64,000 bases of DNA from assembly GCA_963700635.1 (NCBI GenBank), contig CAVOYH010000003.1:256001-320000 (forward strand). Reading direction: 5' to 3'. Every line of letters starts with the position of its first letter. Within the stretch, counting starts at the first letter, position 1. Both the position numbers and the translations under genes were made by a program. The DNA is from an uncultured Bacteroidota bacterium (GTDB lineage: Bacteria > Bacteroidota > Ignavibacteria > UBA10030 > UBA6906). Shown here piece after piece: positions 1-64,000 of this stretch. The notes under the pieces were generated by a model. The model saw only the letters and a list, made by a program, of their open reading frames with translations. It made no database searches and had not been told where the DNA came from.

Positions 1-2154
1 CCGGTGATTACGGATGATGCTATAGACCACCGAAAGTCCAAGACCGGTTCCCCGCCCGCGTTCTTTGGTCGTAAAAAAAGGATCGAAGATATGTTCCCGT
101 ATTTTTTCCGGGATCCCCATGCCGTCATCACTGACGCGGATCTCCACATAGTGTTCAGCGGTTGAGGAGAGCATGAGGGAGCTGACACGGTCGCCGACCC
201 GCCCGTTCAAGACCTCGAGGGAAATGGTGCCCGTGGCATTCCCTCCCTTCGCCATAATCGCGTCGCGGGCGTTCACGCAGAGATTGAGCAAGACCTGATA
301 CAACTCCCCGTGATCTCCGAGGATTGCTCTGATATCGTCATCGATGTGCCGTGTGATCGTAATGCTGCGGGGAAAGGTTTCGACGCATAAACCGTGCACT
401 TCATCCACGATTTGTGACACATTTACCGTAACACTCTCTCGCTTCGCCTTTCGGGCAAACGAAAGCAGCTGGGCTGAAAGCTCAGCACCCCGGGTGGCTG
501 ATTTTTCGATCGTGGCGCTGTACTTAAGAACCTTCTCGGGCTCCTGTGCATGCTTCTTGATCTGAAGAACAAATCCGATGACATTGTTAAGAATATTGTT
601 GAAATCATGGGCAATACCACTGGCCAGCGTGCCGATACTTTCCATCTTGTGGGACTGCCGGACTTGTTCCTCGAGTTTTTTCCGTTCCGTAATATCGTAG
701 ATATACCCCTTGTATTCAGCGAGCTGGTCATCCGTCGAGACCGTAGCGATCGCGTTTGTAACGACATGAATCACCTGGCCGTCCGGCCGGACAAGATCAA
801 GTTCGTATTCTTCCACGCGGCCGCGTGTGCGAAGGATGTCAAAAAATGTATCCCGCGCTTCAGGCCACGAAAACAGGGAGAGCACGTTACACTGCATTGC
901 ACTCACGACCGACGCAAATCCGAGAATTCGAGCAAACGCGGGGTTACAGTCAAGGAGAGTGCCATCGATACGGGCAATAAAATCGCCGGTCAGATCTTCC
1001 TCGAAGAACCGCCTGTACCGCTCTTCACTCTCCCGCAGATCGTTTTCCGCCTTGAGGCGGTCCGTGATATCCCGGATGATGACCGTGTACAGTCGTTCTC
1101 CGAGTGTTTCAATTTGCGAGATGGACGCCTCCATGTGGAACTCTGTTCCATCGGCCCGGAGCCCGAGAACGGCATCGGATTCGCCCATCCGGCGTTTGGT
1201 CGCACCCGATTTGCCAAACATTTCGATGTGCCTGGCGTGGGCTTCGCGGAATCGCTCCGGCAGGAACACGTCAAGGTCTTTGCCCACCGCATGTGCGGCA
1301 GAGCACCGGAACATATGTTCTGCAGCGGTGTTAAACACCACAATGCGACGCGCACTGTTGATCGTAATGATGGCGTCCATCGCGGATGCGATGATCCCTG
1401 CGGTGCGTGCTTCGCTCAACCGGAGAGCATCTTCCGCGCGGCGCTGTTCGGTCACATCCCGGAAGACAACAACGATACCGTTGGTCTCACCCCGATCATC
1501 CTTGATCGGGGCGGCACTTTCTTCAACAGGAATCCGTTTCCCCGTCTTGCTGATGAGCACGGTCGTCCCACCATTCCGTGTATCTACGGGCTCAAAGGCA
1601 GTCTGGAACACATCGGCCAGCTGCCGCCCGGTCGCGCCTTCGAGGGTCCAGCCGGTCAGTTGTTCTGCAACCGGATTCATGAACGTTATTGCACCACGGG
1701 TATCCGCCGCGATAATAGCATCCCCGATGCTGCGCAGCGTGGTGGCAAGCCAGCGCTCGCTCTCGCGCAAACGGGCTTCCATCCGGTGTTTGTACAACGC
1801 CATCTCGATGGTGATCGAGAGCTCCCTCTCCTCAAAGGGTTTCAGGATATACCCGAATGCATCGGTGACCTTCGCCCGCTGGAGCGTATTCTCGTCGGCA
1901 TAGGCGGTGAGGTACACGATCGGGAGGTCGAAAAGGGTCCGTATCCTGTCGGCTGCGGTAATGCCGTCAACGTCACCCTTGAGCATGATGTCCATAAGCA
2001 CAAGGTCCGGCCGATGCCGCCCCGCTTCTTCAATGGCCTCTTTTGCGGTCGCAGCAATTGCCACCACCGTGTAACCGCGGCGCTTCAGCCGGGTTGCGAT
2101 GTCCTTTGCAACAATATGTTCGTCTTCAACAACAAGGATGGACGCGGGGGTCAT
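1..2154 (-). CDS. REC-PAS histidine kinase, truncated at window start
   Basis: Absent from the ORF track because no stop lies in the window. Manual translation: [23 protein letters not shown] (REC), PAS segments, [20 protein letters not shown] (H-box), DPFFTTK...[17 protein letters not shown] (HATPase). Frame checked at the start, at ~600 and at base 1. Confidence 0.92.
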
Positions 2155-2209
2155 TCCTGTGTGCTCCGGGTATTGGAAAATATGGGATCACTCGCACGGT
2201 GCTCATGCA

Positions 2210-3457
2210 TCACTCCCCCCCCGGGGTTTTTTCAACGTACTCAGGGTACAACCTTTTCATGCACTCCGGACATAAACCGTGACTGAATTCCGCTTGTGTA
2301 TGTTCTGTGAGATACCGTTCCACCTGGGTCCAGTATCCGTGATCGTCACGGATCATCTTGCACGAAGAACAGATGGGTAACAGTCCGCTGAGCGTCTTGA
2401 CGTTGGCGATGGCGTTCAGAAGATCGTCCTGGATACGCCGGCGCTGCGAGAGTTCTTCCTGCAGGGCGGCGGTCCTGTCGTTCACCCGGATTTCCAGATC
2501 AATGCCGATCCGCTGTAATTCCTCTGCCGAGTGACGGCGTTCGGTGGTTGCTGCTCCCAGGAGCAACCCGGTAACAGCAACCGCAGCGGCATATCCGTAG
2601 AAAAATACCATTGCCACGTTGACACTCTGGTCGGCAAATGGTCCTTCGCCCCGCACGGCACCCCAGATCGCCAGCAGGATTGTGAGTGCGATCGTGGCCG
2701 TGGCGCCCCGTTGGCCAAATCGTAATGCCGCCCAGATGACAAACGGGAAGGAGAGGAATGAGAGCGATTGGCTGTATTCTGAGGGCAGCACACCGCCGTA
2801 CACCAGAAATACCGCGGGAAGCACCGTGAGCACAAGAACGGTTGCCTCGGCAAACCGCACGCGCGTCCACGGTTGTTCCGACCGGACCGACCACGACAGG
2901 AGCAACGCACCACAGATCAATATGCCCATTGCATCACAAAGCCACCAGGTCCGCCAGGCCCTGCCTGCGTCCATCCACGGGACGATCCCATTGATTCCCA
3001 GGCCCAGCGTGCCGATGGTCGCGCCCACCATGGCGGCAATCGCAACGCCAAAGACAAGGAACCCGAGAACGTCACGCACCCGCCCGAGATCATGTCTGAA
3101 TTTTGTTGCGTTCCGGAGAAAAAACGCACCGAGTGTCGCCTCGATGAGATTCGCCACAGCAGTCGTCAGGGCCAGAAGAACAGGGCCACCATTCACCAGC
3201 GTAGCGGCGACCGAACCGAGAATGATCGCCGGCCAGACACGGAATCCAAAAAGAACAATCGCTGCCAGGCCAACGCCTGAGGCCAGCCAGACGAGAGTGA
3301 GGTTCTGAAATACGGGGGCAAAACGAAGCCCGAGCGTAGCGGTTCCGATATAGGTAAGGACAACCGCCAGTTGGACGAACAGCCGATGCCGGTCTAACCA
3401 CAAAATGACAGGCAAACGGTCGATCGGTTCTCCTAACGTTGTGTCAGGGTCAGACAC
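2210..3457 (-). CDS. MASE1-domain membrane protein with C-terminal Cys-rich domain
   Basis: Multi-TM N-terminus with MASE1 motifs (WLASGVGLA, WWLCDAMGIL, FPFVIWAALRFG); C-terminal LLPICSSCKMIRDD.GYW...FSHGLCPEC. Confidence 0.85.
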   Translation of the reverse strand: MSDPDTTLGEPIDRLPVILWLDRHRLFVQLAVVLTYIGTATLGLRFAPVFQNLTLVWLASGVGLAAIVLFGFRVWPAIILGSVAATLVNGGPVLLALTTAVANLIEATLGAFFLRNATKFRHDLGRVRDVLGFLVFGVAIAAMVGATIGTLGLGINGIVPWMDAGRAWRTWWLCDAMGILICGALLLSWSVRSEQPWTRVRFAEATVLVLTVLPAVFLVYGGVLPSEYSQSLSFLSFPFVIWAALRFGQRGATATIALTILLAIWGAVRGEGPFADQSVNVAMVFFYGYAAAVAVTGLLLGAATTERRHSAEELQRIGIDLEIRVNDRTAALQEELSQRRRIQDDLLNAIANVKTLSGLLPICSSCKMIRDDHGYWTQVERYLTEHTQAEFSHGLCPECMKRLYPEYVEKTPGGE

Positions 3458-4542
3458 AGGCTCTCCAGTTTGTTCCCAAGTCCGCGGTACGCAAGACCGG
3501 ACACGTGTACTCCCTTATGCCCCCCCCCGCGTACCCCCAGGCGGAGCGGTCGTGCCTCCAGAATCGCCGCATGTTCAAAGTGAAGGCAGATCTTCTGCTC
3601 GTCTTCTGCCGACATCAACAATTCGCGGAGAGGAAGACCACACAACTCCCCGGCAGTCCATCCTGTGAGTGTCTCCACCGCCGGCGTAACACCCACGATA
3701 GTCCCTTTGGCATCCGTATGGAGGCTTGCTTCACCCGGCGTTCCTGACCCTGTGGCGTCCGGTGACCGGCTTTCAACCGGAATGGATGGCACCGCGGGCG
3801 TGCGGACCCGGCTATCAAGAATACATTGTGTCATCTCGTACATGCCGCGGTGATCAACGGCGATATTCCCCTTAAACGCACCGGAGCGAACTGTGCCATC
3901 CTTGAGAACCACATCCAGGACCACAGTATCGGTAGCGGGCGAGTGGCGGAATTGGGTCACGTTCGCGACGAAGCGGTCAACACTCGAGGGGATAAGGAAT
4001 TCTCCAAACCAGCGCCCGATGACTTCGTCCGGAGTGAATCCGAACAGCTCAAGCCAGGCCTTATTCACCCGGAGTAGATGGCCATCGGCATCAATCGACT
4101 GGAAGGGCACCGGAGCATTCTCGAACAGAAGACGGAACCGTTCCTCGCTTTCGCGCAGCCGTTTTTCCGATTGATGTTTATACAGCGCCATTTCAATGGT
4201 TGAGTATAATCCGCGTTCATCAAACGGTTTCAGAATATATCCGAATGCTTCCGTTACCTTCGCCCGCGCCAGGGTGGCTTCATCAGATGAGGCAGTGATG
4301 TACACCACCGGTATATCAAACCGATCCCGGATCTGCTCCGCTGCCTGGATACCATCCATGTCTCCCGGCAGGAGTATGTCCATCACAACAAGATCCGGCC
4401 GTGTCGCTTCACACCGCTGAACAGCATCCCGGCCCGTCGTGGCCCGGCCACCGATCGTATACCCGAGTGTTGTAAGCCAGTGGGCGAGGTCTTCGGCGAC
4501 GATAAGTTCGTCCTCGACCACCATAATGGTTTTCTTACGCAT
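3433..4542 (-). CDS. Response regulator (REC) with two PAS domains
   Basis: IMVVEDE...DLVVMDI...GYILKPF receiver; ESEERFRLLFENAP PAS; second PAS-like segment; no DNA-binding output. Confidence 0.88.
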   Translation of the reverse strand: MRKKTIMVVEDELIVAEDLAHWLTTLGYTIGGRATTGRDAVQRCEATRPDLVVMDILLPGDMDGIQAAEQIRDRFDIPVVYITASSDEATLARAKVTEAFGYILKPFDERGLYSTIEMALYKHQSEKRLRESEERFRLLFENAPVPFQSIDADGHLLRVNKAWLELFGFTPDEVIGRWFGEFLIPSSVDRFVANVTQFRHSPATDTVVLDVVLKDGTVRSGAFKGNIAVDHRGMYEMTQCILDSRVRTPAVPSIPVESRSPDATGSGTPGEASLHTDAKGTIVGVTPAVETLTGWTAGELCGLPLRELLMSAEDEQKICLHFEHAAILEARPLRLGVRGGGHKGVHVSGLAYRGLGNKLESLCLTLTQR

Positions 4543-4551
4543 GCGCCCTCA

Positions 4552-7164
4552 TCATTTTCGGAATGCCATAATAAACTCAGCACCGGGCCCCCTCTGCTGC
4601 AAAGTCATCTCACCCTGAACCTGGTCCGCCAGCATCCGGATCAAGGTGAGACCGAGACTGTCGGATGTCTCAAAATCGATGGATACCGGAAACCCGATGC
4701 CGTTGTCGCGCACCGCAAGCTGGACACGGTCGTCACTGACCGGGTGCAGGTCAATGTCAATCCTACCACCCCGCCCTTCCGGAAACGCATATTTCAGGGC
4801 ATTGGTCACGAGTTCGTTCACGATGATGCCGCACGGGATCGCCCGGTCAACGGCCAACAGCACCCGGCTGGCATTCACGTTGAGGAGGACGCCATGGGCA
4901 CCGATTCCGTAGGACCGGAAAAGTTGTGCTGTCAATTCACGCAGGTAGTCCCCGAAATCAATCTCTGCGAGATTCCGTGATTGGTACAACTTTTCATGAA
5001 TCAAGGCCATCGATTTGACCCGGTTCTGGCTTTCCTTGAACAACTTCACCATCTCCTGGTCTTTCAGGTACTCCGATTGCAGGCTCAGCAAGCTCGAGAT
5101 GACCTGCAGATTGTTCTTGACGCGGTGGTGAATCTCTTTGAGAAGGACTTCCTTTTCCCGGAGTGATGACCGGAGTTCCTCTTCGGCGACCCGGCGGGCT
5201 GTAATATCACGTGCCACACCTACCATCGCAACGGGTTCATTTTCGTCGTTACGCACCACCGACGTCCAGAATTCCACCGGAAAGAGACTGCCATCGGCGC
5301 GGCGATTCATGAGCTCGCCATACCATCCATCGGTCAGCGTCTGCTCCTTACTCTGCGCCAGCTCTTGCGCCACCGTTGATTCGGGACGTATTTTGGCAAT
5401 GTCACTTCCGAGAAGTTCATCTTCCGTGTAGCCGTATGTCGAGAGGAAAGCATCGTTGACAAAGAGAATCCTGTCGTTCAGGTCTGTGATGCTCACACTA
5501 TCGCGCGTGCTGGTGATCGTATGGGCCAGGAGCCGCAGTTCCCGTTCGGCGTCTTTACGTTCAGTGATATCGCTCAGACTCCCCCACACCCGTACCAACG
5601 CGCCGTTTTCAATTGTCCCTGCAAGATTGTGCAGAACGTGCCGGTGTGCACCATCCTGAGCAACCAGATGGTCCTCCCAATTACTCAGGCGATATCCGGA
5701 TTGCACAAACGTTGTGAGGGTCTTGTGCTCCTCGATAGTGTCCGCCTGGAGCAGAGTTTTGAATGGCATGCCGATGATGGTGCTTGGCTGATCGAACCCG
5801 AACAGGCGGGCCAGGGACGGGTTACATTCCGCAACATACGCATGGTTCAGGATACGCTGGACCTGCTCCTCGACGGGCAGCGTGCAGGGAATGGCTTTTT
5901 CCGTTTCAATGCGCCAGATCCCCTCGTTGCTGTTCTCCACAAACGTCCGGTACCGCTCCTCGCTCTCCCGCAGGCGCTGTTCAGATTTCTTGCGGTCGGT
6001 GATATCGCGTGACAGAGTTGCGACGGCAGCAACGGCGCCGCCCGCATCCTTCATCGGTGAGATTTGATCCAGGAACCAGTGGGTCTGACCATCCCAATCC
6101 ATGCGTGTTTCTTCAGCAAATCCCTGACCCGTTTCGACGACCCTCCGGATCCGGTTCAGCATTGAATCAGAGGCGTTCCTCCCGGAGGGGTTTCCAGCCA
6201 ATATCCCGTGCACCCGTGCCATACAGGGTCCCAAACGATGGGAGTCGTTGGTGAAGAGATACCGGCCATCGGGATCCTGAAGGACAACCAGCTCATCCGT
6301 ATTTTCCGCCAGGGCACGCAGACGGCTTTCGTCCGGATACCCTGAAACGCGTGCCATTTCCGGAGCGGGCATGTCGCTCACCTCTTCGGGCAACGCTACG
6401 AGAATACACGTTTCTCCGGAGGCAACAACGCGGCATCGGATCGGCCGGTCGGGCTGTGCGAGCAGACCGAGCGATTCCAGAGTTGACGACGTCCCCGCCG
6501 ATCTCACGGATTCAATCACCGCCCGCACCTGCGAGAGTCCTTCGGTTGTAAGAACTGTTTCCAGCTGGAGGCCGATCGTTTCCGTCGCCGGTATACCCGT
6601 ACAACATTCCGCAGCTCGGTTCCAGAAGACAATCTCCTCTTCGCGCCCGATGCCGATGCACATTTCATCCATGGCAGCCACCAGCGTGTGCAGGCGAGCC
6701 GATGCGAGACCGGCCGCACGCTCGGCGGTATGCCGCGGTGTGATGTCGGTGATGACACTGACGTATCCTGCACATCGTGACTTGTTAAACCGGGGGTTCC
6801 CCGTGAACAGCAACCAGCGGTAGTCTCCCTCCCGGTTGCGGTACCGGCATTCAAACCTGAATGGTTGTCGGGCGCGCACCGCGGCGGAAAACGATGCGAT
6901 CGCCTGTGCACGGTCCTCCGGATGCAGGAACATGTGCCATCGGTCGCCGCGCAAAGAGGCGATCGTGGTTCCGGCGAAGGACACAAAGGATGTATTGGCA
7001 TACGTCAGTCCCCCGCCGGGATCGATCATCACGATCATGCCGGGAACCTCTTCAGCAAGCGCACGCAGTGCAATCCGGGGGGAGCCCGTCATCAGCGTTT
7101 TCCCCCGTTGCCGAGTTTGCCCGGTTTGTCTCGTGACGGTTTTTCTGCGCCGGCTTTCGCCCAT
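4552..7164 (-). CDS. Multi-PAS sensor histidine kinase (HisKA_2 type)
   Basis: Several PAS/PAC repeats (DITDRK, DITERK); [12 protein letters not shown]-box; [12 protein letters not shown]; DNGIG; SLGL. Confidence 0.93.
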
Positions 7165-7166
7165 GG

Positions 7167-8582
7167 TCAGACACTCGTGCGGTAAGTACGCTGTTCGGGC
7201 CTGATGCCGAGTTGTTCCATTCGATAACGGAGTTTTGACCTGGTGAGCCCCAGGACTTTTGCCGCCTGCACCTGATTCCCGCCCACGATATCCAGTGTTT
7301 TGAGAATAAGGTCCTTCATGACCTCGCTCATCCGGATTCCCTGGGAGGGGATCTCCAGCATGAAGGACTTGCCATTTCCTGACATCGAAGGGTTGGTCGT
7401 GCCGGCATTCCGCAGGAAGCTGAAGTGATCAACCTGCAGTGCGGGCACATTGTTGAGCAGCACAACCCGTTCCAGAGCGTTCCTGAGCTCTCGCACATTC
7501 CCTTTCCAGCCCAGCTGTTCAAGGAACTGCAGCGCTTCCGGAGCGATAGAAGGAACAGGCCGGTTGAACCTGCGGCAGAATTCGGCAAGAAATGCTTTGG
7601 CGAGCTCGCTCACGTCTTCCCGGCGATTCCGCAACGGTGGGATACGCACCGAGGCGACATTCAGACGATAGAAGAGATCTTCGCGGAAGCGACCTTCTTC
7701 GACTTCGCGGGCCAGTTCCTTGTTTGATGCCGCGATAACACGCACATCCACACTGATTTCCTTGGTGCCACCCAAGCGGTAAAAACGTTTTTCTTCGAGT
7801 ACACGGAGCAGCTTGACCTGCATGTCCAGCGAGAGTTCGCGGATTTCATCAAGCAGGATTGTGCCACCGTCCGCCAGCTCAAATTTTCCCTGTTTCATTT
7901 TTTCGGTTGCGCCCGTGAATGCACCCTTCTCGTATCCGAAGAATTCACTCTCTGCAAGCTCCTTCGGGATGGCGCCGCAATTGAGGGTGATAAACGGTTT
8001 ATCGCGGCGTGAACTTTGCTGGTGAATAAACCGCGCCATGAGTTCCTTTCCCGTTCCGCTTTCCCCTTCGATCAGCACCGTCGTGTTCTCACCAAGAGCC
8101 AGCTTCTCCGCTGTTTCCAGCGCACGCCGTAATGCCGGACTCCTGCCGATGATCCCTGATCGTGACCGTTCTTCTTCAAGCTCTTCCTGGAGCAATTTGA
8201 CCTGTGTCTGCAGCCGAGCATGGTTGAGATTCTTCTCGATCAGAACGCCGAGGTGATTAAGGTCAAATGGCTTGACGACAAAATCAGCGGCACCTTCCTT
8301 CATTGCGCGAACGGCAAGGGAGACGTCCGAATGCGCGGTCATCATCAATACCGGCGTCGTCCATCCTTCAAGCCGCATGCGGTTCAGAAGCTGAATCCCG
8401 TTAACTTCTCCCATGTAAATATCCAGGAGGACAAGATCCGGTTTCTGGTCGTCCAGAAACTGGAAGAAGTCCTCCCCGCGGCTGCAAAGGGCTACCGTAT
8501 AGCCGAGCTCGCCCAGGATCTTTTTGAGTGTGGTTCCCAGGATGGGCTCATCATCAGCCACCAGTATCCGTGCCTTCGCCAT
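7167..8582 (-). CDS. Sigma54-dependent NtrC-family activator (REC-AAA+-Fis HTH)
   Basis: REC domain; GESGTGKE Walker A; GAFTGA loop; [11 protein letters not shown]; [10 protein letters not shown]; C-terminal [15 protein letters not shown]. Confidence 0.95.
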
Positions 8583-8597
8583 GGCGAATTCCTTTTC

Positions 8598-10214
8598 TTA
8601 GGTGTGAATTGGTAACAAAAGTCGAACGATGGTTCCCCCTCCCTCGGCAGGGTCAATACGGATGTCACCCTTGTGTTTCTCCACGATCTGTTTTGAGATC
8701 GAGAGGCCGAGTCCCGTTCCACCTGATTTTGTCGTGTAAAATTGTTCAAAGAGGTGCTTGCGCTGCTCTGCAGACAGTCCCGGACCGTGATCCCGCACGC
8801 CCAGCTCCACAAATGGCTGGTCCAGGTGATCCGGATGCACGAGGGCAGTCGACAGCTCCACAGTCCCTCCGTCGGGAGACGCATCAATAGCATTCTGTAC
8901 AATATTCAAAACGACCTGCTGAATTTGTTTGGCATCGATACGGATAGAAGGAAGCACCTCAGCGTAGGAAGTCACAAAACGCACGTCCTGTTGCTGGACG
9001 GAAAGTTTGATAAATCCCAGGACCTGCGGAACAAGATCATTGAGCTGTTGTTCTTTCAAGACGGGGGGTGTCACGCGGGCGAGATTGAGCGTATTCTCGA
9101 TGACCGCTTCAATGCGCTTGGTACCCTCCAGCGCGTCGCGCAACGAATCGCACAATTCGGGTTGCTGCTGCGTCTTGAAGATCATGTACTGAAGGTTCAG
9201 AGCTATGGCGGAAAGCGGGTTTCGAATTTCGTGCGCTATGCCTGCCGCCAGCCGCCCCATCAGCGTCATCTTCTCCGCCTGAAGCAATTGATCCCGCATT
9301 TTCTTTTGTTCGCTGATGTCCCGGACATATAACAACACGCGTGTGTCCTGCGGACGGGTCACCGGTCCGACACCGATGTCTACCTGGACGGAGGTCCCGT
9401 CTTTGCGTGTAATCATGGTTTCGCCCGATGCAAACCGGGCGGTGTCAAGCATAGTTGCCGTAAAGTCCCCACCGGCTACCGGGAGATGAGACATCGCCAG
9501 CAATTCTTCACGGGCAAATCCAAGGAGTTCGATGCCTGCCCGATTCACATCGAGCACCTTCCCTGTTTCGCGATCCAGCACAAAAATTGTTATACTCGCA
9601 TGGTCGAACAACGTCCGGTACCTGTCTTCCGAAGCCTGGATCTCCCGGTTCTTCCGGATGAGCGTGTCCGCATACATCTCCAGCTCGGCCATTTTCTCTT
9701 CCAGTTTCTTGATCACAATGGCACGGTGTTTTTCAAGAAACTCCTGATCGTCAATGGGCCCCAGCACCGGGGCGGGCTCTTCAGGTTTGCGGCCGTACTG
9801 CTGTTGCGCCAGTTCGTTGATGGCTTGGACCAGCGCGCCAAGCCCGGCGTACTTTACGACATAGCGGTCGACCCCGATGCTGCGGGCAAATTCCTGGTCC
9901 GTCGCATCGACGTAGTTGCCGGTGTAGATGATAAAGGGAACAGAGGCATAGGAAGAGAGCGTCCGGATTTCCTTACAGAGCTGAAATCCGTCCATTTTGG
10001 GCATCATGGCGTCCGCCACAATCATGTGGACTTGTTCCTGGTTCGCCAGCGCTAGGGCTTCGACGCCATTTTTCGCCATGAGAGGAGAATAACCGTTCTC
10101 TGAAAGGACATCTTCCAGCAACTCTAGATTCTCCTGCACATCATCGACCAGCAGTATTCTCAGTCGATGGGCGTCACCGATCTGTGGACTACTTATCTCA
10201 GACGGATTCATCAT
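8598..10214 (-). CDS. REC-PAS histidine kinase
   Basis: ILLVDDVQEN...DAMMPKMDG REC; PAS; GIAHEIRNPL H-box; FYTTKSGGTGLGL. Start uncertain (ORF extends to 10283). Confidence 0.9.
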   Translation of the reverse strand: MMNPSEISSPQIGDAHRLRILLVDDVQENLELLEDVLSENGYSPLMAKNGVEALALANQEQVHMIVADAMMPKMDGFQLCKEIRTLSSYASVPFIIYTGNYVDATDQEFARSIGVDRYVVKYAGLGALVQAINELAQQQYGRKPEEPAPVLGPIDDQEFLEKHRAIVIKKLEEKMAELEMYADTLIRKNREIQASEDRYRTLFDHASITIFVLDRETGKVLDVNRAGIELLGFAREELLAMSHLPVAGGDFTATMLDTARFASGETMITRKDGTSVQVDIGVGPVTRPQDTRVLLYVRDISEQKKMRDQLLQAEKMTLMGRLAAGIAHEIRNPLSAIALNLQYMIFKTQQQPELCDSLRDALEGTKRIEAVIENTLNLARVTPPVLKEQQLNDLVPQVLGFIKLSVQQQDVRFVTSYAEVLPSIRIDAKQIQQVVLNIVQNAIDASPDGGTVELSTALVHPDHLDQPFVELGVRDHGPGLSAEQRKHLFEQFYTTKSGGTGLGLSISKQIVEKHKGDIRIDPAEGGGTIVRLLLPIHT

Positions 10215-10374
10215 GGACACATCACTTTGGATAGTGATTGTACGCAAAGGGGGAATCGTAACCAAGGTACCAATATTGGCCACGTGGTCGCAATACGCAA
10301 ATCTACGTATTTCCGGGGGAGAATTCTACGTAGATGGCCAATTATCCCCAGGGCGGGGTGCCGTGTGGCCGGAT

Positions 10375-11067
10375 CTACCGGGGAAGGATTACTATGCCGT
10401 TCTTAATGGCATACGCCACTAATCCGGCACTTTCGTGGATATCCAGCTTTTTCATGATATTGTGACAATGGGTGTCAACCGTACGGGGGCTAATATGAAG
10501 CAGATCAGCGGCCTCCTGATGTGTCTTTCCTTCAGCAATAAGCTGGAGGATTTCCCGTTCACGGGAGGTCAGGCGGCTATCCGGAAGCTGCCGGGCAGTC
10601 GACTCAGGTCCGGGAGTCTCTCCGGACTGCATAAATGAATCGAGGAGAATTCTGGATACGGAGGGGCTGAAAAAGGCATGGCCGCCATGGACCGCCCTGA
10701 TGGCGGCGTAGAGTTCCTCGGCCGAGCTGTTTTTCAGCAGATAACCGTTCGCTCCGCTCCGCACCACCTGCAGAACATAGTCTTCGTTGTCATGGGCGGA
10801 CAGAACGAGGACTTTCACGTGGGGTGACTCTTTTTTGATCCGGAGCGTAGCTTCAAGGCCGTTGAGTCCCGGCATGCTGATGTCCATAAGCACAACATCC
10901 GGGTCAAGTTTCAGGGTCAGATCAACAGCAACACGGCCATCCGATGCCTCCCCGATGACCTCGAGTCCTTCCGCCAGCGAGAGCAAGGAAACAAGGCCAC
11001 GGCGCACGATGGTGTGGTCATCGGCAACGAGGACGCCGATTGGTTGGGATTTCATGGGGCGAGACAC
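10375..11067 (-). CDS. NarL/LuxR-family response regulator
   Basis: VLVADDHTIVRRG REC; LTSREREILQLIAEG...ISPRTVDTH..NIMKKL LuxR HTH; start may be 11055. Confidence 0.95.
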   Translation of the reverse strand: MSRPMKSQPIGVLVADDHTIVRRGLVSLLSLAEGLEVIGEASDGRVAVDLTLKLDPDVVLMDISMPGLNGLEATLRIKKESPHVKVLVLSAHDNEDYVLQVVRSGANGYLLKNSSAEELYAAIRAVHGGHAFFSPSVSRILLDSFMQSGETPGPESTARQLPDSRLTSREREILQLIAEGKTHQEAADLLHISPRTVDTHCHNIMKKLDIHESAGLVAYAIKNGIVILPR

Positions 11068-11143
11068 ATATGCATGCCAATGTACGTGAATCGGGCAAGA
11101 GTGTCAACCGGGCAACCATGGCAGGGGTACGGCGTACAGTCTG

Positions 11144-11440
11144 TTACTTGTCAGAAGGTTGTTTCTTGATGTCCTTCAGAATCGCGTCTACAACTTTTTC
11201 CGTGACATCCCTCTGGAAATAGAATCCCTTCCGGATCTTCTCCCGGATGGCGCCAAAGCGGGTGGACTGATTGGCTTCGTAAAGAGCCCGTGCTTCATCC
11301 GATACTTCTACGCGATCGGATTTTTCTTCTGAATCCTTTTCGCCCTTTGCCCGGGGGATGGATTTCTGGGCGGGCTGCGGTTTATTCCCCTTTATCGGAT
11401 CCACAGATCCCGAGGAAGTAATAATCTCCTGTATCGCCAT
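11144..11440 (-). CDS. FlgM-like anti-sigma28 factor (paralog A)
   Basis: 98 aa; low-complexity N-terminus; DRVEVSDEA...IREKIRKGFY...VVDAIL matches the FlgM C-terminal pattern; flagellin context. Confidence 0.6.
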   Translation of the reverse strand: MAIQEIITSSGSVDPIKGNKPQPAQKSIPRAKGEKDSEEKSDRVEVSDEARALYEANQSTRFGAIREKIRKGFYFQRDVTEKVVDAILKDIKKQPSDK

Positions 11441-11507
11441 GAAAATACCTCGTCCTTGGAAACTTTCCGCACCGGGACCCTTCGGGCCACGTGCAGGGTT
11501 GTTTCTG

Positions 11508-11918
11508 TTATGTGTGTTTCCCTGCTTTCAGCGCCTGTGTCATGGCCTTTTCCTCATACTGCATCAGCTTCCGGGTCTCCTTCAAGGCCTGATAGAACTT
11601 TCCGTTATAGATCGCTTCGCTGATGGTCTTAAAAAGTTCTGTCGTGCTGGGTGCGGCATGGATAATATCCCGTGCGAGATCCCAGTAATCCTTTTGATAC
11701 TTGGGAAGATTCTCGCCATCAATATACATCAGCTGGATGACAAAGTACACTTTTTTGCAGGGAGTATCCGCCTTCGTTTCGCTCAAAATTTCTTTTTCGC
11801 GGAGGAGGGGGACCTTATTCTCCACCATCAATTCAATGGTTTTGCCGGTGGCGTTTCGTAGTACCGCGCCACCGGCAATAACCCGTTCATTGACTTTTAG
11901 TGACAACTTCAGAGCCAT
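11508..11918 (-). CDS. flbT: Flagellin translation regulator FlbT
   Basis: MALKLSLKVNERVIAGGAVLRN...LLREKEIL...ADTPCKKVYFVIQLMYID...FYQALKETRKL; true start is the ATG at 11918 inside the longer ORF. Confidence 0.9.
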   Translation of the reverse strand: MALKLSLKVNERVIAGGAVLRNATGKTIELMVENKVPLLREKEILSETKADTPCKKVYFVIQLMYIDGENLPKYQKDYWDLARDIIHAAPSTTELFKTISEAIYNGKFYQALKETRKLMQYEEKAMTQALKAGKHT

Positions 11919-11922
11919 AAAG

Positions 11923-12723
11923 CTATCCCAAGAGTTGCTCCATCTGTGCTGCGCCACCATGGGCAAGGCCCACAGACTGCACGGCAATCTCGTGCCGGAC
12001 CTCACCGCTTCGTGCTTGCGCCCCCGCTTCATCCATACCCCGGTCGTACGTAGAACCGGGGATGTCGAAGGTTTGTTCCCGGAGACGTTGCCGACGCGCC
12101 TGCAACGTGACCTCGGCATCATCCAGGTGTTGAATGGTCTGTGTGATGTCCTGGTCGGTGACCTCTTCAGGTGGCAGGAGCTCAGGCAGACGGAGCCCCA
12201 GGGGACCCGTTTGCACATCCTCTTTCCGTACCGTCCTGGTCAGTCCATTCGGTTCAATCGTAAAGGTCCAGTCGTCTCCTGCCCCCTGCTGCGCCTTTTT
12301 CGTCCGAACCGCGAGCGTCCCTGCTTCTACTTCGGGAGGCACGGTAAGTCTGTCAATCATAACACGAAGGGCTGCATACCCCCGCAAACGTCGAACGCGC
12401 TCCTCACTGCCTGGAGGGAAGGGGGGATAACTTTTGGTCACCACTTCCAGCTCCTTTTTCATCGCGTGGATCGTCGTGCCGACGGCCTTCATGGCCTGGT
12501 CCATCGTCCTGATGGTCGCCGCGACGGCGTTCGAACGGTCGTGCAGCGCCGCAAGGCGTTGAAACTCCGGCGCTGTTCGTGAGATGCTTGAATGACCAAC
12601 CGAACTTTTTTCGACCTCCTGATGTGTTCCGGATCCCGTCTGGGAGGCAAGTCTGTCAAGCCGCTCCTGGGACCGCCCCAGACCCCTCGGGCCTTGATCG
12701 AATCCTATGTTGAGTATTGACAT
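11923..12723 (-). CDS. Highly diverged flagellin-like protein
   Basis: Helical segments and C-terminus align by eye with the adjacent flagellins (GMDEAGAQ...VRHEI...L vs DMNEEGAN...TRQSL...L); carries a YPPFPPGSEER insertion; GAGG RBS. Confidence 0.6.
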   Translation of the reverse strand: MSILNIGFDQGPRGLGRSQERLDRLASQTGSGTHQEVEKSSVGHSSISRTAPEFQRLAALHDRSNAVAATIRTMDQAMKAVGTTIHAMKKELEVVTKSYPPFPPGSEERVRRLRGYAALRVMIDRLTVPPEVEAGTLAVRTKKAQQGAGDDWTFTIEPNGLTRTVRKEDVQTGPLGLRLPELLPPEEVTDQDITQTIQHLDDAEVTLQARRQRLREQTFDIPGSTYDRGMDEAGAQARSGEVRHEIAVQSVGLAHGGAAQMEQLLG

Positions 12724-12746
12724 TTCTCACCTCGTGTACCAGCGGC

Positions 12747-12773
12747 CGGGAGGAGGAACTATTCCTCCTCCCG
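12747..12773 (-). terminator. Stem-loop downstream of flagellin 1 (no U-tract)
   Basis: cgggaggaggaa-cta-ttcctcctcccg, 12-bp perfect inverted repeat. Confidence 0.55.
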
Positions 12774-12799
12774 CACTGGCGTGATCATCGTTATCCGGA

Positions 12800-13645
12800 C
12801 TAGAACAGACGCAGGACTGACTGCGCGTTCTGGGCTGACAGGCTCAAAGCTGTTGTTCCCAGAGACTGCCGGGTCTGCAGCATGAGCATATTTGCACCTT
12901 CCTCGTTCATGTCGGCATCCGTCAACGAACTGGCGCCGGCTTTGAGCGTTGCAATCATCTGATCCGCCCAATCCGCGCGGGTCTGGATAATGCTCAGGCT
13001 GGACGACAGGGACGATGATTGCACCCGGAGTGTGTCGAGTGCTGAGGACAGCTGCGTCAGGGCTGAGTTCACAGATGCCGTGCCGTTGGTTGCATTGTCC
13101 CAGGAGTCTGTGATACCGCCTGTAGCCTGGCCGACGATACCGATCGTCAAGCCGGTTGCAGTCGCGCTGAATCCTTCAATGCTCAGCGAGCTCGCACCAC
13201 TTTCGTTGAACTTCACCGTCATGGTGTTCCCGACCAGCAGGTTCGTACCACGATAGCCGGAGTCGCTGGCCATGGTGTTGATCTGGCTGATCACGGCATT
13301 GTACTGTGTCACGTACTGCGCGCGCGCCGTCGCATCGCTTGTGGCGAGAGCAGACTGCGCAATACCTTTTGCCGATTCGATCAGGGTGTTGAGGGATTCG
13401 ATACCACTGCTGGCGGTTTTCACCGTCTGGATCGCTTCACTCATACTGTCCTTGCGGGCAGAAATGTCATTGGAGCGATTGAGGTGGCCACGTGCAGCGA
13501 AATAGTTGGTCGGGCTGTCGAGTGCACTGTTGACCTTCTTGCCGGTCGAAAGCCGATCCTGCGTACGGTTCAACAGGCTGACAGTATTCTGCAGGCTCAG
13601 CAAATTGGCCCGCATCGCGCCCGTCAACGAGATTTCTTGTGCCAT
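12800..13645 (-). CDS. fliC: Flagellin 1 (short, 281 aa)
   Basis: MRANLLSLQ...RLSTGKKVNSALDSPTNYF N-terminus; ADMNEEGANMLMLQTRQSL...SVLRLF C-terminus. Confidence 0.95.
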   Translation of the reverse strand: MAQEISLTGAMRANLLSLQNTVSLLNRTQDRLSTGKKVNSALDSPTNYFAARGHLNRSNDISARKDSMSEAIQTVKTASSGIESLNTLIESAKGIAQSALATSDATARAQYVTQYNAVISQINTMASDSGYRGTNLLVGNTMTVKFNESGASSLSIEGFSATATGLTIGIVGQATGGITDSWDNATNGTASVNSALTQLSSALDTLRVQSSSLSSSLSIIQTRADWADQMIATLKAGASSLTDADMNEEGANMLMLQTRQSLGTTALSLSAQNAQSVLRLF

Positions 13646-13707
13646 TGAGTATCCCTTTCTAGGATTATGGTTTTTGGCTGCCTCTTCTGAGGCTCTACCT
13701 GATCCTA

Positions 13708-13734
13708 CTATCGGTTGAATCGGAGAAAACTTTA
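13708..13734 (-). promoter_or_regulatory. Sigma28 (FliA) promoter of flagellin 1
   Basis: Minus strand TAAA-N15-ACCGATAG vs consensus TAAA-N15-GCCGATAA. Confidence 0.8.
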
Positions 13735-13817
13735 GCCGGAAGGAAAATTTTTTTGCTGGTCACTAACCCATTGTAAATCAACGGGTTAAGTCTTAGAGAA
13801 GATTTCTTTGCAGCGGT

Positions 13818-14096
13818 TCACCAACCTGTGGCAGACTCTATTTCCCGCGCAACACTATCGATGATCTGTTCCGTAATGTCCGGGTCCAGATAATACCCCC
13901 GCCGAACCCTTTCCCGGATCACATCCAACCTCTGGAAGTTCCCCCCAGATAAGAGCGCTTGTGCCTCACGGGACAGATGTATATGATCCGCGTCACCCTT
14001 CTCACCCTCCATCGTTCCGCCCTGTGCCCCCGCCGGCCGATCATTTATTGATCGTTCGGCCGAACCTGCATCTCTGAAAATGGCTTCGATGGTCAT
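13818..14096 (-). CDS. FlgM-like anti-sigma28 factor (paralog B)
   Basis: DHIHLSREAQ...RLDVIRERVRRGYY...ITEQIIDSV, colinear with paralog A; AGGAG RBS. Confidence 0.55.
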   Translation of the reverse strand: MTIEAIFRDAGSAERSINDRPAGAQGGTMEGEKGDADHIHLSREAQALLSGGNFQRLDVIRERVRRGYYLDPDITEQIIDSVAREIESATGW

Positions 14097-14122
14097 GATG
14101 TGCGCTCCTGACTGACGGTCGC

Positions 14123-14500
14123 CTACTGTGCCGAGCCTTTCAGGCCGGCCGCAATGTTTGTGTTGATGTTGATCAGTATGTCAAGTTTTTCCGGAGCAGG
14201 GAACGCCAGGGTGTCAAAAATTCGGCGGTCGATGAACGCGCTCAGCCGGAGGACGTTTTCCTTGATCGTTTGCGGTAATGGATTCTTTTCCTCGAGTAAC
14301 GCCACCTGAAAGAACGTCCACAACCGCTGATTGTACCGTAACGCCTTCTCCAGACTCCGGTCCCGGTCGGGGGCGGCCCAGTGCGTTTGCACATGTTTCA
14401 TCAGCGATGCAGCCTTCATCAACACCGCCGCTTCTGCCTCCCTGTCACCGAGTGCCGCCATCTGGTTCCGTCCGTACACTTCTGCCTGCGTTGCGTGCAT
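14123..14500 (-). CDS. flaF: Flagellar regulator FlaF
   Basis: REAEAAVLMKAA...ALRYNQRLWTFF...NPLP...LSAFI...LININTNIAAGL is the FlaF signature. Confidence 0.9.
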   Translation of the reverse strand: MHATQAEVYGRNQMAALGDREAEAAVLMKAASLMKHVQTHWAAPDRDRSLEKALRYNQRLWTFFQVALLEEKNPLPQTIKENVLRLSAFIDRRIFDTLAFPAPEKLDILININTNIAAGLKGSAQ

Positions 14501-14552
14501 GGCTCATAGTCCTTTGTGTTGTTGTGTCACGTTCGCTGTGCTGTCCGGATAC

Positions 14553-14593
14553 TGCGGATACAGGGAAGATTTTTGACCCTCCCTGTATCCGCA
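14553..14593 (-). terminator. Stem-loop between flagellin 2 and flaF (no U-tract)
   Basis: tgcggatacaggga...tccctgtatccgca, 14-bp perfect inverted repeat. Confidence 0.6.
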
Positions 14594-14603
14594 TGAATTC
14601 GGG

Positions 14604-15449
14604 TTAGAAGAGCCGCAGGACCGACTGGGCATTCTGGGCTGACAGACTCAACGCTGTGGTTCCCAGAGACTGCCGGGTTTGCAGCATGAGCATATTTGCA
14701 CCTTCTTCGTTCATGTCCGCTTCTGTTAACGCGTTCGCACCGTCTTTAAGGGTCGAGATCATCTGATCCGCCCATTCTGCGCGGGTCTGAACGATGCTGA
14801 GACTGGACGAGAGTGCGGATGACTGCACCCTGAGTGTGTCAAGCGCAGACGAGAGCTGTGTCATGGCCGAGTTGATTGACTCCGTGCCGTCGGTTGCATC
14901 GGACCAGGCCGCAGCGATGCCGCCCGTGGCCTGCCCGATAATCCCGATCATCAAGCCCGTTGCGGTGGCTTTGAAGCCGTCGATGCTCAGCGAGCTCGCA
15001 CCGTCCTCGTTGAACTTCACGCTGAGCGTGTTGCCCAGAAGCAGGTTCGTGCCACGATAACCGGAATCGCTGGCCATGGTGTTAATCTGACTGATCACCG
15101 CATTGTACTGCGTCACGTATTGTGCGCGTGCAGTCCCGTCATTGGTGGCGAGAGCTGCCTGTGCAATACCTTTGGCCGACTCGATCAGGGTATTAATCGA
15201 TTCGATGCCGGTGCTGGCGGTTTTTACCGTCTGTATCGCTTCACCCATGCTGTCTTTCCTGGCCGCAATGTCGCTAGCACGGTTCATGTGCCCCCGTGCC
15301 GCGAAATAGTTAGTCGGGCTATCCAGCGCACTGTTGACTTTTTTGCCGGTCGAAAGCCGATCCTGCGTACGATTCAGCAAGCTGACCGTATTCTGCAGAC
15401 TCAGCAGATTGGCCCGCATCGCGGAAGTGAGTGAGATTTCTTGTGCCAC
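14604..15449 (-). CDS. fliC: Flagellin 2 (short, 281 aa; GTG start)
   Basis: Close paralog of 12800-13645, same length and terminal motifs. Confidence 0.95.
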   Translation of the reverse strand: MAQEISLTSAMRANLLSLQNTVSLLNRTQDRLSTGKKVNSALDSPTNYFAARGHMNRASDIAARKDSMGEAIQTVKTASTGIESINTLIESAKGIAQAALATNDGTARAQYVTQYNAVISQINTMASDSGYRGTNLLLGNTLSVKFNEDGASSLSIDGFKATATGLMIGIIGQATGGIAAAWSDATDGTESINSAMTQLSSALDTLRVQSSALSSSLSIVQTRAEWADQMISTLKDGANALTEADMNEEGANMLMLQTRQSLGTTALSLSAQNAQSVLRLF

Positions 15450-15549
15450 AGTGCTACCCCCCTTTCTGGGTGGTTGTTAGTGATGATGATGGTGAACACA
15501 TTGTAGGTGTGGTCTGTAACCGATTGGAGATCTTCACCTTCTGTGTATA

Positions 15550-15576
15550 TTATCGGCAGATTGGAGGAGGAGTTTA
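15550..15576 (-). promoter_or_regulatory. Sigma28 (FliA) promoter of flagellin 2
   Basis: Minus strand TAAA-CTCCTCCTCCAATCT-GCCGATAA, exact consensus with 15-nt spacer. Confidence 0.9.
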
Positions 15577-15639
15577 GGCGGAAGACACGATTTTTGCCGG
15601 GCTCAGAGAACAGAATTCGCCTGTTCAGGAGGGATTGTG

Positions 15640-17073
15640 TTATGCCTGGAGCCACTGCCGGATCCTGCCAATAACGGCACCCCAATCTCCAGCCCGTTCC
15701 TGCCGGAAAAGCTGCATCGTCGGGTACCAGGGGGTCCTGTCGGTACCCAACATCCAACGCCAGTCGGGTGCAAACGGCACCAGCATCAGTACCGGTCTGC
15801 CCATCGCACCGGCAACATGCGCCACCACGGTGTCGACAGAAATTACAAGATCCATGTGCGCGATCACCGCCGCGGTGTCTTCAACATCACGTAACGCGGG
15901 ACCGAGATCCTCCACCACGATCCCCGAAGGCAAAACCACCCGCGCATCTCCCTTCTCCCCCTTCTGCAAACTGAAAAACCTCACCCCTTCGGTCCCTGCA
16001 AGGGCACTCAGATACTCCGGATGTAACGACCTCTTTGCATCATTCCTGTGGCCGGGGTTCCCAGCCCATACAAGCCCGATACGTTTGTCCGCCGGTCCGC
16101 CCGTACACCTCTCCCGCCAAAAATCTATCCGCGAACGATGAGGATAAAGATACGGTATCACGGAAGGGACGGTCTCCAGGGTGGTGCCAAACACGCCCGG
16201 GAGAGAAAGCAACGGCGATTCAAAATCAGCAGGCGGGATACTCTCTCCACGGCTATAGACTTCGCTTACTCCGTCAATGCCGCGGAACAGAGAAGCGAGT
16301 TCCTCGTGACATTCAACAACGACCCTTCCCCCGCAGGCAGCAACAAGAGGCACATAGCGGATAAACTGTACCGCGTCTCCCAATCCCTGTTCGGCGTAAA
16401 GAAGAATCCGCCTGTTGTCCGGGATTTCCCCTCCCGCCCAGCAACGCGACGGGTCAGTGCGACGGTAGGGAGCTGCAGACATCTTCTGCCAGCGCCATTC
16501 GTATTCTTTCCACCCGTCGGCGTAGTTACCCTGCATCAACAGGGCATGCGAGAGAAGCCAGTGGGCATCAACACACCCCGGATCTTCATGCACAACGGCA
16601 CGCAGGAGAGCTGTTGCCTCCTCCGGTTGCGCCTGCTCGATGAGCATGTAGGCAAGGTTGAGCGCCGCCGGACTATACCGTCTGTCCCGCTGAAGTGCAG
16701 TCAGATAGGAAACGCGCGCCCGGCCGTGATCTCCGCTCTCTGCCCATGCAAGGGCGAGATTATTATGGACTTCGGGCAACTCCGTTCCAAGCGCAAGCGC
16801 TTTCTGGTAAAGGCGCACCGATGCGGCCGGATTGCCTGCTGCCCGCACGGCATTCCCGAGATTGTAGTACACAGCGCCTGCCGACGGAACAAGGCGTAGA
16901 GTTTCCTCAAACACCCGGATCGCCTCGTCATACACACCGGCTTCATGCAGCGCAAGCCCCAGACTGTTCAGCATGTCGGGATTGGACGGTGACCGGCGGA
17001 CCGCCTCCCGGGCCCGGAGAAGCACAGTCGTCGCATCGGCACCGCCAGACGGAAGTTTCCCGCTCGCACTCAT
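15640..17073 (-). CDS. TPR + GT-B (GT9-like) glycosyltransferase, single module
   Basis: TPRs; EQGLGDAVQFIRY; GLVWAGNP; DLVISVDTVVAHVAGAMG; PDWRW..PWYP; ATG at 17073 overlaps the upstream stop (ATGA). Confidence 0.85.
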   Translation of the reverse strand: MSASGKLPSGGADATTVLLRAREAVRRSPSNPDMLNSLGLALHEAGVYDEAIRVFEETLRLVPSAGAVYYNLGNAVRAAGNPAASVRLYQKALALGTELPEVHNNLALAWAESGDHGRARVSYLTALQRDRRYSPAALNLAYMLIEQAQPEEATALLRAVVHEDPGCVDAHWLLSHALLMQGNYADGWKEYEWRWQKMSAAPYRRTDPSRCWAGGEIPDNRRILLYAEQGLGDAVQFIRYVPLVAACGGRVVVECHEELASLFRGIDGVSEVYSRGESIPPADFESPLLSLPGVFGTTLETVPSVIPYLYPHRSRIDFWRERCTGGPADKRIGLVWAGNPGHRNDAKRSLHPEYLSALAGTEGVRFFSLQKGEKGDARVVLPSGIVVEDLGPALRDVEDTAAVIAHMDLVISVDTVVAHVAGAMGRPVLMLVPFAPDWRWMLGTDRTPWYPTMQLFRQERAGDWGAVIGRIRQWLQA

Positions 17074-19946
17074 CGCTTCTCCCCCTTCCGGCTCGCCAAC
17101 GTCCGGAGCGATTCTGCAATCTGTGACAAAACCCCGGACCATTCCTGCGCCCGTGCCTGCCGGAAGAGCCGCATGCCGGGATACCAGGGGCTCCCGTCAC
17201 GTTCGCGCATCCACCGCCAGTCGGGATCACGCGGTAGCATTACCCACACCGGCGTCCCCAGAGCACCGGCGACATGTGCGACCGCGGTGTCAATGGTAAT
17301 CACAAGATCCAGAACCGAAACGGCGGCTGCAGTATCACCAAAGTCGTGGATATAGGGCGAGAGATCCCGCGGCCTGATCTCCGGCGGCACGACGTCAAGA
17401 TCATGCACAGCGTCACCAATCTGGAGACTCCACATGCTTGTGCCGGGGATCCGGAACAACGGCATGAGATTCACAAGAGGACAGGATCGACTCCGCAGAG
17501 ACTTCAGATGTTGTGTCCCGGACCATACCACTCCTACAGAGAGTCCTTCACTCTGCAGTCGATTCCGCCATTGAATCACATCCCCGGTATCCGGCGCCAG
17601 ATACGGAATCTCTGCGGGAATAGTCTGCAGTGTGGTTTTGCAGATTCGTGGAAGACTCATCAACGGCACATGAACGTCAAAATGCGGCAGCGGATCCCCG
17701 TAGGCGACCACGCTCCTGATCCCATCAAGATTCCTGAAGAGCCGGACAAGTTCGCGCTGGCACTCCACCACGACGATTGCGCCGGTCTGCAGCACCACAT
17801 GCACGTACCGAACAAATTGCAGCGCATCACCAAAACCCTGCTCGGCATGAACCAGGATCGTCTTTCCGTGAAGAGTCTCCCCGTTCCAGCAGGGTTGCCG
17901 GAATGGGCGCACCGGACTGGTAAAGTCTGTCCGCCGCCATCGCCATTCATATTCCTCCCAGCCCCGGATGTAATCCCCTTCCTGAAGAAGAAGTTGGGCC
18001 ATATTCCAGTGTGGTTCGGGGAAGTCAGGGCTCCATCTTATGGCGGAATCAAATGCACGCCGTGCACCCGCAAAATCTCCGAGCGCCCTCAGAACATTGC
18101 CCATATTGTTGTGGGCATTGGCCAGGGTTGGGTCAAGCTGGAGAGCACGTTGCAGGACATCCCGGGCACGGGTAAGAAGGTTGTGCTCGTACAACGCTGA
18201 CCCAAGGTTGCTTGCCGTCGCAGCACATCGGTGATCCAGCTCTACAGCTCGTTCAAATGCAGCGATGGCTTCGGGAACATTGCCTTCCTGTTGCAGACAC
18301 ACTCCCAGATTATTCCAGGCCGCCGGGAGTTCGGGCCGGCGATCCAGAATGCGGCGATACACCGTAATCGCGTGTAAGCGTAGACCTGCCTGGCACAATG
18401 CATCGCCATAAGCAAGCAACGCACCGTAATCCTCCGACTGCGGGGGTGCCGCAGTCCCGGTGATCCCTGCGCCGGGCCAACTCCATGAGAAACGGAGAGG
18501 TTTGAGTGGCTGACTCGGAACCGGAGACGGAAAAGCCCCGCCCGTGGCCTCCTGGAGTTCGGACCGGACCTGATCAAAAACTTTTTCCCACCCTCCGCGC
18601 TGTTGCTGACGGAAAAGACGCATCGAGGGGTACCAGGGCGAATCGGAACGTCTGAGCATCCACCGCCAATCCGGTGCAAAAGGAAGAAGAAGCCACACCG
18701 GTTTGCCAAGGGCACCGGCAAGATGGGCCACGGCCGTGTCCACCGTAATCACAAGGTCAAGCGTGCTGACGAATGCCGCAGTGGCCGCAAAATCCGGCAG
18801 GTTGTCCGTCAGGTCAATAAGGCGCCGATCATGGTGTAGTCCGTCCCTCGTCTCACCTCCGGTCTGGAGGGTGTACCACACGGTCCGCGGGACAGTCAGC
18901 AGACGCTCGAAGAGTGCCGGCGGACATGAACGGTTATGGTCGTTTTTGTGATGCGGATTTCCCGCCCAGACGACGCCGATGCGCATTCCCTCCCCAGTTC
19001 CCTGGAGACGCGCCCTCCACTCCGCCACTTCAGAAGGATCCGGGAAAAGATACGGAACGGCGGCTCCGTACGAACGTTCATCCGTGATGCCCGCCAGATG
19101 TGGAATACTCAGAAGCGGAGACCATGTATCATACGCCTGCTGAACTTCGCCTCGCGAAAATACCGAGGCCACGCCGGGCACCGTCCGGATGAGTCTGCAG
19201 AGTTCTCCGGAACATTCGACAAGAACGCGGGCACCACGCTCCTGCAGGTGCCGGGCAAATCGGACGAACTGCAGTGTGTCGCCAAGACCCTGTTCCGCCG
19301 AAAGCAGTATACGTCGCCCGTTGAGCGTACTCCCATCCCAGCGTGGCACAACATCGGCGCGCAGAGGATTTGCCCTGTCGCTGGTGTGAAAACGCCATTC
19401 AAATTCTTTCCATCCGTCCGCGTGCATTCCTTTGAGAAGCGAAACCAATCCACGATTGTAGTGCAGATCCGGATAGCCGCTGTTGAGTGCAAGCCCGACG
19501 GACGCCACCGCGTGTGCTTCGTCCAGATGCCCGAGTGCCTGCAATGTAACGGTCAGGTTGTTGTAAATACGCGTATCATCAGGCCGGAGTCGAAGGGCGG
19601 TTCGATAACAGCGCTCTGCTTCGTCCGGCTCTTCCAGAGCAGCACATGTATTCCCGAGAACGTACCACGCATCTCCGTCTGAAGGTAGAAGCTTCACGAC
19701 ACGGCGGAGCACTTCTGCCGCTGCCTTGAAGGAGCCGAGGTCTTTGAGCGCTTTCCCCAGGTTATAGTGCGCATCGGCGTAGGCAGGATCAATCGCAACT
19801 GCCTGTTCGAACAATCCGAGACTCTCCCGAATCTCCCCGCGTTGAACCGCATTCATGCCGAGCGTATTCAGGGCTTCCGCTTTGGACGAACGTGGTGCCA
19901 TCCGGCGGATTCCGCGGGTATCGGCAATATCAGTCCTCGTGGACAT
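17070..19946 (-). CDS. Tandem double TPR + GT-B glycosyltransferase
   Basis: Two complete TPR-EQG(L/F)GD...DLVIT(V/I)DT...PDWRW modules; start trimmed to MSTRTD (the longer ORF overlaps the upstream gene). Confidence 0.85.
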   Translation of the reverse strand: MSTRTDIADTRGIRRMAPRSSKAEALNTLGMNAVQRGEIRESLGLFEQAVAIDPAYADAHYNLGKALKDLGSFKAAAEVLRRVVKLLPSDGDAWYVLGNTCAALEEPDEAERCYRTALRLRPDDTRIYNNLTVTLQALGHLDEAHAVASVGLALNSGYPDLHYNRGLVSLLKGMHADGWKEFEWRFHTSDRANPLRADVVPRWDGSTLNGRRILLSAEQGLGDTLQFVRFARHLQERGARVLVECSGELCRLIRTVPGVASVFSRGEVQQAYDTWSPLLSIPHLAGITDERSYGAAVPYLFPDPSEVAEWRARLQGTGEGMRIGVVWAGNPHHKNDHNRSCPPALFERLLTVPRTVWYTLQTGGETRDGLHHDRRLIDLTDNLPDFAATAAFVSTLDLVITVDTAVAHLAGALGKPVWLLLPFAPDWRWMLRRSDSPWYPSMRLFRQQQRGGWEKVFDQVRSELQEATGGAFPSPVPSQPLKPLRFSWSWPGAGITGTAAPPQSEDYGALLAYGDALCQAGLRLHAITVYRRILDRRPELPAAWNNLGVCLQQEGNVPEAIAAFERAVELDHRCAATASNLGSALYEHNLLTRARDVLQRALQLDPTLANAHNNMGNVLRALGDFAGARRAFDSAIRWSPDFPEPHWNMAQLLLQEGDYIRGWEEYEWRWRRTDFTSPVRPFRQPCWNGETLHGKTILVHAEQGFGDALQFVRYVHVVLQTGAIVVVECQRELVRLFRNLDGIRSVVAYGDPLPHFDVHVPLMSLPRICKTTLQTIPAEIPYLAPDTGDVIQWRNRLQSEGLSVGVVWSGTQHLKSLRSRSCPLVNLMPLFRIPGTSMWSLQIGDAVHDLDVVPPEIRPRDLSPYIHDFGDTAAAVSVLDLVITIDTAVAHVAGALGTPVWVMLPRDPDWRWMRERDGSPWYPGMRLFRQARAQEWSGVLSQIAESLRTLASRKGEKR

Positions 19947-19989
19947 AAGCCCCAACTCTTTCTCTGACTCTACAGTACATCTCTCGGCC

Positions 19990-22900
19990 TCACTTCCCTT
20001 TCGCCCGAAATGACAGACGGTTTGCAAGCATATCCGTACACTCTTCGACGACATCCTTCCATACGCCACGTTGACGCTGACGCAGCAGCCGCATGGCCGG
20101 GTACCGGTCAGACGAGTTTTCCCGTTCTCCCCAGCGCCAATCGTGAGGGTTCGATAACAGAAGCCAGACTTCCTTCCCCATCCCACCTGCAAGGTGCGCC
20201 ACCGCTGTATCTACGGTGATGACAAGGTCCAGACAGTTGATGAGAGCAGCGGTTTCATGAAAATCAACCAGCTCGGAGGTCCAGTCCATCCCAGCTGCGG
20301 CAAATGGTGAGGCTCCAAATTCCTGTCCCGCCTCCCCTTTTTGCAGACTCACATACAGAACGTCCCTGTGGCGGGTGAGCGGCACAAGTTCGTCAAGAGG
20401 GACGGAACGATAACGACCTTCAGGATTTGTCGGGCTGCCTGACCAGACGATTCCGATCCGGAAATGAGTACCATACCCGTCCAAACGCCGCCCCCACTTT
20501 GTGCAGCCACCGTGATCTGCAGAGAGATATGGCACCGGGTGATCCAGCTCTGCAGTCTCACCGGCGACAAGGGGGACGCTCAACAAGGGGATGTGTACGT
20601 CATGCGGGGGGAGGGGATCATCTTTTCCGATGACGTGGTCAACACCCGGCACGCGGCGCACCAGCCGGTGCAAGGGTGTTGGACATTCTACGATAACCCG
20701 GCCGCCCGATCCTGTAACGTGCGCAAGATAACGGAGAAAGAACAACGTGTCCCCATATCCCTGTTCCGCCCATACAAGAACGGTCCTACCGCGCAGGGGT
20801 CCACCGTCCCACCGGGGCGACTTGTATCGATGAAGGAGTTTCTGAAATTCGGGTTTCCGCCACCTCCATTCAAATTCCCTCCACCCGCGTGAGGAATTAC
20901 CCTGATGCAGAAGAGCATGGGCAAGGTTCCAGTGCGCTTCAACACAGTCCGGATTTGCCCCGAGCGCACGCGTATACTCTACGATGGCCCCGTCAATACG
21001 ACCCCGCCGGTAGCAGACCAGTCCGATGTTGTTATGGGTCTTCTCAGGAGAAGCCCCGAGCACCAGAGCTTTCCGGAAATAGTCTTCGGCTTCTTCGAGC
21101 CGCCAGACGTCACACAGGCAGGATCCCAGATTGTAGTGGCCATCGGCATACTCCGGGTCACAACTCAATGCCGCACGAAACGCCTGTTCCGCGTCGGCTG
21201 TATTGTGGCATTGCCGGAGAAGGTTTCCAAGGTTGTTCCACCCTTCCGCATGTCGCGGGTGGGACTCGAGCAGCCGCCGGACGTGGGATAGTCCTTTTTC
21301 CAGGTACCCCATCTGGCGGCAGACAACGGACAACAAGTAGAGCGCATCGGAGTTATCGGGATCGTACCGGAGGATCTGCTCGTATTGTTCCAATGCGCGC
21401 GGGAGATCCCCGTGGCGATGGATGCTGATTGCTTCCATGATCAACTGTTCCGAATTCCCCGTGCTGAATGCGGGCGTTCTACTCCGAAGGACATCGCCAA
21501 GGACATGTTCCACTCTTTGTACCACACCATTCCAATCACCGGGCTCTCTCTGACGGAAGAGCCGCATGTCGGGGTACCAGGGCGAGTCCTCACGTTCAAG
21601 CATCCATCGCCAGTCGGGAGCAAACGGGAGGAGAACCCACACCGGTTTGCCCAACGCACCTGCCAGGTGAGCAACCATGGTATCAACGGTGATCACAAGA
21701 TCAAGCTGGTTGATGAGGCCCGCTGTCGCCAGAACATCCCCACACTCCCCGCTATGGTCGATGAACCGGGGACGGCCTTCTGCACACTGTTCGATACTCT
21801 TCCGGTCGATCTGCAGGTTATAGAAAACCGCTCCCTCCAGCGCCAGAATCGGATCGAGCAGCCTGGACTCGAGGGATCGCCTCCGGTCATTGTCGTGGGT
21901 TCGACTTCCTGACCACGCCAATCCGATTCGGAGACCGGCGGGATCACCGGCCAACCGTTCTCTCCAGAACGTAGTGGTCGCCTCGGGGACGGAAAGGTAC
22001 GGCACGCAGGCTGGCACGGTGCAGGGAGTCGTGCCGGCGAAATGGGGGAGACTGAGCAGTGCACACCGCACATCATGGTGTGGGAATGGTGCTCCGCGGG
22101 CAATCACCCCCTTCACTCCGGGCATCGCCTCGAATAACCGTACCAGCACAGGCGGTGCCTCTACATAGACCTTTGCCCCCAGGGCTGTCAGCAGAGGAAC
22201 ATACCGGATAAATTGTATCGCATCACCCAGTCCCTGCTCACATTGAACAAGTATCGTCCTCCCGTCTGGTTGCGTCCCATCCCACAGGGGTGTATCAAAT
22301 ACCCTTTGTTCCGGAGGAGACGCCAGAAGCGAACGCCACTCATATTCCCGCCAGCCCGCCACCCAGTCACCCTGGAGAAGATGAACGAACGAGAGCCCCC
22401 AATGAGCTTCGGCGGATTGTGGATCAATCGAGAGTGCCCTCCGGTAGAGTTTCTCTGCCTGATCCAGCATGCCCTGTTCCCGGTGGAGTTTTGCCAGATT
22501 GGTTATCGGACTGACGTATTCTGGTTTGATCTCGCGCGCAGTCTCGTACGCAAACATCGCTGATGTGAGCATATCCATTTCGGCGAGGACATTGCCAAGG
22601 CTGTTCTGTGCTTCAGCGAACGCCGGTCGGAGTGTTATGGCCTTTCGCAGAGCCTGCAGCGCATCCTCCCGCAGTCCCATAGCGCGCAGGGCGTTGCCGA
22701 GATTGCAGTAGGCATCAGCGGAGCCGGAGTCGTGGTTCAACGCAGTCCGGCATGCCTGCGCCCCCTCCTGATACTTCCCTGTCTGAACCAGGGCCATCCC
22801 GAGATTGCTCCAGACGCCCGGTTGCGCATGCTCGATTCTGAGGGAAGTGTGGAAGCACTCGATCGCATCAGCCCACCGGCGGGATTCCATCAGGAGGAGT

Positions 22901-23133
22901 CCGAGATTTGCGAGTGCTGCCGGGTATTCCGGGGCGTTGTGCAGAGCTTTCCGGATATACTGTTCTGCCCTGGTGAAATCGCGCCTCTGGAACGCGATCA
23001 CACCCATGAGATGGAGAGCTTCAGCGTGGTCGGGATCGAGGTCAAGGATCTCCGCATACAACGCTCCTGCTTCAGCCAGATCACCGCTGCGGTGAATCCT
23101 GAGCGCGCGCTCTATGGAGGAGCCGGTGGTCAT
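19990..23133 (-). CDS. Tandem double TPR + GT-B glycosyltransferase
   Basis: Two TPR-GT modules (EQGLGD, EQGYGD; DWRW twice); ATGA overlap with the upstream methyltransferase. Confidence 0.88.
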   Translation of the reverse strand: MTTGSSIERALRIHRSGDLAEAGALYAEILDLDPDHAEALHLMGVIAFQRRDFTRAEQYIRKALHNAPEYPAALANLGLLLMESRRWADAIECFHTSLRIEHAQPGVWSNLGMALVQTGKYQEGAQACRTALNHDSGSADAYCNLGNALRAMGLREDALQALRKAITLRPAFAEAQNSLGNVLAEMDMLTSAMFAYETAREIKPEYVSPITNLAKLHREQGMLDQAEKLYRRALSIDPQSAEAHWGLSFVHLLQGDWVAGWREYEWRSLLASPPEQRVFDTPLWDGTQPDGRTILVQCEQGLGDAIQFIRYVPLLTALGAKVYVEAPPVLVRLFEAMPGVKGVIARGAPFPHHDVRCALLSLPHFAGTTPCTVPACVPYLSVPEATTTFWRERLAGDPAGLRIGLAWSGSRTHDNDRRRSLESRLLDPILALEGAVFYNLQIDRKSIEQCAEGRPRFIDHSGECGDVLATAGLINQLDLVITVDTMVAHLAGALGKPVWVLLPFAPDWRWMLEREDSPWYPDMRLFRQREPGDWNGVVQRVEHVLGDVLRSRTPAFSTGNSEQLIMEAISIHRHGDLPRALEQYEQILRYDPDNSDALYLLSVVCRQMGYLEKGLSHVRRLLESHPRHAEGWNNLGNLLRQCHNTADAEQAFRAALSCDPEYADGHYNLGSCLCDVWRLEEAEDYFRKALVLGASPEKTHNNIGLVCYRRGRIDGAIVEYTRALGANPDCVEAHWNLAHALLHQGNSSRGWREFEWRWRKPEFQKLLHRYKSPRWDGGPLRGRTVLVWAEQGYGDTLFFLRYLAHVTGSGGRVIVECPTPLHRLVRRVPGVDHVIGKDDPLPPHDVHIPLLSVPLVAGETAELDHPVPYLSADHGGCTKWGRRLDGYGTHFRIGIVWSGSPTNPEGRYRSVPLDELVPLTRHRDVLYVSLQKGEAGQEFGASPFAAAGMDWTSELVDFHETAALINCLDLVITVDTAVAHLAGGMGKEVWLLLSNPHDWRWGERENSSDRYPAMRLLRQRQRGVWKDVVEECTDMLANRLSFRAKGK

Positions 23134-23786
23134 CCGTTTGGCGGCTGGCTTTTCTGACAGACAAACATGTAGTACATATCGGGTCCTGCCGGCACCTCAA
23201 ACACAAAGTCATTGTCCCACATCACCTGAAATCCGCATCGCCTGAGAAGGGACAACCAAGCGCTTCTTGTCAGGGTGCTGTAGTGGTTGGTATTTGTCTC
23301 ATGATGGCATGTCGTGTCGGGGGCCGGGACTTCGAGATAGAGGAACCCTCCTTCACGTAACACGCGGTGGAAGCCGTGGAGTGTGATAAATGGCATCACG
23401 CTGTGCTCGACGCAATGCCGGGCCCAGACCAGATCAAACTCGCCCGGCGAAAATTCCAGAAACGACTGGTCCATCTTGTGCACTTCATGGCCGTGTTCAC
23501 GGCAGACCCGGAGATCTTCGTCATTGATCGTGATGCCCACGGCGTGATATCCCCGTTCCCGCAGGAGATCAAGCGCAGGGCCCTGTCCGCACCCGACGTC
23601 CAGGATGCGGCCGGGTTTTGGGATACCACATGAGGTCAGGACCCGGTCGATCATGATCGCCGTGACACTTGTATGTGGTTCCGAGGGCGCCTCGGGGTAT
23701 GTTTGCGTCACGGTAAGCTCCAGGAAGTCCCTGAGCCGCTCGATGGCATCCGTTGACATGGGTACTGTCCGCACACGATCCGCCAT
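23130..23786 (-). CDS. Class I SAM-dependent methyltransferase
   Basis: ILDVGCGQG motif I; FDLVWARHCVEH; VLREGGFLYLEVP. Confidence 0.9.
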   Translation of the reverse strand: MADRVRTVPMSTDAIERLRDFLELTVTQTYPEAPSEPHTSVTAIMIDRVLTSCGIPKPGRILDVGCGQGPALDLLRERGYHAVGITINDEDLRVCREHGHEVHKMDQSFLEFSPGEFDLVWARHCVEHSVMPFITLHGFHRVLREGGFLYLEVPAPDTTCHHETNTNHYSTLTRSAWLSLLRRCGFQVMWDNDFVFEVPAGPDMYYMFVCQKSQPPNG

Positions 23787-23790
23787 AACA

Positions 23791-25686
23791 TTATCTCATT
23801 CTTGTAAGTGGGTTGTGATCACAGAGTGATGCGCTTCTCAGTGTAAGTGCCGCACGGACGTTGTCCACCGCCACCCTCCAGTCACCAATCTGTTGCTGCC
23901 GGAAGAGGGTCAGCGTAGGATACCACGCACTCCGGTCACCGCTTGTGGACCAGCGCCAGTCAGGGATCGCGGAGACAAGGAGCCAGACTTCCCGTCCGAG
24001 TGCCCCGGCAAGGTGCACCGTTCCCGTATCGGTGCTCACAAGGAGATCCAGATGGTGTAGCGCGGCCGCAGTGTGCGCAAAGTCGGTGAGTCCATCGGCA
24101 ATATCGAGAATGGCCGGACCGAACGGGCTGGCGGCGAGCTCCGCCCGGGGGGTTCCTTTCTGGAGACTGTACAGTTGCACTCCCGGCACAGCAGTCAGGG
24201 GACCCAGGTCATCCAGACGGCAGGCACGGTGTCCGTTGTTTTCCTGCAGCGTATTGCCCGACCAGATGATTCCCACGCGTAATGCACCATCATTGGTAAA
24301 TTGTGGCGCCCACTGGTGCACGAGCTGCGCATCAGCCCGAAGGTATGGAACCGCAGAAGGAATCGTATCCTTTCGTGTTTCGAAAATGCGCGGGAGGGAA
24401 AGCAACGGACAGAGAAGCTCAAACGGTGGTGCTGCTTGCCGTGTTGTCGCAACGCATGTTATACCGGGTACAGTTTCCAGAAGGCGGGCCAGTTCGGGCG
24501 GACTCCCCAGGATCACCCGTGCACCTCGCTCGGCCACCAGGGGTGCATACCGGACGAAGTGAATAATGTCGCCGATACCCTGTTCCGGATGAAGGAGAAT
24601 CGTCTGACCGTCAATGTCTTCTCCGTTCCAGACGCGCTCACCAAAGTCCCGGGAGGGTGTCAGAAACCCTTCATGTTTCCACCGCCATTCGAACTCTTCC
24701 CAGCCGCGTTCATAGTCACCCTGGAGGAGCAACAGGTCGGCAAGATTCCAATGTGCATCGGCGTGATCCGGATTCAGGGATACTGCGTGTTCGAAATAGT
24801 GGCGCGCCTCCTCCAGATTCCCCTGCTTCCGTGCCGTAATGCCGAGGGAGGTCACAACATCCGGCCGGCCGGGGCGCAGGTGCAGGGCGTGCTGAAGTGT
24901 TGCCCGGGCCTCGATCAGTTCATACCGTTTGAGATGGGCAACGCCGAGAAGATAGACTGCCTCAGCGCGGTCCGGTTCGATACGAAGTGCACGGTGAAGT
25001 TCCCGCACGGCGTCTTCATAGTTCATCTCGGACAAATACACGGTGCCCAGGCGCATGTGTGTCTCGGCGCAATCAGGTGAACGGGAGAGAAGAGCCGTGA
25101 ACACCTCTTTTGCTTCCCCCACCCGGCCTAATTCCTGGCAGGCCCGGCCATACAGCATGTGAGCTTCCGTGAGGTCCGGGCGTTCAACCCGGACGATCGA
25201 AAGGTCATCAGCAGCATCGGCAAAGCGACGGTTCCTGAACCTGATCACTCCGCGGTTGAACCGCGCTTCCTGAAGGGCGGGATCGGCCTGCAAGGCAAGC
25301 GAATACGCATCCTCGGCCTGGTCGTGTATCCCGAGCATTTCCAGGGTCACGGCCTTGTTAAAATACGCCTCGGCAAAAAGCGGGTGGAGCTGGAGAGCCA
25401 CATGAAATGCCTGAACCGATTCTTCGTGTGCACCCTTCCCGCGCAGCGCGATGCCAAGATCGTTGTATATTTCCGGCGTTTCAGGAGCAAAGCGTGACGC
25501 CGCCTGGAGAAGCATGATCGCCTGGTCGAACTCCCCCCGGCGGGTCTGAACCATCCCCAGGAGACGTAACACGGCCACATTGGATGGATCACGTTCAAGC
25601 ACAGAGCCGTACACGCGCACGGCCTCGTCGTATTTGCCGGCACGGTGTAATGCCAGTCCCTCCTGAATGTGATCCTCCAGGATCAT
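23791..25686 (-). CDS. TPR + GT-B glycosyltransferase
   Basis: Long TPR array; EQGIGDIIHFVRY; DLLVSTDTGTVHLAGALG; PDWRW. Confidence 0.88.
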   Translation of the reverse strand: MILEDHIQEGLALHRAGKYDEAVRVYGSVLERDPSNVAVLRLLGMVQTRRGEFDQAIMLLQAASRFAPETPEIYNDLGIALRGKGAHEESVQAFHVALQLHPLFAEAYFNKAVTLEMLGIHDQAEDAYSLALQADPALQEARFNRGVIRFRNRRFADAADDLSIVRVERPDLTEAHMLYGRACQELGRVGEAKEVFTALLSRSPDCAETHMRLGTVYLSEMNYEDAVRELHRALRIEPDRAEAVYLLGVAHLKRYELIEARATLQHALHLRPGRPDVVTSLGITARKQGNLEEARHYFEHAVSLNPDHADAHWNLADLLLLQGDYERGWEEFEWRWKHEGFLTPSRDFGERVWNGEDIDGQTILLHPEQGIGDIIHFVRYAPLVAERGARVILGSPPELARLLETVPGITCVATTRQAAPPFELLCPLLSLPRIFETRKDTIPSAVPYLRADAQLVHQWAPQFTNDGALRVGIIWSGNTLQENNGHRACRLDDLGPLTAVPGVQLYSLQKGTPRAELAASPFGPAILDIADGLTDFAHTAAALHHLDLLVSTDTGTVHLAGALGREVWLLVSAIPDWRWSTSGDRSAWYPTLTLFRQQQIGDWRVAVDNVRAALTLRSASLCDHNPLTRMR

Positions 25687-27329
25687 GCCGTCCCGTCCAT
25701 TCCGGGTTTCCCCTTGATCAGGGTGTTGAGTGCGTCACGGGCCATCTCCACCACGGGCGCCCACTCCCGCGGCCGAAGTTGACGGAACAATCTGAGTGTC
25801 GGATACCAGGGTGAATCAGTCCGGTCTTTCATCCATCGCCAGTCGGGATTAAACGGGAGCAACACCCAAACGGGTTTTGCCAGTGCACCCCCCAGGTGCG
25901 CAGCGACCGTATCCACGGTGATCACCAAATCCAGTTGTTCGACAAGCGCTGCACTTTCTCCAAAATCAGTGAGAGCCTCTCCATGATGGTGCATCGGGAT
26001 ATCCGATGGGAACAGTCCGGAAACACTCCCTCGCAACTCGGGCTGTAACGTGTGCCAGAGTACCCCCGGAGTCCGCAACAGCGGAAGCAGTGCTTCAGGT
26101 GGCACCGACCGGTGACGGTCATTCCTGTGTTCCGGATTGCCGGACCAGACGATGCCGATGTGCATGCGTGCCGGCTGGGACCGTACCCGGGAACGCCAGC
26201 GATCTGCGCCCGCGATGGAAGAGTGAAGATACGGTACCTGCGAGGGTATCGTGGCAAGTGTCGTTCCGAAGAACAATGGAAGACTGAACATCGTTGTCAC
26301 CGCATCAATACCCGACAGCTTCTCCCCGGGTGATACGAGCGTTAACGGGATCCTGCTTTCGTAGAACAATGGGTGGAGTTCATTTCTGCATTCGAGGATA
26401 ACTCGTATTCCGCGCGCGGTAAGGAGCTTCAGGAATCGCGCGCTCTGCACTGTGTCCCCGTATCCCTGTTCTTCCTTTATCAGAAGAGTCATACCCTCCC
26501 GGAACGATCCATCCCATGGCCTGACGCCGTCATGAACCGGGGCGACGTGGCCGGCACCGGTTGCATGACGCCATGCATACTCCCGCCATCCTTCTTCATA
26601 CATGCCCGACTGAAGTAAAACGAGAGCCAGGTTGTAGTGTGCTTCTGCGAATCCCGGCCTGCATGTAATGGCGTTCCGCAGGAGAGAGATCGCTTCGTCG
26701 GTTCTTCCTCCGTCCTGCATTACCCCTGCAAGATTCACCCACGCCTCAACAAACTCCGGCCGCAAACGGAGTGCGCGGCTCAGGTAGAGTTCCGCACCGG
26801 CCGGATCATCCCGGAGTGCCAGGTGGGTGCCCAGGTTATACGCGGTATCCGCGTTATCGGGACAGAGTTCCTGCGCGCGGGTGTATGCATCCAATGCCTC
26901 ATCAGGGCGTCCGCAACGGTTCAGCACTTCGCCCAGGTTGTTGTACGCTTGCGCGCAGGCCGTATCCAAACGTATGGCTTCCCGGTATGCAACGATTGCT
27001 TCGTCGTGTCTGCCAAGAGAGACAAGCGCCAGGCCGAGATTCATGTGGAGTTGTGGGATCGTATCATCGCATGTGATCCCCTGCCGGTACGCGGTAATCG
27101 CTTCCCCGGCGCGGTCCTCCCGTTTCAATAGATTACCGAGATTATACCAGATAAACGGATCACCCGGGTTCAGCTCGGTTGCCCGTTGATAGGCATGAAC
27201 AGCTTCGGCGTACCGCTTCAGATCGTTGAGGGCCTTGCCAAGATTAAACCAGGCATCCGCCGAATCCGGCGCATGCCGGATACCCAGTGCGCACTCCGAA
27301 AGTATATGTGTGGCGTCGGTATTCATCAT
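25683..27329 (-). CDS. TPR + GT-B glycosyltransferase
   Basis: TPRs; EQGYGD; GIVWSGNP; DLVITVDTVAAHLGGAL; PDWRW..SPWYP. Confidence 0.88.
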   Translation of the reverse strand: MMNTDATHILSECALGIRHAPDSADAWFNLGKALNDLKRYAEAVHAYQRATELNPGDPFIWYNLGNLLKREDRAGEAITAYRQGITCDDTIPQLHMNLGLALVSLGRHDEAIVAYREAIRLDTACAQAYNNLGEVLNRCGRPDEALDAYTRAQELCPDNADTAYNLGTHLALRDDPAGAELYLSRALRLRPEFVEAWVNLAGVMQDGGRTDEAISLLRNAITCRPGFAEAHYNLALVLLQSGMYEEGWREYAWRHATGAGHVAPVHDGVRPWDGSFREGMTLLIKEEQGYGDTVQSARFLKLLTARGIRVILECRNELHPLFYESRIPLTLVSPGEKLSGIDAVTTMFSLPLFFGTTLATIPSQVPYLHSSIAGADRWRSRVRSQPARMHIGIVWSGNPEHRNDRHRSVPPEALLPLLRTPGVLWHTLQPELRGSVSGLFPSDIPMHHHGEALTDFGESAALVEQLDLVITVDTVAAHLGGALAKPVWVLLPFNPDWRWMKDRTDSPWYPTLRLFRQLRPREWAPVVEMARDALNTLIKGKPGMDGTA

Positions 27330-28192
27330 CCTTGTATTGGGGGCGGGAGAACCCGCCGGCCTGCCCGCAAGTCTGCGATCCGTTTTACCAGATCAGCGTC
27401 CTGGGGACGTAACTCCATGAGCCTGGCAAAGACGGTTTCGGCGCTGTCTCTGTCCCCCAGAGTAAGATAGGTGGCCGCCTGTTCAAGCCTGATCGACACG
27501 ATATTATGATCGCGCTGGACGAGGTACAACTCACATCCCGGAGGGATCTGGGCGAAGTGCACCCCCTTGTTCAGCAACAGGGCGCTGAACACACGTTCGA
27601 AGACCTGTGCCGCAGGCTGGACACTCCGGTGGAGATGGGGAATCCCGTCATCCGCCAGAATCGCTTTGATCACTTCTCCACGATAGATGCCGGCAAGTCC
27701 CTTGAGATAGTGCGGATACATGCGCCCGGGCACGTCATCGTAGCCGTTGGTGGTGCAGAGTTGATCAAAGTACTCTTTGAATGTTCCCTTCACATCAAAC
27801 GGCACCAGATTGCCGAAGACGCCGACTTCCGGTGTATCCTCCAGAAGCATGTATAGCCGGTCCAGCCACTCTTCATCAAAAAACCAGTGATCGTCATGCA
27901 ACAGGATATACCGCTGATAGTCAGGGACGCGTTTGAGAATATTGTCAAAATTCGCAAGGTCGTGCCCCGTGTTCGGCCTGGGAAGTACATACTCCGGGGT
28001 AAAGGTGTCGATGTACCGTTCCGCATCCGGATCGAAACCGTTGAACCCCACTGCCAGATCGAACCGGTGCCGGTTTGCCCGGAACGCTGCATTGAAGCAG
28101 AACTGCCGGAGATTGCTCCAGGTACGTTCCGAGGCTGCAATACACACAATGGTTTCGCGCATAGTTTCCTTCCGCCTTCCAACCAGCATCAC
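27326..28192 (-). CDS. Putative GT-A fold glycosyltransferase (RgpF-like)
   Basis: RPNTGHDLANF and ILLHDDHW motifs; C-terminal TPR-like helices; ATGA overlaps on both sides. Confidence 0.5.
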   Translation of the reverse strand: MMLVGRRKETMRETIVCIAASERTWSNLRQFCFNAAFRANRHRFDLAVGFNGFDPDAERYIDTFTPEYVLPRPNTGHDLANFDNILKRVPDYQRYILLHDDHWFFDEEWLDRLYMLLEDTPEVGVFGNLVPFDVKGTFKEYFDQLCTTNGYDDVPGRMYPHYLKGLAGIYRGEVIKAILADDGIPHLHRSVQPAAQVFERVFSALLLNKGVHFAQIPPGCELYLVQRDHNIVSIRLEQAATYLTLGDRDSAETVFARLMELRPQDADLVKRIADLRAGRRVLPPPIQG

Positions 28193-29382
28193 ACCATGTG
28201 ATGCATTGGTATGCTGTTCAAGGATGATTGAGTATTCATGACTTCAAAGAACAACCGTGCGGTCCGCTCCCATGTAAGCCCGGCCAGATCGGCACCTGCC
28301 CGGGCCCCGATTACACTGAGATCAGCCCGGTGGTGATACGCCCAATCAAGCCGTGCGATCAGTTCGTCAAGCTGGGGCTCGTCCCACACAGCCACAGGCT
28401 GCCCGCCATGCGACACCGTAATGGGCCGCATGGCCTTCAACGGGAAACTGTTACGGTCTGTGAGGACATCGCGGTGACCCGAGTTGTATGAACCGATGAC
28501 GGGCTTGCCGCAGGCCATATATTCCATGAGCACCAGATTCGTTCCGCCTTCGCACCGGTTGGGAAACACGCCAATATCGGTATTTCTGTAGATCCGTGTC
28601 ATCATGATATTGGGATAGGGGGGGAGCGTAATGACGCGGCCCACGTCAATCCCGTTGTCGAGCATGGTCTGCTGCATGAGTGTCATGTAGTCACCGGATT
28701 GGGCCGTAAAACGAATATGCGGCGAAGCCGTCATGGTTTGCATGCTCGCGGCCCAGTGATTAAACCAGCTATTCACCAGCATCACGTCCTTGTATCGGTC
28801 CTGCAGAACCTTGTAAGCTTTCAACACAAGATCCTGACCCTTGCGCAATTCAAATTTCCCGCCCGAAAAGAGGACAAACACGTCGCGGAAGTATTCCTTT
28901 TCGGCATGGGTCGGGTTAAAGATAGTCGGATCGATTCCCTGAATGATGGTCGTGGTATTGGTCAGGCCGTTCTGCCGCAGGACCTGCTCGCACCAGGTTG
29001 AACCGGTTACCACTACGTCAAAAAAGCGGCGACCGTTTTCAATAAATGCCGGTGCGAGAATACTGTCTTCAAAGAAAGTGTACCCGGCATTCCATGACCC
29101 GCGAAACGAGGGCAGTGAAGGCCGGAGCGACTTGTCCAGGATGTTCTGCAGGACCGGAACGTCGACCGTAACCGGATTGCCCGCACGGAGTCTGTCCTGT
29201 TCCTGATCGGGTACGAGCAGCGATTCAAGCAGCCGGTAATCAAAGGCATCCTGAATCGACGTAGCGCTGAATCCCTCTGTGATCAGCCGGAGGGGCGTCA
29301 TTCTGGAGAGTTCTTTCGTTATGTACTTGCCACACACTCCCCATCCATGATAACTCCCCGTGGGTAACACGGCATACATCAT
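28189..29382 (-). CDS. Glycosyltransferase family 4
   Basis: GKFELRKGQD; FPNRCEGGTNLVLMEYMACGKPVI (EX7E-like). Confidence 0.88.
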   Translation of the reverse strand: MMYAVLPTGSYHGWGVCGKYITKELSRMTPLRLITEGFSATSIQDAFDYRLLESLLVPDQEQDRLRAGNPVTVDVPVLQNILDKSLRPSLPSFRGSWNAGYTFFEDSILAPAFIENGRRFFDVVVTGSTWCEQVLRQNGLTNTTTIIQGIDPTIFNPTHAEKEYFRDVFVLFSGGKFELRKGQDLVLKAYKVLQDRYKDVMLVNSWFNHWAASMQTMTASPHIRFTAQSGDYMTLMQQTMLDNGIDVGRVITLPPYPNIMMTRIYRNTDIGVFPNRCEGGTNLVLMEYMACGKPVIGSYNSGHRDVLTDRNSFPLKAMRPITVSHGGQPVAVWDEPQLDELIARLDWAYHHRADLSVIGARAGADLAGLTWERTARLFFEVMNTQSSLNSIPMHHMV

Positions 29383-30116
29383 GATGGTCTTCCTTTCCCG
29401 TTCTCCGAAGAACGGCGGGCCCGGACGAGATATTGAAACGTGAACAGTTGTTGCGCCTCGTCGCGTGTTTGTCCCCGGAGCACCATCCTCCCAAACTCAA
29501 GGTCCCTCGGCCACGGCCCGGCAGCAGGCATCTCCGCATCACAGCTGCTGATGAGTTGGTCAATCACAAACCCGCTTCCGTTGAACAGCTTGCCGATTTC
29601 CGTCAGCGTGAAGAAACGAATATGCGTGGCATCAAGCAGTCCATGTTCACTGTAGGTCCAGAAACCCTGCACCAGGTTCCGCACGAGCCGTATGTTCTGC
29701 GTGTTGGGAATGCTGGCAACAACCGCGCCGCCGGGTCGAAGATACTCGCGCAGCATCCGGAGAACCTTCCACGGATCATACAGATGCTCGAGCACGTCGG
29801 CGATGATGATCAGATCAAACCCCTGTTTGGGGATGTCATAGTCCTCAAGGGACATACGTTCGATGTCACCCCGCACGACCCTATCAAGAACCCGCCGGGC
29901 ACTCGTCACCGCATCGGGGTCGAGTTCAACGCCGAAGTACTTCACGGCATGATGTTCCCGTTTGATCGCCGCACCCGTCGCCCCGCCTCCGCACCCGATC
30001 TCCAGAACATCACGGAAGGGAAAATCCAGCAGTCCCATTAATTCCATCCGCGGATTGTCTGCGTATTTCTCCTCATACCGGGCCAGTAACGGGGAAAATA
30101 TCTGTGTCGTTTCCAT
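29379..30116 (-). CDS. Class I SAM-dependent methyltransferase (glycan-associated)
   Basis: VLEIGCGGG; FDLIIIADVLEHLYDPW; ASIPN; GLLDATHIRFFT. Confidence 0.9.
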   Translation of the reverse strand: METTQIFSPLLARYEEKYADNPRMELMGLLDFPFRDVLEIGCGGGATGAAIKREHHAVKYFGVELDPDAVTSARRVLDRVVRGDIERMSLEDYDIPKQGFDLIIIADVLEHLYDPWKVLRMLREYLRPGGAVVASIPNTQNIRLVRNLVQGFWTYSEHGLLDATHIRFFTLTEIGKLFNGSGFVIDQLISSCDAEMPAAGPWPRDLEFGRMVLRGQTRDEAQQLFTFQYLVRARRSSENGKGRPS

Positions 30117-30131
30117 AGTCTTCCTTTCGCT

Positions 30132-32015
30132 TCACACTGTCTGTTGCACTGCCATCGGACTTCTGCCGACACCCGCCCCTCCGGCGTAGTCGCTCAGGAG
30201 GCTTCTCAGGAACGCGGCAGATCCCGCGCGTGCCGCCATGTCCTTCCACTTCGAATGAAACAGTTGCCTGTTCCGGTCTAGAATGTCCCGCGAGGTTGCT
30301 TCGGAACGGAAGTATCGGATCGACCGGAGCGCCCGGATTGTTCCGCTCCACTCGTGCTCGTATCCCGTTGCGGGGACGACGTAACACCGCACTCCGGCAA
30401 GCCGGCATTGAAGGCCCAGATCCCACTCTTCGAAGTAGCACGGAGTGTACCGCGCATCAAACTGAAGTCCGCCCGGTCCGAACAGTTCCGTACGGACGCC
30501 GAACAGAAAGCCGGACACCGCATCGACACGCACCGGTGTTGCGCACGCTCCCTTTTCGAAGTACTGCACGTCCTTTGCCGTGGCAAAATCGAAAAAACCG
30601 CCCTGCGGCCCGACAACCGCAGCGTCCGGAAGATCCGCCAGTGCCTGCTCCAGGATTGTAAATGTTGAGGCCTCCACGTGAAGATCGGCATTCAGAATAA
30701 ATGTCACCGGACTCTGTGACATCGCGAGCCCGATGTTCCAGGCACGAGGAACCCCCACGTTGTGGCTCATGCCCGCCAGGTAGTCGACCCGCGGATGCTG
30801 GCGGAGCCGCTCCGTCATCTCCGGTGCGTTGCTGACCACAATAACGTCGCCTTCGATCTGCTTCAAGTCATCAAGGAGTGTCAGAATGTTGTACGGACTC
30901 GCCGGCGACATATCCAGAACCGGTATGACGAAACTTCTTTGTGCCGGGGTCGCCGGAAGAACGGCGGGCCGGGAAGTCCGGACAGATGGTGTCTCTCCTG
31001 CAACGGATTTCTCCCGCAGCACTTCGGCAGAATCCGTTGTCGTTTTCCCGCCGAGCGTTACCTGAAGAAGATCCTCCAGCCGGTGTGCATAGGTGTGAGC
31101 GCGATGGACAAGCCGTCGTCCCCGCGCAGCCATTGTTTCCCGTTCATTTTCATGCGACAGGTAATAGCCGACCACCTCCAGGATAGTGTCATCATCATAC
31201 ACTCCGATCTCCTCGCCGGCGTGGAACAACGTGTCCTGACCGCTATTCCGGGCCTCATCGGTGAGCAGAAACGCCCCGCTCGACATCACTTCAAACACCC
31301 GCATGTTCAAATCGTTTTTGACAGCGTTATTGAACACGATCTTGCTGCGCGAGAAAAAATCGGCCATGTCCGTCCAGAAACAGCGTTCGTACGTGACACG
31401 GAACTGCTGTTCGATACGATTGATCAGCGAAACACGGCGCTCCGTATTCAACGATCCCACGAAGCCGATGTCATGAGTCCGGCCCGGAGCAGTGTTGCGA
31501 TGAATCTCCGGATCGCAACCAAGGGGCAGCCAGTGGACATGGGGGTTCCCGGCATCCCGGAATGCCTGAAGATATTCGCGCTGTGCCACAAAGACGTGGT
31601 CAAACTGCCTGGCCCATTGGACATGCCAGTCCAGACTGAGATGGCTGTCGATCAGATAACAGGCCTTGGGAACGGGGACTGCCTCAAGATTACGCGGAAA
31701 GTGTCCGCTGATGGATTCGATCCAGAGGTAGAGATCAGGCATCATCGCTGCGGGCAACTTCCGGAACAACGAGGCCATATCCACCGTCTCCGCCGTGGGA
31801 ATATTCTGCTCCTTGATGGGGAGACGCATATTCTCAAGATGCCATGTCCGGATCAATTCCTGGTCCATCGTCGGACCCATCGTGACGACCTGATGACGTT
31901 CACGGAGCGCACGCTCGAAATAGGCTGCAGTGGTAACCGGGTACGATACATACGCCAGCATGACTTTCACACCGGACTGGATGCGGGAAGAGGGGTTCTG
32001 TTGTTGAGAGTTCAT
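30132..32015 (-). CDS. Bifunctional glycosyltransferase (CgeB/Glyco_trans_1_2 + GT2-like)
   Basis: WLPLGCDP...DIGFVG...DLNMRVFE...HTYAHR, then NVGVPRAWNIG...ILNAD...YFEEWDLG. Confidence 0.8.
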   Translation of the reverse strand: MNSQQQNPSSRIQSGVKVMLAYVSYPVTTAAYFERALRERHQVVTMGPTMDQELIRTWHLENMRLPIKEQNIPTAETVDMASLFRKLPAAMMPDLYLWIESISGHFPRNLEAVPVPKACYLIDSHLSLDWHVQWARQFDHVFVAQREYLQAFRDAGNPHVHWLPLGCDPEIHRNTAPGRTHDIGFVGSLNTERRVSLINRIEQQFRVTYERCFWTDMADFFSRSKIVFNNAVKNDLNMRVFEVMSSGAFLLTDEARNSGQDTLFHAGEEIGVYDDDTILEVVGYYLSHENERETMAARGRRLVHRAHTYAHRLEDLLQVTLGGKTTTDSAEVLREKSVAGETPSVRTSRPAVLPATPAQRSFVIPVLDMSPASPYNILTLLDDLKQIEGDVIVVSNAPEMTERLRQHPRVDYLAGMSHNVGVPRAWNIGLAMSQSPVTFILNADLHVEASTFTILEQALADLPDAAVVGPQGGFFDFATAKDVQYFEKGACATPVRVDAVSGFLFGVRTELFGPGGLQFDARYTPCYFEEWDLGLQCRLAGVRCYVVPATGYEHEWSGTIRALRSIRYFRSEATSRDILDRNRQLFHSKWKDMAARAGSAAFLRSLLSDYAGGAGVGRSPMAVQQTV

Positions 32016-34621
32016 GGTTCAACCGGTGTCCGTTCTGTTGGATGAAGAAGCGATTTCAGAGTTCGGGCGAATGTGCTCTGCCCGGCCCGTTCCAGATCCA
32101 GCGCCACATGAGAGAAAAAGCCCCGGCTGTGGACCCCGTGCCGGGTCAACACATCGATGACGCGCATCGCATCGTCCTGTTCTCCGGCGCATGCCAGCAC
32201 CGCGGCATAGGCGGCAAGGCTGAAGGGATAGTTACTTTCCCGGCACCGTGCTTGTTCCAGCACCGTGCGTGCAGCCGAGACGTTGCCGAGTTCAAGTGCA
32301 ACAAGCGCATACTTCACCGGGGCCTCACGGAGAGCCGGATCCAGTTCGATTGCCCGCTGCAACTTTTGCAGGGCTTCCTCACGCCGGTTCACTTCAGCGA
32401 GACTCACTCCCAGTCCGAGCATCGCCCGTGCATCAACGGGATCAGCCCGGAGAACATGCTCCCAGAGGGGAATCGCTTCGCTGTGATTTCCGAGTTCCTG
32501 CTCCTGTGCGGCAAGTTCCCGGACCGCCCGGAGGTCGGTAGCCCCCAGTGCAGCCACCTTTTTCCGCCCGATCGCAGTATACTGCACCGCTTTCTCACGA
32601 GTCCTTTCCTCGTTCAAGCGCCCGTAATGATGGATCGGTATCTGTGTGCGAAGGATCGGTATCTTTTTACGCTGCAGTGACGGCTCCACGACTTCGTGTA
32701 CGGGTTGGTCATACAGTATCTCCGGCTGACGGGGGAAGAACCGCACCTTGTCGCTTGGCACCCATCCCGACCCCGCCTCTTCTTCATAAACTCCATCATT
32801 CCGGCACCATCCCTGCAAACCCGCCTCATGAACATAGTTACGGGTCGTGAACAGTACTGCGGCCTGCGACCGGCGTGCCTCGTTCAGCACCTCCGCCAGA
32901 GGGGCGCGGTCGCGGGGTGCTAAACGTTCATCCGCATCCAGAGTAAGGACCCAGCCCCCAGTCGCACACCCTAATGCGGCGTTACGGGCTTCGGCGTAGT
33001 CGTTCTGCCATGAGTGGGAGAACACCCGCGCACCACATGCCTCCGCCACCATCGGCGTACGATCGGATGAGCCGGTGTCCACCACGATGATCTCATCCAC
33101 GACCGTTTCCATCCCTGCGAGACACGCCGCAAGCATGGACTCTTCGTTTTTTGTGATCATGCAGAGCGAAATGCCGGTGGTGGCAGCCGGGCCAATCGGT
33201 CCCACCCGGCCGCGTAATGTCAGGGCCAGCTCAAGTAATGGTTCTTCCGGTCCGTACCGACCGAGACACTCGACGGCAATCGTCAGGGCTTCCCGGGCGG
33301 CGCCGGCGGAGGTGAGACATTCCGCATGCAGGTAGGCCAGATGCTTGTGCACCGGGTAGAACCGTCGAACGTCGGCCACAGCGCGAGCACCTTCAGTGTA
33401 CATCTGTACATCGTATACTGCCTCGCGATAACTTCCCAGGACTTCCGGGATGGTCGGACTCAGAAGAAATCCGTGTTCGATGAGGCGGTATGCCTCCTCC
33501 TTTTCCCCTCTCGCCCACAACAGGGCGCCCAAATGAGCATAGGATTCCCCAGAAGATGGATCGTATTGGATGGCAAGGCGAAAGGCGTGGATCGCCTCCT
33601 CTATGCTGTTTTCGTCCGCGTGGATCATTCCCTGCAGGCGTACTGCCCGTGCGTTCCGAGGATCGATCTCCAGAGCCTTCTCGACACACTGCCGGGCCAG
33701 CGTCAGTTCACCCAGCCCGAACATCGCAAACCCGGTTATGTCCAGCCATTCACGATTACGTTTTACGGCATCCGGAGTGGTCAGCAGCAGGTCCGAGACA
33801 GCTCTGTACCGGCCTGAACGCAGGAGCGTCCATGCCCTTGCCGAATGGAGTTTCGGGCTCTCAGGGATATTGTTGATCGCTGTATCAAGACGTGTGACTG
33901 CTTCATCAAAGAGACTGTCTGCTTCAAGATGCGCGGCCTCGGCAACAGCCGCAAGGACTTCACGTTTTGTCAGCTCTACGGGATCCGAAGGATTGATGGG
34001 ACTCCGCCTCCAGTACGGGCGTGGCGTTCTCCGCTCCGATGGATCCTTGGGAGACAGGGCGATCACGGTATCGCCGGAAAGACAGATCTCATAACCGGCC
34101 AGCGCCAGGCGGTATCCATAATCAGAAAGGACTTCATCAACGGTCGAAAGAGATTCATCAAAAAGACCCACAGTCCCTGAAAGCTCCCTCCGAAGAAGGA
34201 AACACTCTCCGGGGATGGAGTGCACAGGGAAACATCTTCCGGTTGTCCACTCCATATACCGGGCCCGTGTTTTCCCGTCGGAGAATTCTGAATCCCCAAC
34301 GGACACCGGTCCCAGGATGCCGGTGAGCGGCTTCGTGTTCATCAGAACAAGAAGGTGATCCACGCCCCCTCCGGCGAGCCGACTCCCCTCCCGTACTGCG
34401 AACACGGCATTCCCCTGCGCCTGAAGCAACGCACGATTGAGAAGGCGTGCATAGGCCGGACCGTCGGGGATCGTGCGCGGAAGCGTCAGCATATCGGCAC
34501 ACCCGGGCCGGGTTCCGATTGCCGCCAGCGTTCGCACTTCTTCCGACAGCACCCCGGGGGCATTATCCCCCGCCAGATGTGATCGGCCGCAAGGCTGTGT
34601 ACTATGGTGCCCCCTGTTCAT
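32012..34621 (-). CDS. GT2 + TPR glycosyltransferase (flagellin GT type)
   Basis: Degenerate N-terminal GT2; TPRs; ISLCMITKNEE...DEIIVVDTGSSDRT...ARNAAL...LDADE; C-terminal TPRs. Confidence 0.85.
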   Translation of the reverse strand: MNRGHHSTQPCGRSHLAGDNAPGVLSEEVRTLAAIGTRPGCADMLTLPRTIPDGPAYARLLNRALLQAQGNAVFAVREGSRLAGGGVDHLLVLMNTKPLTGILGPVSVGDSEFSDGKTRARYMEWTTGRCFPVHSIPGECFLLRRELSGTVGLFDESLSTVDEVLSDYGYRLALAGYEICLSGDTVIALSPKDPSERRTPRPYWRRSPINPSDPVELTKREVLAAVAEAAHLEADSLFDEAVTRLDTAINNIPESPKLHSARAWTLLRSGRYRAVSDLLLTTPDAVKRNREWLDITGFAMFGLGELTLARQCVEKALEIDPRNARAVRLQGMIHADENSIEEAIHAFRLAIQYDPSSGESYAHLGALLWARGEKEEAYRLIEHGFLLSPTIPEVLGSYREAVYDVQMYTEGARAVADVRRFYPVHKHLAYLHAECLTSAGAAREALTIAVECLGRYGPEEPLLELALTLRGRVGPIGPAATTGISLCMITKNEESMLAACLAGMETVVDEIIVVDTGSSDRTPMVAEACGARVFSHSWQNDYAEARNAALGCATGGWVLTLDADERLAPRDRAPLAEVLNEARRSQAAVLFTTRNYVHEAGLQGWCRNDGVYEEEAGSGWVPSDKVRFFPRQPEILYDQPVHEVVEPSLQRKKIPILRTQIPIHHYGRLNEERTREKAVQYTAIGRKKVAALGATDLRAVRELAAQEQELGNHSEAIPLWEHVLRADPVDARAMLGLGVSLAEVNRREEALQKLQRAIELDPALREAPVKYALVALELGNVSAARTVLEQARCRESNYPFSLAAYAAVLACAGEQDDAMRVIDVLTRHGVHSRGFFSHVALDLERAGQSTFARTLKSLLHPTERTPVEP

Positions 34622-34628
34622 CGTTTCC

Positions 34629-35762
34629 TCATGGCCGGATGATGGAGAGTACGGGAAAACGCGTGTCTCCGATGAGCCGGATCACCATCGCCAGCGCCCA
34701 TGTGAGTAACATCGTTCCATGAACATCACTCACCGGCATGCCCACCGTAATGGGCACGCCGTGGTACACCGTCTGACTTTTTCCGATCCAGTATGAGAAA
34801 CCGCCATCCGGATTGTGGTGGAGTCGGATCATTTCCAGAAGTCCCTTGCAGTACTCGCTGATTTCCTCCCGCCGGTACCGGGTCTCCTGTACACACCGGT
34901 GCAACACGTACGCTGCATCAACGAGTTGACACCCTTCATGCCGGGGAAGCGAAGAGAGACAGGTGTCAATCAACCGTTCCGGTACATGGATCGGTTCCTG
35001 AAGCCAGTCGAGAGCGGTCAGAACTCTCATGGCGCCATTGATCATGTTGCCGTACGCGGGAACCGGCCCGGAAAAATATGCACCCGTGGACGTATCGAGA
35101 AGCTCGTGCAAGAACTGGCGTACGGCATCCAGAAGCGGTCCTTCGGCATCTACCGCAGCCGATCCATGGCCGGTCGCGAGCAACGTGACAAGGACTGATG
35201 CCTGACCGCCCGCACTCCAGGGACGGTGCCAGTCAAGACGGTCAAGGAAATTCAGAATTCCATCCGGCGTCACCGGCAGATCGGTATACCGGAAACGCGG
35301 CGAGGCTCCCACCTCTGCAAGTGCGGTGATCGCCTCTTTACTTTCATCCCGGATCACACACCGGATGTGCATCACGTGTTCGCTCGCGCTTGGCGCGAGT
35401 GATGTGCTCAACCGTAATGTGTCTACCAGAGGCAGATCGATAAATGCGCCGGCCTCCCACAGGCCATCCTCCGCGGCGTGTTCCCGTTGATACGAACGGA
35501 TGAGCGCAACATGGAGATTTTTCTCCTCCGCAGACATCGTTTCCCAGTGCCCCAGGATGACATAGAGTTTGATCGCGTGAGCCGTAAAACCCAGACTCAC
35601 CGTCGATCCGGCCGGTAAAACCCCTTCCCTCGCGGCGCGATATCGTGCGGGGGAGAGTGGATCCCGTATGGACGCAAGGAATGCCGGAAGGCCGCGCGTG
35701 GCATCATGAAGCCACTCTGCCATAGGCAGGCGGTCCAAGCGTCGAGCAGTGTTTTCGTTCAT
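34629..35762 (-). CDS. Hypothetical protein, possible alpha/alpha-toroid (prenyltransferase/cyclase-like) fold
   Basis: HNPDGGFSY and DTSTGAYF resemble QW-type repeats; ATG at 35762 in an ATGA overlap. Confidence 0.55.
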   Translation of the reverse strand: MNENTARRLDRLPMAEWLHDATRGLPAFLASIRDPLSPARYRAAREGVLPAGSTVSLGFTAHAIKLYVILGHWETMSAEEKNLHVALIRSYQREHAAEDGLWEAGAFIDLPLVDTLRLSTSLAPSASEHVMHIRCVIRDESKEAITALAEVGASPRFRYTDLPVTPDGILNFLDRLDWHRPWSAGGQASVLVTLLATGHGSAAVDAEGPLLDAVRQFLHELLDTSTGAYFSGPVPAYGNMINGAMRVLTALDWLQEPIHVPERLIDTCLSSLPRHEGCQLVDAAYVLHRCVQETRYRREEISEYCKGLLEMIRLHHNPDGGFSYWIGKSQTVYHGVPITVGMPVSDVHGTMLLTWALAMVIRLIGDTRFPVLSIIRP

Positions 35763-36022
35763 CCTGTGACCCATCCGTTTGAACCCGGTGTTTCCGGAAA
35801 GTCCACCCCGTCAAATTCCGTGGCGAATGCCCCGCAATATTCCGGCAGGGCGCCGTTGCGCCGGTACACAAGCAGTAATTCACCGGAGGCGCCTTCCGTG
35901 GGATGCGTGTCCGCTGCCTCCTTGTTGGGATTGTTGCGCAGCTCCCAAGGGGGGTCGGTGAGCAAAACAATCTGGATGTCGCACGGACGCTCCTGCACCC
36001 GCATTCCCATGCTAGCAACCAT
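35759..36022 (-). CDS. Small hypothetical protein
   Basis: Fills the operon gap and overlaps both neighbours; no recognisable motif. Confidence 0.4.
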   Translation of the reverse strand: MVASMGMRVQERPCDIQIVLLTDPPWELRNNPNKEAADTHPTEGASGELLLVYRRNGALPEYCGAFATEFDGVDFPETPGSNGWVTG

Positions 36023-36767
36023 CGGCGATCACGCCTCCTTCAGCCTTCAAGAATGCCGTCACGCGTTCAAGTTCAGTCACACGTTGTATATCCTTTTCCG
36101 GCGGGGGCGTAAGACTTACAGGATTCCTGAGTGAGAGAACTGCAAGGCCTCCCTGTAAATCTGGAAAAAGTTCGACAACAAATTTTCCGGGCCAGGCGGT
36201 CTGCCAGTGACGCAACGCATCCTGTTCCGGCTTCCCATTGGCATCACAGAGAAGAATGATGGCGCCCGGCGCCAGCCGTGGTTCGAGATGATACAGTGGC
36301 GCCTCACGGCCATACCGGAACGCCGGAGGCCCGCCAATCAAGACAAAATCAAAACGTGTATCCGGCACCAACTCCCGCATGTATGCAGGATGATACGTCG
36401 TGAACACGCGGCCGGCGTATTCGGTCACAGCCAGCGGCGCATGAAGCAGGCTAATGTCCGGATCCGGACCGATCGTCCTGCGGGTTTCGCCGATATAACG
36501 CCGGGAATGATCGATGGAAGTAAGGACCGGCCGGGTCGTGGTTCCGAGACGATGCTGAAGCCGCGAGAGGAAGAGTGTCGTGAGTCCGCTCCCGAACTCA
36601 AAAATGTGCCGGGGCTGTTTCCAGAGCACCAGCATCCCGACAAATTGTAAAGTTTCGACCGAGAGGGTCGAGCGACCTATCCCCTCAAGAATGTCCTCAT
36701 CCAGCGGAAATGTCGCTTTGTGGGCGTACAATTCTTGCATCATTCCGGCATTCGGACGCGCGGTCAT
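36012..36767 (-). CDS. Class I SAM methyltransferase-like protein (Methyltransf_24-like, degenerate)
   Basis: IFEFGSGLTT motif I; SIDH; FDFVLIGGPP; GAIILLCDA; AAGGAG RBS before ATG 36767. Confidence 0.7.
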   Translation of the reverse strand: MTARPNAGMMQELYAHKATFPLDEDILEGIGRSTLSVETLQFVGMLVLWKQPRHIFEFGSGLTTLFLSRLQHRLGTTTRPVLTSIDHSRRYIGETRRTIGPDPDISLLHAPLAVTEYAGRVFTTYHPAYMRELVPDTRFDFVLIGGPPAFRYGREAPLYHLEPRLAPGAIILLCDANGKPEQDALRHWQTAWPGKFVVELFPDLQGGLAVLSLRNPVSLTPPPEKDIQRVTELERVTAFLKAEGGVIADGC

Positions 36768-36832
36768 ATGTGGTTCACTCCTTCCGGTCTGAGGGAAACA
36801 TGGTCCGGAAATCCGGTTCCATCTCACGTTCA

Positions 36833-36848
36833 ATCAATTGGAGTGCCA
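36833..36848 (-). promoter_or_regulatory. Possible internal sigma54 promoter
   Basis: TGGCAC-TCCAA-TTGAT (-24 exact; -12 is GA instead of GC) in the ~280-bp intergenic gap. Confidence 0.45.
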
Positions 36849-37045
36849 AGCGAACGAGTCAGGGACTGCTAATTCTGTGACTTATTGTGGATTAGCAGGA
36901 GATGGGCCGGAGGAGTGGTGGCGAATAACAACCACCTGCCCGAAGATGGACGGAAGAGGGGAGCGTTTTTCAAAACACAGGAGCCTCTTCCCGGCCCATC
37001 CCACCGCAGGTCGGAAAGAGGCAATCATGTGTGAAGTGTGTTGTC

Positions 37046-38548
37046 TTACACGCCGAGACGCCGGAGCTGTTCCCGGGCTGTTGTGTTCCACGGTTCTACT
37101 GTTGTGGCTTTCTCGTAAAAATCGCGGGCATCGTCCGTGCGACCGAGGATTTCACAGATACGCCCGATGCCGAGCAATGTTTCCACATCGGTGGGGTTCT
37201 GCCTGAGAAGCTCCACGTAGATTTTCAGGGCCTCTTGTGTCCGACCCTGTGCCACAACATAATAGTCGGCGAGATTTTTTCTGAACATGGCATTCCGGGG
37301 ATCAAGCTGCACAGCCTGCTCGTACTGCGGCCCCGCATCAGAAATCAGGCCCAGCTGGTAGTAGACATAACCAAGATCATTACGTGCAGCAGCGTCGTCG
37401 GGGTTGTCCCGGACACACTGCTCGAGCTGGCGCGCAGCTTCCTCGGAACGCCCGGCAGCGATTGCCTCCCGCGCCCTGGCATACGTGCTCTCCTCCAGAT
37501 GTGATGATTCCACGAAGGTCTCATTCAGGCTAATTGTTTCGCGGAGTTCGCGCGCTTGCTGATTCCAGGGTTCAAAACTCTGAAGTGTATCAAGAAATAT
37601 CAGGCCATCATCCTTCCTGTCAAGATCATGACAGATCTGCGCGAGAGCAAGGAGAGTTTCTGCGTCACGTGGCTGGATTCGCAGGATGTGCACATACTGT
37701 TCCAGAGCCGATTCGGCGTCCTTCACCACAACATAGAGGTAGTCAGCAAGGTTCTTACGGAATAACAGAGTCTCGGGATCAAGGGTGACCGCTTTCTGGT
37801 AGTGCTCCAGTGAACGATCAACAGCCCCCGTGCGGCAATAGAGTACTCCCAGAGCGTTTTGTGCAGGAGCGTGATCGGGTGTGGCGGCAGCAAATTGTTC
37901 GAGTGCGACAATGGATTTCGCATCATCTCCCTGTGCAACTATTTCCTGAATTTCCTCGAACGTCTGCACGCGGGGCTGCTGCGGCGCCGGAGGGCCATTG
38001 GCCCTCTTGTACTGAAGGAGCCGGTCAATAGCCTCGTCCATTCCTGTCTCGCTACCGGTTGTGAACGTGCGCTGCGCATCCTGCATCATGTTGGCAAACG
38101 AATCGCCCTTTCCTTCTTCTCTGGCGGGTGGGGGAAGTGCTTCGAGGGATTTTCTGACTTCCGTATTCCAGGGCTGCACCGAGAGGAGCCGTGTGTAGTA
38201 TCCGCGTGCGTCTCCGAATCGGCTCAGTGACGCACTGAGGTTCCCCGCAATCTGGAGCACTTCGGTGTCATCTGCTCTTAACGCCAGAACCTGAGAGTAC
38301 GCTTGCAGAGCCTCTTGTGTCTGCCCGAGGCCAACATAGCAGAAATCGGCCAGCGCTTTCTGAATTGCGGGATCCTGCGGGGACTGCCGCGCCGCTTCGC
38401 GATAATGGGCATGCGCTTTTTCCTTGTCACCGCGTTGATACCACAGCGCACCCAGCTGTTCGTGAGAAAGTGATTGCACCTCACTCGTTGGGGGAGCCTC
38501 CTGGTTTAATGCGGCCAAACGCTCTCCCGATTGACGAAACATCGACAT
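37046..38548 (-). CDS. TPR-only protein with three repeated modules
   Basis: Three units of K(A/N)LAD(F/Y)..V.....AL..Y...L....D.E.L...(Q/E)PWN; GGAG RBS. Confidence 0.8.
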   Translation of the reverse strand: MSMFRQSGERLAALNQEAPPTSEVQSLSHEQLGALWYQRGDKEKAHAHYREAARQSPQDPAIQKALADFCYVGLGQTQEALQAYSQVLALRADDTEVLQIAGNLSASLSRFGDARGYYTRLLSVQPWNTEVRKSLEALPPPAREEGKGDSFANMMQDAQRTFTTGSETGMDEAIDRLLQYKRANGPPAPQQPRVQTFEEIQEIVAQGDDAKSIVALEQFAAATPDHAPAQNALGVLYCRTGAVDRSLEHYQKAVTLDPETLLFRKNLADYLYVVVKDAESALEQYVHILRIQPRDAETLLALAQICHDLDRKDDGLIFLDTLQSFEPWNQQARELRETISLNETFVESSHLEESTYARAREAIAAGRSEEAARQLEQCVRDNPDDAAARNDLGYVYYQLGLISDAGPQYEQAVQLDPRNAMFRKNLADYYVVAQGRTQEALKIYVELLRQNPTDVETLLGIGRICEILGRTDDARDFYEKATTVEPWNTTAREQLRRLGV

Positions 38549-38600
38549 GGTTTCTTCTCCTGCTTGGCGGGACCGTAGGATCTGCTAACGGGATGTCCGT

Positions 38601-38616
38601 TGCAATGGCCGTGCCA
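38601..38616 (-). promoter_or_regulatory. Sigma54 (-24/-12) promoter heading the glycosylation island
   Basis: Minus strand TGGCACGGCCATTGCA matches TGGCACG-N4-TTGCW exactly, ~50 nt upstream of ATG 38548. Confidence 0.85.
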
Positions 38617-38727
38617 CAACACCAGGACTCAAGTGTGTGGCTGCCATTAGCCAATTTGCCGGAAATGGGGGGAATATACAGTTTTTGTCCGGGGGGTGGT
38701 GAGGAATAGTCGCCACATGGAGAACAA

Positions 38728-39327
38728 TCAGGGAAGGTAAAGGTGCAGAAGCCAATACACTAACGGGATAATCACACCAAAACTCACGAGCCAGGCACCC
38801 CGGCCGCTGATGCCGGTCTTGCCTTTCAGGACAAACATCCCCGTTATCGTGACCAGGATCAGACTGACCGCATACAGATCAGCGATGTAGGTCCAGACTC
38901 TTTTGGGAGTATTCAGATGGAGCTGGTTAAACTCGAAAAGCACCCTGCGGGGACGGACCTCTTCGGCAATGACCTTGCCGGTGGGGATGTCGACCGAATA
39001 GGTGAGACGATCGTAGAAGAGCTGGAGAGTTTCGGGATCGGGCCGGAAAACGTTGCGTGGTTCATCGGCCAGGCCAAGCCGCGCCCTCACACTGTCCACA
39101 ACTCCATCGCGTGAGACCCCGTCCAGCGGCCCGATTTCCAGCCCCCGCTTCTCTATCGAATAGTTCGGGTTCCAATCGGCCGCATGATTGACGGCAATCC
39201 CCGAGACGCCGTACACCAGCGTAAGGGCAACAACAAGATATCCAATATCTCTGTGGAGGATATTGTTCCATTTCCTCCACTTGACTTTCCGCGGGCGGGG
39301 CGGGGGTGTTGCGGATGGCCCGGACAC
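38728..39327 (-). CDS. PepSY-associated TM helix protein
   Basis: LHRDIGY...YGVSGIAVNH and NQLHLN...DLYA...ITG motifs. Confidence 0.8.
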   Translation of the reverse strand: MSGPSATPPPRPRKVKWRKWNNILHRDIGYLVVALTLVYGVSGIAVNHAADWNPNYSIEKRGLEIGPLDGVSRDGVVDSVRARLGLADEPRNVFRPDPETLQLFYDRLTYSVDIPTGKVIAEEVRPRRVLFEFNQLHLNTPKRVWTYIADLYAVSLILVTITGMFVLKGKTGISGRGAWLVSFGVIIPLVYWLLHLYLP

Positions 39328-39791
39328 TACTTTATCACCGCACCTTCGCCCATAAGACGCACGACCGTTTTCGGGCCTTGTACCGTCGAAGGATCAAACG
39401 TGGTGCCTTGTTCCTCGGCCTGATGTTCGCCCTGTTTGATGAGCTCATCGACGGAATACGTCCTGACAGACACTACACCTTCGGCTATTGCATTCTTGCC
39501 TTTAGCCTCCATCGGAAACACAATCACTCCATCATCAACCTTGAACTGGATAGATTCGTATTCCCGATCGCTTGCCAGCTTGATCCAGCATCCGCGTTTC
39601 TTGCACACATCCACAACTGCGCCTTCGACCCTGACCTTCTTGCCGTCGTATTTCCCGGGATGAGCCAGGATCTCGGATATTTTTGTCGTTCCCTTGAGTG
39701 TCAGGGACTTACCATAATTTTTCGGACTTCCACCAAAGGCGAATACTGCAGAACAGCAGAGTGCCAGAACAAGTGTCAACACAGACTTCAT
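39327..39791 (-). CDS. DUF4920-like exported protein
   Basis: Signal peptide; VEGAVVDVCKKRGCW motif. Confidence 0.7.
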   Translation of the reverse strand: MKSVLTLVLALCCSAVFAFGGSPKNYGKSLTLKGTTKISEILAHPGKYDGKKVRVEGAVVDVCKKRGCWIKLASDREYESIQFKVDDGVIVFPMEAKGKNAIAEGVVSVRTYSVDELIKQGEHQAEEQGTTFDPSTVQGPKTVVRLMGEGAVIK

Positions 39792-39924
39792 GCTTCCCTC
39801 CGATTAGACTGATTGGTATGGGCAAAAATATACAAACTTCCCGCGTCCGAAGCCAGGAACATCGGGGGAACCGTGACCGGTGCGCGCGGCCTGCATACAG
39901 TCCGGCTGGTTTCCCTGAAACGGC

Positions 39925-41247
39925 TCATGGTTTTCCGGACCGGGCTGCTTCCAGCTGACCCTGTCTGGCATAGTCAATGGCCTCTCCGAGTATCCGGGCT
40001 GCTTCCTGGGGAGCATGGAATCCCATGGAGTTTTCGGCGGCAACAAAGTCGAATCGGAATTGCGCCTTCCGTTGAAGCGCCAGAGCCCGATCCAGGGCAG
40101 GATCTTGTACACCCCGCGCCCGGGCGGCAGCAACCTCATCAAACATGGCGAGGAGCGCCGATTCCGTCCGGTCCATTAACTTCCGGGTGCGTTCCTGAAT
40201 CTGATCTACGCGGGAGGCCATCTCCGCTTCCGGTTGCGGATGGCATGTCTGACAGGAGCGGGCGACACTGAGCAGCGGACTGCGAAGCTGGTGCTCACTG
40301 ATCTTTACGGCCCCGTCCCGCATGTACGGCATGTGGCAATCGGCACACGCGACACCAGAACGGGCGTGTATGCCCTGATTCCACATTTCGAACTCCGGAT
40401 GCTGGGCCTTCAACACTTTTGCCCCTGTCTCCTTGTGCGTCCAGTCCGAAAACCCCACTGAATCGTAGTATGCCTCGATTTGTTCTACCTTGAGTCCCTG
40501 TTGCCAGGGATAGGTGAGTGTCTTCCTGTCGCCTTTGAAGTAGTATTCAACGTGACACTGGCCGCACACATAACTCCGCATCTCCTGGCGGGTGGCCATG
40601 GTATTCGGATCGTAGTCCATAATGCCCCTGACGCGCATAGCAGCTTTGATGCCATTCAGAAATCCCGGACGGGTAACACGGAGATTCATCGTCTTGGGAT
40701 CATGGCAATCAATGCAGGCAATCGGGTGATCAACAAGTTTGCGCGCTTCCTTGTAGGGCATGGCACATATTTCTTCGAACCCTTTCTGGACATCTCCGTT
40801 CCCGGCCTTCCGGTAGGCAGGGATGATGGACGAATGGCAGTGGAGGCACGCTCCCGGTTGTTCCCGCTCCAGCACTCTCCGTGTTTCGTCCTGATCGCTC
40901 AACATGTAGGCATGACCGCGTTCTTCCCGGTAGTCCAGGCTGAAGGCGTAGCCGGCAAATATTCGTTTGAGTGCGGGTTCTTCATCGAGTTTCTGAAAGG
41001 CCTCACTCCCCCCAAACCGCGTGCGTATGGTGTCTACCGTCCGTCGGTATCCATCGTACTGCCGGGGGAAGTTCTTCCCCCACTCCGCCGGATCGATCGT
41101 CTCTTCGGTCAGATCTGCGAGACGGAACGACACTTCCCGGGCCTCCTCCTTCCGGTCAAAAATATTAAGGAACAGCCACATCACCGCCGCGGTTGCCGCA
41201 GCCACCGAGGCAAGAATAATGATGAAGCCGACGCGGGATTTTGTCAT
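39925..41247 (-). CDS. nrfA: Ammonia-forming cytochrome c nitrite reductase, catalytic subunit
   Basis: Five heme motifs CLHCH, CIDCH, CGQCHVEYYF, CADCH, CQTCH; DYREERGH; LKAQHPEFE; ENSMGFHAP. Confidence 0.95.
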   Translation of the reverse strand: MTKSRVGFIIILASVAAATAAVMWLFLNIFDRKEEAREVSFRLADLTEETIDPAEWGKNFPRQYDGYRRTVDTIRTRFGGSEAFQKLDEEPALKRIFAGYAFSLDYREERGHAYMLSDQDETRRVLEREQPGACLHCHSSIIPAYRKAGNGDVQKGFEEICAMPYKEARKLVDHPIACIDCHDPKTMNLRVTRPGFLNGIKAAMRVRGIMDYDPNTMATRQEMRSYVCGQCHVEYYFKGDRKTLTYPWQQGLKVEQIEAYYDSVGFSDWTHKETGAKVLKAQHPEFEMWNQGIHARSGVACADCHMPYMRDGAVKISEHQLRSPLLSVARSCQTCHPQPEAEMASRVDQIQERTRKLMDRTESALLAMFDEVAAARARGVQDPALDRALALQRKAQFRFDFVAAENSMGFHAPQEAARILGEAIDYARQGQLEAARSGKP

Positions 41248-41338
41248 GTTCGTTTCCTTTCTTCTCAGTCATCAGGCCGTCGCCTTGATTGTCCTGCTTC
41301 TCTGTCGCACCACCGTACACGCACCGGAACCGCTGTTA

Positions 41339-41806
41339 TCAACGCATCTCTCCATGCCCCACCGTGGCATGGCAATGCACGCACAGCCGCCCTTCGCCGC
41401 TCTTGCCGGGTCGATCCGCGATATGGATGACGAGGTCATTGTGGCACCGCACGCAATTCTCTTCCAGGTTTTCGCGATTCATGGTGGTCATCTGGAGACG
41501 CTCCGGGTAGTCCCTGAAGGTGAATTTCCAGGAATGACGGATTCCATTTTCTGCTTTGGCAAAGTACTTCGGGAACAGACTGACCGGCGTGTGGCAATCG
41601 TTGCAGGCGGCATAGGCGTGATGACCACTTTTTTGCCAGGAGTCCAGATAGTCGCGCATAATATGGCAGTTGGCGCACGACCGGGGGTCGTTACTGAAGT
41701 ACGACCCCCCTTCGGCATATCCCCAGGTAAAAAGGGCAAGTCCCGCAAACACACCGAGCGAGAGTGCCATCAACACCATTTTCACTTGAACGGTCGGACC
41801 AGCCAC
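41339..41806 (-). CDS. nrfH: Cytochrome c nitrite reductase small subunit
   Basis: N-terminal TM; four hemes CANCH, CNDCH, CVRCH, CVHCH; directly upstream of nrfA. Confidence 0.93.
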   Translation of the reverse strand: MAGPTVQVKMVLMALSLGVFAGLALFTWGYAEGGSYFSNDPRSCANCHIMRDYLDSWQKSGHHAYAACNDCHTPVSLFPKYFAKAENGIRHSWKFTFRDYPERLQMTTMNRENLEENCVRCHNDLVIHIADRPGKSGEGRLCVHCHATVGHGEMR

Positions 41807-41848
41807 GAAGGTGCCCTTCGATTTCGGATAGTTCTATCTGAATTAAGC

Positions 41849-41877
41849 AAAAAAAAAGAGCCACATTCAAGGCTCTT
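41849..41877 (-). terminator. Rho-independent terminator after tRNA-Val
   Basis: AAGAGCC-TTGAATGT-GGCTC followed by T9 on the minus strand. Confidence 0.75.
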
Positions 41878-41915
41878 CGGCAATTTACCCCAAAATTCGC
41901 ATCTCTTCAGCTTTG

Positions 41916-41990
41916 TGGACGCTGCAGGGTTCGAACCTGCGACCTTCGCCTTGTAAGGGCGACGCTCTGAACCAGCTGAGCTAAGCGTCC
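41916..41990 (-). tRNA. tRNA-Val(TAC)
   Basis: GGACGCTTAGCTCAGCTGGTTCAGAGCGTCGCCCTTACAAGGCGAAGGTCGCAGGTTCGAACCCTGCAGCGTCCA; folds as a cloverleaf, TAC anticodon, no encoded CCA. Confidence 0.95.
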
Positions 41991-42016
41991 AAACGACGGG
42001 TGCTGATCTTACAACG

Positions 42017-42832
42017 TCAGGTAAACAACGCGCTGCTAAAATCTCTCCTGAACTTCCGGGTGGTCTCGTGCTCCTCACCCAGAACTTTGAAGATGGCCAC
42101 GCAGGCTTTTCGAGCCCCGTCATCGTCGTACATCCGCTCCCCCCTTATCACGTCTATAAACTTTGCGAGAGCCCTTTCGTAATCGAAGTTTCCCAGCGCC
42201 CGGAGGGCTTCAAGATAAATCTGCTTTACACTCCCATCCGGCAATGACCCGGGGTCTTCCAGTCTGGTGGTCAGCCCGGCAAATGTCCGGATCGCGTCCA
42301 CCATGGCAAAATGGGGGGAATCTTCTTCGATCCCTGTCACAAGCTCAAGCGCCTTGCCGGGAGCAGCTTCAAGATAGCTCCCGGCCAGAAGAACACGGGC
42401 CTGTTCGTTTCCTGTGTCTTTCTGCAGCACCTGACCGAGCAGCGCCTGCCCTTCAAGCAATTTTCCCTGCTGTAACAACTCCTCTGCGCGCGTGACATCT
42501 TTGTTCAGGGGGTTTGGCAATGCCCGGTTGAGCCATTGGACAACAGCCGGTTCCGGCAGGGCCCCCGTGAATTCGTCAATCACCTTGCCGTCGGCAAAGA
42601 GCTTCACATTGGGAATTCCCCGGATCCCGTACCGCGTCGCAATCTCTTGATTGTGGTCCGTGTCAACTTTTGCCAGTACCCATCGGCCGTTTGCCTGCCC
42701 GGCGAGGCGTTCGAGCACCGGCCCGAGCATCCGGCAGGGTGCGCACCACGCAGCCCAGAAGTCCACCAGAACCGGGACATTCCGGCTCCGGTCCACCACA
42801 TCACGTTCAAAGTCCTGTATTTCGAAGCTCAT
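42017..42832 (-). CDS. Thioredoxin-TPR chaperedoxin (CnoX/YbbN-like)
   Basis: VDFWAAWCAPC; GALPE; C-terminal TPR with DDGARK...F..LG...RR..SSALF. Confidence 0.9.
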   Translation of the reverse strand: MSFEIQDFERDVVDRSRNVPVLVDFWAAWCAPCRMLGPVLERLAGQANGRWVLAKVDTDHNQEIATRYGIRGIPNVKLFADGKVIDEFTGALPEPAVVQWLNRALPNPLNKDVTRAEELLQQGKLLEGQALLGQVLQKDTGNEQARVLLAGSYLEAAPGKALELVTGIEEDSPHFAMVDAIRTFAGLTTRLEDPGSLPDGSVKQIYLEALRALGNFDYERALAKFIDVIRGERMYDDDGARKACVAIFKVLGEEHETTRKFRRDFSSALFT

Positions 42833-42917
42833 CAAGAAACCACTGTGTCCGGGAACTCAATCATTCTTCTCTAACATACGATACGAGCGACTCATGGTCA
42901 AGTCCCCCCCCCATCAT

Positions 42918-43493
42918 TCATGGCTCGTAGGTGAGTGCAAAGGAAAGCCCGTCCATCCGGACGGAGTAGGCCGTTCCGGCCAGATCATGTAATGGATGAT
43001 ATCGTACGCCCGGCGTGAAGGTCACACCCCGGAAAGTGAACGGCTCCATCGTTGCTGAGACGTCAGCATTCTTTATTACCGTGATATCCTCCGCGCGGCG
43101 TTTGAACGACGCCACCTCGTCGTCGTCCTCAACAATTTCCATCCAGACGGTAAGCCCCCGGATCTCATGCTCCTTCGTCATGGCAGCAGACGCGGGCGGA
43201 CCGTTCTCCAGTGCGATGCGCACCAGGAAATGGAGCGGTGTACGCACACCGCCATTGTCGTACATCAGGATCACCTGTTCTTCCTGGTTCTCATCGAGGC
43301 GTCTGCTCACTTCCGAATCTCCCTGATACCGGAATCCGATGCGGTTAACAAAGAACCAGAGTTTGTATACCGGAGCACCGTCGGCATTATAGAACTGTTT
43401 GATCACCGGTTCGGATTTATCCTGCGCACTCGTGCCGTTCACCATAAACAGGCACAGAAGCAGGCACAACCACCATCGTATGTTTGTGTTCAT
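42918..43493 (-). CDS. Hypothetical exported protein
   Basis: Signal peptide; GAGGA RBS; no recognised domain. Confidence 0.6.
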   Translation of the reverse strand: MNTNIRWWLCLLLCLFMVNGTSAQDKSEPVIKQFYNADGAPVYKLWFFVNRIGFRYQGDSEVSRRLDENQEEQVILMYDNGGVRTPLHFLVRIALENGPPASAAMTKEHEIRGLTVWMEIVEDDDEVASFKRRAEDITVIKNADVSATMEPFTFRGVTFTPGVRYHPLHDLAGTAYSVRMDGLSFALTYEP

Positions 43494-43571
43494 GCTATCC
43501 TCCTCGTCATGTGAAAGGCCCTCTCCCGGTTCTTCTCCCCTGTTCCCTTTCTGCGCCGGGTCTAAGCGTGT

Positions 43572-45929
43572 TTACCATGATTGGTGTTCTGTACGTTCAA
43601 TAATTTCGTCCTGCAGAGCCTTGCCGAGATTGCAGAAGTAATCGCTGTATCCGGCCACCCGCACAATGAGGTCGCGATGCTCTTCAGGGTGCTGTTGGGC
43701 AGCCCGCAGGGTTGCGCCATCGACAATATTAAACTGGATATGGTGGCCGCCCATGGCGAAATATGCGCGAACCAACCGTGTGAGGTGTTCAATGCCCTCT
43801 TCTCCCTCCACCAGACCCGGCGTAAATTTCTGGTTCAGCAGCGTTCCGCCGGTACGCACGTGGTCCATTTTTGCGGCCGAGCGTAACACCGCGGTAGGGC
43901 CGGCCCGATCTGCTCCCTGCACCGGAGAAATCCCCTCGGAAAGCGGCATGCCCCCCCTTCTGCCGTCGGGGGTCGCTCCAGTAATGGACCCAAAGTACAC
44001 ATGGCAGGTGGTCGGAAGCATTTGAATCCGGTACACACCGCCCTTCGTATTGGGCCGTCCATTCACAGATTCGTAGAACATCTCGAACCCCTCACGCATC
44101 AAGTCGTCTGCCCGGTCATCGTCGTTGCCATACCGGGAGGTCCGGTTCAGCAACAGATGACGCAGTCGTTCGTTTCCTTCAAAGTCACTCCCGAGCGCCT
44201 GAAGCAATTCGTCCATCCTGACGTTCCGTGTTTCAAAGACGTGCGTCTGTAAAGCAGAAAAACAGTCCGCGAGAGTCCCGATCCCGACACCCTGGATATA
44301 GTTCGTATTATACCGCGCGCCACCATCCGCATAGTCCTTTCCGTTCCGTATACAATCATCGATAAGAATGGAGAGAAACGGCGTTGGCGCATACTGCGCA
44401 TACAGGCGTTCGATAACGTTGTTTCCGCGCATCTTGATGTCCACGAAATGCCTGAGTTGCGCGCGATACGCGTGCAGGACATCGTCGAATGAGTGAAACG
44501 TCCGCGGGTCACCCGTGCGCAGGCCGATAGTCTTCCCTGTGCGGGGATCAATGCCGTTATGTAGCGTGACCTCGAGGATCTTCGGAAAGTTGAGATATCC
44601 GGTAAGAATGTAGCTCTCCTTGCCGAATGCGCCGGTTTCCACGCAGCCGCTTGTTCCCCCGCATCGCGCGTCCTCGATACTTTTCCCCTGCCGGAGCATC
44701 TCCTCCACCACTGTATCGGCGTTGAAGATGGATGGCTGACCCCATCCTTTCCGGACAATCCGGAGGGCCCGTTTCAGGAACTCGTCGGGATTCTTGCGAC
44801 TCAACTGAATATTGGAACTGGGTTGCACCAGGCGCATATCATCAATAACTTCCAGCACAAGGTATGTCACGTCGTTCACGGCGTCCGATCCATCAACACA
44901 CATTCCCCCCGAATTGATGTTCGCAAAGTCCGTGTACGTTGCACTCTCCGCTGCAGTGACGCCGACTTTGGGGGGTGCAGGCTGGTTGTTAAATTTGATC
45001 CAGAGACACTCCAGCAGTTCCATGGCCCGGTCAGTCGTGAGCGATCCCTGCGCAAGCCCGGTCTGATAGAAGGGAAGCAGGTGCTGATCAAGGCGGCCGG
45101 GATTGAACGAATCCCATGGGTTCAGTTCCGTGACGACCCCCAGATGGACGAACCAGTATGCCTGCAGTGCTTCATGGAAAGTGCGGGGTGCATGTGCGGG
45201 TACTCTGCGGCAGAGGGAGGCGAGCTGCGCGAGTTCCGCATGCCGCACCGGGTCGGTACACCGGGCCGCCTGTTCGTCAAGCGCCTGCGCATGCCGCTCT
45301 GCAAAATGTATCATCGTTTCGGCGGTAATCCGCATGCCGCGCAACTCTTCCTGCTTCCCGTACGCTCCGGGATCCTGGTAAAAATCAAGGTGGTCCAGAT
45401 GGAGATCAATCTCCCGGATAACATCCAGCATGCCCCGGTGATAAATCTTGTCGTCGAGCACGGTGTGCCCCGGGGCGCGCTGTTCCATAAACTCGGTGAA
45501 CATCCCCGCGTGATACGCATCGTGCCAGGGGGGGGTCATTTCCGTGAACACCTTCTCGCGAATGGTGCGACCCTGCCAGAATGGTATGATGGTCTCTGCA
45601 TAGTGTTTCCGCACATCATCACTCACCGCATAGGCGACGTGGGGGCGCGTGTGCAGAAGAGTCAGATCTTCAAGCGTGTGACAGCAGATTTCGGGATACG
45701 TCGGGGTTGCCCGCGGTGCCGGCCCACGCTCTCCGACGATCAGTTCGCCGGCATCGATGAAAATGGTCTTATGGGCCATCACGTGTTTGAATACCAGGGC
45801 CCGCATGACCGGTGCAGAATGGAAACCCATCGTGCGATACGCCTCCGTCACCAGCAGCGCCCGTTCGGCCGAGAGATATGGCTGTGTTTCACAACTTACC
45901 GCACGTAATTTCCGCACGCGTTCGGTCAT
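43572..45929 (-). CDS. hypD: Glycyl radical enzyme, trans-4-hydroxy-L-proline dehydratase
   Basis: HypD-type motifs PTYPEICCH, FTEFMEQRAPGHTV, ESATYTDF, SGCVE (Cys loop), YILTGY, LPTTCH; RVAGYS glycine loop. Confidence 0.9.
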   Translation of the reverse strand: MTERVRKLRAVSCETQPYLSAERALLVTEAYRTMGFHSAPVMRALVFKHVMAHKTIFIDAGELIVGERGPAPRATPTYPEICCHTLEDLTLLHTRPHVAYAVSDDVRKHYAETIIPFWQGRTIREKVFTEMTPPWHDAYHAGMFTEFMEQRAPGHTVLDDKIYHRGMLDVIREIDLHLDHLDFYQDPGAYGKQEELRGMRITAETMIHFAERHAQALDEQAARCTDPVRHAELAQLASLCRRVPAHAPRTFHEALQAYWFVHLGVVTELNPWDSFNPGRLDQHLLPFYQTGLAQGSLTTDRAMELLECLWIKFNNQPAPPKVGVTAAESATYTDFANINSGGMCVDGSDAVNDVTYLVLEVIDDMRLVQPSSNIQLSRKNPDEFLKRALRIVRKGWGQPSIFNADTVVEEMLRQGKSIEDARCGGTSGCVETGAFGKESYILTGYLNFPKILEVTLHNGIDPRTGKTIGLRTGDPRTFHSFDDVLHAYRAQLRHFVDIKMRGNNVIERLYAQYAPTPFLSILIDDCIRNGKDYADGGARYNTNYIQGVGIGTLADCFSALQTHVFETRNVRMDELLQALGSDFEGNERLRHLLLNRTSRYGNDDDRADDLMREGFEMFYESVNGRPNTKGGVYRIQMLPTTCHVYFGSITGATPDGRRGGMPLSEGISPVQGADRAGPTAVLRSAAKMDHVRTGGTLLNQKFTPGLVEGEEGIEHLTRLVRAYFAMGGHHIQFNIVDGATLRAAQQHPEEHRDLIVRVAGYSDYFCNLGKALQDEIIERTEHQSW

Positions 45930-45933
45930 ACTC

Positions 45934-46836
45934 TTATCCTCGTCTGCGCACGGTAAAGCCGCACGCCGTCAGGGTCTCTGCGATCTCTTCAAGTCGTTGC
46001 CCCGGCAGAGCTGAAACATCCGTCATCCGGTGCCGCATGCCAAGACCTGCATACTTCGAAGCAGCGCCGGCATGATACGGCAGGAGGTGAACCTCCCGGA
46101 CCGTGCCCAGCTCTGTGAGCAGGCGTGCGAGTCCGCGGATATTCTCATCATCGTCATTGACCCCGGGGATGACGGGTACACGCACGGCCACGGAGGCATT
46201 CCTTGACGCAAGATAACGCAAATTCTCCATGATGCGAACGTTTGACCAGCCCGTGAGCTGTTTATGGCGCTCTTCGTCGATCAATTTCACATCAAACAGA
46301 AACAAATCCGTGTATGCACACACCTCCTCCAACCGATCCGGTGTCGTAAGCCCCGATGTTTCCACCGCGGTGTGCAGTCCGTTGGCTTTGCATGCCTTAA
46401 GTGCCGGGAGAAGAAAATCGAACTGGTGAAGGGGCTCGCCGCCCGAAAACGTTACCCCTCCTCCCGATTCATCGTAGAAGATGCGGTCCTTGAGGACCTC
46501 CGCAATCAGGTCTTCCACGCCGATCTCCCGTCCGATGGATTCCCGCGCATCCATGACACACTGGTCTGTGCAGGACCCGCACACCACGCATCGTTGGGTA
46601 TCACGGCTCACCCGCGTCTCCTCCAGCGTGAGGGCGTGTTGCGGACAATGGTTGACACACTCGCCACAGAGAACGCAGCGCTCCACGTGATAGGCAATCT
46701 CAATCCCGCCCCGGAGGCCTTCGGGGTTGTGGCACCACGGGCACGACAGAGGGCATCCTTTGAGGAAGACGGTGGTCCGGATACCCGGTCCGTCGTGTAC
46801 GGCATAACGCATAATATTGAATATCGTTCCGTGCAC
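45934..46836 (-). CDS. Glycyl-radical activating enzyme (HypD activase)
   Basis: HDGPGIRTTVFLKGCPLSCPWCHNPE; ferredoxin insert with two CxxCxxCxxxC; GGVTFSGGEP; GTG start inferred. Confidence 0.93.
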   Translation of the reverse strand: MHGTIFNIMRYAVHDGPGIRTTVFLKGCPLSCPWCHNPEGLRGGIEIAYHVERCVLCGECVNHCPQHALTLEETRVSRDTQRCVVCGSCTDQCVMDARESIGREIGVEDLIAEVLKDRIFYDESGGGVTFSGGEPLHQFDFLLPALKACKANGLHTAVETSGLTTPDRLEEVCAYTDLFLFDVKLIDEERHKQLTGWSNVRIMENLRYLASRNASVAVRVPVIPGVNDDDENIRGLARLLTELGTVREVHLLPYHAGAASKYAGLGMRHRMTDVSALPGQRLEEIAETLTACGFTVRRRG

Positions 46837-46843
46837 GGTCAGG

Positions 46844-48043
46844 TCAGGGCCGGGAAGGGATAAGCCGTAGTGTTGTTTGCGGCCGGGAAAGATATTCCGC
46901 ACCATCATGGGTCACGACGACCATCTCCTCCACCGTTACGACACCGAATCCCTCCACAGTAAGTCGCGGCTCCAGCGTGAACACCATTCCCTCTTCCAGC
47001 CGAGCGAATGGTTTGTTACCATACTTCTCCCAGCGTGGAGCGAGCAATGCTGTTCCGTCGTGCGCAAATCTCCCCACCTGATGTCCCACAGCGTGGGGGA
47101 ATTCTGCGTATCCCCCGCGGGTGACCGTTGTGCGCGCGGCGTTGTCAATGCTGATTCCCTGGACGCCGGGTTTTATGGCGGCACGGGCGGTTTCAATTGC
47201 TTCTCTGATCGTATCAAACCCCCGTTGCACTTCCGCCGGCGCCTTTGTTTCGCCCGGACGAAGAACATAGAATGAGCGTTGGATATCCGAAACGTATTCT
47301 TCGACACGAACCCCAAAATCCATGTTCAGGACATGCCCGGGGCAGACAACCCGTTCAGTCGGATGGTAGTGAGCTCCGGCGGTATCCGGACCGGTAAAGA
47401 CGGCGGGGCACGTCCGGGGATCCCATGCAAAACCGAGATGCCGGCGCTCCACTTCGGCGCGCATAAAAGCGGCGATGTCCGTCTCGGTCTTCCCGGCCTG
47501 GATGTACAGCCCGGCCGCATCGAATATCTCTTCCGTATGCCGGATAGCTTCCCTGATGAGCACAAGCTCACCGGGGGTTTTCCGCTGACGCAGGGCGGAG
47601 ATAATCTGCTCGGCCGACACAACCCGGTCCGCAAGCCCCGCTTCGGTCAGCAGTCCCATCATGGTCAAATACATTCCATGCGTAAGTCCATCGCAGATCT
47701 CGGAATCCATGGAATAGTTGAGCGCGATCTTGCCCGGCGTGCGCCGGGAAAATTCCGCCAGCAGGGGGGCGCGGATACCTTCAACATAATCCACCACACG
47801 GTCGTAGGCACCGGTGTCTACCACCATCTGCCGATCGTACTTCCCCACGATGGCGGTCCGGGACCCATCATCACCGATGATCAGTGCACTCTGCCAGGTG
47901 AGGTCAGAAGGGACGAGGTACGGAATAATGGGGTCGCGCTGGAGCGCTGTTTCACGCACAAAAGTGATCCAGCAATCAACGTCGAATTCTTTCAGGAGGG
48001 CAGTCGCCTGCGCGATCTTTTCTCCGATCAGTTCGTAGGCCAT
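46844..48043 (-). CDS. M24 Xaa-Pro peptidase (prolidase/aminopeptidase P)
   Basis: MDFGV..YVSDIQR; HAVGHQVG..HD; FTLEP; TVEE metal ligands. Confidence 0.9.
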   Translation of the reverse strand: MAYELIGEKIAQATALLKEFDVDCWITFVRETALQRDPIIPYLVPSDLTWQSALIIGDDGSRTAIVGKYDRQMVVDTGAYDRVVDYVEGIRAPLLAEFSRRTPGKIALNYSMDSEICDGLTHGMYLTMMGLLTEAGLADRVVSAEQIISALRQRKTPGELVLIREAIRHTEEIFDAAGLYIQAGKTETDIAAFMRAEVERRHLGFAWDPRTCPAVFTGPDTAGAHYHPTERVVCPGHVLNMDFGVRVEEYVSDIQRSFYVLRPGETKAPAEVQRGFDTIREAIETARAAIKPGVQGISIDNAARTTVTRGGYAEFPHAVGHQVGRFAHDGTALLAPRWEKYGNKPFARLEEGMVFTLEPRLTVEGFGVVTVEEMVVVTHDGAEYLSRPQTTLRLIPSRP

Positions 48044-48126
48044 ACAGGAAGATACGATAACGAAGGACCGGAATCAAAGGGATGAAGATTTCAGGGTGAA
48101 AACCGTGGAAACCCGGCGCTGAAGGG

Positions 48127-48453
48127 CTATGCCTTCCAGAGCAGGAGCATTCCGATGCAGATTGTTCCCAGAGCAATCATCTTCTGCAGGCTCAGAGCCT
48201 CTTTGAAGAAAGCGACTGACAGCCCCGTGATCAACAGAATACTCGCTGCGGACAGGATCGGATAGGCAACCCCGAGGTCAAGTCCTTCGAGCGACTTGAT
48301 GTACAGAAGAGTATTTCCAAGCCCAAGAGCAAGTGCAAGGAGTAAAAAACCGATTTTCTGGAAAGTCCATACGGGCATCCCCGAGGCATATTTGAACAGC
48401 ACGTTTGCCGCAGAATTCAGAATAATGGCGATTGTCAACAGCGAGTAAGCCAT
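48127..48453 (-). CDS. SMR/DMT-family small transporter
   Basis: ~108 aa, four TMs, LGVAYPI...FFKEALS. Confidence 0.75.
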   Translation of the reverse strand: MAYSLLTIAIILNSAANVLFKYASGMPVWTFQKIGFLLLALALGLGNTLLYIKSLEGLDLGVAYPILSAASILLITGLSVAFFKEALSLQKMIALGTICIGMLLLWKA

Positions 48454-48489
48454 GCCGAATTTTCCTTCCTCGAACACGATGCGCACCTT

Positions 48490-50898
48490 TTAGGCACCCA
48501 CGGAGGGCTGTGCGATATCCTCGAACCGTATACGAAACAGGGTCCCTTCTTCGCGGAGTATCTCCAGATGACCCTGCAACTGGCGTGTCAGAATACTCAC
48601 CAGATGCAGCCCCAGACTCTTTGCCTCCGCCGGGTGTATATCCTCCGGGATACCGATCCCATTATCCTGAACCTCCAGCACGAAAAGGTCGGGTGTTTGC
48701 TGGCGGAGCGAAACACTGATCCGTCCCGACCGGCCATCCGGAAAAGCATGTTTCAGGGCATTGGTAATCAGTTCATTGATGATCAGCCCGCAGGGGATTG
48801 CTGTATCGATGGGCAGGCGGACCTCTTCAACATCAACCTGATAGGTCACCCCTCCATGTCCGAACGTATGAAAGAGGGAGACCACGAGAGATTCAATATA
48901 TTCTCTGAACTCCACCCGGGCAAAGTCTTCCGACTTGTACAGACGTTCATGGATAAGCGCCATAGAGCGAACGCGGCTTTCACTTTCCATAAACACCGCC
49001 CGGTCGCGCGGGTCGTTGAGTGTTTCGGCCTGAAGGTTGAGCAGACTTGAGATGATCTGGAGATTGTTCTTCACCCGGTGATGCACTTCCTTGAGCAGAA
49101 CCTCCTTTTCATGCAAAGCCCGTTCCAGTACTTCCGCGGTGCGTTTCTGGTCGGTGATGTCCACAACAATACCACGGATTCCGGCGGGACGGTTTTCCAC
49201 ATTGATCGTTGCCGTATAGATGAGTGCCGGAAACTCCGTTCCATCCCGGCGTACCATCTGATATTCATTCCCGGAGAGACGCTGCCCCTCCAGAACGCGG
49301 CGGATGTTCTCTGCCGCGCGCGAACGATCTGCCGCGCTCACCACATCGAGCAGGAAGAACCCCGTAGTAAGATCTTCCGGGGTATATTCGAACGTCGCAA
49401 AAGCCGCATGGTTCGTGAACGTCAGGCGTCCATTCACATCAGCTTCGAAAACAGGCTGCGGGAGGAGTTCTGCCATCTGCTGGAATTTGCGCTCGCTCTC
49501 CCGGAACGCTTTTTCGGCCTGACGGCGATCGCGGATTTCCTGTTCGAGTCCGGAATGCAGTATTCCGAGATTCTCAGCCATTTCGTTAAATGCCCGGCCG
49601 AGTATCTCTATTTCATCGGCCATCGTCAGCGTGTTCACACGCACATCCCGCTCCCCCCTGCCAAAGAGCTGCACCGCATTCGTAAGGCGGCGCATGGGAC
49701 TCCCCACAATCAACCATATCACCACGCCTGCAGTCGCGGACATGATCACCAGAGCCGCCGCAAGCCGTATGAATGATGTCTGCTCGAACAACCGTAGTTC
49801 ACCAAGGACTTCATCCGTAGGACGTGTCACGACCAGCTTCCATGACGTCCCCGGAACCCCGGCATACACCAGGAGCATGCCGGAATTGTCATCCTGCACG
49901 TACCCATCCACGCCGCTGGAAATCTGTACGAGGGTCTGTGCCGAAAAGTCCGTTTCCGCCGATTGTCCGGCGCGGATCCCTTCATGGTGACTCACATAAC
50001 GGTCTAGGGTATCGAGAACAAACCACTGGTTCACCCCGAGGAGCACATCACGGGCTACCGTTCTATTCCCCCCGCGTTCCGCGCCCACCGAAAGCCCTCT
50101 GGCCAGGACACGCATGTATCCTAATTCCCCCTCGGCGCGTTGTTCAAGCACCATGGTTTTCAGATTGTTGCGCGTGAAAACCGCTACAATTGCCAGAGGT
50201 AACAGGGAGAGCAATAGAAACCAGAACGTAAGACGTAGTCCCAGGATCCGGCGGTAGGTGCCTGTTACACGAACCGGCTGCACAACTTCCTGCCGGTCGA
50301 GAATCCAGAGTGGTGCGCGATAGTTGCGTGGGAGGACCAGAAAGAAGAGCGATGTTGTGACTGCCGTCAGGGTATATTCAACAACCCAGCCCTGCAGGAG
50401 GATTAAAATCGATTCGGAGAGCGGGAGATTCTGGGGTAGAATGCGGAAAAAGAACTCAGGGAAAAGCACCCGCACGGAAAGGAGAACGGGAATAGCGACG
50501 ATAAAGTAGTAAATGAAGAGAATGCCGTTCCAGCCCAGAAGCAGGGCAGGCATGCGGATCTGATCATGAGCAAGGCGCCTGTAGGCCCATCCGATCCAGA
50601 GGCAACCCACGACATGCATCGCAACAACGTAGAGTCGCACCGAAGGATCGGGATCGCCGAGACCGGCAAGAATGCCGATGATCACTCCTCCGACCGGTCC
50701 GGTAAATGCCGCACCAATGGTGACAAATATCTCCCGGGGGTCGGTAATAACTCCTGTCCCGGGAATACGTACGTGCAGGCCCGCAAGAATGGTGAACAGC
50801 GCCGCAGCACCAAAGGAAACCGACACCAGCAGGATCTTGGGCGTTGCGAGCCTGAGGTAAAGGCGCTCCCCTGGGGTGGGATTCCCCACGTTATTCAA
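48490..50898 (-). CDS. Membrane sensor histidine kinase (5TM-like + Cache + HAMP + PAS + HisKA_2)
   Basis: DPREIFVTIGAAFTGPVGG TM module; periplasmic Cache-like part; DEIEILGRAFNEM HAMP; PAS; [11 protein letters not shown]. Confidence 0.9.
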   Translation of the reverse strand: MNNVGNPTPGERLYLRLATPKILLVSVSFGAAALFTILAGLHVRIPGTGVITDPREIFVTIGAAFTGPVGGVIIGILAGLGDPDPSVRLYVVAMHVVGCLWIGWAYRRLAHDQIRMPALLLGWNGILFIYYFIVAIPVLLSVRVLFPEFFFRILPQNLPLSESILILLQGWVVEYTLTAVTTSLFFLVLPRNYRAPLWILDRQEVVQPVRVTGTYRRILGLRLTFWFLLLSLLPLAIVAVFTRNNLKTMVLEQRAEGELGYMRVLARGLSVGAERGGNRTVARDVLLGVNQWFVLDTLDRYVSHHEGIRAGQSAETDFSAQTLVQISSGVDGYVQDDNSGMLLVYAGVPGTSWKLVVTRPTDEVLGELRLFEQTSFIRLAAALVIMSATAGVVIWLIVGSPMRRLTNAVQLFGRGERDVRVNTLTMADEIEILGRAFNEMAENLGILHSGLEQEIRDRRQAEKAFRESERKFQQMAELLPQPVFEADVNGRLTFTNHAAFATFEYTPEDLTTGFFLLDVVSAADRSRAAENIRRVLEGQRLSGNEYQMVRRDGTEFPALIYTATINVENRPAGIRGIVVDITDQKRTAEVLERALHEKEVLLKEVHHRVKNNLQIISSLLNLQAETLNDPRDRAVFMESESRVRSMALIHERLYKSEDFARVEFREYIESLVVSLFHTFGHGGVTYQVDVEEVRLPIDTAIPCGLIINELITNALKHAFPDGRSGRISVSLRQQTPDLFVLEVQDNGIGIPEDIHPAEAKSLGLHLVSILTRQLQGHLEILREEGTLFRIRFEDIAQPSVGA

Positions 50899-51012
50899 TC
50901 CTTCCCGGGTTTTTCCCGCACTCGGCCATCAGCGCCTTTCTTTCCTCGACAAGAGCAGAACACATCCGCACTTTCCCTGAATCAGAAACCGCACCCTCTA
51001 CACCCAAGTTCA

Positions 51013-51225
51013 TCATGCCTGTTCATCGGACTTTTTCTGTCCGGCTGCATTCCATCCTTCCGCGATGAGCTTGTCAGTCAGCCGATCAGGATGATGGATC
51101 AATGCAGGGAGACATTGCGGGCAGATATTCGCTTCACGACCGGCCAGGCGGAGCATGAGGACCGGAAAATCGTGTTCCGAACGGCCACAGCTCAAACATG
51201 TCGCGATGTTGGGTGTGGAGGGCAT
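51013..51225 (-). CDS. Small CxxC...CxxC putative zinc-binding protein
   Basis: MPSTPNIATCLSCGRSE...ICPQCLPALIH; GAGGAG RBS. Confidence 0.65.
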   Translation of the reverse strand: MPSTPNIATCLSCGRSEHDFPVLMLRLAGREANICPQCLPALIHHPDRLTDKLIAEGWNAAGQKKSDEQA

Positions 51226-51349
51226 ACGGTCAGTATCTCCTCGTCTCTCTTTTTCGTGATGATTGTGGGAACACGTGATTGGACACAAAGATTGATAAAC
51301 CCCGGTCGTTTGAATAACGCACGAACACACCTTGTATGTTCAGGCGAGA

Positions 51350-51775
51350 TTAGGCCTGGGCCACCCGGGTTACCATGGCCTTCTTTCCGAAGATCGCTGC
51401 TGTGATAACGCCCGCAACGATGTATTGAACCAGCGTTGAGAAGAACCACGTGATGGCCAGCGAATACGGGATCGAGATCATGGCGTACGTTCCATACGCA
51501 AACCCCAGACCCATCCAGATGCCGATGTAAAGTCCAAACCGGACTCCCTCCATGATGCCCTTTCCCTCATAGCCGCGCGCAAAGATAAAGACAAAGAGGA
51601 ATGCACCGACGATCATGATAACCTGGAACACCCACATGTAGGACATCATGTCCGGGCGCCAGAGGTCTTTCAGCGACTCGTAGGTAGACGTCAGCAGAAC
51701 CCCGTCCACCATGTAGCTAAATGCTTCAAAAAAGATGATGACCGCCAGAAAGCTGATCCATCCTTGTTTGTTCAT
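51350..51775 (-). CDS. Four-TM membrane protein (DUF1761-like)
   Basis: Hydrophobic helices; GIMEGVRFGL motif; GAGG RBS before ATG 51775. Confidence 0.7.
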   Translation of the reverse strand: MNKQGWISFLAVIIFFEAFSYMVDGVLLTSTYESLKDLWRPDMMSYMWVFQVIMIVGAFLFVFIFARGYEGKGIMEGVRFGLYIGIWMGLGFAYGTYAMISIPYSLAITWFFSTLVQYIVAGVITAAIFGKKAMVTRVAQA

Positions 51776-51978
51776 GGTAACCTCGGCGTTATGACTGAAA
51801 ATGGGTGGGTTAGAGAAGACCGCAGAATAATACGACATCCAACCCTCATTCGCAACTGGTGCCCAGAACAGCATGGAATTGCAGAGATTTACATAATCAG
51901 ATCAACCCCGCAACAACTCCTCTCGCCGGAGGCCGTATACAGAGACAGTCACCCTGGAACAAGAAGGAGAATTGGACG

Positions 51979-53181
51979 ATGCCTACGCGGCGGAGCACTC
52001 CCGAAACATTCAGCAGCAAACCGGTTGTGCGGCTTGCCCTGTTTAACGGAACACTTCAGCCGGGTCATGACGGCGTCACGCGTGTTCTGTATAAGCTTCT
52101 TGATCACCTGGTGCTCGCCGGAACGCCGTGTGAGTGTTTCTCAACGATGATTCCCGAAATGGGGGAACATCCTCTCCCCATGCATCTCGTCCCCTCGGTC
52201 CGGTTTCCACTGTATCCCGATTACAGAATAGCCCTTCCCGGATGGAAGACTTTTGAGCGGCAGATGCGCCGGTTTTCCCCGACGGTCATTCATATCAACA
52301 GTCCCTGTTCCCTCGGGTACGCCGCCATGCGATACGGCCGGCGATTCGGTATTCCCGTTGTCGCCACGTACCATACTCACTTTCCCCGCTACGCCAGCTA
52401 TTACCGCCTGCCGGCTCTGGAATCGTGCGGGTGGAATTACCTTCGTGGATTATACAATTCCTGTGAGCGCACGTTTGTCCCCTCACGCCCTATCCTGAGT
52501 GAACTTGAACACCGGGGCATCCACAATCTTGAATGGCTTCCGCATGGAGTTGATGCAGAGACGTTCCACCCCCGGTTTCGCTCTTCCGAGTTTCGCCGGG
52601 CACATGGACTGGAAGGCAGGACCGTGCTGTTGTTCGTGGGCCGACTGGTCTGGGAGAAGGACCTGCGCACATTGATCGAAGCGTGGAGGTTACTCCGTCG
52701 GGATTTTCCCGACGCAGCCCTGATGGTCGCCGGTGATGGCCCCGTCCGTGCCGAACTACGCTCGATGATTCCTGAAGCCATCTTCCTGGGCCAGCTGGAG
52801 GGGGAACAGCTGGCGACGGCATTTGCCTCTGCGGATATCTTTGCCTTTCCATCGACCACCGAGACATTCGGAAACGTGATACTCGAAGCCATGGCATCGG
52901 GTACAGCACCGGTATGCGCGAATACCGGTGGCGCTGTGGATCTGATCCAGGACGGCAACAGCGGATTACTCTCGCGACCGAAGGACGCCTGTCATTTTGC
53001 AGAACAGATATCACGGCTGATCAGCCAGCCCTCGCTCCGTCAGGCCATAGCGCAGCGCGCCCTTACGCGTGCCCGGATGCAGTCATGGGGAAGTGTATTT
53101 TCGCAGCTTCTGGAAAGCTACTGCGCAACCATTTTGTCATATTCCCGCCCTACCGCCGGGCCACGCCGTCACGCCGCGTAA
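51979..53181 (+). CDS. Glycosyltransferase family 4 (PimB/MgtA/SqdX-like lipid GT)
   Basis: DGVTR; ATYHTHFPRY; GRLVWEK; FPSTTETFGNVILEAMASG; AAGGAG RBS. Confidence 0.88.
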   Translation: MPTRRSTPETFSSKPVVRLALFNGTLQPGHDGVTRVLYKLLDHLVLAGTPCECFSTMIPEMGEHPLPMHLVPSVRFPLYPDYRIALPGWKTFERQMRRFSPTVIHINSPCSLGYAAMRYGRRFGIPVVATYHTHFPRYASYYRLPALESCGWNYLRGLYNSCERTFVPSRPILSELEHRGIHNLEWLPHGVDAETFHPRFRSSEFRRAHGLEGRTVLLFVGRLVWEKDLRTLIEAWRLLRRDFPDAALMVAGDGPVRAELRSMIPEAIFLGQLEGEQLATAFASADIFAFPSTTETFGNVILEAMASGTAPVCANTGGAVDLIQDGNSGLLSRPKDACHFAEQISRLISQPSLRQAIAQRALTRARMQSWGSVFSQLLESYCATILSYSRPTAGPRRHAA

Positions 53182-53275
53182 CCTGCACAACGTGTGCCAT
53201 TCCATTCTCCCACTTTCATCCGAGCCGGAATTCTCGTAGATTATGGACACCTTTGGATGAGGAGAATGGTGTTTT

Positions 53276-54841
53276 ATGGGCAAAAGGAAGAGATGGTCCG
53301 TACATCACGCGCTGGTGGTACTGCTTATCGCCGGCATATGTCCCGCGCCACTCCGGGCACTGCCGGCCGATCCGGAACCTATCGACTGGCGTGAAGTGCA
53401 CGAGATCACCAAGCGCGGCATCGATCATTTCTACCGCCTCGAGATTGATGCCGCGATGCAGAGTTTTGATTCTGTTGCGCGCATGGCTCCGCGCGACCCG
53501 CGGGGATATTTCTTCAGGAGCATGGTCCATTTTTCCCTCTATGCGCTGGAACGCGATCGGAAGCAATTTGATGCGTTCATGAGAGAATCGGATAATGTGA
53601 TTGCTGTGGGCGAACAGTTGCTCGACAACAACGGACACGATGCTTCTGCAAAATTCTACCTTGGAGGGACCTACGGTTATCGCGGTATGATGTGGCAGAC
53701 CGAAGGATCCCTGGTGAAAGCTGTCACGGAGGGACGCAAAGGATACAAGTATCTTGAAGAAGCGGTGGAAGACAAACCCGATCTCTATGACGCCCACATG
53801 GGATTCGGACTCTTCAGCTATCTTACCGCGAAGGCCCCCCGAACGCTTCACTGGGTGATAAAGCTGGTGGGAATTGCGCCCGATCTCGACGGGGGGCTAC
53901 GGATGCTTAAAACTGCTGCGGAGAGGGGCGTGTACACGCGGAATGAGGCCCGTCTCTATCTTTCGCAGTTCCTCTTTAACGAGCAGCGCCATGAGGAAGC
54001 ATTCCGGTATCTGAATGAGCTCTGTTCCGAGTATCCAGAGAACACGCTCTTTCTGATTCTCCGGGCAAGCTGGCTGCAACGCTCCGGCCGGTCGGACGAG
54101 GCCATGACCGACGCACTCAAGGCGGTCGAACATAATGCCCGCCGCCCGATTCACTATGTCGAAGACATCGCCTACAATACCCTGGGAAGCATACTCTTCT
54201 CCCGCAACGATTTTACCGGTTCGCGGAAGTACTATGCACTCTACGTCGATTCACTGCGTAACCCCGAACGGGTCTGGAACTGGACATGGTATCGCATCGG
54301 CGTTGCCCATGAACTCAGCGGAGACCGGAAAGGCGGGCTGGCTGCGTTTGGGCGAGTCCAGAAAAGCGGCGACGCAATGCGGCCGAGGGATGCGTACTAC
54401 TACCGGCGGGCACAGTACAGTCTGCGCCAGCCTATCTCAAAGGCTGAGGAGCTCGTTATCAGGGCGGGTAATGAGCAGAACAGCAAAAAGTATGACAACG
54501 CTCTTCGGCTCTTCACCGAGGCACTTGCGGCCTCCGGCAATGACGTCGAAATCCGCGCCCGGGCACTCCTGGGCATGATGCAAATCCAGTTTGAGCTGAA
54601 GCTGTACCTGGAAGTGGAACAGACCTCCCGCCAGCTATTTGTGTTAAAACCGCAGCAGGAAATCTGGGTGTTACCCCATGGATATCATAAGCTGGGGCAG
54701 GCATACGCGCGCCTGGGAAGGATTGAAGATGCTCGAAATGCGTTTGACATGGTCGACGAATACGACGATTACGATTTTCAGGACCAGCTTGAAACACGCG
54801 TAGAAGAGGAGATCTCTAAGCTCGACAAAGACGAGAAATAG
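53276..54841 (+). CDS. Exported TPR protein
   Basis: Signal peptide; helical TPR-like repeats; YDAHMGFGLFSY. Confidence 0.75.
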   Translation: MGKRKRWSVHHALVVLLIAGICPAPLRALPADPEPIDWREVHEITKRGIDHFYRLEIDAAMQSFDSVARMAPRDPRGYFFRSMVHFSLYALERDRKQFDAFMRESDNVIAVGEQLLDNNGHDASAKFYLGGTYGYRGMMWQTEGSLVKAVTEGRKGYKYLEEAVEDKPDLYDAHMGFGLFSYLTAKAPRTLHWVIKLVGIAPDLDGGLRMLKTAAERGVYTRNEARLYLSQFLFNEQRHEEAFRYLNELCSEYPENTLFLILRASWLQRSGRSDEAMTDALKAVEHNARRPIHYVEDIAYNTLGSILFSRNDFTGSRKYYALYVDSLRNPERVWNWTWYRIGVAHELSGDRKGGLAAFGRVQKSGDAMRPRDAYYYRRAQYSLRQPISKAEELVIRAGNEQNSKKYDNALRLFTEALAASGNDVEIRARALLGMMQIQFELKLYLEVEQTSRQLFVLKPQQEIWVLPHGYHKLGQAYARLGRIEDARNAFDMVDEYDDYDFQDQLETRVEEEISKLDKDEK

Positions 54842-54932
54842 ACCCGGACAAGGGAGATGTTCTCCTTCTCACGTTCGGATTTCCCGCAATCAGCCTCATC
54901 GGATTTCTCAACGACAACGTTAGCGGTCTGAT

Positions 54933-55898
54933 TCACCATTCGGTTTTGAAAAAGCTTGCTTCGGTATAATAGTCTTTTGTTAATCCTTCCAGCCTTTTCA
55001 TTCCAGCCGGGTCCAGTGGCACAAACTCCTTCGCAATCCGGACATTTTCTTCCAGCTCCGCGATCGTGGAGATCCCCACGATCACCGTGCTGACGGGAAG
55101 TGAAAGCACGTACCCCATGGCATCCTTCATCGTCGTAATTCCACCCGTCCGGAATATTCTGCCGCGGGCCGGGATTTTCATACCGATGATCGCCAGGTTT
55201 TTCTTAACCGCGATAGGAAGCAGGTTTTCAATGAACGATGCGCTGTGTCTGTCGGCCGCGTTTAACGCCATCAGAATGGCATCAAACGGATACTGTTCAA
55301 TCCCCTTACGCAGCACAAAGGGATCACGATGGCCGGTAATCCCGAGAAACCGCACGATCTTTTCGTCACGAGCCTTCTCCAGCGCCTTGACTGCGCCAGC
55401 ATGTGCAAACACCTGATCCAGATCATCCTGTGTCCGGACATTATGAAGTTGCCACAAATCAATGTGGTCGGTCCGGAGTCTTTTCAGCGATCCTTCCAGT
55501 GCACGCATCGAACCGTCATAGGACCGTTCACGGGTTTTTGTAGCCAGAAAGACCTCGTCGCGGCGACTGGCCATGACCGAGCCGATGTAGGTTTCGCTGA
55601 TGCCATTCCCGTACCGATGCGACGTATCAATGTAGTTCACGCCCAGATCGAGAGCCCGGTTGATGATGGCTGCAGCTTCGTCTGTCTTGCCGTCCTGTTC
55701 CAGCGTGGCCTGCCCGCCCAGGCTGAACAGCCGGACATTGTGCCCCGTGCGACCGAGGGGGCGCTCCGGCATTGTGCTGGCGCCGGAAACTGTTTGTGCG
55801 ATAGCATCAAACGGTTTTAAAACGCCGGCGACACCGAGCGCGGTGGTGCCCAGCACGGTGCGGACGAATGACCTGCGGGAGAGATCAGACTGCTTCAT
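54933..55898 (-). CDS. Aldo/keto reductase with twin-arginine signal
   Basis: SRRSFV Tat motif; GVNYIDTSHRY; ATK; DLWQLH; GITGH. Confidence 0.9.
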   Translation of the reverse strand: MKQSDLSRRSFVRTVLGTTALGVAGVLKPFDAIAQTVSGASTMPERPLGRTGHNVRLFSLGGQATLEQDGKTDEAAAIINRALDLGVNYIDTSHRYGNGISETYIGSVMASRRDEVFLATKTRERSYDGSMRALEGSLKRLRTDHIDLWQLHNVRTQDDLDQVFAHAGAVKALEKARDEKIVRFLGITGHRDPFVLRKGIEQYPFDAILMALNAADRHSASFIENLLPIAVKKNLAIIGMKIPARGRIFRTGGITTMKDAMGYVLSLPVSTVIVGISTIAELEENVRIAKEFVPLDPAGMKRLEGLTKDYYTEASFFKTEW

Positions 55899-55941
55899 GA
55901 TGACCTCCGGTCGGTTGGAAAAGCAATGCGACAGCGTCCAC

Positions 55942-56262
55942 TTAGTTCATCCTCGCCTTTGACATCCTGTGGAAATGCGCCTTCTGCGTCGAGGAACCCC
56001 CGACGTGCTGTATGACTAACACCAGGAACTCTGCGGAGGGCTCCACGTCCTTGATCCCTTCAAGAATATCTTCGTCATCAAGTCCCCCCTCGAGGATATA
56101 CTCCCGGATTTTCAGCGTGTTCCACCATTCCCACTCCAGCCCGTTCTCCGGCAAGAACACAAATGCTCCGTATTCATCCGTACCCTTCACCTTTTCGTTC
56201 CAGAGTCCCAGGTACGCAGAAAAGTGGGAATACAGATGCGCTATGATGGATGCGTGTGTCAT
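55942..56262 (-). CDS. Hypothetical protein
   Basis: Globular-looking ~106 aa ORF; GAGGA upstream; start uncertain. Confidence 0.55.
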   Translation of the reverse strand: MTHASIIAHLYSHFSAYLGLWNEKVKGTDEYGAFVFLPENGLEWEWWNTLKIREYILEGGLDDEDILEGIKDVEPSAEFLVLVIQHVGGSSTQKAHFHRMSKARMN

Positions 56263-56383
56263 TGAACAAACGAGCCGTTCCTCTGTTTCCGCAAAAAACA
56301 CTTCTGCCCCCGCAGGAGCCGGAGGCAGAAGTCACCACTGGTCCAGCCAGATGGTCGATACTTGTAACACAGGTTGCCGACTG

Positions 56384-56455
<72 letters not shown>

Positions 56456-56470
56456 AGAAACATCACAAAA

Positions 56471-56499
56471 AATATACCGCCTTCTCTTCATAAAAGCAA
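56471..56499 (-). promoter_or_regulatory. Sigma70-type promoter of tRNA-Gly
   Basis: TTGCTT-N17-TATATT on the minus strand, 15 nt upstream of the tRNA. Confidence 0.65.
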
Positions 56500-56731
56500 C
56501 GCTCGACGGCCCGTGTCTAATTACGCGAGAACCCTCCCGCTCCGAGTGCCGCCACCCACAGCGGTGAAGGAGCCCCACCAGGGGATCGCACAGCCATCCC
56601 GGATCCCGAAAAGCGATGCGCCTGAGATGCTGCGCAAAGATACCGATGAAAAGAAGGCAAAAGCAACTGGCAACGACGCGCTAGCGGAAACAACACCGGC
56701 TGACCAGCGCACCGGCGCCCTCACGCAGGAG

Positions 56732-56860
56732 TCATACCGTCAGGAAAATGAAATTCCACACCCGCAGAATCGCCTCCTCCAGAGTCACTCCGTCAAGAAG
56801 GTAGCTCGAAAGGAAACCGACGGCGAGGCCGTCGCCTGCACCACTCACGACCACCACATC
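56732..56860 (-). pseudogene. Remnant of a PfkB-family sugar kinase C-terminus
   Basis: Manual translation DVVVVSGAGDGLAVGFLSSYLLDGVTLEEAILR; GAGD anion-hole motif plus following helices; N-terminal domain absent. Confidence 0.55.
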
Positions 56861-56892
56861 ACAATCCCTCCGGGACGCTTCCGACCCAGCTT

Positions 56893-57477
56893 CTACAGCC
56901 ATACGGTGTATCCCAGACTGATACTCAGTTGATTCGACCCGTTCCGTTCTGTTGCCCCTTCACGGTTCATCGTCACCTGGAGGTACTGAATCGCCAGGTT
57001 CAACAGCCCGTTTCCGGTGATCGACATCTTCACGCCGCCGCGCCCTCCCCACGTAAAGCCCCTGTACGTGGTGCCGTTCGTTTGCAGAGAGTACCCTGCC
57101 AGTCCTTCAACAAACGGATGCACGAACGCTGGTGACGGCGGGTGGTATGCGATTGACCCCAATGCAAGGAGGCCGGTTGACGCTCCACCGCCGGAGGTCA
57201 TCACCGTCAGCCCGAGTGGGTTCAGTCCGATCTCCAGCCTGTCCAGTATGAACACGCCGACAAACGGGTTGATGGTAATGAAGGAGGCCGTGCTTCCTGT
57301 TTTGCCGTCGTGCACAGGCGTGTAGCTCTGAAACGAAGCCGATCCCCCAAGCTCAACCTGTCCTTTTGACCCGAAACGGGCGGGTTGTTCCTGAGAAAAA
57401 GTGGAGGCGGCGCTGACGAGGAGTGCCACCGACAATGCAAGCAGATACAGCGGGCAGGACTTCCGGTTCTTGATCAT
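56893..57477 (-). CDS. Outer membrane beta-barrel protein
   Basis: Signal peptide; alternating beta-strands; C-terminal LSISLGYTVWL. Confidence 0.75.
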   Translation of the reverse strand: MIKNRKSCPLYLLALSVALLVSAASTFSQEQPARFGSKGQVELGGSASFQSYTPVHDGKTGSTASFITINPFVGVFILDRLEIGLNPLGLTVMTSGGGASTGLLALGSIAYHPPSPAFVHPFVEGLAGYSLQTNGTTYRGFTWGGRGGVKMSITGNGLLNLAIQYLQVTMNREGATERNGSNQLSISLGYTVWL

Positions 57478-57507
57478 GAAGATAGTTCCTATTATTGAAA
57501 TGAGGGA

Positions 57508-57533
57508 GAGAGCCCCGGGTCAGCGGGGCTCTC
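57508..57533 (-). terminator. Intergenic stem-loop after the T9SS-cargo gene
   Basis: gagagccccg-ggtcag-cggggctctc, 10-bp stem. Confidence 0.5.
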
Positions 57534-57578
57534 AGATGCGCGTTCTGATCCAGAACGTGTCCAGCGATTGTCATAGTG

Positions 57579-58871
57579 TTACTTCATCAGCGTCATCCGC
57601 CTGGTGGCGGTAAGTCCGGCGTGGTCGATCCGGTAGAAATACACGCCGCTGGGAAGCCCCCCGGCGTTCCAGAGAACCTGATGCTGCCCGGCGGGAAGCA
57701 CCTCGTTCACCAGGGTGGCAACCTCTTCGCCGATCGTGTTATAGACCCGCAGCGTCACCTGACCGTCAGCTGGCAGCACAAAGGAGATACGTGTCGACGG
57801 ATTAAACGGATTCGGATAGTTCTGTCCCAGAGAGAACTGCGCGGGCATCGTCACTGGATCATCTTCCCGTACACTTGTCTCATCGGCGTTGTACGCAAAG
57901 ATCGGGCAGGCGGGACGGATCCCATGGTCGCGCAGACCACGCTCGACAAATCGCATCGTCGCAGCAAGCTCCTGCGCGTAGTCCGGTTCGACAAGGGCCA
58001 CTGCGTCAGACAGAAAACCGGCCACCTGATCCGCCGTGACGGTCACATCGAAGCCCGGGATCGGGACATTCGCTTCGATAAGCATCTCCGCCACCGGTGC
58101 TGTCTGTGCGGCCAGAATTGCGATTGTTTGGTTTTCTGGCCGTGAGAAAGCCAACCCGTACTGGGTGATGAGCTTCTTGTATTCCTTTTCTGTCCCGACA
58201 ATCAGAGCGCTCGCATCTGCGACCGGTATTCCGGCAAACGCAGCGAGGTCCTCCGCATAGGCCGCTGCCAGCAGGTGCGGGACCTCGGCCGGACGCGTCT
58301 GCGCCGCAAGCATCATGCGCAGTCCAACACCACGGTCCAGGTTCCTCCGGACCAGCAGATCCACTGCCGTCTCTGAGAGATCGTGTCCCATTTCCGGTGC
58401 GAGGAGACCCGCCACGTAATCTGCGTCCGGCGAGGGAAGACCGCCAGCGTGCAGAATGTCCACAAGGACTGGCATGAGCCGGGGGACGAGCGCCGCCCCT
58501 TTGGCGATGGCATATCCTTCGCCGGGAAACATGAACGAAGCATGATGTGCAGTGAAATCGGCGCCCCAGGTATCATTGTGTGTCAGAAACCCCAAGCCGA
58601 CGGACTTCAGACTCGGTCTCCAGGCCATCCGGTACACCGGCATGAAATTGTGATGTGTCGCGTCATACAGGAACTGTCCGTTCGCATCGAACATAGTGTT
58701 AAACACATCCGGTAGGACCGCTCCATACATTTCGTTCCTATTCAACGGTCCGAATTTCACGCCGAGTTCCCTGGCGAGGTAGACGTGGGTCGCATTCCCC
58801 CAGCTGAATGCACCCTGCACCGCCACGAGAATCAAGAGTGCAGCCACGAACAACTTCTTTGCAGTGTCCAT
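57579..58871 (-). CDS. T9SS C-terminal-domain protein with Zn-dependent phospholipase C/S1-P1-like N-terminal domain
   Basis: Signal peptide ending AFS-W; WGNATH, GAVLPD, GFLTH..ADFTAH, HDLSE; CTD FSLGQNYPNPFNPST...GVYFYRI...MTLMK. Confidence 0.75.
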   Translation of the reverse strand: MDTAKKLFVAALLILVAVQGAFSWGNATHVYLARELGVKFGPLNRNEMYGAVLPDVFNTMFDANGQFLYDATHHNFMPVYRMAWRPSLKSVGLGFLTHNDTWGADFTAHHASFMFPGEGYAIAKGAALVPRLMPVLVDILHAGGLPSPDADYVAGLLAPEMGHDLSETAVDLLVRRNLDRGVGLRMMLAAQTRPAEVPHLLAAAYAEDLAAFAGIPVADASALIVGTEKEYKKLITQYGLAFSRPENQTIAILAAQTAPVAEMLIEANVPIPGFDVTVTADQVAGFLSDAVALVEPDYAQELAATMRFVERGLRDHGIRPACPIFAYNADETSVREDDPVTMPAQFSLGQNYPNPFNPSTRISFVLPADGQVTLRVYNTIGEEVATLVNEVLPAGQHQVLWNAGGLPSGVYFYRIDHAGLTATRRMTLMK

Positions 58872-58937
58872 AAGATCCCTCCTTCGATGGATAGTGGTTG
58901 TTGGACAGCACAAAGATACTCGTGCACAGCGTCCTCA

Positions 58938-58966
58938 TGTCAAAGAACTGTCACAGGAGTGTAACA
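58938..58966 (+). promoter_or_regulatory. Triple 11-bp-phased direct repeat (Pho-box/OmpR-like)
   Basis: TGTCAAA-GAAC-TGTCACA-GGAG-TGTAACA between divergent genes. Confidence 0.5.
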
Positions 58967-59134
58967 AATCCTCCTTCGTTGAAATCTCCATCTACGGACC
59001 GCCACTGCAACGCGGAGATCGTGAGCAGGATCGAACGATTCTCCGGGCGATAACCGTGATCACCCCGTGACGCTTTCATGACATCCCTGAGCTCCCCGCA
59101 TCGTACATTTCTTCAGCACCATGCGGGAGGAACG

Positions 59135-60100
59135 ATGCGATTCGCACAGGTATCGACGATCACAGGGGCTATGATTACAACGATGCGCCCCTATCTGCTT
59201 TTTCTCTCAGGCGTCACGGGCCTCGCAGGCATCGCGGCAGCGAAGGACGCTCCGGCCAGCACCGTGCTCCCGGTTTTCCTCGCGGCATTTCTCTCCTACG
59301 GTTTCGGGCAGGCATTGACCGACTGCTTTCAGACAGACACCGATGCGCTGTCAGCTCCCTACCGTCCGCTGGTCCGGGGGATCGTCAGTAAGCGAACCGT
59401 CTTCGTGACCAGCATTCTGGGTCTTGTATCCTGCTGTGCACTGTTTGCCATAAGCAACAGCGTCACACTCGTTCTCGGGACAGTTGCAGTGGGAGGTCTC
59501 GCGACATACACATGGTTCAAACGCCGCTGGTGGGGTGGACCCTGGTACAACGCATGGATCGTGTGCGTCCTGTTTCTGATGGGGTATCTCTCGGGTGAAC
59601 GCCAGGGAACCGCTGCGGTACCGGTCTCCCTGCTCCCTCTCGTGGTCACGGTCTTTTTCGGATATGCAAATTTCGTGCTGGCCGGCTACTTCAAAGACAC
59701 CAACGCAGACAGGCGAACCGGCTACAGGACGTTCCCGGTGGTCTTCGGACGCCGGCGCGCTTCGCGTCTCAGCGATTTCTTTGCCGTTGGAACGGTCGTT
59801 GCTCTCAGCGTTCATCTTGCAGACACATGGAGTACAGATTCGTCATTCTGGTCCGTAGCCCCGTCCGCCCTCTTTGCAGGCTGGGGGCTCGGGCACGCTA
59901 TCATCGGGCAATTCCTGCTTCATCACAATCGGGACGATCAGGATGCCCACAGACCGATCCGCCACGTGGTGCAGAGTTATGTGTTGATGCTGTCTGCTGC
60001 AGCCGTGAGTTTTCATCCCGCGTGGGCGGTGCCGCTCCTGGCATACTACGGTACCTTTCTCCTCGTTCTCACGCACAGAACGGAGCAGAGCCAGATATGA
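59135..60100 (+). CDS. UbiA-family prenyltransferase
   Basis: MRPY; TDCFQTDTDALSAPYRPL; YFKDTNADRRTGYRTFPV; multi-TM; GGGAGG RBS. Confidence 0.85.
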   Translation: MRFAQVSTITGAMITTMRPYLLFLSGVTGLAGIAAAKDAPASTVLPVFLAAFLSYGFGQALTDCFQTDTDALSAPYRPLVRGIVSKRTVFVTSILGLVSCCALFAISNSVTLVLGTVAVGGLATYTWFKRRWWGGPWYNAWIVCVLFLMGYLSGERQGTAAVPVSLLPLVVTVFFGYANFVLAGYFKDTNADRRTGYRTFPVVFGRRRASRLSDFFAVGTVVALSVHLADTWSTDSSFWSVAPSALFAGWGLGHAIIGQFLLHHNRDDQDAHRPIRHVVQSYVLMLSAAAVSFHPAWAVPLLAYYGTFLLVLTHRTEQSQI

Positions 60101-61023
60101 TCGCGTACGTCAATCCGCGGGCTGGCGCGGGGCGGGGCATGGCCCGGTGGAGCAGCATCGAATCCCGCATGAGCAGGACCTACAGAGATCTTCACATTGT
60201 GATGGCGGATGCCCCTGACTCCGCTGAGCGTGCAGTCCGCCGCGCACAGCAGTCACCCGGCCGTCGCATAGTGGCGGTAGGCGGCGATGGCACCGTGAAT
60301 GCCCTGGTAAACGCACTCCTCAACGGAGATCACAACGGAGGCCCCCCGTGTACTCTCGGCGCAATCGGGACCGGTTCGAGCAACGACTTCCACAAGCCGT
60401 TCACGGCGGAAGCAACGATCGGAGCTTTTCCTGCACGCCTGGATTTTGACCGGGCTTCGGCATATGATGCCGGCAGAGTGGAGTGGACCAATGCTGAGGT
60501 ACCAAGCGCACGATACTTCTTTCTGAACGCCAGCGCCGGTATTACTGCGGCCGGCAATGCCCGATTCAATGTCCCGGGACCACTCCTCGGTTTGCTCAAA
60601 CGCGCCCATGTTCCCAGCGCCATTCTCTTTACAGCGCTGACCACGCTTCTCGGATTTCGAAACGTTCATATCAGGCTCACCCTGGGGACGGAACACCTGT
60701 TGGATGTGCCCCTGACGAACCTGGGGATACTGAAGAGCCCCCATTTCTCAGGCGACCTTCGCTACGATACCGCGGGGGATTATGAAAACGGGAAGTTTGT
60801 TGTGGTTGCCTGCACCGGAATGAACACTCTTGAGCGAATCACCCTCTTCCGTGCATTGCGCAGGGGAAGTCTCGCAGGGGTGCAGCATGTCCGCCGCTGG
60901 TCGACATCTGCCGTCACCCTGGAGTCCCCCTGTCCGATCGGCATCGAGTTTGACGGTGAGACCGTTCTGGCGCAGAGTGCCCGGTTCACAGTCGTTCCAC
61001 ATGCACTCCAGGTATGCCCATGA
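60097..61023 (+). CDS. Diacylglycerol/sphingosine kinase family lipid kinase
   Basis: VNPRAGAG; GGDGTVN; GTGSSNDF; FDGE; ATGA overlap with the UbiA stop. Confidence 0.88.
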   Translation: MIAYVNPRAGAGRGMARWSSIESRMSRTYRDLHIVMADAPDSAERAVRRAQQSPGRRIVAVGGDGTVNALVNALLNGDHNGGPPCTLGAIGTGSSNDFHKPFTAEATIGAFPARLDFDRASAYDAGRVEWTNAEVPSARYFFLNASAGITAAGNARFNVPGPLLGLLKRAHVPSAILFTALTTLLGFRNVHIRLTLGTEHLLDVPLTNLGILKSPHFSGDLRYDTAGDYENGKFVVVACTGMNTLERITLFRALRRGSLAGVQHVRRWSTSAVTLESPCPIGIEFDGETVLAQSARFTVVPHALQVCP

Positions 61024-62075
61024 CATCCGCGATACGCGAACTCGCACTCATTACATCGCTCACACGCACGTTCACCAGGTCACCCCGGCAGATGAACCGC
61101 TTGCACGAGAGTGACGCTGAATTGCTGAGGCTCCCGTCGGGCGATCTTCTCGCAATCACGACCGATGCGATCAGTGAAGAACTTTCCAGCGGATTGTACA
61201 GGGATCCATTTCTGGCAGGATGGATGGTGGTGATGGCGAACATGAGCGACCTTGCCGCCGTGGGGGCAGAGCCGCTGGGGATTCTGCTTGCACAGACCCT
61301 CCCCCCTTCATTGTCAGGAACCGAGCTGGAGAGGTTGCAGGAAGGAATCCGGGGTGCATGTTCTGCATGCGGCACGTACGTGCTCGGTGGAGACACCAAT
61401 GAAGGGCCCGCGCTTCATCTGACGGGCACCGGGGTTGGCGTGCTTTCCGGCGACCATCCGCTCTCACGAATCGGATGTCGTGAGCACGACGTCCTGTGCG
61501 CCACGGGGCCGCTGGGGGGTGGAAATGCCTTCGCCGCAAATCAGTTCGCGCGCTCGGAAGTAGCATCCACGGGCTACGCTCCTGCCGCCCGCATCCGACA
61601 GGGCATGGCACTTCGCAGCCTTGCCTCGGCATGTATGGACACCAGTGACGGTCTTTTCGCAACGCTCGATCAGCTCTCGCGCTTGAACGCCGTAGGCTTC
61701 GACCTGGACGACGATTGGGCAGATGGTCTTGATGTGGCGGCCCATGATGCCTGTGCGGATCTGGATATCCCGCTCTGGGCATTTCTTGCAGCTCCCCATG
61801 GGGAATTCGAACTGGTGTTCTCGATATCCCTGGAGCGTCTTCCCGTGTGCAAGGAACTCTTCGGGTCGTACGGATGGCGGCTCCTTCAGCTCGGCCGGGT
61901 ACGAGCCAGCTCCGGTATTCATGTTCCGGGCATCGGGACATTTACCCCTCCCCTGCTTGCGGCTATCAGAAACGCTTCGCCGCTCGGAAGAGGCGGCTTG
62001 ACGGCGTATCTCCAGTTGTTGCAACGCATCGGGAGGCTGGCGGAAAGGTTCGACAGCTTTGTGACATCTCCCTGA
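61020..62075 (+). CDS. ThiL-like (PurM-fold) kinase
   Basis: TTD; NMSDLAAVGAEP; GGDT; MDTSDGL; HGEFEL (vs GEDYEL); ATGA overlap. Confidence 0.8.
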   Translation: MTSAIRELALITSLTRTFTRSPRQMNRLHESDAELLRLPSGDLLAITTDAISEELSSGLYRDPFLAGWMVVMANMSDLAAVGAEPLGILLAQTLPPSLSGTELERLQEGIRGACSACGTYVLGGDTNEGPALHLTGTGVGVLSGDHPLSRIGCREHDVLCATGPLGGGNAFAANQFARSEVASTGYAPAARIRQGMALRSLASACMDTSDGLFATLDQLSRLNAVGFDLDDDWADGLDVAAHDACADLDIPLWAFLAAPHGEFELVFSISLERLPVCKELFGSYGWRLLQLGRVRASSGIHVPGIGTFTPPLLAAIRNASPLGRGGLTAYLQLLQRIGRLAERFDSFVTSP

Positions 62076-62136
62076 CAAACGACGGGACGTCTGACGCTAC
62101 ATTGCAGACAGAGAAACCGAAGGAGGAGAAACAATC

Positions 62137-63456
62137 ATGAAACCTGATGTTGAGTACCGTGGTGGAGAGGACTTCGATCTGAAGAAGATGCTGATGCGCG
62201 GACGACATATGCGACTCGCAGAGCGTACGGCCCTCTTCGCAGAGTTCATGCGTGACCTGGGGACTCACAAAGAAATGCTCTGTCTCCGGTGCATCACATC
62301 GGCTGCCGACCGGACCGTGATGGTCCAGGATCCGGAAACCGGGGCAACTCGTCCCATGCTGATGTTCGGGTCCAACAACTACCTGGGTCTTGCTACCCAT
62401 CCCACTCTCAGGACGCACGCCTGTGAAGCATTGCAGAGTTATGGCGCGGGCGTTGGAGGCCCTCCGCTGCTCAATGGATACACCGCTCTTCATCGTTCAC
62501 TGGAACACCGGCTGGCCGCCTTGAAAGGAACGGACGATGCACTGATCTTTTCCAGCGGCTATGCCGCAAATGTCGGCCTGGTATCGGCCTTGATGAGCCG
62601 GAATGACATGGTATTCTATGACGCATACAGCCACGCATCATTCTCTGACGGCATGCATCTTGCGGGAGTGACGGCCCATCGGTTCGAGCACAATGACCTT
62701 GCTGATCTGCGCAGACTGCTTGCATCGCGGAAGAGATCCACCACCGGCGATACATATGTGGCGGTCGAAGGGGTGTACTCCATGGACGGCGACGTAGCCC
62801 CGCTGAGGGAACTCCTCACACTGTGTACAGCCCACGGGGCAATACTGATCGTCGACGATGCTCATGGAACCGGCGTCCTGGGAGCGCACGGTGGCGGAAC
62901 TGCGGAGCATTGTGGTGTCGAAGGACAGATCCCCATCACGATGGGAACGTTCAGCAAGACCTTTGCGGTCACGGGAGGATTCGTCGCGGCCTCGAAACCG
63001 GTGATCGACTATCTCCGCTTCTTCGCGCGCTCCTATATGTTTTCGGCCTCCCTCTCGCCAGTTTCCATCGCCACCGTACTTGCCGGACTTGACGTACTCC
63101 AGGAAGAGCCGGAGAGGATGTGGGCTCTCCGGCAGAACGTTGCATACGCCGCCGCCGGACTCCGCCGTCTGGGGTTCGACGTCCAGCCGGAGGCTGCCAT
63201 CATTCCCCTTCTGGTACCGCCGGGAATGGACATCCGGCGCGCGGCCCGGTTGTTTCACGAGGATGGAATCTTCGTGAATTCTATAGAATACCCCGCAGTC
63301 CCGGTGGACCAGCAACGATTCCGGATCAGCATCATGGCCACACACACGGGAAACGACATTGACCGGCTCGTGGCCAGCGTCCGTACGGTGTGGGCGGAGT
63401 GCAGGACATCAGGCGAGCAGGGGTGCCATGCGGAACCGCACGCATACGCAGCCTGA
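62137..63456 (+). CDS. PLP-dependent alpha-oxoamine synthase (serine palmitoyltransferase-like)
   Basis: FGSNNYLGL; SHAS; EGVYSMDGD; VDDAHG; GTFSK; ARSYMFSASL; AGGAGG RBS. Confidence 0.85.
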   Translation: MKPDVEYRGGEDFDLKKMLMRGRHMRLAERTALFAEFMRDLGTHKEMLCLRCITSAADRTVMVQDPETGATRPMLMFGSNNYLGLATHPTLRTHACEALQSYGAGVGGPPLLNGYTALHRSLEHRLAALKGTDDALIFSSGYAANVGLVSALMSRNDMVFYDAYSHASFSDGMHLAGVTAHRFEHNDLADLRRLLASRKRSTTGDTYVAVEGVYSMDGDVAPLRELLTLCTAHGAILIVDDAHGTGVLGAHGGGTAEHCGVEGQIPITMGTFSKTFAVTGGFVAASKPVIDYLRFFARSYMFSASLSPVSIATVLAGLDVLQEEPERMWALRQNVAYAAAGLRRLGFDVQPEAAIIPLLVPPGMDIRRAARLFHEDGIFVNSIEYPAVPVDQQRFRISIMATHTGNDIDRLVASVRTVWAECRTSGEQGCHAEPHAYAA

Positions 63457-64000
63457 CCGGAAGAAAATACTCATCATCGTTCTGTTCCAGAACCTGGGCG
63501 ATTCGAACCCGTACTACGCCCGGAGCCCGGCGCCCCCGCTTCCGGGGTTACTTCTGGCCGCCCTGACGCCACCAATTGTCGATGTGGAAGTGCTTCACGA
63601 AATGGTGCGGCCGATCAACTATGAAACGGACGCCGGGTTTGTTGCGCTGAGTTTCATGGACTATCTCTCTCCGCATGCATACGACGTAGCAGCCCGTTTT
63701 CGGAAAGCCGGTAAAACCGTCATCGGAGGAGGAAAATTCGCCTCTACCTTTCCCGACGAAGTCCAGCCGCATTTTGACAGTATTCTCGTCGGTGAGGCAC
63801 AGGACATGTGGCCCATGATGGTGAGGGACCTGGTGGACGGCGCACTGAAGCCCCGGTATGAAGCATCGCTGAACGGGTCGCTGGCGGGTATGCCCTCACC
63901 CCGGTATGACCTTGCCGAAAGCACATACGTCACGCCGGTCGTCACGGAAGCGACACGCGGATGCCCGCATCCATGCACATACTGTCAGCTGAATATCCGG
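63428..64000 (+). CDS. B12-binding radical SAM protein, truncated at window end
   Basis: Absent from the ORF track. Manual translation: MRNRTH...LAALTP...VIGGG...GEA...EATRGCPHPCTYC (CxxxCxxC); overlaps the SPT-like stop. Confidence 0.88.
   Translation, partial: MRNRTHTQPDRKKILIIVLFQNLGDSNPYYARSPAPPLPGLLLAALTPPIVDVEVLHEMVRPINYETDAGFVALSFMDYLSPHAYDVAARFRKAGKTVIGGGKFASTFPDEVQPHFDSILVGEAQDMWPMMVRDLVDGALKPRYEASLNGSLAGMPSPRYDLAESTYVTPVVTEATRGCPHPCTYCQLNIR

Follow-up and report, generated by a model that had tools for sequence, protein, structure and literature searches.

Gene X raises a question of function: does this unnamed gene, encoded between a flagellin gene and flbT in an uncultured Bacteroidota bacterium, specify a part of the flagellar filament or a factor that controls the production of flagellin? 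The original prediction, made from the window (the whole stretch of 64,000 nt analysed here), described X as a cryptic third flagellin-derived protein with a PPFPPGS insertion, and proposed that it acts as a decoy or partner of FlbT/FlaF, or else as a novel filament cap or junction protein. The late-flagellar block to which X belongs lies on the minus strand and reads flagellin A, flaF, small ORF, flagellin B, X, flbT, weakly FlgM-like ORF and two-component genes. Its main features are as follows.

15550..15576, minus strand: exact TAAA-N15-GCCGATAA site upstream of flagellin A (one match in the window versus 0.01 expected)
14604..15449, minus strand: flagellin A, 281 aa (Flagellin_N 1e-10, Flagellin_C 3.2e-4)
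14123..14500, minus strand: flaF, 125 aa (Pfam FlaF 4.3e-28; NCBIfam FlaF 6.1e-31, above cut-off)
13818..14096, minus strand: small ORF after flaF, 92 aa, paralogue of the ORF at 11144..11440
12800..13645, minus strand: flagellin B, 281 aa, next gene upstream of X and a short flagellin of the D0-D1 type (Flagellin_N 3.8e-11, Flagellin_C 1.4e-6)
12738..12780, minus strand: G+C-rich stem-loop without a U tract, in the 76-nt flagellin B-X spacer (from folding of the spacer)
11923..12723, minus strand: gene X, 266 aa, flagellin-derived, of an unnamed family (ORF, homologues, hhalign to flagellin)
12397..12435, minus strand: codons K97-S-Y-P-P-F-P-P-G-S-E-E-R109 of X, the family hallmark (conservation in 69 sequences)
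11508..11918, minus strand: flbT, 136 aa (Pfam FlbT PF07378 4.6e-38; NCBIfam FlbT 7e-34)
11144..11440, minus strand: small ORF after flbT, 98 aa, weakly FlgM-like (TIGR03824 FlgM at E 0.025, below cut-off)

Gene X in its locus and in related loci

Gene X starts with an ATG, preceded by GAGGTGAGAA, and stops with a TAG at 11925-11923; the ATG of flbT lies at 11918-11916, 4 nt past this stop, which is the spacing that had been predicted. As the window contains two true flagellins of 281 aa, the label of a third flagellin-derived protein is an apt one. No TAAA-N15-GCCGATAA site, the sigma-28 consensus that is matched upstream of flagellin A, is present in the 76 nt separating flagellin B from X. 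This spacer folds into a stable stem-loop (MFE -35.7 kcal/mol, z -4.17; none of 200 shuffles as stable), which a simple terminator scan did not call because it is not followed by a T run. A strong hairpin is likewise present in the flagellin-X spacer of 55 of 57 related loci (z below -2, median -4.4, against 100 mononucleotide shuffles per spacer). As for the two small ORFs, homologues of the one at 11144-11440 are located after flbT or flaF in loci L004-L011, and its paralogue at 13818-14096, which matches no family in Pfam or NCBIfam, has position-matched homologues in L004-L009.

A genome-wide scan retrieved 61 X loci, from Ignavibacteriota/Bacteroidota, Nitrospirota, Desulfobacterota, Thiobacillaceae and others. 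The homologues are linked to flagellin and flbT almost without exception, as the original prediction had supposed. Indeed, 59 of the 61 loci have a same-strand flagellin gene directly upstream of X, which stands at a contig end in the remaining two. On its downstream side X is followed directly by flbT in 57 (the exceptions being L028, where the contig ends, L034, where flaF comes next, and L059 and L061, where a flagellin does). The X-flbT gap, according to our start-codon calls, is at most 15 nt in 37 of these 57 loci and usually 1-5 nt. The elements commonly follow each other as flagellin, strong hairpin, X, flbT, flaF, with PAS histidine kinases and MotA as further recurrent neighbours.

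Flagellin ancestry of X and its proline-rich turn

The window protein belongs to no Pfam or NCBIfam family, and its pairwise BLASTP comparison with flagellin B gives nothing significant (best E 1.3), so that the likeness of X to flagellin is invisible to ordinary search. Profiles bring it out. From 58 homologues found in a large protein collection, 26 were used for a first profile (A1), whose top five matches among PDB sequences are Caulobacter flagellins (E 1.2e-4 to 3.3e-3), colinear over N- and C-terminal parts. The A1 HMM also matches, over their full length, the true flagellins adjoining X in related loci (best E 2.4e-11, the database being a small one made up of locus ORFs). Finally, hhalign of a 69-row X alignment (A2) against a 61-row flagellin alignment gives a probability of 97.8% and an E of 7.6e-13 over 236 columns, residues 13-264 of X being matched to 16-280 of flagellin at about 16% identity. 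A2 leaves out six apparently frame-shifted loci (L009, L040, L041, L043, L049 and L052) as well as L059, whose gene runs off the contig end. All four blocks that had been aligned by eye between X and the neighbouring flagellin stand in register in this alignment.

Of the Pfam flagellin models, Flagellin_N (PF00669) touches 4 of the 26 aligned members (best E 3.7e-5) and gives no match to the window protein even at E <=1, and Flagellin_C (PF00700) matches neither the window protein nor any of the 26. Relatives from L010, L013 and L016 keep ..STGKKIN..DDP.. N-terminally and ADMNE..A..KS.. C-terminally, and in their sequences bridge flagellin and X. The eroded N-terminal D0 motif that was read in the window protein is right for the clade of the window, these three relatives still showing the flagellin form; over the N-terminal 50 residues of X, conservation is poor and the model is of low confidence. 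In a quick ML tree of 100 rows, from which eight X rows shorter than 200 aa and, beginning with the third, every second flagellin were left out, one branch parts 61 X rows from 38 flagellin rows (SH-aLRT 97).

The better AF2 model of X (pLDDT 69.5) has the flagellin D1 order of elements, with helices at 51-97, 107-127, 190-219 and 232-264 and a hairpin at 152-166. The Foldseek lists for both models are headed almost wholly by flagellins and FlgL, with no row at E 1e-3 or better, and VIA-align superposes X on flagellin D1 with Z 10-11.5 and an rmsd of 3.4-3.6 A over about 137 residues. As designed helical bundles give similar VIA-align scores, this fold score lies within the chance range for helical bundles, and the predicted D1 bundle is consistent with homology rather than proof of it. 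Taken with the profile-profile alignment and the HMM matches to true flagellins, it agrees with the description of X as flagellin-derived: an ancestry in flagellin, with homology from end to end, is well supported by the sequence comparisons, and colinear homology together with a D1-like predicted fold places X in the flagellin superfamily. Its closest counterparts there are the short D0-D1 flagellins (such as Caulobacter FljK/L/M/N, PDB 6xky, 6xl0, 8uxj, 8uxn and 9cef, and the window's own two), which are of the same length class, have the same helix/hairpin order and provide the best profile and fold matches. X differs from them in the absence of the conserved N- and C-terminal polymerisation segments, in a 5-residue proline-rich insertion between ND1a and ND1b, and in forming a separate clade.

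This insertion, YPPFP in the hhalign alignment, corresponds to the PPFPPGS insertion first noticed, and is located in the turn that joins the ND1a-like and ND1b-like helices. Within the 69 X sequences, P100, P101, P103, S106 and R109 are invariant, and K97, P104 and G105 are each kept in 90% or more; the family hallmark is K-x-[YF]PP[FY]PxGS-x-x-R with its flanking helices, and the ND1a-turn-ND1b hairpin is the only conserved core. An X profile retrieves 757 clusters (50% identity) at E <=1e-3, 595 at 1e-10 and 247 at 1e-30. This search does not flood into the flagellins, which makes X a family of its own. Three forms can be distinguished:

— Long forms (266-283 aa) have all flagellin-like parts, including N- and C-terminal D0-like segments.

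— Middle forms (218-227 aa, about 20 loci) stop after the CD1-like helix. Most belong to Desulfobacterales, one of them to Desulfosarcina alkanivorans, whose genome is complete, and no missing C-terminal piece was found in the gap before flbT.

— Short forms (160-180 aa), from Thermodesulfovibrionales and Nitrospira, are without the hairpin and CD1.

Judging by these forms, many X lineages can do without the C-terminal D0-like helix, or without the hairpin and CD1 part. About a third of the members are without the C-terminal D0-like helix, which makes service as a filament subunit unlikely.

Among about 20 of the 58 homologues listed, names are limited to ‘hypothetical protein’ and one ‘flagellin-like hook-associated protein FlgL’, and the nearest Atlas clusters are likewise without a name. 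The strings PPFPPGS, YPPFPPG and PPYPPGS were not found in the literature covered, which leaves aside subscription journals, and the best-ranked literature on Nitrospira, Thiobacillus, Ignavibacteria, Desulfobacter or Geobacter contained no FlbT. As far as a literature search of this coverage reaches, the X family and its synteny are undescribed.

Distribution with FlbT and FliD, and rival readings

FlbT was found in 3 of 301 genomes of the window's own phylum, all within its taxonomic family. Among five relatives from this family, the two FlbT-positive ones have X and no FliD, whereas the two flagellated FlbT-negative ones have FliD and no X; the fifth, equally FlbT-negative and without X, has no flagellin. 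In a Desulfobacterota sample, 22 of 301 genomes carry FlbT, and X is found in 16 of these 22 (E 1e-8 or better), in most cases immediately next to flbT; the remaining six have no X at this threshold, and in the five of them that were inspected the order is flagellin-flbT(-flaF), with nothing between. The Pseudomonadota sample has FlbT in 77 of 401 genomes, with a strong X match in three of the 77, each beside flbT, and no X in the other 74. Three weak X-profile matches in FlbT-positive Pseudomonadota were checked (L100, L102) and proved to be ordinary flagellins, and in Caulobacter-like loci flbT is preceded by genes that have no relation to X (M13 peptidase, SDR, no family). X was thus found only in FlbT-bearing genomes of the samples searched, and is not obligatory for FlbT systems.

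The original prediction noted that the window has no fliD. There is none in the whole genome either, which is 97% complete and gives no match to FliD_N, FliD_C or FliS. The anticorrelation then expected between X and fliD stands on one side, FliD_C being present in 1 of 50 X-bearing genomes (50 of the 61 loci were searched), but not on the other, as the five X-less FlbT-positive Desulfobacterota are without FliD_C too. The absence of FliD hence belongs to the FlbT/FlaF type of flagellum and not to X, which weakens the idea that X is a cap.

Another family adjoins flbT. DUF1217 (PF06748) is encoded directly after flbT in many FlbT-positive Pseudomonadota and, like X, is about 260-290 aa long and has no established function. 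In the genomes searched the two are mutually exclusive: DUF1217 occurs in 50 of the 77 FlbT-positive Pseudomonadota and in none of the three that bear X, in none of the 50 X-bearing genomes, and not in the window's own genome; the five X-less Desulfobacterota are without it too. DUF1217 differs from X in lying downstream rather than upstream of flbT, its hhalign probability against X is 0.1%, and PF06748 matches none of the 26 X members at E <=0.1.

Several of these observations would suit a filament cap or polymerisation factor of FlbT/FlaF flagella, with the proline-rich D1 tip of X facing the growing end. X and FliD alternate in the same-family comparison, its own genome has neither FliD nor FliS, FliD_C is nearly absent from X-bearing genomes, X is encoded beside flagellin genes, and no cap-like candidate or other conserved gene of unknown function stands out in the 61 X loci. 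X would then replace FliD as FlaY of Caulobacter is said to: FlaY (Kint & Viollier 2023, as cited in PMC13277936 and in 10.1101/2024.09.25.614892) is entered as a ‘FliD analog’ in a table of PMC13277936. A 917-aa candidate FlaY without a Pfam family, in the Caulobacter-like locus L113, is neither matched by the X profile nor found in the window's own genome, and X itself matches neither FliD_N (PF02465) nor FliD_C (PF07195). Axial and cap proteins insert by a C-terminal D0-like helix, the very part that about a third of the X members lack. Moreover, the tight coupling of X is to flbT, which encodes a cytoplasmic regulator, and the X-less FlbT-positive Desulfobacterota do without both FliD_C and DUF1217. 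We therefore consider a cap unlikely.

Somewhat less probable again is a minor structural subunit, for instance a flagellin specialised for the first position or the transition zone, or a junction protein additional to FlgL. X is colinear with flagellin and has D0-like segments in its 266-283-aa forms; it shares the flagellin superfamily with FlgL, structures of which are among its fold matches, and one homologue is named FlgL. However, a true FlgK of 480 aa and a true FlgL of 424 aa are encoded as a pair on the same contig (G000:C3, around 209-212 kb), about 45 kb away, so X is not FlgL (HAP3); neither TIGR02550 nor any other NCBIfam model matches it, and it is not beside flgK. Against single proteins of its own genome, the family profile reaches a hhalign probability of 57% over 215 columns with flagellin B, versus 27% over 84 N-terminal columns with FlgL and 0.5% with FlgK. 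The loss of D0-like parts in many lineages, a conserved core reduced to one hairpin and the absence of Flagellin_N and Flagellin_C matches in X itself argue further against a subunit. With a true FlgK/FlgL pair present, the C-terminal helix often lost and FliD missing also where X is missing, the ‘cap or junction protein’ first suggested becomes the less likely of the roles proposed for X.

Our expectation is lower for a combination of these ideas, in which X would be a flagellin-derived end piece that finishes or nucleates the FliD-less filaments of FlbT/FlaF flagella, its YPPFPPGS tip replacing the axial D1 contact and its export resetting FlbT. If true, X would both cap the filament and act as a checkpoint, having evolved from the very subunit that it controls.

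It is lower still for a flagellin mimic that serves as adaptor or regulator of TPR-glycosyltransferases, in which the proline turn with its invariant Ser would be either the ligand of the TPR or the acceptor site. Large TPR/glycosyltransferase proteins are clustered near X in 53 of the 61 loci, TPR, GT and methyltransferase genes succeed one another in the window between about 15.6 and 38.5 kb, and FlmG of Caulobacter binds all flagellins by its TPR domain, according to PMC7591256. It is nevertheless the coupling to flbT that is conserved, whereas the glycosyltransferase genes vary in position and strand. Lastly, that X is a decaying, functionless flagellin duplicate, as its eroded flagellin motifs and the lack of a Pfam match in the window protein might suggest, is scarcely credible for a family of 757 clusters at 50% identity, with motif residues invariant across phyla, a conserved position and intact frames in most loci.

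X as a candidate partner of FlbT

Since X is flagellin-derived, has an invariant proline loop and is encoded almost always between flagellin and flbT, it probably belongs to the control of flagellin, as a component so far unrecognised, rather than to the filament as a subunit. Among the roles first proposed, we infer by analogy that a partner or decoy of FlbT/FlaF is the best reading. More precisely, X may be a non-polymerising flagellin derivative that works with FlbT, as FljJ does in Caulobacter, a proposal that we hold tentatively and to which we give a little under an even chance. The complex prediction for FlbT (alignment A3) with X (alignment A2) returned a score of 0.00, which counts neither for nor against this reading.

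FljJ of Caulobacter crescentus, the ‘regulatory flagellin’ (Ardissone et al. 2020, as described in PMC7591256), is a flagellin paralogue that forms no filament alone. It shares 49% identity with the structural flagellins, and some of it still enters the filament near the hook. It is the only flagellin bound by FlbT in that account, and its secretion lifts the translational repression that FlbT exerts on the other flagellins; FlaF is the secretion chaperone (PMC7591256). FljJ and X are both flagellin paralogues from a flagellin/flaF/flbT neighbourhood, and neither is thought to build filaments itself. X differs in its low identity to flagellin (about 16%), in having no Pfam flagellin match, in its YPPFPPGS turn, in often being without the C-terminal helix, and in its presence beside flbT in three of the 77 FlbT-positive Pseudomonadota. 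The analogy is a loose one, given identities to flagellins of 49% for FljJ versus about 16% for X.

On the model of FljJ, the following sequence of events can be proposed. X, a descendant of the short D0-D1 flagellin, would have lost its service as a filament subunit. It would be made at low level from the flagellin promoter, by transcription that reads through the hairpin downstream of flagellin, and be translationally coupled to FlbT. X would then bind FlbT as a flagellin-like cofactor, either a co-repressor or an anti-repressor, as FljJ does in Caulobacter, docking through its rigid, invariant proline turn. Keeping an N-terminal export signal, it would leave the cell once the hook-basal body has become export-competent for late substrates, and its exit would alter the hold of FlbT on flagellin mRNA, tying flagellin translation to assembly. 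The region of the ND1a/ND1b turn is the site of the axial D1 contacts of flagellin in the filament; with a proline turn at this site, which would also spoil the axial contact needed for polymerisation, X should not polymerise. FliS-type chaperones bind flagellin at the C-terminal helix region, and as this chaperone-binding region is missing from the forms of X without that helix, it is uncertain whether these would be exported with the help of FlaF.

The flagellin-flbT-flaF loci without X, seen in five Desulfobacterota genomes, suggest a possible ancestral state. As such loci exist, flagellin itself may ancestrally have played the part now given to X, which would have arisen later by duplication of that gene.

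A large family without a Pfam or NCBIfam entry is now defined, flagellin-derived and linked to flbT in several phyla; it deserves its own name in annotation, and the label ‘FlgL’ should be dropped. Its occurrence sharpens the question of how flagella without FliD, FliS and DUF1217 cap and assemble their filaments. To our knowledge, what is understood of the control of flagellin by FlbT and FlaF comes almost entirely from Caulobacter and a small number of further Alphaproteobacteria, where this control requires a special flagellin, FljJ. X provides a concrete candidate for an FlbT cofactor outside this class, with a single motif to mutate, and cultured carriers exist in Desulfosarcina alkanivorans PL12 and Geotalea sp. 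SG265.

Surroundings of the flagellin, flbT and flaF genes in the window

Several features of the window accompany its flagellin genes and X, the gene of the flagellin-derived protein located between flagellin B and flbT:

11144-11440 (-), small ORF after flbT, weakly FlgM-like (TIGR03824, E 0.025)
12738-12780, G+C-rich hairpin of the flagellin-X spacer
13818-14096 (-), small ORF after flaF, paralogue of the ORF at 11144-11440
15640-17142 (-), TPR+GT9-like gene
17073-20192 (-), TPR+GT9-like gene
19993-23133 (-), TPR+GT9-like gene
within 15640-38548 (-), GT1, GT2 and methyltransferase genes
57582-58913 (-), protein ending in a Por_Secre_tail, the C-terminal sorting domain of type IX secretion

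Homologues of the two small ORFs keep both positions in the homologous loci L004-L011. The presence of this pair suggests that a FlgM/sigma-28 checkpoint operates alongside FlbT/FlaF control in the flagellar system of the window.

In 55 of the 57 loci whose flagellin-X spacers were considered (L004-L064), a strong G+C-rich hairpin lies 3' of the flagellin stop codon (median z -4.4), followed by a U tract in some cases and lacking one in many. This hairpin may act in termination, attenuation or mRNA stabilisation, and so fix the ratio of flagellin to X-FlbT.

Directly upstream of the flagellin genes, a long series of genes for TPR/glycosyltransferases and methyltransferases (15640-38548, -) probably forms a flagellin glycosylation island, its TPR-plus-GT layout resembling that of FlmG of Caulobacter (PMC7591256). 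Further along, the Por_Secre_tail protein fits the Bacteroidota/Ignavibacteriota affiliation to which the nearest loci point.

Departures from the usual gene order

Some loci are atypical. In L039, the X family is present twice: one copy, on the minus strand, follows the usual order flagellin-X-flbT-flaF, and the other is divergently oriented, adjoined by neither flagellin nor flbT. Two flbT-like genes were detected in L064, and two flaF genes within one cluster of L007. In L080 (G298:C1), the FlbT domain covers residues 168-289 within an open frame of 307 aa that starts directly after a flagellin gene; the part before the domain is either an N-terminal extension or a mere open frame in G+C-rich DNA.

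FlbT-positive genomes without X

Many FlbT-positive Pseudomonadota encode a DUF1217 (PF06748) protein of about 260-290 aa immediately 3' of flbT (e.g. L083, L087, L088, L090 and L095), giving the arrangement flagellin-flaF-flbT-DUF1217; none of the genomes searched contained both DUF1217 and X. Five FlbT-positive Desulfobacterota genomes (L116-L120) display flagellin-flbT(-flaF) without X, and neither FliD_C (PF07195, a domain of the filament cap FliD) nor DUF1217 was found in them. The content of L113 is Caulobacter-like, with flbT-flaF, three flagellins of 274-278 aa, FlaG and GNAT; the 917-aa ORF after these genes (L113:8078-10831, +), which matched no Pfam family, may be a candidate FlaY-type factor.

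FliD and the late-flagellar modules

A FliD_C match was obtained in only one X-bearing genome among the 50 searched (G036:C35, L065/L066). It sits in a 1034-aa open frame, an unusual length for FliD, and could reflect a second flagellar system or contamination.

Close relatives belonging to the taxonomic family of the window (G459 and G595 versus G503 and G679) possess either of two late-flagellar modules: a canonical flagellin followed by FliD at a distance of about 2 kb downstream, or a short flagellin, X and FlbT without FliD. This pattern suggests the exchange of an entire late-flagellar module inside one bacterial family.

Follow-up and report, generated by a model that had tools for sequence, protein, structure and literature searches.

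A conserved bacterial operon built around a UbiA-type transferase, a lipid kinase and a ThiL paralogue, with a possible role in envelope lipid synthesis

Five genes at the 3' end of the window (the whole stretch of 64,000 nucleotides analysed here, from an uncultured Bacteroidota bacterium of the class Ignavibacteria) raise the question of whether they belong together and, if so, what they make. The first-pass annotation had seen in them one unit encoding a lipid pathway without a described equivalent, and targeted full-text searching of the literature indeed found no description of the five-gene cluster. The genes, with the spacer between the third and the fourth, are as follows:

59135..60100, plus strand: UbiA-superfamily membrane transferase, 321 aa (PF01040 98.3 bits, cut-off 34.2)
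60097..61023, plus strand: soluble DAGK_cat/YegS-type lipid kinase, 308 aa (DAGK_cat 65.4 bits, cut-off 23.6; YegS_C 27.3 bits, cut-off 27)
61020..62075, plus strand: ThiL-like PurM-superfamily kinase, 351 aa from the ATGA start or 353 aa from 61014 (AIRS 74.2 bits, cut-off 24; TIGR01379 thiL 148 bits, cut-off 184)
62076..62136, plus strand: intergenic spacer, 61 bp, with the ribosome-binding site GGAGGAG ahead of the next gene
62137..63456, plus strand: serine palmitoyltransferase (SPT)-like alpha-oxoamine synthase (AOS), 439 aa (Aminotran_1_2 189.4 bits)
63428..64000, whole gene to 64822, plus strand: class-B radical SAM enzyme, 5' part, 464 aa in full (B12-binding, radical SAM and DUF4070 regions; Radical_SAM 52.6 bits)

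All five reading frames are present, head to tail on the plus strand, and the overlaps and the 61-bp gap reported in the first pass are borne out by the sequence. One ATGA (60097-60100) holds the UbiA stop and the kinase start, and a second (61020-61023) holds the kinase stop and the ThiL-like start, with an alternative ATG for the ThiL-like gene at 61014. GGAGGAG lies immediately 5' of the AOS start codon (ATG at 62137), and the radical SAM ATG at 63428 precedes the AOS stop at 63456, giving a 29-bp overlap. In the UbiA gene, a longer frame opens at 59078; the start at 59135 has GGGAGGAACG 5' of it and gives a length that agrees with the orthologues. The expectation that the operon would continue past the window holds for the radical SAM gene, which runs to window-equivalent position 64822 (L002 7822), but not for any further co-oriented gene: the operon closes there, and after it come two convergent minus-strand genes, for an OmpR-type regulator and a histidine kinase. 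An Rfam search of L002 positions 1-12000 (E up to 0.1) matched no family, and no TPP riboswitch was found in that region. On this layout, the UbiA, kinase, ThiL-like, AOS and radical SAM genes are predicted to form a single operon.

The arrangement recurs in 80 of 80 loci fetched from other genomes, contig ends permitting, and is therefore far beyond chance. All 68 loci with 2.2 kb or more of sequence upstream have the UbiA and kinase genes immediately ahead of the ThiL-like gene; an AOS gene lies near the ThiL-like gene in 42 of 48 loci (6/48 have none nearby), and 46 of 48 have a radical SAM gene nearby. The five genes thus recur together, and the proposal that they are conserved as one unit is upheld across many genomes. 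AOS orthologues of at least 50% identity adjoin the triad in 40/48 loci; two loci (L075 and L084) carry a second, different SPT-like AOS (38%–41% identity) upstream of UbiA, and in G118, L035 and L084 the triad has no radical SAM gene close by. The invariant core is the translationally coupled triad of UbiA, DAGK/YegS-type kinase and ThiL paralogue; the AOS and radical SAM genes often accompany it but are not obligatory. The carrier genomes bear the labels Ignavibacteria, Bacteroidota, Gemmatimonadota, Calditrichota and Aminicenantes, and within phyla the cluster is rare (3/151 and 2/151 sampled genomes). Among 151 genomes sampled without bias from the window's phylum, ThiL-like and UbiA orthologues were found in exactly the same three genomes, adjoining each other. 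Fused kinase-kinase or kinase-UbiA proteins were sought and none was found, which counts, weakly, against the pathway proposed below.

Each of the five protein families has conserved catalytic motifs, and all five proteins score below every NCBIfam equivalog cut-off; substrate assignments are therefore family-level analogy only. None of the five is the housekeeping enzyme of its name. The ThiL-like protein has ThiL as its best PDB match (5cc8, E = 2.5e-25) and six aspartates invariant in the alignment (D34, D51, D79, D127, D209 and D212). It has in common with ThiL the fold and the invariant acidic active-site residues of the PurM superfamily and likely also the chemistry, conversion of a monophosphate to a diphosphate, for which in-line attack on the ATP gamma-phosphate is described in the ThiL account cited (PMC6416309). 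Unlike ThiL, it falls below the equivalog cut-off and belongs to a host genome in which ThiE was not found and which encodes thiamine pyrophosphokinase (TPK; 131 bits, cut-off 76); other matches to the thiL model in that genome are HypE-like and PurM-like. Two of five other genomes encode a true ThiL (304 and 230 bits) besides the cluster copy (159 and 167 bits), which always lies between the lipid kinase and lipid genes. These results speak against a sole housekeeping ThiL, an alternative that the first pass had entertained, and we assign the protein as a thiamine-phosphate kinase paralogue. Its relatives are automatically annotated as 'thiamine-monophosphate kinase'. It comes from a family that turns monophosphates into diphosphates, UbiA enzymes consume diphosphates, and here the two are always found in the same neighbourhood.

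The AOS likewise scores below the NCBIfam models for BioF (374 bits, cut-off 426), SPT-CFB (360, cut-off 640) and Kbl (329, cut-off 460), and among PDB entries serine palmitoyltransferase matches it best (3a2b/8guh, 282 bits; next entry 242). It is the third AOS paralogue of the host genome, with 37% identity to an SPT-like paralogue, itself the better SPT match, and 32% identity to Kbl. A BioF or Kbl identity for this enzyme, also considered at first, does not fit the genome: Kbl is encoded at a separate locus (516 bits, cut-off 460), and BioB was not found in the host genome (best score 41, cut-off 225). The lipid kinase scores 63 bits against TIGR00147 (cut-off 118.65) and is tied only remotely to solved lipid kinases (4wer, E = 4e-4); in its motif VGGDGT, GGDG is invariant among 25 orthologues, and a search for a hydrophobic segment in the protein found none. 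Conservation within the cluster is highest for the radical SAM enzyme (57%–74% identity across phyla), which has an invariant CxxxCxxC (C179, C183 and C186; alignment A2) and a hydrophobic segment at the C-terminus. Its own B12-binding match is weak; among 29 orthologues, Radical_SAM was matched in 29, B12-binding in 16 (best E = 1.8e-8) and DUF4070 in 17.

The closest sequence relative of the cluster UbiA is archaeal DGGGP synthase, whose models are its best NCBIfam matches (62–67 bits, against cut-offs of 269–353), and its family profile has a DGGGP synthase as best PDB match (6m31, 48.6 bits). Both Asp-rich motifs align in that profile, TDCFQxDTD with NDIFDIEID and YFKDxxAD with DFEDMEGD, such that NDxxDxxxD and DxxDxxxD of the archaeal enzyme stand against TDxxQxDxD and YxxDxxxD here; T62, D63, Q66, D68, D70, K187, D188 and D192 are invariant among 30 orthologues. 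In the first motif the second Asp is replaced by an invariant Gln and the Asn by an invariant Thr, and metal-diphosphate binding may therefore depart from that of canonical enzymes. Relatives of this protein are automatically annotated as '4-hydroxybenzoate polyprenyltransferase'.

A lipid role is suggested by the accessory genes of the relatives, which encode SDR, acyl-AMP ligase, GNAT and BtaA-like DUF3419 (betaine-lipid-synthase domain) proteins, together with an exporter of MacB type, an Omp85-like protein and a number of polytopic membrane proteins. The favoured reading, tentative and short of probable, is that the operon belongs to a widespread module for making or remodelling a specialised envelope lipid, sphingoid or amino-lipid in type, by way of alcohol, phosphate, diphosphate and UbiA transfer. 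By family chemistry, the AOS would form a long-chain amino-ketone or sphingoid base by condensation of an acyl thioester with an amino acid; the DAGK-type kinase would phosphorylate a primary lipid alcohol, either this base or an isoprenoid alcohol; and the ThiL-like enzyme would add a second phosphate to give a lipid diphosphate, as ThiL does on thiamine phosphate. UbiA could then use the lipid diphosphate as alkyl donor, release pyrophosphate and join the chain to an acceptor, and the membrane-associated radical SAM enzyme may methylate or otherwise tailor the hydrocarbon chain. The donors known for UbiA enzymes are PRPP and allylic prenyl diphosphates; a saturated sphingoid or alkyl diphosphate would be unprecedented as a donor. 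No free-prenol source is evident among the cluster genes, and triad loci without AOS (6/48) or radical SAM (G118, L035 and L084) count against the proposed pathway. Of the first-pass interpretation, the conserved unit, its recurrence, the non-housekeeping genes and the lipid role (from the accessory genes) stand, whereas nothing was found in support of a dimeric lipid.

One close comparison is the bacterial ceramide and phosphosphingolipid pathway of Caulobacter (Spt, ACP/ACS, bCerS, CerR and CpgB), which has in common with the cluster an SPT-like PLP enzyme and a tie to outer-membrane biology, in the accounts cited (PMC10331486, PMC11324152, PMC9386255). Its ceramide kinase CpgB is described as soluble, with the same DAGK/LCB5 kinase domain and GGDG motif as the cluster kinase (PMC10331486), and ceramide-1-phosphate is thought to require an additional activation step before head-group chemistry (PMC11324152). 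A further likeness is the presence of SDR, acyl-AMP ligase and GNAT genes in relatives of the cluster. However, bCerS, CerR and ACP are missing from the window, the cluster AOS does not reach the equivalog cut-off for SPT and has a better SPT-like paralogue elsewhere in the genome, and the Caulobacter pathway is without counterparts to UbiA, the ThiL-like kinase and the class-B radical SAM enzyme.

A serious and equally orthodox rival, although we hold it unlikely, is DGGGPS-like prenylation of a phosphorylated lipid. Here the kinase would make a phosphorylated acceptor, such as sphingoid base 1-phosphate (structurally analogous to GGGP or lyso-phosphatidate), UbiA would O- or N-prenylate it with an ordinary prenyl diphosphate, and the ThiL-like enzyme would then turn the phosphate into a diphosphate head group, either final or an activated intermediate. 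Bacterial lipids are not known to acquire a diphosphate head group via ThiL-like phosphorylation. The best relatives of UbiA prenylate a lipid phosphate, every bacterium can supply prenyl diphosphate so that no unprecedented donor is required, and in 3/80 loci (L031, L058 and L081) a type-2 IPP isomerase (IDI-2) and a short-chain prenyl diphosphate synthase (IdsA/GGPPS-like) lie divergent beside UbiA, which hints at an ordinary prenyl diphosphate as donor and another role for the kinases. The further activation proposed in the cited account of Caulobacter ceramide-1-phosphate (PMC11324152) points the same way. Nonetheless, the DGGGPS-model scores are far under their cut-offs, and this scheme gives no clear reason for a monophosphate-to-diphosphate kinase inseparable from a diphosphate-consuming transferase; the archaeal route itself is excluded, with GGGPS/PcrB above cut-off in only one of five triad genomes.

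The conserved sensor kinase and regulator, absent from the first-pass annotation, bring in a further alternative. The kinase is polytopic (PDZ, about 10 TM segments and GAF), and orthologues of it (at least 357 bits, 29%–53% identity) and of the regulator (48%–76%) lie beside the cluster in 31/80 loci, including loci labelled Aminicenantes; in G118, a PDZ and GAF protein that resembles a cluster-linked sensor kinase over 428 residues has a SpoIIE phosphatase output instead. The pair probably controls the operon. In the alpha-hydroxyketone quorum-sensing systems CqsA/CqsS and LqsA/LqsS/LqsR, an AOS gene adjoins the genes for a response regulator and a histidine kinase with multiple TM segments. 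By analogy with this architecture, the cluster might make a hydrophobic signal or secondary metabolite, such as a prenylated amino-ketone, sensed by the adjoining kinase and regulator; the conserved pair is in line with this, and the patchy distribution would suit an accessory trait. We regard this as improbable: NF005526, the autoinducer-synthase model (cut-off 428), gives the AOS 213 bits, less than the SPT and BioF models do, and the sensor pair also accompanies AOS-less clusters (L059, L067 and L085). Moreover, its kinase is like PrsK-type envelope kinases in the TM and GAF region (122.6 bits, below cut-off), the Cqs and Lqs systems are without UbiA, kinases and radical SAM, and the exporter, Omp85-like and membrane-protein neighbours better match a bulk envelope lipid.

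Quite improbable, too, is that the triad (polyprenol kinase, polyprenyl-phosphate kinase and prenyltransferase) salvages prenols for an ordinary isoprenoid such as a quinone or pigment, with AOS and radical SAM as unrelated neighbours. Its three steps follow the same logic of alcohol, monophosphate, diphosphate and transfer as phytol or prenol salvage in plants and cyanobacteria (VTE5, VTE6 and the UbiA-family HPT/chlorophyll synthase), and the review cited reports polyprenol and polyprenyl-phosphate kinase activity in bacteria, with the genes known only in plants and cyanobacteria (PMC9782597). The cluster kinases, however, are of unrelated folds (DAGK_cat and the PurM/ThiL superfamily), the AOS and radical SAM genes are tightly coupled to the triad through the 61-bp and 29-bp junctions and near it in most loci, two different AOS types have been recruited, and no aromatic-acceptor pathway genes were seen in the neighbourhoods examined. 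Fortuitous adjacency of a housekeeping ThiL, BioF/Kbl, a UbiA/MenA for quinones and a radical SAM enzyme with no link to them, as the automatic annotations of the relatives might suggest, has a chance close to nil, being refuted by the absence of ThiE and BioB from the genome and of a TPP riboswitch from the region searched, the presence of TPK and of Kbl at a separate locus, the true ThiL of two other genomes, and the 68/68 gene order.

One precedent bears on how the kinases and the transferase could work together. Mycobacterial decaprenyl-phosphate phosphoribosyltransferase is a UbiA-fold enzyme whose donor, PRPP, is a diphosphate but not a prenyl one and whose acceptor is a lipid phosphate. 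It is not among the PDB or NCBIfam matches of the cluster UbiA, and the cluster contains no sugar-phosphate genes; as a precedent, it means that one kinase product could be the UbiA acceptor and another the donor. Under the envelope-lipid reading, the operon most likely uses a repurposed copy of a thiamine kinase, and its product would most likely be a modified sphingolipid-like envelope lipid.

The window is 256001-320000 of contig C3 in a genome (G000) of 4.2 Mb in 6 contigs (97% complete, 6.7% contamination). Its five-gene cluster is most likely an operon for lipid biosynthesis whose combination of enzymes has no known precedent. The reading frames are as follows:

59135-60100, + strand, UbiA-type transferase (a longer frame opens at 59078)
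60097-61023, + strand, DAGK-type kinase
61020-62075, + strand, ThiL-like protein (alternative ATG at 61014)
62137-63456, + strand, alpha-oxoamine synthase (AOS)
63428 to window-equivalent 64822 (7822 of L002, the window's own locus, extended), + strand, radical SAM enzyme (end read in the genome)

Reading the sequence bore out the head-to-tail order and the junctions described in the first-pass annotation, with ATGA overlaps at 60097-60100 and 61020-61023, a 61-bp spacer with GGAGGAG in front of the AOS start codon, and 29 bp shared by the AOS and radical SAM genes. The cluster had also been described as running beyond the window, which is right for the radical SAM gene only: the operon stops at 64822 and the next genes are convergent, encoding an OmpR-type response regulator and then a histidine kinase of 861 aa, whose domains are PDZ, GAF, HisKA, and HATPase and in which a hydropathy scan gave about ten hydrophobic segments. 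Upstream of UbiA are unrelated genes for a protein with a type IX secretion (T9SS) tail on the opposite strand, an outer-membrane beta-barrel, an aldo-keto reductase, a TPR protein, and a GT4 glycosyltransferase. Proteins with T9SS C-terminal sorting domains flank the region on both sides (window 57579-58913, - strand; L002 13700-15013), fit a Bacteroidota/FCB-group host, and appear to be unrelated to the operon. A scan for sigma-70-type promoters returned 0 sites, and terminator-like sites (9 versus 4.5 +/- 1.9 expected) were not discriminating. No RNA run was listed as containing the locus, and the DNA runs that contain it, each with a small share, point to no particular habitat. Pfam and NCBIfam support the assigned family of all five proteins, yet each falls below every NCBIfam equivalog cut-off.

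A profile search with the ThiL-like protein against one-genome-per-species contigs yielded 229 relatives, and the window's proteins served as tblastn queries to read the gene content around the best 80 of these. According to their record titles, the 80 loci comprised 38 of Ignavibacteria type, 19 named "Bacteroidota/Bacteroidetes bacterium", 8 Gemmatimonadota, 3 each of Calditrichota, Aminicenantes, and "Eubacteriales", and 1 each of Chlorobiaceae, Verrucomicrobiota, Zixiibacteriota, Peribacteria, and two unclassified labels. All are labeled as MAGs except L058 ("Bacterium BMS3Abin03"), and some of the taxon labels may be binning errors. Neither the 80 record titles nor the names of the top 120 matches in the ThiL-like and UbiA searches included an isolate, so no published lipid composition could be linked to the cluster. 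The triad of UbiA, kinase, and ThiL-like genes is conserved: among the best 80 of 229 loci, the ThiL-like gene is immediately preceded by UbiA and the kinase in all 68 that leave 2.2 kb or more of sequence on that side. Where there was room on both sides (48 of these 80 loci), an AOS gene was nearby in 42 (40 at ≥50% identity), a radical SAM gene in 46, a short-chain dehydrogenase (SDR) in 16, and a small membrane protein of family f15 in 6; AOS and f15 were mutually exclusive, with f15 present in 6/6 of the loci without AOS. The possibility that the genes do not co-occur elsewhere, raised in the first-pass annotation, is contradicted by these counts. The cluster is rare but coherent in unbiased genome samples. 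An orthologue of the ThiL-like gene was found in 3/151 genomes of the window's phylum, and UbiA orthologues in exactly those three, side by side with it (radical SAM orthologues in 2); in the phylum of a carrier labeled Gemmatimonadota, the ThiL-like orthologue was found in 2/151 genomes.

These are not housekeeping genes. The ThiL-like kinase is a member of the PurM/AIRS superfamily (74.2 bits against PF00586, the AIRS N-terminal domain) and is similar to ThiL proteins of solved structure (E 2.5e-25); six aspartates (D34, D51, D79, D127, D209, and D212) are invariant across 20 sequences and, by analogy with ThiL, are putative metal/ATP ligands. On the thiL model TIGR01379, the cluster protein scores 148 bits (cut-off 184), and it is the highest-scoring gene when G000 is searched with this model, the next frames being HypE-like at the C-terminus or PurM-like. 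The second-best match, G000:C3:482420-483661, has a C-terminus reading ...PRIC, which we take to be the HypE motif; this gene most likely encodes the hydrogenase maturation protein HypE, which would imply a [NiFe]-hydrogenase in the window organism. ThiE was not found in G000 (97% complete) and thiamine pyrophosphokinase (TPK) is present (131 bits, cut-off 76), so that the cofactor apparently comes from salvage and ThiL is not needed. Two of five other carrier genomes encode a true ThiL (304 and 230 bits) in addition to the cluster gene (159 and 167 bits), and no Rfam family, TPP riboswitch included, was detected in L002 1-12000 at E up to 0.1. Housekeeping ThiL was rejected on these grounds together with the sub-threshold score; the ThiE/TPK pattern and the coexistence with true ThiL also answer the earlier concern that this might be the sole housekeeping copy. 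Relatives of the protein are numerous (1051 at E up to 0.001 among 8000 candidates scored in a large protein collection) and, where a source gives them a name, it is a generic one such as "thiamine-monophosphate kinase".

The AOS, a member of the SPT/BioF/Kbl superfamily, scores 374 bits on the bioF model (cut-off 426), 329 on Kbl (460), and 360 on the Bacteroidota-type serine palmitoyltransferase (SPT) model NF047600 (640), so that the equivalog level for SPT is not reached either; its top solved relative is serine palmitoyltransferase (3a2b/8guh, 282 bits), with the next entry at 242. G000 has three AOS paralogues, namely a Kbl on contig C1 (516 bits, cut-off 460), an SPT-like gene (476 bits), and the cluster gene, which is 37% identical to the SPT-like paralogue and 32% to Kbl. 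BioB was not found in G000 (best score 41 bits versus 225), and BioF is therefore not needed. Based on the sub-threshold scores, the separate Kbl gene, and the missing BioB, BioF and Kbl identities were both rejected, and the first-pass proviso that the PLP enzyme might be one of the two does not hold. Judging by gene content (TPK present, ThiE and BioB not found), the window organism seems to be a thiamine and biotin auxotroph. Outside the cluster, the best SPT candidate of G000 (G000:C2:127381-128751; positions 1288-2616, + strand, of L009, another stretch of this genome; 476 bits, cut-off 640) lies divergent from a gene for an HpnA-like NAD-dependent epimerase-family reductase (L009 242-1273, - strand). 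The window organism probably already makes ordinary sphingoid bases, with the cluster AOS as an extra paralogue. All five carriers without a cluster AOS also have an SPT-like gene elsewhere (521-554 bits on NF047600), which is not discriminating and is uninformative because such genes are common in the phylum sample anyway (86/151 at E up to 1e-130; 84/149 without the unpublished genomes G216 and G256, which enter into no other claim). In the AOS tree, whose backbone is unresolved and from which rows L094, L096, and L097 were disregarded, only two groupings were used: L092, L093, and L095 with the SPT-like paralogue of G000 (support 98/98), and L075 paired with L084 (96/99).

Catalytic motifs are conserved across the cluster, those of UbiA in altered form. 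The DAGK-type kinase matches PF00781 (DAGK_cat) at 65.4 bits (cut-off 23.6) as well as the YegS_C domain, and its GGDG nucleotide-binding motif (G62, G63, D64, and G65 in alignment A4) is invariant among orthologues; it does not reach the subfamily model TIGR00147 (63 versus 118.65 bits), and its similarity to solved lipid kinases is remote. No fused kinase or UbiA proteins longer than 618 aa were found at E up to 1e-40, which is weak evidence. Of the five proteins, the radical SAM enzyme shows the highest conservation (57-74% identity across phyla), and its CxxxCxxC cysteine triad is invariant among orthologues. Domain matches among 29 orthologues (Radical_SAM in 29/29, B12-binding in 16/29 with a best E of 1.8e-8, and DUF4070 in 17/29) support a class-B (putatively cobalamin-dependent) label at the family level; the window's copy has a weak B12-binding match (20 bits). 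Solved CysS, TsrM, AprD4, and TokK give weak profile matches confined to the core region. The protein bears a C-terminal hydrophobic segment, which is consistent with a membrane-bound substrate.

The UbiA-type transferase matches PF01040 over residues 46-275 (98.3 bits, gathering score 34.2), and the top PDB match of its family profile is 6m31 (48.6 bits). Its Asp-rich motifs, TDCFQxDTD and YFKDxxAD, align with those of 6m31 and chlorophyll synthase and retain two of the three acidic residues in each, compared with Mg-diphosphate motifs of the NDxxDxxxD and DxxDxxxD type; DGGGP synthase, in contrast, has NDIFDIEID and DFEDMEGD. The Gln and Thr substitutions in the first motif are invariant in 30 orthologues, and the altered motifs may reflect an unusual donor or metal geometry. 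A hydropathy scan too crude for counting transmembrane helices gave two segments at a strict threshold. The closest NCBIfam models, those for archaeal DGGGP synthases, give 62-67 bits where their cut-offs lie at 269-353; this shortfall and a PcrB/GGGPS score of 22.2 bits (cut-off 23.9) in G000 speak against an archaeal DGGGP synthase. At E up to 1e-30, 2561 clusters of UbiA relatives were found among 8000 candidates scored in a large protein collection, annotated generically, where named, as quinone or archaeal-lipid prenyltransferases ("4-hydroxybenzoate polyprenyltransferase", "GGGP geranylgeranyltransferase"). This clade might be among the "DGGGP synthase homologues" in the supplementary trees of PMC7852524 (Figs S6, S7).

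Related loci vary around the triad. In those labeled Gemmatimonadota, a radical SAM gene and an SDR lie upstream on the opposite strand, followed by f15 and the triad, while L059 (Eubacteriales) and L085 (Aminicenantes) run sensor kinase, regulator, kinase, UbiA, ThiL-like, SDR, f15, SDR, and radical SAM, with an Omp85-like, a 5-6-TM, and a COQ7-like protein further along L085. L075 carries upstream of UbiA another kind of SPT-like AOS (38-41% identity; SPT-model score 422 bits), shared with L084, and its radical SAM gene is preceded by an acyl-AMP ligase and an SDR. In G118, a genome of the window organism's order, UbiA, kinase, ThiL-like, and AOS genes are followed by a MacB-type permease, an ABC ATPase, a DUF3419 protein, and a GNAT protein; L035 has the same tail without the AOS. 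This second accessory set replaces the radical SAM gene after the triad (L099 12536-16450, in G118; L035 11032-14941) and points to head-group chemistry and export. In excerpts of PMC10685587, DUF3419 is a domain annotated in the betaine-lipid synthase BTA1. Families f15, f98, and f104 are small polytopic membrane proteins without a Pfam match that recur beside the cluster, for example:

L085 11980-12405, f15
L085 16118-16873, f98
L071 6943-7617, f104

Proteins of f15 have 3-4 TM segments with conserved FExAFPxAD and LDVxF and occur in 13 of the best 80 of 229 loci, all lacking AOS. An orthologous sensor kinase (at least 357 bits; 29-53% identity over most of its length) adjoined by its regulator (48-76% identity) was found in 31 of the same 80 loci, with partial matches in two more. 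In its TM and GAF region, the kinase is similar to envelope kinases of the PrsK type (122.6 bits, below cut-off). A 933-aa protein of G118 (L099 3374-6175; G118:C2, + strand), similar over 428 residues to one of the cluster-linked sensor kinases, has PDZ and GAF domains and a SpoIIE/PP2C phosphatase end in place of a kinase; by its domains, this looks like an output-domain swap on the sensor module beside the lipid cluster, which suggests that the module keeps its link to the cluster even when its output differs. Overall, lipid, membrane, and envelope genes dominate the neighborhood of the cluster.

The chemistry of the cluster, and any function above the family level, we infer from these assignments. 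UbiA enzymes consume diphosphates, and DAGK-family kinases convert primary alcohols to lipid monophosphates. The bacterial ceramide kinase CpgB is itself described as a soluble DAGK-family enzyme in excerpts of PMC10331486, and ThiL, according to part of PMC6416309, converts a monophosphate to a diphosphate via in-line attack on ATP, with the outer part of its substrate exposed to solvent. In the simplest closed scheme, the kinase would phosphorylate a lipid alcohol, the ThiL-like enzyme would convert this monophosphate to a diphosphate, and UbiA would consume the diphosphate in transfer to an acceptor. The fit between neighbors (a maker of monophosphates, a maker of diphosphates, and a user of diphosphates) is the tightest inference available, and we adopt the scheme tentatively, at somewhat less than an even chance. 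Its logic mirrors that of phytol salvage by VTE5, VTE6, and UbiA-family transferases, as outlined in the relevant portion of PMC9782597. For the alcohol itself, the linkage of AOS in 42 of 48 loci (best 80 of 229) and the recruitment of two AOS types argue for an AOS-derived base. All UbiA donors known to us are allylic, which would favor an isoprenoid alcohol. That the ThiL paralogue is a lipid-phosphate kinase making a non-isoprenoid lipid diphosphate, and that this sphingoid base or ceramide diphosphate, possibly allylic, is the alkyl donor of the divergent UbiA under control of the sensor, is a proposal we consider improbable in its full detail.

Of the other readings, the strongest is that a DGGGP-synthase-like UbiA prenylates the lipid phosphate made by the kinase, using an ordinary prenyl diphosphate, with the ThiL-like enzyme then making a diphosphate head group or activated intermediate. 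DGGGP synthase is the nearest relative of UbiA, and three related loci carry, on the - strand, a type-2 IPP isomerase (IDI-2; 393 bits, cut-off 281) and an IdsA/GGPPS-like short-chain prenyl diphosphate synthase divergent beside UbiA:

L031 5734-7772, IPP isomerase and short-chain prenyl diphosphate synthase
L058 5627-7665, the same pair
L081 5002-7037, the same pair

This reading also brings to mind the "activation step", so far without explanation, that excerpts of PMC11324152 place after ceramide-1-phosphate in Caulobacter. However, the diphosphate-making and diphosphate-using enzymes are inseparable, which favors the alcohol-to-diphosphate scheme instead, and we regard prenylation of the phosphate as unlikely, while still a serious contender. 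An archaeal-type route through GGGPS plus DGGGPS is likewise disfavored, with PcrB/GGGPS above its cut-off in 1/5 carrier genomes. The combination of AOS and sensor kinase could produce and perceive a signaling molecule, as in CqsA/CqsS, which we judge improbable; the AOS was rejected as a CqsA/LqsA autoinducer synthase (212.9 bits on NF005526, cut-off 428). Pure prenol salvage, with the AOS and the radical SAM enzyme as unrelated neighbors, is similarly improbable. Chance adjacency of genes that recur together in this way is scarcely credible.

Targeted searches of the main texts of openly available papers turned up no description of this gene combination. If the parts mean what they suggest, the operon would represent an unrecognized branch of bacterial sphingolipid or amino-lipid biosynthesis in uncultured bacteria known here as MAGs. 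The alcohol-to-diphosphate scheme, if true, would provide the first bacterial genes for activating a lipid alcohol via phosphate to diphosphate; according to the review PMC9782597, plants and cyanobacteria are the only organisms with known genes for polyprenol and polyprenyl-phosphate kinases. It would also give a large family auto-annotated as "thiamine-monophosphate kinase" a role outside thiamine metabolism. Should the donor be a sphingoid or ceramide diphosphate, the products would form a new class of envelope lipids, sphingolipid-like with ether or N-alkyl linkages, in bacteria labeled Ignavibacteria, Gemmatimonadota, Aminicenantes, and relatives, with a dedicated membrane sensor in control. 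In that case, the route would be a third kind of lipid activation for transfer, beside CDP-activation and de novo prenyl diphosphate synthesis, and the PurM superfamily would gain a new function. For envelope sensing and remodeling in such bacteria, the conserved sensor kinase is a point of entry.
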